Shown here: positions 1 to 22,631 of the stretch, one piece after another
Numbering within the stretch: the first letter of the stretch is position 1
Layout: every line of letters starts with the position of its first letter
From: Okeania sp.
GTDB taxonomy: Bacteria; Cyanobacteriota; Cyanobacteriia; Cyanobacteriales; Microcoleaceae
DNA length: 22,631 nucleotides
Direction of reading: 5' to 3'
NCBI RefSeq assembly: GCF_035285525.1
Contig: NZ_JAYKGW010000207.1
Span: 1-22,631 of the forward strand
Notes under the pieces: generated by a model
The model's input: the letters and a program-made list of their open reading frames with translations, nothing else
The model's database searches: none
Told to the model about the DNA's origin: nothing
Translations under genes and position numbers: made by a program

Positions 1-7
1 GACCTCT

Positions 8-78
8 CCCCCAACCCCTCTCCTGCAAGGATAGGGGAGAAATGCTCCTGAATACCTCGTAGGGAAGGGGGTTGGGGG
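8..78. repeat. G/C-tract inverted repeat immediately downstream of the ndhF stop; dispersed cyanobacterial repeat, possible terminator hairpin
   Basis: The arms cccccaacccc (8-18) and ggggttggggg (68-78) are exact reverse complements. An inner imperfect hairpin is ccctctcct-gca-aggataggg. Related ggggttagggg/ggttggggg motifs recur at 20960-20990, 21252-21275 and 22357-22380. Confidence 0.35.
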
Positions 79-99
79 GTTAGGTTTCTATTCACTGAA

Positions 100-2145
100 T
101 TAAATTCCAGAAAAAATCACCAAACCCAAAACTGCTACAAATACAATTAAGGCATAGAACTGAGCGCGACCATTTTCTAAATATTTTAAACCTTCCCCAC
201 TCAAGAGAGTAATGAAACCTGTTAAGTTAACAGCTCCATCAACTACTTTATAATCTACTTCCAAAACTTGCCGTGCTAAACGACGACTACCTTTGACAAA
301 TAGATAATCGTTGATGTCGTCTAAATACCACTTGTTTAAAGAAAAGTTGTAAAGAGGTTTGATTTTGGCAGCGATCGCATCACTATCAATTTTACGACTT
401 AGGAACATTAGAGAAGCAAAAGTAATACCAATTAAAGCAATACCTACAGAATTTCCTGCCATAATTAGAAATTCTGTTTGGTCAAACTCTGCTAACTTCT
501 CTAATACTTCTGTTAAAGATTCCCCAGGAGCATAAATAAACTGTTCAAAATAATTAGCAAAAGGCGTTCCGAATAAACCAATAATTGTCGAAGGAACTGC
601 CAAAACCATCAATGGTAAAGTCATGCTAATCGGAGACTCATGGGGAGAGTGACTATGATGATGGTCATGGTCATGGTCATCATGGCCACTTTCTACTTCA
701 GGGCCAGAACTCAAAACCGGAGCAGCATTTTCAGCTAATAATTGCTGTTTAATTTCCTGATTATTACCTTGGAACTCACCCTCAAAAGTACAGAAATACA
801 TCCGGAACATATAAAAAGCAGTCATACCAGCGGTCGCCCAACCGATCAACCACAAAGCGGGGTTAGCTGTAAATGCACTGCCGAGAATTTCGTCTTTTGA
901 CCAAAAACCCGCAAAAGGAGGAATACCGCAAATTGCCAGAGTACCGATTAAAAAGCAACTAGAGGTAATGGGCATATATTTCCTTAGTCCTCCCATTAAC
1001 CGCATATCTTGAGCCAAAGCTGGATTATGGCCAACTACTTCCTCCATACCATGAATTACTGAACCAGAACAGAGGAACAACATGGCTTTGAAATAAGCGT
1101 GAGTCATTAGGTGAAATAGTCCAGCGCTATAAGCACCTACACCCATTGCCATTACCATGTAGCCCAACTGGGAAATGGTGGAATAGGCCAGACCTTTTTT
1201 AATGTCATTTTGCGTAATGGCGATGGTTGCCCCCAGAAAAGCGGTAAAAGCTCCTGTCCAAGCAATAATATTCATTACTACTGGCAGATGTTCAAATACT
1301 GGGTACATCCGGGCAATGAGAAATACTCCAGCAGCTACCATTGTCGCAGCGTGAATGAGGGCCGAAATTGGTGTTGGGCCTTCCATTGCATCTGGGAGCC
1401 AAACGTGCAATGGGAATTGGGCTGATTTGGCCACAGGTCCTAAAAACACTAAAACACCGAACAGGGTGGCTAAACCAACCCCCAGAGCGCCTGTTTCTAC
1501 GAGTTCTTCTAAGCGAACTCCCATTACTTCAAATTCAAAGCTACCTGTGGCCCAGTAAATGCCGAGCATTCCTAGTAGGAGGCCAAAGTCACCGACACGG
1601 TTAGTAACGAAAGCTTTTTGACAAGCCTCAGCGGCTGCTTTGCGGTCGTACCAGAAACCAATTAGTAGGTAAGAGGATACACCTACTAATTCCCAGAATA
1701 TATAGACCTGGACTAAGTTTGGAGAGACTACTAAGCCTAGCATGGAAGAGCTGAACAAACTCAGGTAGGCATAAAAGCGTACATATCCAGGGTCGTGAGC
1801 CATATAACCATCGGTATAAACCATTACTAAGAAAGCAACGGTGGTGACGATGACTAACATGAGGGCAGTTAGGTGGTCGATGGTATAGCCCATACTGAGC
1901 CTGAAGTCACCTGCTGCTGCCCACTCAAACATTTGAGTATAGGTTTCATGGCCATTAAATTGACTCCAGAACAGGGCAAAGGACATAACCATTGCCGTTC
2001 CTAACAGGGAAACGATAAATATTGCTGAACCCCGTCGCAGATTAGTGGTGGCCTCGCTATAAGAGATTAACCCGAAGCCAACCAATGTTGCTCCAAGTAG
2101 GGGTAGTACTGGAATCAACCAAGCATATTGATAAAGTGGTTCCAT
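100..2145 (-). CDS. ndhF: NAD(P)H-quinone oxidoreductase (NDH-1) subunit 5, NdhF1-type
   Basis: 681-aa polytopic membrane protein. The N-terminus MEPLYQYAWLIPVLPLLG is typical of NdhF/NuoL. Proton-antiporter-like motifs are present (WELVGVSSYLLIGFW, FPLHVWLPDAMEGPTP, HESP...PL). The length fits NdhF1 rather than the shorter NdhF3/F4 CO2-uptake paralogs. Confidence 0.96.
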   Translation of the reverse strand: MEPLYQYAWLIPVLPLLGATLVGFGLISYSEATTNLRRGSAIFIVSLLGTAMVMSFALFWSQFNGHETYTQMFEWAAAGDFRLSMGYTIDHLTALMLVIVTTVAFLVMVYTDGYMAHDPGYVRFYAYLSLFSSSMLGLVVSPNLVQVYIFWELVGVSSYLLIGFWYDRKAAAEACQKAFVTNRVGDFGLLLGMLGIYWATGSFEFEVMGVRLEELVETGALGVGLATLFGVLVFLGPVAKSAQFPLHVWLPDAMEGPTPISALIHAATMVAAGVFLIARMYPVFEHLPVVMNIIAWTGAFTAFLGATIAITQNDIKKGLAYSTISQLGYMVMAMGVGAYSAGLFHLMTHAYFKAMLFLCSGSVIHGMEEVVGHNPALAQDMRLMGGLRKYMPITSSCFLIGTLAICGIPPFAGFWSKDEILGSAFTANPALWLIGWATAGMTAFYMFRMYFCTFEGEFQGNNQEIKQQLLAENAAPVLSSGPEVESGHDDHDHDHHHSHSPHESPISMTLPLMVLAVPSTIIGLFGTPFANYFEQFIYAPGESLTEVLEKLAEFDQTEFLIMAGNSVGIALIGITFASLMFLSRKIDSDAIAAKIKPLYNFSLNKWYLDDINDYLFVKGSRRLARQVLEVDYKVVDGAVNLTGFITLLSGEGLKYLENGRAQFYALIVFVAVLGLVIFSGI

Positions 2146-2352
2146 AATTTATGGTTACTTTATAGTTCTTAACTAAGTGGGCAAAACTATTAAGCATTCT
2201 TACATAGGCTTCCTAGATATTCATGGTAATGATCGATTTTTTTAAAAGTTATTGGTTAGCTTGAGTCAAAAGTCTACTTTTTGCAGTCAAAAGTAAGTAA
2301 AAGCAGGCTTTGGTTATCTAGAGGAGCTATCCATTACCCACATCTCTCACGG

Positions 2353-2463
2353 AAAGAAACCGGGTTTCTGGGTTCCTTATTTCTTTTCTCAAAGAAGCCA
2401 GGTTTCTGGGTTCCCTATTCCTTTTCTCAAAGAAACCGGGTTTGTGGGTTCCCTATTCCCTGT
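2353..2463. repeat. 38-bp tandem repeat, about 2.9 copies (aaagaaaccgggtttctgggttccctattccttttctc)
   Basis: Units lie at 2353-2390, 2391-2428 and 2429-2463 (partial) with a few substitutions. The core agaaaccgggtttctg is a palindromic dispersed repeat also seen at 8052-8066 (partial) and inside the kinase CDS at 20921-20936. The array sits in the ndhF/sensor divergent intergenic region. Confidence 0.85.
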
Positions 2464-2611
2464 AAACTATATTTAGAGGTTAACGGCCATTGACCCCTAA
2501 TGATGTAATACACCAAAAATTCTGTAAAGCTTAGGAATGGGTTTGTTTTTCAAGTTAACAAGTTTTCCTGTTTCTCCTGAATAAAGAGAGGTTTTAAAGC
2601 GAATGGATTAA

Positions 2612-2653
2612 TTATCAATTATCCATTATCAATTATCCATTATTAATTAGGGT
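2612..2653. repeat. Heptamer (STRR-like) array attatca/attatcc, six units, abutting the sensor-kinase start codon
   Basis: Direct reading: attatca attatcc attatca attatcc attatta attaggg, ending 3 nt before the ATG at 2657. Confidence 0.8.
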
Positions 2654-2656
2654 AAA

Positions 2657-5600
2657 ATGTTTAACAAACTTCCTTTAAAAACTGTTCTTATTGTCCCCTT
2701 TATCCTGCAAATTGTAACTGCTGTAGGATTAGTTGGATATTTTTCTTTTATCAATGGACGCCAATCAGTTGATACTTTAGCAGATAAGTTAACTTTGGAA
2801 ATTAGCACTCGTATCCAGCAACACATTTTAGATTATTTAGAGAGAACCTATCAGGGAGTAAAAATAATCAATGATGCTATTACCAGTGGTAACTTTGATG
2901 CTTACGACTTTAGAAAAATGCAGTTGTACTTTTGGCAAATCATTACAGAGCAGCAGCGGGAGAACAATCTTTTTCCTGATCGCAAACCGGAAGAATTCAA
3001 TCTTTTTTTTGGTAACGAACAGGGGGTGTTTGTTGGAGTCAAATATGATCCCGAATATAAAAGTATGATGTTGAGGACTCGAACTACAGCTACTCAAGGA
3101 TTCCGTGAAGCTTATCAGTTAGATGAGAATGGCGAAATAAGTAAATTCGTGAAAGCGAGAAAGTACGATCCGCGCATTCGTCCCTGGTATCAAAAAGCCA
3201 AAAAAGTAGGCTTACCTACATGGAGTCCTATTTATGCTGGTTTTTCTGAAGAGAATACATCTTTAGATATATCTGCTCTCAGACCTATTTTTGATGATAA
3301 TGGTGATTTCATCGGAGTATTAGCTAATGAAACTAGCTTAATAAAGATGACAGCATTCCTTAATAACTTAGAGATTAGTCCTAATGGCAAAAGTTTTATC
3401 ATGGAGCGATCGGGAAATATAATTGCTGGTTCCAAAATTCCTGAACCTTTTGTAATTACTAAAATTGATAGCGATCGAGAAATAGAACGCTTACACGCTA
3501 TGGATAGTGGTAATCCTATAGTCATTGCTACTGCAACTCATCTAGAAAAAACTTTTGGTAGTTTAGAAAAAATTAATCGCAGTCAGCAACTTAATTTTCA
3601 GATAAGTAAAAAGTGGTATTATGTTAGTGTGGTGCCAGTTAGAGACGGACGGGGTATTGATTGGTTAGTAGTTGTTGTAGTTCCCGAAACAGACTTTATG
3701 GAAAAAATCAACGCTAACACCAAAACTACTATTTTCTTGAGTATTACAGCTCTAACTGTCGCCATATTCTTTGGGATAGTTACTGCTTACTGGATTAGCA
3801 AACCAATATCACAAGTTAATTCTGCTGCCAAAAAAATCGCAGAAGGCAAATGGGAAAATCAACTTGATATTCGCCGTAATGATGAAGTAGGAGAACTTGC
3901 TCAGTCTTTTAACAGTATGGCAACTCAACTGAAAAACTCCTTTGATATCCTAGAAGCGAAAAATAAAGAACTGAAAAAATTAGACCGCCTCAAAGACGAA
4001 TTTTTAGCCAACACTTCCCATGAACTAAGCACTCCACTCAATGGCATTATTGGTATTGGTGAATTTCTTCTCGGAGATCCTGCCCAAAACTTCAATAGTA
4101 CCACCACTTCTAACTTAAACATGATTGTATCTAGCGCTCGTCGTCTTTCTAATTTAGTTAACGATATTCTCGACTTTTCTAAGATTAGATACAATAAACT
4201 AGAATTACAAATGAAAGCAGTTGATATTTTTGTGGTGGTAGAAACAGTAGTCACCTTAAATCTATTAGTCAGCAAAAATAAAAATCTACATTTAATCAAT
4301 ACTCTTCCCAGAAATTTACCACCAGTCTTTGCAGACGAAAACCGTTTACAACAAATTCTCTACAATTTAATTGGTAATGCTATCAAGTTTACTGACTCTG
4401 GTAAAATTGAAATTTTAGCAGCACTAATTACTAATAATTATATAAATCCTCCTACTCTAGTTTCCCCCTCAGAAGATTCCAGTCAAAATCAAAATATTCA
4501 GCCATCTCAGGAACTAATCATTACAGTTTCTGATACTGGTATTGGTATTCCCAGCGATAAACTAGACAGTATTTTTAAATCTTTTGAACAAGGAGAAGGT
4601 TCCATAGCCAGAAAATATGGTGGTACAGGTTTAGGATTAGCTATCACCAAACAATTAGTTGAACTTCATGGGGGTCGCATTTGGGTACAGTCTGAGGTTG
4701 GTGTTGGTTCTAGTTTTAGTTTTACTTTACCCATTTCCGAAAAATCTGTAGCCGATCCTCCAAATATTTTTGTTTCTAAAGTTAAGGAGACAGTAGAAAC
4801 ATCCCCAGATATTCAACCAGATGAAAATCATTTAGCAAATGGTGATTTCCATATTTTAGTTGTTGATGATGAACCGATAAATGTGCAAGTTTTAACTAAC
4901 CATTTGACCGCAAATCACTATCAAGTTACTCAAGCTTTAAATGGAAAAGAAGCTTTAGATGCTATAGCTAAACATGAGAATTTTGACCTAATTTTGTTAG
5001 ATGTAATGATGCCAAATATAAGTGGTTATGAAGTCTGCGCCCAAATTAGAGAAAAATATCCAACGGAGGCTTTACCTATTTTAATGTTAACTGCGAAAAA
5101 TCAAGTGGCTGATTTAGTGATGGGTTTTCAATTTGGCGCTAATGATTATTTAACTAAACCTTTTGCAAAAGATGAGTTATTAACTAGAATTAAAACTCAT
5201 ATTCAATTATCAAAAATTACTAATTCTTATGAACGTTTTGTGCCTCATGAATATGTGACATTACTCTCAAAAGAAAGTATTCTTAATGTGAAGTTAGGAG
5301 ATAGAGTCAGCAAAGAAATGGCTATTTTCTTTTCTGATATTCGTTATTTTACAACTATGTCAGAAAAGATGACTTCTCAAGAAACTTTTGCTTTTCTTAA
5401 TGGTTATTTAGAACAAGTTTGTCCAGAGATTAGAGACCGGAATGGTTTAATTATTAAGTTTATGGGAGATGGAATTATGGCAGTATTTCCTGATGGTAGT
5501 GATGATGCGGTTGATGCTGCTATTGCTCAATTAAAGAAGTTACAACAATATAATCGGAACTTGAAAGAAAAGGGTTTACCTGTAATTAAAATTGGCATAG

Positions 5601-6085
5601 GTATTCATTGGGGTAACATGATGGTGGGGATAGTGGGAGAGAAAGGTAGGATGTCTGGAGATGCAGTTTCTGATAATGTAAATTTGACGTCTCGTTTGGA
5701 AGGTTTAACTAAGTTTTATGGTGTTTCTTTATTAATTTCTGAGTCAGCTTTTAACTGTTTAAAAAATCCAGAAAAATATCAAATGAGGTTTTTAGATAGG
5801 GCATCGGTGAAGGGTAGAGATGAACCGATTAATGTTTATGAAGTGTTGGATGGTGAAGTAGATTTTATCCGAGAGTTAAAGTTAGAAACTCAAGGAGATT
5901 TTCAGCAGGGTTTAGACTATTATCGTTTAGGAGATTTAGTAGCAGCTAAAGTTTGTTTTGAGAAAGTATTGGTGGTTAATTGTGCAGATGAAACAGCTAA
6001 ACTTTATTTGGAAAGAATTGATGAGTTGATGGTCAATGGTATTCCCATAAATTGGAATGGAGTTTGGGCATTTACTCAGAAATAA
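2657..6085 (+). CDS. Hybrid sensor: Cache-like periplasmic domain, HAMP, HisKA/HATPase_c, REC, class III adenylate/guanylate cyclase, and a C-terminal TPR-like tail
   Basis: Two TM segments flank an extracytoplasmic domain of about 330 aa that carries the RPWYQKA Cache signature. HAMP: [15 protein letters not shown]...[12 protein letters not shown]-box: [15 protein letters not shown] boxes: [28 protein letters not shown]: ILVVDDEP...LLDVMMP...LTAK. Cyclase: [32 protein letters not shown]. Confidence 0.93.
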
Positions 6086-6087
6086 GG

Positions 6088-6140
6088 AAGAAGTTAAGAA
6101 ATAAGAAGTTAAGAAGTTAAGAAGTTAAGAAGGAAGAAGT
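6088..6140. repeat. Octamer array aagaagtt (about 6 units) starting 3 nt after the sensor stop codon
   Basis: aagaagtt aagaaata(a)gaagtt aagaagtt aagaagtt aagaagga agaagt. A further piece of the same array lies at 6273-6294. Confidence 0.8.
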
Positions 6141-6272
6141 AATATAAAATCCAGATAATTAATAAACTCAAGTCATTGCGACTGCAACGGAGTGGAAGGA
6201 AGCAATTTCATAATTTTAAGAGATTGCTTCCTATCGTCGCAATGACCACTACTGTGCAACCATATTTTATAT
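6141..6272. mobile_element. 132-bp MITE-like element with three nested inverted repeats, inserted in the aagaagtt array; may also act as a terminator hairpin
   Basis: Outer IR: aatataaaat (6141-6150) and atattttatat (6262-6272). Middle IR, perfect 11 bp: gtcattgcgac (6172-6182) and gtcgcaatgac (6236-6246). Inner IR, 10 bp: aggaagcaat (6197-6206) and attgcttcct (6223-6232). Both flanks read aagaagt. Confidence 0.55.
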
Positions 6273-6463
6273 AAGAAGTTAAGAACTAAGAAAGAAAAAA
6301 ATGCTCAAAATAAAAACTCTCTTGCTATTTCATTAATAGATAATTGATACATCTCAATATTTGCCAATATACTTTTTTTCTATTCTCTCCATACCTCCAT
6401 ACCTATTTCCTGAAAATGAATTTAATATGATAATGAAATAATTACTATATCCCAATTAAATAT

Positions 6464-7109
6464 ATGACGAATTTACAAATAAAACTTCCCACAGATACAT
6501 GGGTTTCAGCTACTGGGAATGAATATCTCCAAACTATTGAAAATCCCATTTACACTAGAGCAAAATCTTATTATTATCAAGGAAAACTCAGAATAGAAAT
6601 ATCACCAGTAAGTTACGATCGCGCCAAGGATAATTCACTTATTGCTATAGCTCTTGGTATTTTCTGTAGCCTCAAAAATATTAGAAGTAAAAGTTTAACT
6701 AATTGTAGTTATAGAAAAACCGGACTTCAATAAGTACAACCAGATATTTCCTACTATATAGGTGATCATTCTAATATTATTCCTTGGGGAACTTCTATTG
6801 TAGATTTAGATAGATATCCATCCCCAGATTTAGTCATAGAAATAGCCAATATTTCACTGGCAAATAATAAAGGTGAAAAAAAGGTTAATCTATGAAGATT
6901 TAAAAGTCAAAGAATATTGGATAGTTGATGTTAAAAATGTAGATATTATTGCTTTGGCTATGGTTGATGGTGGCAGTAAAAAAATTAAAGAATCTCAAGT
7001 TTTATCAGGATTATTAATAAGTATTTTAAAAGAAGCTTTAGAACAGAGTCGAAGTATTAATCAAAATGAAGTTATTGCCTCCCTATTTTCTCAATTTCAA
7101 GAATCTTGA
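6464..7109 (+). pseudogene. Uma2-family (DUF820, PD-(D/E)xK-like) endonuclease gene, disrupted
   Basis: Three collinear pieces reconstruct a typical Uma2 protein (…YYYQGKLRIEISP…, VQPDISYY…PDLVIEIANIS…, KKRLIYEDLKVKEYWIVD…). There is an in-frame TAA at 6731-6733 and a frameshift in the A7 run at 6876-6882. Confidence 0.75.
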
Positions 7110-7974
7110 TCTTGAGTAGGAACTGGAGAAAAGGAAGAGTCTGCTACTAGATTACTGTTGTTCAATAGTCTAGATAGATCGAGTGAGGACTATTCTACTT
7201 GTCCCAATGGTGATGCTTTGAAGTTACAAAGAATATTTAGCAAAAAAACAAAAGTCAGGTATTTGGAATGATATAGCAGTCGAAGCAAACGGCACGAATA
7301 TTTCTAAATTCTGTTTGCGGAGCATTTCCCTATACGAAAAACCCTTTGATAGTCTCCTGTTCCCTATTCCCTAGCGCGTAGCGCTATAAATGAGAGAAGT
7401 TTTTCCCTTGTTGTGACTGAATTTGTGAAGATTTGATGAAGATCAAACCCTATAATCCCTGGAAATCTACTACCAAGTAGTTATAAGCTGTACTGATAAG
7501 TCTAACGTATCTCCGTAGTTACACGGTTTTTACTTCTTAATATCAAATCTACTGTCAAATTCCACATATAAATAGTTTGAAATCCTGATTATATCTTGAT
7601 TGTTAATTGATAAATAGTCAGAGATATTGGCATAATTGCTTAACATAAATCAACATTTTTTGATGATTAAAATTATAGTGATAGATGATCTTGGTATTAA
7701 ATATAAAATTTTTAAAATATTTGTATAAACATAATTTTGTTATTTTGATACTTAGTATAATTGTGTAAAATATCAATTGTTTTATGTGAATTTTAGAAAT
7801 ATTTGAAAAACTAATATATTCACATATTTTAACTATATAAAGATTGAGTAAAACAGCTGATTTGCTATTGCTTTATTTTTTGGTGATGGATATTATTGAT
7901 TTTAAGTAAATCAAAGCTGTAATTCCAGACTATCTTACAACGGTAATGGTATGTCTTCGTTCGGCTATTACTGA

Positions 7975-8078
7975 CAGGACTTACGCAAAGCAACTAAGAA
8001 ACCGGGCTGATTGCAGTGAGATTGTGGTTCTAACCAATAAATTTGGTTGATAAACCCGGTTTCTGCATAAGCCCTAAC
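7975..8078. mobile_element. MITE-like dispersed repeat, about 100 bp (caggacttacgca … tgcataagccct termini)
   Basis: The termini are imperfect inverted repeats. The interior carries agaaaccgggct / aacccggtttct inverted copies. It shares the caggacttacgcaaag head with copies at 9878 and 13544. It lies about 70 bp upstream of the B2 gene. Confidence 0.5.
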
Positions 8079-8147
8079 CGATCTAAATTTGAGGCATTTT
8101 TCCTACTAGAAAATGTCTAAGTACCATTATTCAATCCCTAACATTCA

Positions 8148-8624
8148 TTGAAAGTAAAAAAGCTGCATAAGTTCTTACAACTTAACCTCTTGGAACAACT
8201 CCTGCTAGTTAAGGCATTTCTTTTGCTTGCGGTAATTCGGGTAGGACTGAAATTCTTGCCTTTTCAGACTTTGTACCGCCTTCTAGCAAAAGTATTTCAG
8301 CCAACTGCAAAGTTGCAGATATCAGAATCGACTTATGCAGAAAAAGTAGTGTGGACAGTAAGAGTAGCTAGCCGCTATGTACGGGGTGTCAGATGTCTAG
8401 CTCAGGCTTTGGCTACTCAGGTATTATTGGAACAGCGCGGTTATAGCTCTAACCTTCGTATTGGTTTCACTAGAAATAAGGGTGGGCGGATGTCAGCCCA
8501 TGCTTGGGTGGAAAGTGAGGGGAGGGTGGTGATTGGTGATCTTAAGAATATGGCTGACTATATTCGTGTGCCACTTCAGGGAACAGAAAATCTTAAAAAG
8601 AAGGAGTGGAGATTATTATCCTAG
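8148..8624 (+). CDS. Lasso-peptide-type B2 protein (transglutaminase-fold cysteine protease, Transglut_core3-like), stand-alone
   Basis: 158 aa with a hydrophobic N-terminal helix (LLLVKAFLLLAVIRVGLKFLPF). Putative Cys-His-Asp triad: RC83LAQALA (codon 8394-8396), SAH118AWVE (8499-8501) and VVIGD131. The spacing (35 and 13 aa) is close to that of McjB-type leader peptidases. The start is TTG; there is no in-frame ATG near the N-terminus. Confidence 0.78.
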   Translation: MKVKKLHKFLQLNLLEQLLLVKAFLLLAVIRVGLKFLPFQTLYRLLAKVFQPTAKLQISESTYAEKVVWTVRVASRYVRGVRCLAQALATQVLLEQRGYSSNLRIGFTRNKGGRMSAHAWVESEGRVVIGDLKNMADYIRVPLQGTENLKKKEWRLLS

Positions 8625-8653
8625 CCTTTAGAAGTGTCTACAACAATAAATAA

Positions 8654-8968
8654 TTGTTGTCTCTATCCACAATAGCCATTTTGATACTAAGTTATACTTC
8701 TGCTTATGCGACTCAAAATTTTACTCTTGAAGCATGGAAATTTGCTGGCCTTGGTCAAGGAGGAGTTGTTGAAGAAGAAGGGGATGATGAAGATCAGGTC
8801 TATATTTGTTTGAAAAATGGCAAACCCCTGAAAGTCTTAGGATTAGAAATGATTGACTCAGACGACATATCAGAAGAAGGTATAGTTTGTACTCCTGAGC
8901 CATCATCTATCTTCGGCTTGATAACATTAGGCTCTATTTTAGCTGGAGCTAAAATTTTACAAAAATAG
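8654..8968 (+). CDS. Small acidic secreted protein with a PEP-CTERM sorting signal
   Basis: The C-terminus TPEPSSIFGLITLGSILAGAKILQK shows PEP, a hydrophobic helix and a basic tail. The N-terminus LSLSTIAILILSYTSAYA is signal-peptide-like with an AxA site. The middle is acidic (EEEGDDEDQ). Only TTG starts are available (8654/8657) and there is no basic n-region, so the gene model is uncertain. Confidence 0.5.
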   Translation: MLSLSTIAILILSYTSAYATQNFTLEAWKFAGLGQGGVVEEEGDDEDQVYICLKNGKPLKVLGLEMIDSDDISEEGIVCTPEPSSIFGLITLGSILAGAKILQK

Positions 8969-9100
8969 GTTTTACCCATGAGCGCTATTGGTAGGGTGTG
9001 TTTGGCGTTCCGCAAAGCTCCGCTAACGGCTGTCGCTGATATGTAAAGCGGTAGCGTAACGCACCAAGACTCTATAGAGAGTGCCTTTATGTAAGTCCTG
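8967..9100 (-). mobile_element. Dispersed hairpin repeat, copy A (same family as 9878-9969 and 13544-13595, inverted orientation)
   Basis: ggtagggtgtgtt (8990-9002) and ccaagactctatagagagtgcctttatgtaagtcctg (9064-9100) match the reverse complement of copy B. A degenerate left terminus aggttttacccatga overlaps the preceding stop codon. Confidence 0.6.
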
Positions 9101-9124
9101 AAAAACAAAAAAATCAACTAATTT

Positions 9125-9129
9125 AAGGA
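9125..9129 (+). promoter_or_regulatory. Possible Shine-Dalgarno (aagga) for the precursor gene
   Basis: aagga lies 9 nt upstream of the ATG at 9139. Confidence 0.3.
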
Positions 9130-9138
9130 TATTTTACC

Positions 9139-9828
9139 ATGTCTAGTCATGAAATAATGAATCCAAATTTGCCTTTGTGGTCTTTTCAGTTTAAACCCAA
9201 TTCTCAGTTGGGTGTAAAAACTCGCAAGGATTTAGAAATTCATCTGATTACTCGTGCTTTGAAGGATGAGGATTTTAAGCGAGAGTTGATTGCAAATCCG
9301 AAGGCTGTGATTGAAGAAGAATTAGAGACAAAGTTACCTGAAGACCTTGAGATTAAGGTACTTGAGGAAACGGAAGATACTATTTATATGGTGTTGCCTT
9401 GTAATCCTTATGAGGGAATGTCTGAGGAAGAGTTACAGGCTTCTTTAGGGATGACTTATGAGGATGTAGCTCAGTGGGTTTTGGAACAGCAAAAAAACAC
9501 CTTATTGGATGAAGAAAGTAGTGTAATCCTTTTGCTTCATATTTGGAAGGATCAAGATTATAAACAAAAACTAATACTTGACTCAAAAACGGTACTTGAA
9601 CAAAAATTTAATACCAATATATCAAAAAATATTACAATTAAGAGTCTTGAAGAAACTCCTCAGAAGCTTTTTATAGTCATACCTGAAATGGGTGATAAAT
9701 CAGTACCTCGTATGACTGAATGGTTTGATGATATCAAGTCTGAGCGAAAGCAACAGCCCTTATTTGAAAAAATTTCAGTAGGATACTGTGGTTCTTCTTT
9801 TGAAATGGGTTCTAGCTGTACAACATAA
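9139..9828 (+). CDS. lanA: RiPP precursor: two tandem NHLP (nitrile-hydratase-like leader peptide) domains plus a C-terminal Cys/Ser/Thr-rich core (class II lanthipeptide LanA candidate)
   Basis: NHLP repeat 1 (aa 28-90): TRKDLEIHLITRALKDEDFKRELIANPKAVIEEELETKLPEDLEIKVLEETEDTIYMVLPCNP. Repeat 2 (aa 124-185): …HIWKDQDYKQKLILDSKTVLEQKF…NITIKSLEETPQKLFIVIPE. The C-terminus is …KISVGYCGSSFEMGSSCTT. The gene lies directly upstream of lanM on the same strand. Confidence 0.85.
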   Translation: MSSHEIMNPNLPLWSFQFKPNSQLGVKTRKDLEIHLITRALKDEDFKRELIANPKAVIEEELETKLPEDLEIKVLEETEDTIYMVLPCNPYEGMSEEELQASLGMTYEDVAQWVLEQQKNTLLDEESSVILLLHIWKDQDYKQKLILDSKTVLEQKFNTNISKNITIKSLEETPQKLFIVIPEMGDKSVPRMTEWFDDIKSERKQQPLFEKISVGYCGSSFEMGSSCTT

Positions 9829-9877
9829 GTTATAAAAAGTAACTGATCTTGAGTTTTTAGAAAGTTTAATAACATCA

Positions 9878-9969
9878 CAGGACTTACACGGGAGGCACTA
9901 TGTATAGAGTATTGGTCCCTTACGAGATACACTAACACACCCTACCAGTCGCGTTCATGCGTAAGTCCT
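9878..9969 (+). mobile_element. Dispersed hairpin repeat, copy B, between the precursor gene and lanM
   Basis: Termini are aggacttac (9879-9887) and gtaagtcct (9961-9969). The interior ggcactatgtatagagtattgg…aacacaccctacc is homologous to copy A (reverse complement) and copy C. Confidence 0.65.
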
Positions 9970-10021
9970 AATCAGTAACTCTGCATATCTAGATCAAGAA
10001 ATAGAGGACAGAACATACAGA

Positions 10022-13000
10022 ATGTTATTGAAAAAGTCTGTTTCTCTTATTTCTTTTATTGTATTATATTTCAAACAATTTAAGCTGATGTATGATCCTA
10101 AAACTATTCACAATAGTCTTATTGAAATAATAGAAAAATCAAGTACAATTACTGAACGTTTGAGTGATAAATTTATAACCGATGCTTCTGAAGAAAATTC
10201 TCAAATAATCTGTTCTAAAACTTATCAGTGGTGTGAAGTAGCAACTCAAGGAAACTGGGCAAACTTTAAGGTACATCTTGCTAATTATGGTCTTGATGAA
10301 AAAACAGCTTACCGTGCTTTCTGTTCTGTACATCTAGATAATAGTAATTACCTACCAGAATGGGCAATAATTCTAGATGAGTATCTTAAAATCATTAACT
10401 TATTGAAATTAAATACTTTAGGAACAGAAGATACTAAAAGTAATAGTTTTTTATACGATCAAGAACCTATTCCGTTTCAGGAAGTTTTGTTGCCATTAAT
10501 TGGGATAGCAAAGCAAAAATTAATATCTCGTCTTGAATGTAGATATGATTTACTGAATAATCAAGCCCATGTCAGCTTAGAGCGTAATCTTTTAAAACGT
10601 TTATCTGAGCTATGTTTGCCGTCGATGCAACTGGAGTTTTCAGTTTTTCGAGCTTGTCAACAATCTTCTGTTGTGACTCGTGTACTTAATGAGTCTACAA
10701 AACATTCTTGCTATCAAAATTTTATTCACAAGTTACTTAAAGGTCATTTATTAGTTTTATTACAAGAAAAACCTGTATTAGCTCGATTAATGGCGATTGC
10801 AACTCATTTGTGGATTGAGTCCACTATAGAGTTGATTACACGCTTAGATTCAGACTGGCATGAAATTAACAGAAAATTTCATCCCAATTTTGATATCAAG
10901 CAAGTTGTTGCTATACAATGTGGTTTGTCTGATTACCATTACAATGGACGTTCTGTGATTGCATTACATTTTGCATCAGGACTTAAACTGATCTACAAAC
11001 CTAAGAGTATCAGCTTAGAGGAAAAATATTTTAAGTTACTAGCATGGTTCAATGAGCAAAGATTTTACAGGAATTTTAAATTACTAAAAATATTAAATCG
11101 ATCAACTTATGGTTGGGTAGAATTAATAGAGAATTTACCATGTAAAAATCCGGAAGAAGCAAAACGTTATTATGAGCGTTCTGGTTCTTTACTGTGTTTA
11201 ACTTATGTTTTAAATATAACAGATTTACATAAAGAAAATATTATTGCCTGTGGCGAACATCCAGTTCTAATTGATTTAGAAACCCTTATGCATCCTTGGC
11301 CAAAAAAACTTGACAATATAGAAAATGAGAAAAATTCTGAATATATTGCTAAACGTCAAATGGGTTATTCTGTAATTCGCACTGGATTGTTACCTAGGTG
11401 GCAGTTAGGCTTGGAAAATCAAAAGTTTGACATAAGTGGATGGGGTAGCTTTGGTGAACAAAAAACATCGATTTCAACAGCTGTCGTTAATAATATTAAT
11501 ACGGATGCAATGGAAATTATATATGAAAATGAAATAAATACTGAAAGCCATAATAATCCGTTGTTAAACTATATATCTTTAAACATTAGTGAATTTGTTG
11601 AGGATATTATTAACGGATTTAGCGAAATGTATGTTTTTTTAATAAAAAACAAGCTAAGAATTTTGAGAGAAGAAGGTCTCTTAAAATGGTTTAAATCTGA
11701 AAGGACTCGATACATTTTTCGTTCGACAAAAATATATCAACTAATTTTAAAGACATTACTTGATCCAAAGCATCTGGAAAATGGTGCTACCTGGAGTATG
11801 CAATTAGATATTATTGCTAGAGTGATGTTTTTGCCTGGGAACTCACCGACACTACATCCTTTGGTAAAAGAAGAAAGAAAGGCGTTGGAGAAATTAGACA
11901 TTCCTCTATTCTTTACTAATTCAGGAACAAAAACTTTATTTTTCTCAGACAATAAAGTTTTTGATAATTTTTTTTCTCAAAGTGGGGAAAATTTAGTTAT
12001 TGAGTATTTGAATAGTTTAAATAATGATGATTTGGAGAAACAAGTTGATTTAATTAAAGGTTCATTGTACTCAAGAATAACCGAAAATGCTCATGCAACA
12101 ATACAGTATTTTGGCAATCATAACATCTCATTCAAAAGTTCTACTAATATCCTAAGTCATAATATTTGTTTAAGTAAAAATTTTTCTATTGCTGAAGATA
12201 TTGAAAAGAGAGCCATTTACTCCATAGATAAAAGTAATGTAACCTGGATATCGCCTCAATATAGTTTTGATATTGAAAGTTTTCAAATTGCTCCTTTAAG
12301 TTTGGGAATGTATGATGGAATTTCTGGTTTAACAGTTTTTTTGTCAGCTTTTAAAAAAAATATTGGAGAAACAAAATTTGATTATCTTGTAAGAATAAAT
12401 ATAGAGAATTTACATAGAAAAATTAAACAATTAACATCTACAAAAATTTCAGAAACAATTAATAGTGATGTTTGGTTAAGATATATTTCAACTCTCTATT
12501 CAATAGTTACTGTTAACAATTTGCTAGATATATCACTTTTCCTAGATGATGCTTACAAGATCGTTGTGGACATTCCGCCTAATATAATATTGGCTGACCG
12601 AAAATTTGATATTTTATCAGGTTCATCACACACAATTTTGGTATTATTAGCTTTATATAGTCAATCTGTCGATCAAGAAGTTTTACATAAAGCCATACTT
12701 TCTGGTAACCATCTCCTTAATAACCGTGTCGTCAGTGAATCAGGTCATCGAACCTGGGCAACCTTAGATGGAAAACTTCTCACAGGTTTCTCTCATGGTG
12801 CAGCCGGAATAGCCTACGCTCTACTTCGCCTCTATAAAGCCACTGGTGAAACCCGCTTTAAAGAAGCAGCAGAAGAGGCGATCGCCTACGAACGCAGTGT
12901 CTTTATTCCCGAACTGAACAACTGGCCAGACTTTAGACAACCCCAAACCAAAGATAATCCTAAATGTATGTGTTCATGGTGTCATGGTGCCCCTGGGATT

Positions 13001-13366
13001 GGTTTAGCTAGAGTTGCTACCTTAGACATTCTCGATACCCCAGAAATTCGCCAAGACATAGAAGCAGCCATCACCACTACCCTAAACTATGGACTCTCAG
13101 ATATCGATCATCTATGCTGTGGCAACATGGGACGAGTAGAATTTCTCTTCACTGCCGGGCGTAAACTAAACCGACCCGAATTAGTAGATGCAGCTATGAA
13201 ACTTGCTTCACAAGTGGTTGCCCGTGCTGAATACAAAGGACATTATGGCTATGGTCCGATTCTTGATTTTCACCCCGGTTTCTTCCAAGGTGCGGCAGGA
13301 ATAGGCTACCAATTACTTAGATTGGCTTACCCAGACCAACTACCGTCAGTGCTGCTATGGGAATAA
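10022..13366 (+). CDS. lanM: Class II lanthipeptide synthetase LanM, ProcM-like CCG subgroup
   Basis: Dehydratase (DUF4135) motifs: GRSVIALHFASGLKLIYKPKS, DLHKENIIACGEHPVLIDLE, SVIRTGLLPRW, ERTRYIFRSTKIY, LDIPLFF. LanC-like cyclase motifs: SHGAAGIAYAL, SWCHGAPGIG, and LCCGNMGR (CCG at 13115-13123 in place of CHG). An alternative start is M23 at 10088. Confidence 0.95.
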   Translation: MLLKKSVSLISFIVLYFKQFKLMYDPKTIHNSLIEIIEKSSTITERLSDKFITDASEENSQIICSKTYQWCEVATQGNWANFKVHLANYGLDEKTAYRAFCSVHLDNSNYLPEWAIILDEYLKIINLLKLNTLGTEDTKSNSFLYDQEPIPFQEVLLPLIGIAKQKLISRLECRYDLLNNQAHVSLERNLLKRLSELCLPSMQLEFSVFRACQQSSVVTRVLNESTKHSCYQNFIHKLLKGHLLVLLQEKPVLARLMAIATHLWIESTIELITRLDSDWHEINRKFHPNFDIKQVVAIQCGLSDYHYNGRSVIALHFASGLKLIYKPKSISLEEKYFKLLAWFNEQRFYRNFKLLKILNRSTYGWVELIENLPCKNPEEAKRYYERSGSLLCLTYVLNITDLHKENIIACGEHPVLIDLETLMHPWPKKLDNIENEKNSEYIAKRQMGYSVIRTGLLPRWQLGLENQKFDISGWGSFGEQKTSISTAVVNNINTDAMEIIYENEINTESHNNPLLNYISLNISEFVEDIINGFSEMYVFLIKNKLRILREEGLLKWFKSERTRYIFRSTKIYQLILKTLLDPKHLENGATWSMQLDIIARVMFLPGNSPTLHPLVKEERKALEKLDIPLFFTNSGTKTLFFSDNKVFDNFFSQSGENLVIEYLNSLNNDDLEKQVDLIKGSLYSRITENAHATIQYFGNHNISFKSSTNILSHNICLSKNFSIAEDIEKRAIYSIDKSNVTWISPQYSFDIESFQIAPLSLGMYDGISGLTVFLSAFKKNIGETKFDYLVRINIENLHRKIKQLTSTKISETINSDVWLRYISTLYSIVTVNNLLDISLFLDDAYKIVVDIPPNIILADRKFDILSGSSHTILVLLALYSQSVDQEVLHKAILSGNHLLNNRVVSESGHRTWATLDGKLLTGFSHGAAGIAYALLRLYKATGETRFKEAAEEAIAYERSVFIPELNNWPDFRQPQTKDNPKCMCSWCHGAPGIGLARVATLDILDTPEIRQDIEAAITTTLNYGLSDIDHLCCGNMGRVEFLFTAGRKLNRPELVDAAMKLASQVVARAEYKGHYGYGPILDFHPGFFQGAAGIGYQLLRLAYPDQLPSVLLWE

Positions 13367-13411
13367 CTAGAGGTTACTGAAGTGAGAGGATTGGGGAGAG
13401 TGGGGAGTATC

Positions 13412-13453
13412 ACTTCTGACTTCTGACTTCTAACTTCTAACTTCTAACTTCTC
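13412..13453. repeat. Heptamer STRR-like array acttctg/acttcta/acttctc, six units
   Basis: Read directly. It begins 46 nt after the lanM stop and is flanked by ggggagagtggggag and gggaggtgtggggagag. The reverse complement agaagtt is the core of the octamer array at 6088. Confidence 0.8.
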
Positions 13454-13543
13454 AGGGAGGTGTGGGGAGAGATAAAAGTAGGAAAAATAATTACTAAACA
13501 ACTAATAATGATCGCGCAACAGACTTTGAATATTGATAACTAT

Positions 13544-13595
13544 CAGGACTTACGCAAAGGCACTAACTATATATAGCGTCTTGATGCGATGTTCG
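13544..13595 (+). mobile_element. Dispersed hairpin repeat, copy C (partial) downstream of lanM
   Basis: caggacttacgcaaaggcactaactatatatagcgtcttgatgcg aligns with the reverse complement of copy A (caggacttacataaaggcactctctatagagtcttggtgcg) and with the head of copy B. Confidence 0.55.
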
Positions 13596-13746
13596 ATTGA
13601 ATACTTATCAATAACTCCTGACTCCTTTACCAAAAAATCCTCACTTTTGCAAAGATACGCTTAGGACTTCTATATAGCTTCTTATTTGAAATACAAGCCC
13701 AGCATTATAGGTAAAACGATGTTGCTGAATTAAGAGATGAATATAA

Positions 13747-13827
13747 GTGAGATGGGGAGGATACCCGTCCGAAAATATAAGGGACGGGCAAGATGCCCAT
13801 TCCACAAAACTATTAAAATCATCTCAC
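13747..13827. repeat. 81-bp hairpin repeat just upstream of the nucleotidyltransferase gene
   Basis: 8-bp terminal IR: gtgagatg (13747-13754) and catctcac (13820-13827). Internal stem: cccgtcc (13764-13770) and ggacggg (13782-13788). It includes gggcaagatgccc, a motif I recall as common in Nostoc intergenic repeats. Confidence 0.5.
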
Positions 13828-13831
13828 ATTT

Positions 13832-15058
13832 ATGCAATGCTGCATTAATTATAGGTACAACAGTATGATGACTATTCCCGTTACTCAATCCCAACTATTG
13901 ACTAAAGAATCAGCCCGAATCACTCGCCCTGAAATCCAGCTACTGCTGTGTTGCACCAGAACTCAGATAGACCCGACGACAGAAAATCGTATTAAGGGGT
14001 TATTACAACAAGATATCGACTGGACTTACCTCATCCAGACCTCTATCTGTCACAGTGTCATGCCTCTCCTGTACCGAAGTTTAAATTCTACCTGTCCAGA
14101 GGCAGTTTCAAAATCTATCTTGTCTCAGCTTCGGAATTTTTATCATACTAATGCACAGCGTAACCTATTTCTGACGAGTGAGCTAGTCAATTTGTTAAAT
14201 CTTTTCCAAGACAACGGCATTCCCGCTATCCCTTTTAAGGGACTATCCCTCGCAGTTTCAGCTTACGGCAACTTAGTATTAAGGCAGTTTAGCGACCTCG
14301 ATATCCTAGTTCATAAACAAGATATAAATAGAGCCAAACAACTTCTGACCTCTCATAAATATCAACTGACCAAAGAACTATTTTGGGAAAGTCACTTTAT
14401 TAGTGAAGGAGGCAGAGTTAATATAGACCTTCACCAAGCAATTACACCAAAATACTTCTCCTTTCCTGTTGATTTCAATGAGTTGTGGAAACGTCTTCAA
14501 CCAGTTTCCTTGGTTAATAGAACTATATTTACTTTTTCCTCGGAAGATTCACTTTTAATCCTCTGCGTATATATAGCCAAAGACTGTTGGGACAAGCGGG
14601 AACGGCTAATTCAAGTTTGTGATATTGCCGAACTGCTTCGTCATCAAAAAATAGATTGGGAACTACTAATAGAACAAGCGACTAAACTAGGTATTACACG
14701 AATAGTATTACTGGGTCTTTTGCTAGCAAATCAACTTTTGGGAACAGCACTTCCAGAAGAAATTTTATCCAAAATACAAGCAGAACCAACGGTTAAATTA
14801 CTCGCTACTCAGGTATGCGAGTGGCTTTTCCATAAAACTGATTCTCCAAATGTAGGTTTTGAAAGAAAGCTTTTCTACTTGAAAGTTAGAGAACGTCTAG
14901 AGGATATCATCCCTCTATTAGATTATTGGATAACCCCAAGTCAAACAGACCGAGATTTTTTTTTATTGCCTAATTCACTCTCTTTTCTTTACTATTTAGT
15001 TCGGCAAATTCGATTAGTTGGAAAATACGGATTGAGAATAAGGTGTTGGCAAAAATAG
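13832..15058 (+). CDS. Nucleotidyltransferase family protein (NTP_transf_5 / PF14907-like)
   Basis: Signature region: IPFKGLSLAVSAYGNLVLRQFSDLDILVHKQDINRAKQLL (KG…Y…R…DLDILV). The protein is about 400 aa and all-alpha toward the C-terminus. The more likely start is MMTIPV at 13865. Confidence 0.72.
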   Translation: MQCCINYRYNSMMTIPVTQSQLLTKESARITRPEIQLLLCCTRTQIDPTTENRIKGLLQQDIDWTYLIQTSICHSVMPLLYRSLNSTCPEAVSKSILSQLRNFYHTNAQRNLFLTSELVNLLNLFQDNGIPAIPFKGLSLAVSAYGNLVLRQFSDLDILVHKQDINRAKQLLTSHKYQLTKELFWESHFISEGGRVNIDLHQAITPKYFSFPVDFNELWKRLQPVSLVNRTIFTFSSEDSLLILCVYIAKDCWDKRERLIQVCDIAELLRHQKIDWELLIEQATKLGITRIVLLGLLLANQLLGTALPEEILSKIQAEPTVKLLATQVCEWLFHKTDSPNVGFERKLFYLKVRERLEDIIPLLDYWITPSQTDRDFFLLPNSLSFLYYLVRQIRLVGKYGLRIRCWQK

Positions 15059-15181
15059 GAATATTTTCTAAGTAACAAATAATCATCATAATCTCCAATC
15101 ATCAGCCCGTAAAAACCTAACAAAAACAGCTCTACCACAAGCTTCGTTCGTAGACCTAATACTCTTACCATCTACTGCTAA

Positions 15182-15491
15182 CTATTCGGCCTCTTGAATT
15201 AAGATTTGCTGTTTAGCCCATTGATTGAATACTTGAGCCAACTCAGCAAAATCAATTCTCGTCATAATTCGCCGAAATGTAGAATTCCGTTGGAAAACTT
15301 AAAGGTGATAGCTCTAGTTCTTGATTTAAGGCCTGGTGATGACGACGAGCAAAATTTTCTAATGCACAATAAGAGAAACAACCGCTCATTGTACCCATAA
15401 TCACTAATAGTAAGACTAACCATAATGGATAACGTCTTCCTCTAGCAGCTCGAAAATCAGGTAACTGGGCTAATATTTGTAACAAGTTCAT
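15182..15491 (-). pseudogene. ISAs1-family transposase, N-terminal fragment only (DDE_Tnp_1_assoc region), frameshifted and truncated
   Basis: MNLLQILAQLPDFRAARGRRYPLWLVLLLVIMGTMSGCFSYCALENFARRHHQAL matches the ISAs1/H-repeat N-terminal domain. After a frameshift near 15285 the alternative frame reads STFRRIMTRIDFAELAQVFNQWAKQQ and stops at 15182-15184. No DDE catalytic domain follows. Confidence 0.8.
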
Positions 15492-15684
15492 TTTTATCTA
15501 AAGCTCTAAATACTAAATATAGAATAGTTAGCTTCACTAAATACTTGACATTAATCATTGTACTCCTCAATATTTTTCTCTGGCGACAATAAATTAGCCT
15601 TGCTCCCAGGAGGGGAAGAAGATCAAGTTTTTTTTCACTGATTATCCGGAATCATATTACAGCCAAGATGTCTGTGTTACCAAA

Positions 15685-18600
15685 TTACATTGGTAAAATA
15701 ATCGCAAGTGTTGTACCTTCTCCAACTACAGATTCACAAATAATCTCACCACTGTGTTTCTCAACAATAATTTGGTAGGCGATCGCCATTCCTAAACCTG
15801 TTCCTTTACCCACTCCTTTAGTGGTAAACCCTTGTTCAAAAATTCGGTCTCTAGTCTCTGGTTTCATTCCCTGACCATTGTCTTCAATTTCAATCTGTAT
15901 TTGATTTTCATCTAGTTGAGAAGTGCGAATTTTAATTTGATTTGGTTTCTCCTGAATCTCAGCATAAGTTTTACCAAGATTAGCGTCATCAAAAGCATCA
16001 ATCGCATTTGCCAAAATATTCATAAATACCTGATTTAACTGACCAGGAAAACAGTTAATTTCTGGCACTTCCTCATACTGTTTCATAATTTCTATTGACG
16101 GACGTTTATCGTCAGCTTTAGTGCGATGCTTCAGGAGTAATAATGTACTCTCAATCCCATCATGGATATTGAATGCTACTTTATGTTCCTGGTCTTTGCG
16201 GGAAAATATTCTCAAACTGCTGCTGATATTTCTCATTTGCTCGACTCCCACATTCATCGACTTGAGAACGTTAGGGAAGTCTGCTCGTAAATATTCCAAA
16301 TCTATCTCTTTAGCATGATTCGCCAGAACTTCCGTAGAACTATTCTGCTCATACAGAGCCAAATGCTCTAATAAATCAGATAAGTTTTCTTGAGCTATTT
16401 GCACATTGCCAGCAATAAACCCCAAAGGATTATTGATTTCATGGGCAATACCAGACATTAAATTACCTAATGCTGACATTTTTTCACTTTGCACCATTTG
16501 CAATTGGGTTTTTTGTAACTCTTGAAGAGTTTTTTCTAAAGCTTCAGATTTTTCTCGGAGGGCAGTTTCTGTAGCTTTGAGCTGACTAATATCCCGCATG
16601 GTAGTCGAAAAATATTCTGGCACTCCCTCAGCAGATTTGTGAGCAATAATAACTTGAGAAACTAGGATTTCTCGTCCTGTTGAATCTATAACTGCTGTTT
16701 CTCCAAACCAAGTTCCATCACGAGTAGCGATAGGAATGCCTTCATTGAAAATGATTTCATTTGCCCACTGGGGATGGTTTTCTGTGAGTTTAAATGAGTT
16801 CCCCTCAGAATGTAGTTCTGGTCGTAGTTTTTTAAATTGAGCATTCATCCATAATACCCTGCATTGAGTATCGACAATACCAACATAGTCAGAAGTCATT
16901 TCTAAAATAGCAATGAGACGTTTTTGTTCTTGCTCTAGTTGTATGCGCTCGGTAATATCCTCGTAGCTGCCTAACATTCCGTATACTGCTCCATTTTCAT
17001 CACACAATGGAATTTTGTTTGTGTCTAGCCACCTGATTGTACCATCACTCTGTCTTTGGGTTTCAATAATGTGTAATTCAGGTTGGTTAGATTCCATCAC
17101 CCGGCGATCGCATTCTCGAAAGAAGTCAGCCTCTTCTTTAGTACAAGGGATGTCGTAATCATTTTTACCAATCAGAGCTTCGGGAGAACTAAAATTTACC
17201 ATTTTAGCAAGTTTTTGGTTGCATCCTAAAAAAGTCGAGTTTCTATCTTTCCAGAAAACGTATTGGGGAATGGTATCAATAATTTGTCTGAGTAAGTTTT
17301 CTGATTTTTTGACTTGTTGTAGTGATAATTCCGATTTCTGATGCAGTTGCGCATTTTTAATAGAGATGGCAGCTTGATTAGAAATAAAGTTGAGCATGAG
17401 AATACGCTCTGGGGTAAATACATCACGAGTCAGTTGATTTTGTAAATAGAGAATGCCTATCAATTTTCCCTGATTTAACATTGGTAAACACAAAATACTT
17501 TGGGGTTGATTTTGCTGTAGATAGTTATCAATAATTGGTAAGTCGGTGTCAATATTATTAATAACTAATACTTCTCTAGTATTTTTAACATATTGAATGA
17601 GTTGAACTGGTAAGTTAGTATTATCTGTGAGGAGTTTGGTACAGAGTTGGGTGCTATCTGTAGTCGCAACAGCTCTGAGATGCCAAACATGATTTTCATC
17701 CCTGATGAAAATGAGGCAGCGATCGCCCCCAGAATTTTCCAGAATAATCTGACTTAGTTGATAGAGAAGTTCGTTGAGTTGGATGACTTCAGAAATAGCT
17801 TGAGAAGATTTCAAGACGGTGGCTAAATCAAGGGTAGTATTGATAATTGTTTGAGACTGATGATTCAGGAGCTTAGACGAGTGACTTGAAAGTTTAGGTA
17901 CAGCAATATTTGTCAGAGTATCCCATAATTTAGGAGATTGGGTTCCTGCTTGGAAAATAGGTTGTAGTAATTGGGGATATCGTTTTTCTAAGTCGTCAGT
18001 TTTCGCTTTTGCCCCCCAACGAGCGTAGCAATAGTAAGCCTCTTGCATATAGCTTGCTGCAACTTTTTCTTTACCCCAGTTTAGGTAAAATTTGGCTGTT
18101 AGTTCATTAGCAAGTGCTTCTTCTTGAAGATATTCGTTTTCTTTGGCTCCAACAATGGCGCGATCGTATAGTTCAATAGCTTCTGATTTTTGATTAAGAA
18201 CTCGATATCGTTCAGCTTCTACTAAGTTAAATTTATGCAAATAATTCATGGGAGCATGATTTTTCCATATCTTCATCTTTTCCTGATTAGTTTGAACTCT
18301 ATCAAGAATTGTTTCTTGTTCCGACACAGAAACTTCTGGATAAATTGCTAGTCGTACTAAAGAATCATAAAAATAGAACAGAGAAACCACAACCAATCCA
18401 GTTACTCCTCCTAGAGACTCTTCTGCAATTTTGGCATTATTTAATGCTTGAGAGTAATCATTGAATAAATAACTAAGTAAAAGTTTATTAATAAATAGAT
18501 GATTAATAGTATATAAATCTTGAGCTTGTTGATGGAGAGGTAGCATTTTCTCCTCGTTGTATGCTACCCCAATTAAACTATGCAAATGTTCAGACTTTCC

Positions 18601-21600
18601 TTGTAAATTTAAAGTAGTTTGTTGGTAAATACAACACCAATTTAAAGCCACTTGCTGCTTAACTCTCCTTAAGGAATCAATATAAACTGTCTGGTCTTTT
18701 TCCAAAATATCTAAGTTTTTTCCTAACCAAAAAGAATGAGTCAAATAAATGTAAGCACAATAACCAACATATTCAAAATCTCCAGTTTCCAGTCCAGCAG
18801 AATAACCCTCAAGAGCAGGTGATAAAGTTTCTCTAATATGAGCTTGCCAATGAGCTACATGGGCATTAACAACAGTCAATATCTTGGCTTTCAGTTCTTG
18901 AGCGTTAAATTTTGATAAAACTTTTAAGGCTAATTTTCCAAATTCGGAACCAGTATCAATATCACCAAAAGAACCAGAAAGAAGTAAGCCATAAATACTG
19001 TAACCGTAAGCAGATATTGATGTATTACCCTCTCTCAAGGATAATTTTACCATTTCAAAAGCGATCAATGGAACCATAACTTGATAGCTCTGAAAAGCAG
19101 CAGGAAGAGTTTGCATTAAAATTTTCATAGCTGCAACGTTTTCGGGAACGCTCATTATTGGCAAGTCAATCAAATCAGGAATAGATTTCCCCTTCAAATT
19201 CTCAACTACTTGGTCAAAACCTTTCTGAATATCAGAAGGTTGTGGTTGCTCTGGAAAGTTAACGCCTAATTCTTGTAGAATTAAACCTGCGATTTTAATT
19301 GCTTCTAGCTGTTGACTTTGGACAATGCAAGCAGTTATTTTAATTTCATAAACGGGTACTTTGTCGAGTAAAGTTTGGGTATTTTGGAGAATAATTTCTG
19401 TAAATTCCTGCATCTGCTCAAAATTTCCATTTAAGTAAGCAACTTCAGTAACTAAATTATATAATTCCAGAGTTAATTTATATTCACTGTTCCAACTATC
19501 TTCACTGAGTAACTCCAACCCAATTAATAAATATTCAATGGCTGCACTGTAAGCAGTTGCCACTTTGGCTTTTTTCCCAGCTATGAAATTTAATTGAGCT
19601 AGTTGACATTCCTCTCTGATATCATCAATTAATGATCTACCAATATTTAAGTGATTGATAAAATCAAAAATATATTCTGCTTGTTCCTCTTTGGGAATAT
19701 TACTTAACAACCCTCGACCTATTTGTAAATGAGTTCTTTGTTTTCGGTCTTCAGGAATCAAAGAATAAGCTGCTTGTTGCACTCTATCGTGCAAAAAACG
19801 ATAACTCACTGCCACTGTCTGAGTTTGGCTTTCATACCCACTACCCTGAAAAAACTTATAATTTTCAGAAATAGGTACAATCAACCCCTCTTGTAACGCT
19901 CCCCAAATATCTGCTGCCACCTCTGCTTCTGGTTTGTCACACACCACCGCTAACGTTTTTAAATTAAACTGATTTCCAATACAAGCTGCTAACTTTAATA
20001 CTTCCTGTGTTCCTACTACCAATTTTTGCAACCGCCCCGCCACAAACTCCACCACATCATCTGTAATCACTGCATCACGCACCTCCAACAAATTACATTC
20101 CCAATATCCTAACTTCAAATTAAACTTAATCAGTTCATCTTCATGCAACCCTTGCAAAAACTGCGTAGTAAAAAATGGGTTGCCTTTGGTTTTTTGATAC
20201 ACTAACTCTGTCAAAGGTTGAGCTAATTTTTGACTACATTTCAAAGTATCTGCTATTAATTGATTGATATGATTAATTGCTAACGGTGGCAAAGTAATTG
20301 TAGAAACAACTGCCTGCTCTTCTTTTAATTCTGCTAAAGTTAACATCAATGGATGAGCTGGATACACTTCATTATCTCGATATGCTCCCAACAGTAATAA
20401 ATATCTAGTTTCTCCACCACTCATTAATACTTTCATCAAATTTAACGATGCTGAATCTGCCCATTGTAAGTCATCTAAAAATATAACTAATGGATGTTCA
20501 ACACTCGTAAATACACCGATAAATTTTTGAAATAGTAAGTTAAAACGATTTTGAGCAGCATTGCCAGAAAGTTCGGGAACAGGTGGTTGACTACCGATAA
20601 TATTTTCTAGTTCTGGTACTACCTCAATGATAACTTGAGCGTTATCTCCCAAAGCGTTGAGAATTTCAGTTTTCCAAGTGGTTAATTCTGTATCTGACTC
20701 ACTCAGTAATTGTTTCATCAAATCTCGGAAAGCTTGCACAAACGCAGAGAACGGAATATTGCGATTAAACTGGTCAAACTTACCTTTGATAAAATATCCA
20801 TTTTGCCGAACTATAGGTTTATGAACTTCATTAATTACAGCAGTTTTGCCAATCCCAGAAAATCCTGCCACTAGAAGAAGACGGGGAGTGTGGGAGAGGT
20901 GGGAGGATGTTTTGACTCGAAGAAACCGGGTTTCTGTTTCTGGGTTCTCTTTTGGTAACTCCCCCCTTTCAAAGGGGGGTTGGGGGGGATTACTAACTCT
21001 ATCAAAAGCATCCAATAAAGCTTGAACTTCAGGTTCCCGTCCATAGAGTTTTTCAGGAATCATAAAGCGATCGCTCCTATCCCTGTCCCCCAAATCAAAT
21101 GATATAATTTCTCCTGTAGTTTCTAACTGTTGCCGACATTTCTCTAAATCGTGCTTCAAACCCAAAGCACTCTGATAACGGTCTTCCGCATTTTTCGCCA
21201 TTAATTTCAGTACAATGTCGATGAGGATTTGAGGTATTTCTACACTCCCCTCCTGGGAGGGGTTAGGGGTGGGTTGACTCTGTAGGGACGTTGGAAACAA
21301 AAATGCGAACGTCCCTACTTCCTGTTCCCTAGTCCCTACTTCCTGTTCCCTAGTCCCTACTTGCGGTTCCCTAGTCCCTACTTGCGGTTCCCTAGTCTCT
21401 ACTTCCTGCTCCCTATTTCCTAATACAGTTGGTGTTTTAGCAATATGACAATGAACTAACTCCATCGGATCGCTGCTTTCAAAAGGCAACTTTCCAGTCA
21501 GGAGTTCAAAAAATGTGACACCAAGAGAATAAAAGTCACTGCGATAGTCAATACCTCGATTCATCCGTCCGGTTTGCTCTGGAGAAATGTAAGCTAGAGT

Positions 21601-22131
21601 TCCTTCCAGAATATTCGGACTAATCAACTGTTGTTGTTCTCTAGGCAGTAGAGTAGAAATGCTAAAGTCAATGAGTTGAACTTGTTTAGTTTGCGGATGG
21701 ATGAGAATATTACTAGGCTTAATATCTTTGTGAATGACACACTGTTGAGTCAGATATTGGAGAGCTTCTGTCAGTTGAATAGCAATATTGAGGAAATTGC
21801 TGAGACTAGGTTCTGATTTTGGCCAATAATCAGACAAAGCGATCGCTCCTGAATCTGGCATGATTAGAGCATAGCTATTGCCATAGCGTTCTAGGGCTAG
21901 AGGTTTAACAATAGTTGGATGTTCCAGATGACGAGTAATGATATATTGGTTGCGGAATTGGACTAATTCATGGAAACTGGGGTGAGGATTCCGTAATACT
22001 TTGATAATTACTGATTTCTGGTCCCAGTTTCCTTGACCACGATAGACCAGAGTGCGTGTTCCTTGGTATAAATTTTCCCTGACATAGTAGTTGGGAAGGT
22101 TAAACATAATATTATTATTCATGGTTTTCAT
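15685..22131 (-). CDS. HstK-type multidomain kinase: Ser/Thr protein kinase, AAA/STAND-like ATPase, TPR-like region, GAF, two PAS, HisKA/HATPase_c
   Basis: STK motifs: VIIKVL, HKDIKPSN, DFS, LAYISPEQ, DRYQSA. P-loop: VAGFSGIGKT. GAF: …DRCLIFIRDE…LCLPMLNQGKLIGILYLQNQ. PAS regions are present. H-box: GIAHEINNPLGF. G-boxes: DNGQGM, GKGTGLGMAI. Confidence 0.95.
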   Translation of the reverse strand: MKTMNNNIMFNLPNYYVRENLYQGTRTLVYRGQGNWDQKSVIIKVLRNPHPSFHELVQFRNQYIITRHLEHPTIVKPLALERYGNSYALIMPDSGAIALSDYWPKSEPSLSNFLNIAIQLTEALQYLTQQCVIHKDIKPSNILIHPQTKQVQLIDFSISTLLPREQQQLISPNILEGTLAYISPEQTGRMNRGIDYRSDFYSLGVTFFELLTGKLPFESSDPMELVHCHIAKTPTVLGNREQEVETREPQVGTREPQVGTREQEVGTREQEVGTFAFLFPTSLQSQPTPNPSQEGSVEIPQILIDIVLKLMAKNAEDRYQSALGLKHDLEKCRQQLETTGEIISFDLGDRDRSDRFMIPEKLYGREPEVQALLDAFDRVSNPPQPPFERGELPKENPETETRFLRVKTSSHLSHTPRLLLVAGFSGIGKTAVINEVHKPIVRQNGYFIKGKFDQFNRNIPFSAFVQAFRDLMKQLLSESDTELTTWKTEILNALGDNAQVIIEVVPELENIIGSQPPVPELSGNAAQNRFNLLFQKFIGVFTSVEHPLVIFLDDLQWADSASLNLMKVLMSGGETRYLLLLGAYRDNEVYPAHPLMLTLAELKEEQAVVSTITLPPLAINHINQLIADTLKCSQKLAQPLTELVYQKTKGNPFFTTQFLQGLHEDELIKFNLKLGYWECNLLEVRDAVITDDVVEFVAGRLQKLVVGTQEVLKLAACIGNQFNLKTLAVVCDKPEAEVAADIWGALQEGLIVPISENYKFFQGSGYESQTQTVAVSYRFLHDRVQQAAYSLIPEDRKQRTHLQIGRGLLSNIPKEEQAEYIFDFINHLNIGRSLIDDIREECQLAQLNFIAGKKAKVATAYSAAIEYLLIGLELLSEDSWNSEYKLTLELYNLVTEVAYLNGNFEQMQEFTEIILQNTQTLLDKVPVYEIKITACIVQSQQLEAIKIAGLILQELGVNFPEQPQPSDIQKGFDQVVENLKGKSIPDLIDLPIMSVPENVAAMKILMQTLPAAFQSYQVMVPLIAFEMVKLSLREGNTSISAYGYSIYGLLLSGSFGDIDTGSEFGKLALKVLSKFNAQELKAKILTVVNAHVAHWQAHIRETLSPALEGYSAGLETGDFEYVGYCAYIYLTHSFWLGKNLDILEKDQTVYIDSLRRVKQQVALNWCCIYQQTTLNLQGKSEHLHSLIGVAYNEEKMLPLHQQAQDLYTINHLFINKLLLSYLFNDYSQALNNAKIAEESLGGVTGLVVVSLFYFYDSLVRLAIYPEVSVSEQETILDRVQTNQEKMKIWKNHAPMNYLHKFNLVEAERYRVLNQKSEAIELYDRAIVGAKENEYLQEEALANELTAKFYLNWGKEKVAASYMQEAYYCYARWGAKAKTDDLEKRYPQLLQPIFQAGTQSPKLWDTLTNIAVPKLSSHSSKLLNHQSQTIINTTLDLATVLKSSQAISEVIQLNELLYQLSQIILENSGGDRCLIFIRDENHVWHLRAVATTDSTQLCTKLLTDNTNLPVQLIQYVKNTREVLVINNIDTDLPIIDNYLQQNQPQSILCLPMLNQGKLIGILYLQNQLTRDVFTPERILMLNFISNQAAISIKNAQLHQKSELSLQQVKKSENLLRQIIDTIPQYVFWKDRNSTFLGCNQKLAKMVNFSSPEALIGKNDYDIPCTKEEADFFRECDRRVMESNQPELHIIETQRQSDGTIRWLDTNKIPLCDENGAVYGMLGSYEDITERIQLEQEQKRLIAILEMTSDYVGIVDTQCRVLWMNAQFKKLRPELHSEGNSFKLTENHPQWANEIIFNEGIPIATRDGTWFGETAVIDSTGREILVSQVIIAHKSAEGVPEYFSTTMRDISQLKATETALREKSEALEKTLQELQKTQLQMVQSEKMSALGNLMSGIAHEINNPLGFIAGNVQIAQENLSDLLEHLALYEQNSSTEVLANHAKEIDLEYLRADFPNVLKSMNVGVEQMRNISSSLRIFSRKDQEHKVAFNIHDGIESTLLLLKHRTKADDKRPSIEIMKQYEEVPEINCFPGQLNQVFMNILANAIDAFDDANLGKTYAEIQEKPNQIKIRTSQLDENQIQIEIEDNGQGMKPETRDRIFEQGFTTKGVGKGTGLGMAIAYQIIVEKHSGEIICESVVGEGTTLAIILPM
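20919..20991. repeat. Dispersed-repeat DNA embedded in-frame in the kinase CDS (linker before the P-loop)
   Basis: The segment gaagaaaccgggtttctgtttctgggttc…cccccctttcaaaggggggttgggggggatt encodes NPPQPPFERGELPKENPETETRFLRVK. The agaaaccgggtttctgggttc motif is the same as the unit of the intergenic tandem repeat at 2353-2463. Confidence 0.75.
21252..21318. repeat. Composite dispersed repeat plus perfect hairpin embedded in-frame in the kinase catalytic domain
   Basis: The 35-nt stretch at 21252-21286 (ctgggaggggttaggggtgggttgactctgtaggg) recurs at 22357-22391 in intergenic DNA with two mismatches. There is an 11-bp perfect IR: gtagggacgtt (21282-21292) and aacgtccctac (21308-21318). Confidence 0.8.
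21311..21415. repeat. 21-bp tandem repeat, five copies, in-frame in the kinase domain (encodes REQEVGT/REPQVGT heptads)
   Basis: Units lie at 21311, 21332, 21353, 21374 and 21395 (gtccctacttcctgttcccta, with variants ttgcgg and gtctct). Confidence 0.9.
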
Positions 22132-22147
22132 AAAGGTAAGTAGTAAG

Positions 22148-22431
22148 TAGGGACGTTTTCTGCCCTTGAGCGGACATGAAACGCATTTTTGTTATGCAAC
22201 GTCCGTACTTGATTTTGGTAAATCTCCAGTTTTTAATAAAATTTCACTTTTATAGTTTTTAGTAAGTCCTGAGTAGGTTGGGTTTTGTAACCCAACAATA
22301 AAGGTTTTCTGAATTTACTTGAGTTGGGTTTCGATGCCTCAACCCAACCTACTTTTCTGGGAGGGGTTAGGGGTGGGTTAACTCTGTACGGAATGCAACT
22401 CTGTACGGAGGTTGCATGCAACGTCCCTACT
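22148..22431. repeat. Repeat-dense intergenic region (several hairpin and dispersed repeat families)
   Basis: Contents: gtagggacgtt (22148-22158) and aacgtccgtac (22198-22208); gtaagtcctg (22264-22273); taggttgggtt…aacccaacctac inverted copies (22275-22352); ctgggaggggttaggggtgggtt (22357-22379); gttgcatgcaac palindrome followed by aacgtccctac (about 22410-22431). Confidence 0.7.
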
Positions 22432-22441
22432 CTCTACTAGA

Positions 22442-22631
22442 TTAAATTGGTATATCTATCATAAACCTTGTACCTTTCCCCAATTCCGAAAAACACTGCA
22501 ATTTGCCTCCATGTTGCTCCGTAACTATTTGATAACAAATAGACAAACCCAATCCAGTACCTTGACCAACTGGTTTGGTAGTAAAGAAAGGGTCAAAAAT
22601 ACGTTGTTGAACATTTTCACTCATTCCCGGT
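22442..22631 (-). CDS. Histidine kinase, C-terminal HATPase_c end only (the gene continues beyond the window)
   Basis: …[53 protein letters not shown] shows the G1/F/G2 boxes. The frame is open to the window edge, so the M at 22624 is not the real start. Confidence 0.85.

Follow-up and report, generated by a model that had tools for sequence, protein, structure and literature searches.

Class II lanthipeptide clusters conserved among cyanobacteria that probably employ a lasso-type leader protease, and a partly eroded copy in Okeania

A 22,631-nucleotide stretch of DNA from Okeania sp. (hereafter the window) carries lanthipeptide genes next to a leader-cutting protease of the lasso peptide type, a pairing that is conserved among cyanobacteria and that marks an apparently undescribed kind of cluster. 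We found no published description of a B2-lanA-lanM cluster family in the literature, in line with an earlier reading made from the sequence only, which knew of no characterised combination of B2, nucleotidyltransferase (NTase) and lanthipeptide. The window copy probably belongs to a family of class II lanthipeptide clusters that is conserved in cyanobacteria, and it is partly eroded; its erosion consists of the deletion of the exporter gene and the presence of MITE-like repeats in several spacers. With moderate confidence, we propose that the accessory genes employed by this family are those of a lasso cluster of the paeninodin type.

The region between 8148 and 15058 contains five ORFs, all on the same strand, and the ORF coordinates and profile searches bore out the gene content and domain assignments given for it by the sequence-only reading. 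The genes flanking the region in the window code for NdhF, a Cache/His-kinase/cyclase protein and a Ser/Thr-kinase/His-kinase protein. The features are as follows.

7975..8076, no strand: MITE-like repeat upstream of B2, inverted termini AGGACTTACGCA ... TGCATAAGCCCT
8148..8624, + strand: lasso-type B2 protein, 158 aa, TTG start, transglutaminase-like cysteine protease of the MEROPS C96 type (NF033537, PF13471)
8654..8968, + strand: small ORF of the secreted type, its PEP-CTERM anchor marginal (TIGR02595 match)
8966..9101, no strand: MITE-like repeat between the PEP-CTERM ORF and lanA, inverted with respect to the 9878-9971 copy
9139..9828, + strand: LanA precursor, 229 aa (TIGR03793 and AlphaFold model)
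LanA N-terminus, + strand: motif LPLWS(F/Y)Q, disordered
9220-9441 (aa 28-101), + strand: LanA NHLP domain 1
9511-9678 (aa ~125-180), + strand: LanA NHLP-like domain 2
9784-9825 (aa 216-229), + strand: predicted LanA core YCGSSFEMGSSCTT, preceded by a linker and the junction ISVG
9878..9971, no strand: MITE-like repeat between lanA and lanM
10022..13366, + strand: class II lanthipeptide synthetase LanM, 1114 aa, ProcM-like CCG zinc site (TIGR03897, PF13575, PF05147)
13412..13566, no strand: deletion-site filler, an ACTTCTA heptamer array (13412-13452) and a solitary MITE terminus (13536-13566)
13655..13714, + strand: ABC exporter relic, last 19 codons and stop ('...LLYSFLFEIQAQHYR' vs '...YAHLFETQAQHYR' in relatives)
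13832..15058, + strand: NTP_transf_5 nucleotidyltransferase (PF14907, 222 bits)
15252..15491, - strand: ISAs1-family transposase, N-terminal fragment (DDE_Tnp_1_assoc, profile matches), at the downstream edge of the island

Gene neighbourhoods support the family. We compared the window with 12 other cyanobacterial loci, drawn from Oscillatoriales, Nostocales and Chroococcales and differing from one another in their flanking genes. B2, lanA and lanM were contiguous in 13/13, so the combination is no accident, given such different genomic settings. No gene is linked more tightly than B2, located immediately 5' of lanA at every one of these loci and retained even in the minimal cluster of Nostochopsis, which has neither ABC exporter nor NTase. 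All the B2 homologues of at least 56% identity with a readable context are found directly 5' of a tandem-NHLP lanA and a lanM and, conversely, each locus retrieved with the precursor as query has a B2 directly upstream. This strict pairing suggests that a lasso protease has been recruited into a different peptide pathway. In Mantel tests on pairwise identities, B2 correlated with the LanA leader (rho 0.81, p = 0.0002) and with the N-part of LanM (rho 0.66, p = 0.0002), while the divergence of the NTase did not follow the core genes. B2, the leader of LanA and the greater part of LanM have thus co-diverged, unlike the NTase; physical linkage alone could be the cause. B2 or NTase genes without lanA-lanM were confined to true lasso clusters, at 33-43% identity. 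The check by gene neighbourhood that the sequence-only reading had put forward thus came out in its favour: the proposal that B2 and NTP_transf_5 belong to the lanthipeptide pathway, and are not chance neighbours of it, is supported by the conserved neighbourhood of the 13 loci, the enzymatic roles being predictions.

The sequence-only reading had also offered an alternative, the insertion of a lanA-lanM cassette into a resident module of B2, PEP-CTERM ORF and NTase, which the repeat copies would fit. On this view the cassette would be mobile, the flanking repeats its scars and the two gene sets functionally unrelated. The repeats are real: the terminus AGGACTTACGCA appears in 8 copies within 2 mismatches against 1.07 expected by chance, copies flank lanA and also occur downstream of lanM, and distant B2 and NTase homologues without lanM do exist. 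Their placement, however, lends no support to a cassette. One repeat is found upstream of B2 and another between lanA and lanM, besides those on the other side of lanA and downstream of lanM, so that the lan pair is not bracketed as a unit. Moreover, the gene order is identical in the 12 other loci, of which eight lack the repeat terminus (within one mismatch) and three have copies that do not frame lanA-lanM; close B2 homologues with a readable context always adjoin the lan pair, as described above, and the PEP-CTERM ORF of the supposed module is present in just 2/13 loci. We have rejected this alternative on the grounds of gene order and repeat placement and consider it highly improbable.

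The two lanthipeptide genes themselves are well defined. LanM scores 884 bits against TIGR03897 (cut-off 304), 393 bits against PF13575 (DUF4135) and 200 bits against PF05147 (LANC_like), has LicM2/CylM as PDB matches, and carries the three-Cys zinc site (CCG and CMCSWCHGAPG), confirming its assignment to the CCG type. The same motif search was positive for the LanM of 7/8 relatives (that of L015 was unmatched, and that of L021 was not read). The last ~215 aa (nt ~12700-13366) correspond to a high-GC island that is highly conserved throughout the family. LanA matches the NHLP leader model TIGR03793 with 110 bits in two stretches, its domain 1 cross-matches domain 2 of a relative, and the AlphaFold model shows two H-H-H-E-E repeats (residues 29-85 and 125-180), all of which upholds its description as a double-NHLP precursor; against TIGR03795 (fused tandem NHLP) it reaches 37 bits, below the cut-off of 41. 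Clustered at 90% identity, the family comprises at least 172 groups of proteins, with leader columns 80-96% conserved and a hypervariable core, and the Cys content is 11.9% in the core vs 0.7% in the leader. In these sequence features the family behaves like RiPP precursors. Lasso leader models had no match in the window, whose only precursor is the 229-aa NHLP protein.

B2 belongs to the lasso-type proteases with 105 bits against NF033537 (lasso_biosyn_B2, cut-off 33) and 77.5 bits against PF13471, and its AF2 model has a mean pLDDT of 79. Across 64 homologues Cys83 and His118 never vary. The Asp that would complete the catalytic triad, by contrast, is not kept at the spacing expected, and the same holds for the B2s compared from true lasso clusters. 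Strict adjacency and co-divergence lead us to infer that B2 is the leader peptidase of LanA. Lasso B2 proteases normally require B1, and Thr at -2 is invariant in lasso leaders (PMC10885120). In the hybrid loci B1 is absent from 12/13, and a conserved Thr at -2 is not apparent in the LanA family. The HMM for PqqD (B1) found a match in 1/13 loci (Microcoleus) and nothing in the window or in 11/12 relatives; PqqD is fused to B2 in two metagenomic proteins. A C39 exporter, a PqqD and an Asn-synthetase-like cyclase, all declared missing by the sequence-only reading, were looked for across the whole window and none was found.

A different interpretation accepts the cluster as real and assigns leader removal to an exporter of the C39 peptidase-ABC type whose gene lies at some other place in the genome, leaving B2 with another role, for example trimming between the NHLP domains, leader degradation, immunity, or a non-proteolytic function as a scaffold or transglutaminase. 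The precursor had been described as devoid of GG, and there is indeed no literal GG at the leader/core junction in the window; still, 'ISVGY' is one version of the pattern hydrophobic-hydrophobic-(G/A)-(S/G/A) that marks the junction across the family, and some family members retain 'SxxELEAVAG(G/T)' upstream. Since the junction resembles a degenerate double-glycine site, a C39 exporter encoded elsewhere could cut LanA. The scarcity of B1 points in the same direction, and prochlorosin-type LanM systems rely on exporters encoded far away (PMC3140520, PMC7268733). On the other hand, B2 stands immediately upstream of lanA at all 13 loci, including the minimal one, it co-diverges with the LanA leader, and its catalytic Cys and His are invariant. 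A C39 domain next to the cluster would have undone the idea of a hybrid pathway, and none was detected within 10 kb of it in any of the 12 relatives. We regard a distant C39 exporter as the leader peptidase as rather unlikely, and B2 is our preferred candidate.

The exporter of the family is of another type. An ABC exporter is present in 10/13 loci, and in relatives its alignment to TIGR03796, the NHLP exporter model, does not begin before profile position 154; it hence has no peptidase (C39) domain. In Okeania the 19-codon relic shows that the rest of the ~1.8 kb gene was deleted, and its absence from the locus is a secondary deletion. The PEP-CTERM ORF shows signs of decay as well. It exists as had been described, with a marginal domain match (18 bits against TIGR02595, cut-off 16; 20.9 bits for the L002 orthologue), but not as a member of a conserved module, being found only in a small sub-lineage, of which it is an accessory rather than a family component. 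Similarity to the L022/L002 orthologue begins at 8618 and runs across an in-frame TAA (8651-8653) that sits inside the conserved N-terminal region; the hydrophobic N-terminus ends in AYA/TQ, and the conserved n-region is severed by this stop. The ORF is possibly decaying in Okeania.

These lesions, together with the repeats or repeat fragments in several spacers and the transposase fragment next door, could mean that the Okeania cluster is a decaying remnant from which no product is exported any more. Nevertheless, B2, LanA, LanM and the NTase are intact ORFs with conserved catalytic motifs, a transporter encoded elsewhere could supply export, and the Floridaenema cluster, whose genes are intact, likewise lacks the ABC gene and carries a comparable ABC relic. 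The Okeania copy may be non-functional after the loss of its exporter, an outcome to which we give a low probability, and we continue to treat it as a partly eroded family member.

The NTase, with its true start probably at ATG 13865 rather than 13832, has an invariant KG...DLD motif (K136, G137, D155, D157) and is present in 12/13 loci, Nostochopsis being the one without. Its link to the cluster core is weaker than that of B2. A role as tailoring enzyme of the lanthipeptide is suggested by analogy with gene N of pseudomycoidin, which adds a hexose to phospho-Ser (PMC8498205). In a related non-lasso pathway, NTase deletion gave no visible effect in the one heterologous test (PMC13381572). The partner K, an Hpr_kinase_C gene whose product furnishes gene N with its phospho-Ser acceptor, was not found in the hybrid loci with gene tables giving Pfam assignments and is present in L011 and L013.

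The accessory genes also suggest where the family came from. Canonical cyanobacterial lasso clusters contain homologues of B2, PqqD, ABC and NTase at 33-43% identity; the accessory gene order of lasso cluster L011, whose 57-aa ORF matches lasso leader models, is that of the hybrid family, and in L026 it is rearranged. An Asn-synthetase-like cyclase occurs only in these two distant lasso loci, and gene tables and homology maps showed none inside the hybrid clusters, nor does one lie within 10 kb of any hybrid locus. With such homologues, the family looks like a B1-B2-C-A-K-D-N lasso cluster in which cyclase, precursor and kinase gave way to lanA-lanM. In the resulting pathway, LanA would carry a protein-like leader of ~190-215 residues, with two NHLP domains, ahead of a short core that is hypervariable and rich in Cys, Ser and Thr; the ProcM-like LanM, judging from its family, would dehydrate Ser/Thr and form thioether rings; B2, in most members without a B1/RRE partner, would stand in for the usual exporter's C39 domain, cutting off the leader at a junction of the form hydrophobic-hydrophobic-(G/A)-(S/G/A); and the lasso 'D'-type ABC exporter would export the product. 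A further modification by the NTP_transf_5 enzyme would be the weakest step. Quite speculatively, B2 might be a B1-independent peptidase for a folded, protein-like tandem-NHLP leader, which it might recognise by the LPLWS(Y/F)Q motif, invariant and disordered, or by NHLP domain 2; at the same time, the K-less NTase might use phospho-Ser/Thr left by LanM to give a glycosyl- or nucleotidyl-phospho-lanthipeptide; the joint proposition is improbable. We know of no such modification among lanthipeptides.

Among known systems, ProcM/prochlorosin and the Nostoc NHLP/Nif11 class II clusters (Haft 2010, PMC2887384; Wang 2011, PMC3140520) are likewise cyanobacterial and share the CCG-type LanM and the combination of a conserved NHLP-family leader with a hypervariable Cys/Ser/Thr core. 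They differ in having a leader ending in GG/GA, a C39 peptidase-ABC exporter and usually HlyD, whereas the Okeania-type clusters have neither C39 nor HlyD, possess a tandem-NHLP leader of ~190-215 aa and always have a lasso B2 before lanA. Of the hallmarks of class II clusters, the window shows the LanM domains, the CCG motif and an adjacent precursor with a Cys/Ser/Thr core, without GG and C39 exporter; of those of lasso clusters it has B2, without B1, cyclase and short lasso precursor; and of the PsmN-type gene N it has PF14907 with an intact motif, the partner kinase being absent from the hybrid loci with Pfam gene tables. Two NHLP-like units per polypeptide, as in LanA, are also known from the Burkholderia-type fused precursors (TIGR03795; PMC2887384), which go with TOMM/cyclodehydratase machinery and not with LanM or B2. 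The paeninodin/pseudomycoidin lasso clusters (A, B1, B2, C, D, K, N; PMC8498205), including the cyanobacterial L011 and L026, provide homologues of B2, the D-type ABC, gene N and, for Microcoleus, B1 (33-43% identity, order as in L011). Unlike them, the hybrid family lacks cyclase, short lasso precursor and HPr-kinase-like K, has LanA and LanM instead, and has usually lost B1. The linear polyphosphorylated peptides (LPP) of Bacillota, another phylum, use a signal-peptidase-I-like leader peptidase rather than B2, keep the kinase and have no LanM (PMC13381572). With their RRE, kinase, NTP transferase and MsbA-like exporter (PMC13381572), they nonetheless constitute a precedent for the reuse of a paeninodin-type accessory set in a non-lasso RiPP pathway.

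The window analysed here, the entire contig of 22,631 nt from the Okeania sp. assembly, contains five ORFs located on one strand between 8148 and 15058:

8148-8624, + strand: lasso-type B2 protein (NF033537, 105 bits; PF13471)
8654-8968, + strand: small ORF that matches PEP-CTERM marginally (18 bits, cut-off 16)
9139-9828, + strand: LanA precursor of 229 aa, matched twice by the NHLP leader model (TIGR03793, 110 bits)
10022-13366, + strand: LanM (TIGR03897, 884 bits)
13832-15058, + strand: NTP_transf_5 protein (PF14907, 222 bits), a nucleotidyltransferase (NTase)

All the domains named in the sequence-only reading were recovered in profile searches, and the LanM has the ProcM-type CCG zinc motif. 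That reading had also pointed to the lack of a C39 exporter, a B1 and a lasso cyclase, and indeed no C39 exporter, PqqD protein or Asn-synthetase-like cyclase was found in the 22,631-nt contig. Neither did the PqqD HMM, run against six-frame translations, detect a hidden B1 in the window or in most of its relatives (the other 12 of the 13 cyanobacterial B2-lanA-lanM loci, referred to here as hybrid loci). The flanks of the window code for NdhF, a Cache/His-kinase/adenylate-cyclase protein and a large Ser/Thr-kinase/His-kinase protein. Scans for promoters and terminators across 6000-16000 gave numbers near the shuffled expectation (47 vs 38 ± 6 and 7 vs 4.5 ± 2, respectively) and were set aside. 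Upstream of the cluster, two neighbouring short ORFs (6464-6733 and 6873-7109) are probably a split pseudogene. Tandem repeats were seen in an intergenic region (2353-2459, a 38-nt unit × 2.8 with AAACCGGGTTTC palindromes), 3' of the sensor-kinase gene (6084-6140, an 8-nt AAGAAGTT array) and within the Ser/Thr-kinase gene (21311-21422, a 21-nt unit × 5.3 that encodes REQEVGT/REPQVGT heptads).

B2 homologues with 56-62% identity are directly followed by genes for a long NHLP precursor and for a LanM in Microcoleus, a Microcystaceae MAG, a Phormidiaceae MAG, Nostoc sp. 106C and Nostochopsis. The reverse test, with the precursor alignment as query against one genome per species (185,579 species), yielded nine loci, every one of them cyanobacterial, and three more were reached through precursor homologues (Microcystis CS-1036, a metagenome contig and Dolichospermum DET73). 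When the window proteins were mapped onto the loci (n = 13, window included), B2, lanA and lanM were contiguous in 13/13, the NTase was found in 12/13 (absent in Nostochopsis) and an ABC exporter of 573-617 aa as called in 10/13 (absent in the window, Floridaenema and Nostochopsis). A discrete PqqD appears in a single locus of the 13 (Microcoleus) and the PEP-CTERM ORF in two; PqqD-B2 fusions were seen in two metagenomic proteins. The combination of B2, lanA, lanM and NTase is therefore not accidental, and this neighbourhood check across loci supports the proposal that B2 and the NTase take part in a lanthipeptide pathway. The flanking genes are different in each genome, with transposases frequent among them, which argues that the cluster moves as an island.

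Two stretches are conserved at the nucleotide level, window positions ~12700-13366 (LanM aa ~900-1114) and 9163-9524 (NHLP domain 1 of lanA). Both preserve 68-87% nucleotide identity in all 12 relatives, the remaining cluster DNA being barely alignable, and at the boundary of the lanM island the GC content rises from ~0.29 to ~0.47. The window LanM is collinear with that of Floridaenema only; its last 600 nt are nearest to two other hybrid loci, L022 and L024 (84-87% nt; 92-95% aa), and the B2 and lanA leader of the window are nearest to L022, L024 and L023 (Microcystis aeruginosa CS-1036). These patterns suggest that cluster variants may have recombined at the conserved islands.

A way to approach the origin of the accessory genes is to look at the next-nearest B2 proteins (38-43% identity), which belong to two canonical cyanobacterial lasso clusters, L011 (PqqD - B2 - Asn-synthetase cyclase - 57-aa ORF - HPr-kinase-like - ABC - NTP_transf_5) and L026 (ABC - Hexapep - NTP_transf_5 - PqqD - B2 - cyclase - 53-aa ORF). 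Lasso leader models match the 57-aa ORF of L011, and this cluster and the hybrid clusters have the same gene order. The PqqD, B2, ABC and NTase proteins of both lasso clusters are 33-43% identical to those of the hybrid clusters, the ABC proteins reaching E-values as low as 1e-138. The simplest reading would be that in a lasso cluster of the type B1-B2-C-A-K-D-N the cyclase, precursor and kinase were replaced by lanA-lanM, B1 being mostly lost afterwards. A farmland-soil metagenome contig (L013:2935-6540) has yet another arrangement, PqqD - B2 - 114-aa ORF (weak lasso-leader match) - HPr-kinase-like - NTP_transf_5. Its 10.4 kb contain no cyclase, and the locus may represent a linear phosphorylated-peptide pathway using B2.

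The minimal cluster of Nostochopsis comprises B2, three precursors and LanM; no accessory gene other than B2 has been kept. Co-divergence was assessed with Mantel tests on pairwise identity matrices of the 13 loci. B2 correlated with the LanA leader (rho 0.81, p = 0.0002) and with the first ~880 residues of LanM (rho 0.66, p = 0.0002), a pattern that would fit a functional unit and that tight physical linkage alone would also produce. Cys83 and His118 of B2 are invariant among 64 homologues. The Asp expected ~12 residues past the His is not conserved in either the hybrid or the genuine lasso B2s compared, so that it does not separate the two groups. No B2 relative of solved structure emerged from a profile search of the PDB; Foldseek gave weak matches of the B2 model to transglutaminase-fold proteins (best E = 0.05), which would fit such a fold and are uninformative on the active site. 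The C96/B2 proteases have been treated as lasso-specific and reliant on an RRE partner, and a 2023 review of RiPP leader proteases discusses them in the lasso context alone (PMC10885120).

The tandem NHLP architecture proposed for the precursor was borne out by the two TIGR03793 matches, by a cross-match of domain 1 of the window LanA to domain 2 of a relative's precursor and by its AlphaFold model, in which a helix-helix-helix-strand-strand unit appears twice (residues 29-85 and 125-180) between disordered ends (the first 27 and last 27 residues). Clustered at 90% identity, the proteins that match the window precursor form at least 172 distinct groups, and the best-scoring 120 matches listed all have E < 1e-63. 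Column conservation falls from 80-96% in NHLP domain 1 to ~50-65% in domain 2 and 13-30% at the C-terminus. Across the family the tail is richer than the leader in Cys (11.9% vs 0.7%) and Ser + Thr (24.7% vs 10.7%) and poorer in Glu (1.6% vs 13.3%). A motif upstream of the first NHLP domain, LPLWS(Y/F)Q (window 9166-9198, LanA aa 10-20), is nearly invariant among 68 precursors and disordered in AlphaFold (pLDDT below 50). B2 or LanM may use it as a linear docking motif.

At the junction of leader and tail most precursors have the pattern hydrophobic-hydrophobic-(G/A)-(S/G/A), IGS being the commonest, and some keep an upstream ELEAVAG; the window LanA reads ISVG at the junction, followed by YCGSSFEMGSSCTT. 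The precursor had been described as having no GG motif, which is literally true, but the junction is a degenerate double-glycine site still related to the classical one. This kinship keeps alive the rival explanation that the leader is cut by a C39 exporter encoded far from the cluster. Within 10 kb, mapping and gene tables revealed no second ABC/PCAT gene in any hybrid locus.

Some precursors depart from the common pattern. Cys-free C-terminal tails were seen in 5/103 scored precursors and likewise in the second Nostochopsis precursor (examples are L009:11310-12035 and the metagenomic P0094, P0131, P0144, P0145 and P0169); their products could contain dehydro-residues and no thioether rings. 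The Microcystis aeruginosa CS-1036 precursor (L023:10001-11098) has 365 aa, with a Cys-containing core ending in THIYTGGCCITNP followed by SDRNLK and a Peptidase_S74 domain, a self-cleaving intramolecular chaperone. This arrangement suggests that the C-terminal end of the core is freed by autoproteolysis. In the same locus, lanM is separated from the ABC gene by a Methyltransf_24 gene and an ORF of 207 aa.

The ABC protein of the relatives aligns to the NHLP exporter model TIGR03796 solely from profile position 154 on, and has no C39 domain. Its gene occupies ~1.8 kb between lanM and the NTase gene in the relatives, vs an interval of 465 bp in the window. In frame 13340 this spacer encodes a stretch ending in LLYSFLFEIQAQHYR that matches the exporter C-terminus ending in YAHLFETQAQHYR, stop codon included, which indicates that the exporter was deleted in the window. 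No ABC remnants beyond this 19-codon relic were found by tblastn; the remaining spacer consists of a heptamer array and one solitary repeat terminus. Floridaenema, whose LanM is the nearest to that of the window (59% identity), shares this layout without an ABC gene, and a comparable relic (GLLFDTQA and a stop) was seen in the lanM-NTase spacer of Floridaenema aerugineum (L021:14262-14468). Either the two relics go back to an ancient deletion in common, or some other function, for instance signals for NTase expression, has preserved the exporter 3' end.

MITE-like elements with AGGACTTACGCA termini are found upstream of B2, in the gap between the PEP-CTERM ORF and lanA and in that between lanA and lanM, with a fragment 3' of lanM; the terminus has 8 matches in the window (<=2 mismatches) vs 1.07 expected. 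Repeats around lanA and lanM could be scars of a lanA-lanM cassette inserted into a resident module, the alternative offered by the sequence-only reading. Among the relatives, copies of the terminus (<=1 mismatch) appear in three only and none of them frames the lan pair, which rules out the repeats as insertion scars and leads us to reject the cassette alternative; the repeats rather entered the intergenic DNA at a later time. The PEP-CTERM ORF is conserved solely in the Microcystaceae MAG (53%, E = 2e-34) and one 534-nt metagenomic contig, and the window copy has an in-frame TAA within the region that encodes the signal-peptide start in the orthologue; it is a sub-lineage accessory gene. An ISAs1 transposase fragment lies just downstream of the cluster. 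The window copy is an exporter-less, repeat-ridden and decayed member of the cluster family.

The NTase retains the K-G...D-x-D motif, a sequence search of the PDB found no solved relative, and its divergence did not correlate with that of any other cluster gene (rho -0.10 to 0.15, p 0.22 to 0.69; Mantel, 13 loci). A function as stand-in for the adenylating lasso cyclase was considered and rejected because N and C coexist in canonical lasso clusters. In the pseudomycoidin pathway gene N puts a hexose on a phospho-Ser made by kinase K (PMC8498205). No kinase K was found in the hybrid loci whose gene tables were read, and hence the NTase acceptor would have to differ from that of pseudomycoidin. 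In a non-lasso pathway with the same enzyme set, deletion of the NTase had no visible effect in one heterologous test (PMC13381572). At L024 the first ~36 NTase codons are duplicated (15970-16077 and 17459-18661, 83% identity to the window), the duplicate start being the beginning of a 295-aa ORF 3' of the ABC gene; the NTase gene seems to have taken up two extra ORFs at its 5' end.

Taken together, these data point to the following pathway. LanM, by its strong family membership, would dehydrate and cyclise the LanA core; B2, as the comparative genomics suggests, would do the work of a C39 domain and cut off the tandem-NHLP leader, in most cases with no B1; and the ABC protein, from its homology to lasso D genes, would export the product, a function lost in the window. 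By weak analogy the NTase might tailor the peptide, and, speculatively, its acceptor could derive from a phospho-Ser/Thr intermediate made by LanM. If true, this would be the first case of the C96/B2 protease class in another RiPP class, with the B2 of most members working without B1 on a leader of ~190 residues. It would provide a compact leader-removal enzyme for NHLP-type lanthipeptides, which in the laboratory are processed with LahT150-type C39 domains, a natural experiment in RiPP module exchange (lasso C/A/K swapped for lanA/lanM) and a system in which the poorly understood NTP_transf_5 enzymes can be tested. The precursor family, given its size and hypervariable cores, is a sizeable unexplored peptide set. 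The central claim, that a lasso protease has a lanthipeptide leader as its substrate and mostly does without an RRE partner, is directly testable.

No description of B2 with LanM was found in full-text searches of a collection that covers only part of the subscription-journal literature, so that an earlier one may exist; a nostolanthin preprint, also checked, proved unrelated. The hybrid clusters would form a conserved, uncharacterised lanthipeptide family on a lasso accessory chassis. They resemble the ProcM/NHLP class II lanthipeptide pathway in their working, but fail the usual processing feature of that group, a GG site with a C39 exporter. With neither cyclase nor lasso precursor they are not lasso clusters, although they share bona fide homologues of the lasso B2, D and N. 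The nearest conceptual precedent is the LPP family of Bacillota, in which a paeninodin-type RRE, kinase, NTase and exporter are re-used with a signal-peptidase-like leader peptidase (PMC13381572).

Follow-up and report, generated by a model that had tools for sequence, protein, structure and literature searches.

The prochlorosin precursor ProcA carries one leader, of the Nif11 type and ~65-80 aa long, whose GG site is cut by a PCAT. Cleavage at GG by PCATs is likewise described for NHLP/Nif11 lanthipeptides, and proteolysis of the leader in two steps has been described among class II lanthipeptides (PMC10885120). NHLP leaders have only recently been shown to be folded and protein-like, and to be bound by enzymes in a manner unlike that of short leaders (PMC10858898, PMC12537861). 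In the NHLP (proteusin) precursors 8tb1 and 9cjx, a flexible region comes after a folded part made up of a tri-helical bundle and two beta strands (PMC10858898). The lanthipeptide synthetase DprM, a LanM, binds the hydrophobic nucleus of the helical bundle of a single-domain NHLP, together with two Glu residues of its acidic C-terminal region (PMC12537861).

Two further systems are relevant here. In a 2023 review of the proteases that remove RiPP leaders, those of the transglutaminase-like type are listed for lasso peptides only, where their action depends on an RRE (PMC10885120). In pseudomycoidin biosynthesis, PsmN, an uncharacterised NTP-transferase encoded beside psmB2, attaches hexose to phospho-Ser in a lasso peptide (PMC6993621). 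The nearest precedent found in the literature for a doubled leader is provided by the NHLP-Burk (TIGR03795) precursor pairs, which in Delftia and Acidovorax are joined in a single polypeptide (Haft et al. 2010, PMC2887384).

The locus described here lies on a contig of an Okeania sp. MAG, of which a stretch of 22,631 nucleotides (the window) was analyzed. Like the NHLP-Burk fusions, its precursor joins two NHase-related leader units in one polypeptide. However, the NHLP-Burk fusions are of two complete precursors, each with leader and core, and belong to TOMM clusters, whereas the first copy here is without a core and is now a conserved leader module in a LanM cluster. Several features are shared with the single-domain NHLP precursors of class II synthetases in the DprE/DprM and OspA/OspM systems, a group that includes the NMR structures 8tb1 and 9cjx: a TIGR03793 match and the same (predicted) fold for each domain, a partner LanM whose zinc site has three Cys, an acidic EEL motif beyond the fold and a hypervariable core at the C-terminus. 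Unlike those systems, the precursor has two domains, a conserved N-terminal motif and an inter-domain helix, and in place of a GG site and C39 transporter there is a lasso-type B2 protease and a PsmN-like enzyme. A conserved long leader and hypervariable cores are shared with the prochlorosins (ProcA/ProcM) and with the Nif11/NHLP combinatorial systems; as with ProcA/ProcM, several precursor genes per LanM are possible and the LanM is of the CCG type (a comparison with ProcM that draws partly on PMC12537861), but the leader is a tandem NHLP leader of ~215 aa that lacks GG. The pseudomycoidin genes psmB2-psmN-psmD (PMC6993621) likewise specify a transglutaminase-fold B2 protein, an NTP-transferase nearest to ANT(2'') and an ABC exporter; unlike pseudomycoidin, there is no lasso cyclase, B1/RRE or HPr-like kinase here, and the substrate is an NHLP-led lanthipeptide precursor. 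The departures from the described form are a doubled leader with extra conserved elements, the absence of the GG/C39 pair, and an RRE-less lasso-type protease accompanied by a PsmN-like enzyme.

A precursor with two NHLP domains

The precursor gene (9139..9828, + strand) encodes 229 aa and a stop codon. In the NCBI annotation the protein (P0001) is 206 aa long, with a TTG start at aa 24; the ATG at 9139 is to be preferred, since the TTG start cuts off the conserved motif PNLPLWS[YF]Q. The original prediction, made from the DNA alone, placed two tandem NHLP leader domains in this ORF, and both its coordinates and its residue numbering (G93-M94-S95EEELQASLG104-M105) were correct. The whole precursor scored 109.9 bits against TIGR03793 (leader_NHLP, NCBIfam; cutoff 50.9), with two matched stretches. 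When the halves were scanned separately, aa 1-104 scored 80 bits (E 8.3e-23, model positions 1-73 of 77) and aa 105-229 scored 37.1 bits (E 2.2e-9, model positions 10-62). Domain 2 alone is therefore under the curated cutoff, yet far beyond chance, and it scored 48 bits (E 6e-15) against an independent single-domain HMM. Among the members of the wider family, 65 of 65 second halves matched TIGR03793 at E <= 1e-3, the best at E 3.5e-20.

The two domains also match one another. They are 35% identical over 54 ungapped residues (BLASTP, E 7e-12), the family profiles of the two align with a probability of 99.8% (hhalign, E 6.7e-28), and their Smith-Waterman score of 110 compares with 28.6 +/- 5.3 for 2000 shuffles (z = 15.2). 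Both copies belong to one long NHLP type, and no gaps are needed in their alignment, in agreement with the head-to-tail duplication of NHLP modules that had been proposed. The precursor is, on its model scores and predicted fold, a member of the NHLP family.

The elements of the precursor were delimited as follows. A motif near the N-terminus, NPNLPLWSFQFKPNSQLGVK (aa 8-27; 9160..9219, +), has residues that are at least 90% conserved and is predicted to be disordered; it is a candidate enzyme-docking peptide. NHLP domain 1 (aa 28-101; 9220..9441, +) has Leu in place of Trp in its AWxD motif. As this domain covers model positions 1-73 of 77, SEEELQA aligns to the C-terminal leader-end region of TIGR03793, and the acidic, predicted helical segment SEEELQASLG (aa 95-104; 9421..9450, +) is best read, as in the original prediction, as the retained leader terminus of copy 1, with its GG changed to G-M. 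It is followed by the almost invariant inter-domain segment MTYEDVAQWVLEQQKNTLL (aa 105-123; 9451..9507, +; top-residue fraction 0.88), which is modeled as a helix over residues 107-118, and by NHLP domain 2 (aa 124-185; 9508..9693, +). A variable leader tail (aa 186-215; 9694..9783, +), delimited by its hypervariability in the family and by a junction motif, ends in KISVG and precedes the predicted core peptide (9784..9825, +). The leader is thus ~215 aa long and modular, comprising a disordered N-terminal motif, domain 1, a helix, domain 2 and a tail, and is followed by a short hypervariable core.

Nitrile hydratase alpha shows sequence similarity to both domains, and a PDB profile search indicated that it holds two internal copies of the unit itself (~66-119 and ~139-200 of 1v29_A). 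The precursor scored 50.2 bits against TIGR01323, far below the cutoff of 249.85 for NHase alpha, and the CxLCSC metal site was found neither in the window precursor nor in the top 150 representatives of the profile search described below. Inheritance of the domain pair from the NHase alpha repeats is less likely, since both domains share one long type and resemble each other more than they resemble NHase; their common long C-terminal-repeat type and ungapped mutual alignment point instead to a secondary duplication of the leader unit.

Predicted structure of the precursor

An AF2 model of the precursor was built with a 65-sequence alignment. It contained two helix-helix-helix-strand-strand units, at residues 29-85 and 125-180 (pLDDT 80-92), with a helical linker between them. 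The elements of domain 1 were H29-42, H44-52, H54-62, E73-78 and E81-85, and those of domain 2 were H125-137, H139-147, H149-157, E168-173 and E176-180. Residues 1-22 (pLDDT below 50) and 190-229 were disordered, and at the pTM of 0.42 the model does not define how the two domains are placed relative to each other. The best PDB matches of the predicted units were the NMR structures 8tb1 and 9cjx, and 8tb1 was the top Foldseek match of domain 1. The tri-helical bundle and beta-hairpin that characterize NHLP leaders are thus predicted to occur twice in this protein.

The precursor family and its conservation gradient

A protein search returned 172 relatives of the precursor, of which 120 cluster representatives were listed. 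Nearly all of the listed proteins are 200-280 aa long, the named ones are all from cyanobacteria, and they are 52-70% identical to the query across most of its length. The two-domain architecture, with its almost invariant linker, occurs in at least 120 representatives from many cyanobacterial genera and from metagenomes. The family is large and conserved, and apparently undescribed so far.

Conservation was expressed as the top-residue fraction over the 120 sequences, and it falls along the protein. Residues 8-127 are almost invariant (0.78-0.88); this zone consists of PNLPLWS[YF]Q, NHLP domain 1, the remnant G-x-SEEEL-x-A-x-LG and the helix TYEDVAQWVLEQQRN. Domain 1 and the remnant terminus have mean values of 0.82-0.88, compared with 0.56 for domain 2, while hypervariability (0.23) and an abundance of Cys, Ser, Thr, Gly and Pro characterize the final ~45 residues. 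Within the family alignment G104, the first Gly of the ancestral GG, is invariant and M105 nearly so, and the columns of C217 and C227 are at least 90% Cys. One copy of the leader domain has been frozen in this family while the other can change along with the synthetase, which makes the family a natural system in which to study how leader modules are assigned to enzymes. It also supplies at least 100 different hypervariable cores, which would probably be handled wrongly by the standard length filters for precursors (~80-110 aa) and by cleavage prediction based on GG.

Tandem NHLP leaders in other precursors

When 1.84 billion representatives were searched with a profile, 3802 matches were obtained, 55 of them at E <= 1e-30. 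A single-domain HMM, built from 23 short single-domain matches, was then applied to the top 150 representatives: 110 had two domains, 4 had four (P0131, of 406 aa, for example) and 36 had one, although the two-domain query profile biases this list, and no fraction of tandem NHLP precursors can be derived from it. A single leader domain had been taken as the norm in the original prediction; this holds for the characterized NHLP precursors, but tandem forms with two to four domains are common among the top representatives. Many tandem proteins from outside the precursor family end in a canonical ELEAVAGG followed by a core. Tandem forms were found beside LanM or radical-SAM genes: one precursor of the ELEAVAGG type adjoins a LanM, and a four-domain precursor adjoins radical-SAM/SPASM genes. 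Tandem NHLP leaders are therefore recurrent.

No description of tandem NHLP leaders or of the present cassette was found in the openly searchable literature, an absence that is not proof of novelty, as subscription-only work was outside the scope of the search. The literature found for PF13471 and PF14907 consisted of lasso or general mining work only. The nostolysamide precursor was considered as a precedent, but has a Nif11 leader and is not relevant. PF27793, which is listed for all of the homologues, was considered as a dedicated two-domain family and proved to be the Pfam version of RNP_Burkhold.

Gene neighborhood of the precursor

The window locus was compared with ten other distinct loci from genomes and 17 from metagenomes, giving 28 in total; these are minimum figures, as the genome and metagenome scans (which returned 9 and 17 loci) need exact peptide patterns. 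Upstream of the precursor gene lies a gene for a lasso-B2-like transglutaminase-fold cysteine protease of 158 aa (8148..8624, +), the proposed leader peptidase. The protein scored 105 bits against NF033537 (lasso_biosyn_B2, cutoff 33) and 77.5 bits against PF13471. Its Cys (CL..ALA.Q) and His (AHAW.E) are retained by all of 11 orthologues, whereas its candidate third catalytic residue, an Asp, is replaced by Gly in them. The gene is directly upstream of the precursor gene in 27 of the 28 loci, with a short and near-constant gap, and the sequence of the 28th locus extends for only 139 nt upstream.

Between the protease and precursor genes of the window there is a small ORF of 104 aa (8654..8968, +) with a weak PEP-CTERM-like C-terminus (TIGR02595, 18 bits; PF07589, 15 bits). 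A homologue (56% identity) is found at the same position in L003/L017, and the ORF is missing from most loci. The precursor gene is also flanked by two copies of a MITE-like repeat, one upstream (8966..9086, +) and one inverted and downstream (9893..9970, -).

A LanM gene follows the precursor gene in the window and in every locus of sufficient length. The window protein (10022..13366, +; 1114 aa) scored 884 bits against TIGR03897, its dehydratase (DUF4135) and LanC-like cyclase domains were recognized by PF13575 and PF05147, and it has a three-Cys zinc site (SWCHG...LCCG). By the sequence of its synthetase, the system is classed with the class II lanthipeptides. An NTP_transf_5 gene lies within 10 kb of the precursor gene in 10 of the 11 genome loci. 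In one Nostochopsis locus there are three tandem two-domain precursor genes, whose cores differ.

An ABC transporter of ~610 aa is frequent at related loci, but is missing in the window and in Floridanema; no C39 domain appears among the Pfam matches listed for the transporters of related loci. The GG-type leader end (..ELExVAGG) and the C39 peptidase-ABC transporter of described NHLP precursors are both missing from the window. No PqqD/RRE was found among the window ORFs or related loci, including the small ORFs of the window, L004 and L005. Neither the window ORFs nor the related loci contain a lasso cyclase, B2 being the only component in common with lasso systems, and there is no radical-SAM gene in the window, so that the leader type alone is shared with the strict (polytheonamide-type) proteusins. 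No Rfam match was obtained within the window.

Proposed leader removal and predicted core peptide

Domain 1 ends in SLG-M and the leader-core junction reads ISVG-Y; the precursor has no GG site. A junction motif, hhh[GA]x, was found before the core in 76 of 119 family members, compared with 11.5 in shuffled tails. It comprises three hydrophobic residues, Gly or Ala and a small residue, and is typically NMPMVIG-S. KISVG-Y in the window precursor is a loose form of this motif; if it is taken as the junction, the predicted core is YCGSSFEMGSSCTT, although the exact position of cleavage is uncertain. The leader tail is common to P0002, P0003 and P0006. The core contains two Cys and six Ser/Thr residues (four Ser and two Thr), and could therefore provide both partners for (methyl)lanthionine formation.

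The invariant Cys and His of the B2-like protein, the missing GG/C39 route and the enrichment of the junction motif together suggest that this protein is the leader peptidase. The suggestion is weakened by the requirement of known lasso B2 proteins for an RRE partner, none of which was found here, by the Asp to Gly difference at the candidate third catalytic residue and by the loose fit of the window junction to the family motif. If it is correct, class II lanthipeptides would have a leader peptidase other than a GG-specific C39 domain, and a B2 protease of the lasso type would be working without an RRE; neither situation is covered in the 2023 protease review (PMC10885120).

Proposed roles of the leader domains

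The tandem duplication, the conservation gradient, the predicted folds and the fixed gene neighborhood can be combined into a mechanism, in which all of the functional assignments are inferred from sequence, predicted structure and gene context. It is reasonably probable that the protein is a class II precursor with a modular leader, on which LanM acts via domain 2, the N-terminal module serves a B2-like peptidase and a PsmN-like enzyme performs a tailoring step. The adjacent three-Cys LanM would dehydrate Ser/Thr residues and form thioether rings in the C-terminal core, and would probably dock for the most part on domain 2, the one next to the core. The invariant N-terminal module would be a cis-acting docking platform for the RRE-less lasso-B2-like protease encoded just upstream. 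This protease, rather than a GG-specific C39 transporter domain, would cut the leader at the junction of three hydrophobic residues and Gly/Ala (near V214-G215 in the window precursor), and the PsmN-like nucleotidyltransferase would add a further modification.

The division of labor between the two domains was examined through the distances among 14 complete loci. The mean p-distance was 0.22 for the N-terminal module, 0.34 for the B2-like protein, 0.48 for LanM, 0.50 for the NTP_transf_5 protein and 0.59 for domain 2. In partial Mantel tests on these loci, the N-terminal module was correlated with B2 given LanM (r 0.57, p 0.0002), and not with LanM given B2 (r -0.02). Conversely, domain 2 was correlated with LanM given B2 (r 0.63, p 0.0002), and not with B2 given LanM (r 0.07). 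This double dissociation, of the N-terminal module with the protease and of domain 2 with LanM, fits bipartite recognition, but is suggestive only, as the genes and modules lie in the order protease, N-terminal module, domain 2, LanM, and intragenic recombination would mimic the pattern. The bipartite recognition offered in the original prediction is consistent with these correlations, although gene order confounds them.

The same confounding is the starting point for a different explanation, in which both NHLP domains serve LanM only, through avidity or as a spacer, while the B2-like protease reads the junction motif and the observed pairing is a product of linkage and recombination. The order B2, N-terminal module, domain 2, LanM is constant, and linkage alone predicts the Mantel pattern. 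LanM could also bind domain 1 instead, as it is domain 1, and not domain 2, that keeps both of the determinants recognized by DprM, the bundle and the acidic EEL motif; SEEELQASLG corresponds to the acidic region bound by DprM in the single-domain NHLP. Furthermore, P0165, a GG-type double-NHLP precursor, lies beside a LanM on a short contig on which no B2-like gene was called. However, the B2-like gene and the precursor gene adjoin each other, with near-constant, short spacing, in 27 of 28 loci, and the partial correlation between the N-terminal module and LanM is nil. The N-terminal module is also more conserved than LanM, which makes co-adaptation to the faster-evolving LanM alone a poor explanation. 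An exclusive role of both domains in LanM binding is regarded as rather unlikely.

Removal of the leader in two steps, with the SLG-M junction cut first to release domain 1 as a pro-domain or chaperone-like unit and domain 2 remaining as an ordinary NHLP leader, is improbable. Such a pathway would have a precedent in class II lanthipeptide leader proteolysis (PMC10885120); SLG-M corresponds by homology to the ancestral site of leader cleavage, and the conservation of G104 and M105 would be consistent with its use. The residue at the -2 position is Leu, however, where C39 domains need Gly, and the whole of residues 91-123 is conserved and predicted to be helical, to which a structural or binding role is equally well suited.

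The original prediction also allowed for domain 1 being a relic, i.e., a functionless and decaying remnant of a duplication or gene fusion. The loss of GG and the Trp to Leu change in AWxD are what such decay might produce. Domain 1 with its remnant terminus is nevertheless the most conserved segment across at least 120 representatives, and it evolves more slowly than every neighboring enzyme (0.22, compared with 0.34-0.50), which contradicts this reading and leaves it very improbable. It is scarcely credible that two neighboring precursor genes were joined through a frameshift or an error of sequencing or assembly: such clusters do contain adjacent precursor genes, which is the sole basis for the idea, but the architecture and its invariant linker recur in independent genomes and metagenomes across many genera.

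The PsmN-like enzyme

The last component of the proposed mechanism, in which domain 2 serves LanM and the N-terminal module serves the B2-like protease, is an NTP_transf_5 nucleotidyltransferase-fold enzyme of 408 aa (13832..15058, +; PF14907, 221.6 bits), which is PsmN-like and a proposed tailoring enzyme. PDB sequence searches with this protein and with the B2-like protein gave nothing useful. The AF2 model of the enzyme (pLDDT 85.9) gave Foldseek matches to LnuA, ANT(2'')-Ia and FKRP; it resembles all three, of which LnuA and ANT(2'') are O-nucleotidylyltransferases and FKRP is a phospho-alditol transferase. The ANT(2'') entries 5cfs and 4xje, which are reported as the templates for PsmN (PMC6993621), are both among the matches. 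Residues G137, D155 and D157 are invariant, and from its sequence and modeled fold the protein is predicted to be an active Pol-beta-fold transferase. A tailoring role is likely.

A more far-reaching and less probable proposal is that the system is a lasso/lanthipeptide hybrid. A folded, nearly invariant NHLP module on the substrate would recruit or activate the B2 protease in cis, replacing the separate RRE (B1) protein. The kinase activity of LanM would supply phospho-Ser/Thr, which the PsmN-like transferase would decorate. More generally, tandem NHLP domains, in two to four copies, would give each RiPP enzyme its own protein-like docking domain.

Relatives of the NTP_transf_5 protein include fusions to glycosyl- or methyltransferases. 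Elsewhere, they are encoded with B2 and PqqD, or with sugar-modification genes.

Precursor start and domain arrangement

The NCBI entry for the two-domain NHLP precursor (P0001, 206 aa) begins at a TTG codon corresponding to residue 24 of the 229-aa protein (window 9208). This start removes PNLPLWS[YF]Q, a motif conserved throughout the family of cyanobacterial two-domain precursors; the ATG at window 9139 agrees with the homologues and is the better start.

Paired leader-like units are also found in the alpha subunit of nitrile hydratase (PDB 1v29_A), which contains two internal NHLP-like units at residues ~66-119 and ~139-200. When the family profile was aligned with this structure, the first internal copy paired with domain 2 and the second with domain 1. 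Longer arrays also occur, with four tandem NHLP domains in precursors P0131, P0145, P0161 and P0168. Short and long units apparently alternate in these proteins, and the GG end is followed by a core rich in either Gly/Tyr or Arg/Trp. The P0131 gene (locus L019) adjoins radical-SAM/SPASM genes.

Family variants

In some members of the family (P0004 from Microcystis, loci L005/L006; P0030; P0135) the protein ends in a Peptidase_S74 domain, known from phage tail spikes as a self-cleaving intramolecular chaperone. The domain starts immediately past a short core (..GGCCITNP), and these precursors thus combine a double leader with a self-cleaving follower. The Microcystis cluster has a methyltransferase and an ankyrin-repeat protein as extra genes. 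In Nostochopsis (L009, 9983-12548), a single LanM gene is preceded by three tandem two-domain precursor genes, the middle one of which encodes a core devoid of Cys (..GPISNNGPVIPPGSHRPQPSPSPFIP).

Genomic setting of the cassette

The gap between the B2-like protease and precursor genes is 514 nt in the window, whereas it is roughly 60-90 nt at other loci, because a MITE-like element and a small ORF have been inserted. The ORF (window 8654-8968, + strand) encodes 104 aa with a weakly PEP-CTERM-like C-terminus; a Microcystaceae MAG (L003/L017) has a homologue, 56% identical, at the corresponding point between the two genes, and the ORF is missing from other loci. The MITE-like element (~95-135 nt) carries terminal inverted repeats of its own (AGGxxTTAC...GTAAGTCCT), and two copies in inverted orientation bracket the precursor gene, at window 8966-9086 (+) and 9893-9970 (-). 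Upstream of the cassette, a Uma2-family endonuclease gene survives as a split remnant (6464-6733 and 6873-7109, +), and an ISAs1 transposase fragment is found downstream (15252-15491, -). Taken with the MITE-like copies, they suggest that the cassette lies in a patch rich in mobile elements.

Close relatives of the NTP_transf_5 protein were found in two further settings (L037, 6176-9578, from a Nitrospirae MAG, and L038). One comprises a B2-like protease, a small ORF and PqqD, without LanM; the other has PqqD alongside an ABC transporter and many genes for sugar modification. Given these differing gene sets, the protease, nucleotidyltransferase and exporter genes seem to form a module that joins up with varied partners.

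Genes for two very large signalling proteins, each with many domains, also flank the cassette. The one at window 2657-6085 (+) encodes 1142 aa with the architecture Cache-HAMP-histidine kinase-receiver-adenylate cyclase, and the one at window 15685-22131 (-) encodes 2148 aa with the architecture Ser/Thr kinase-AAA-GAF-PAS-histidine kinase.
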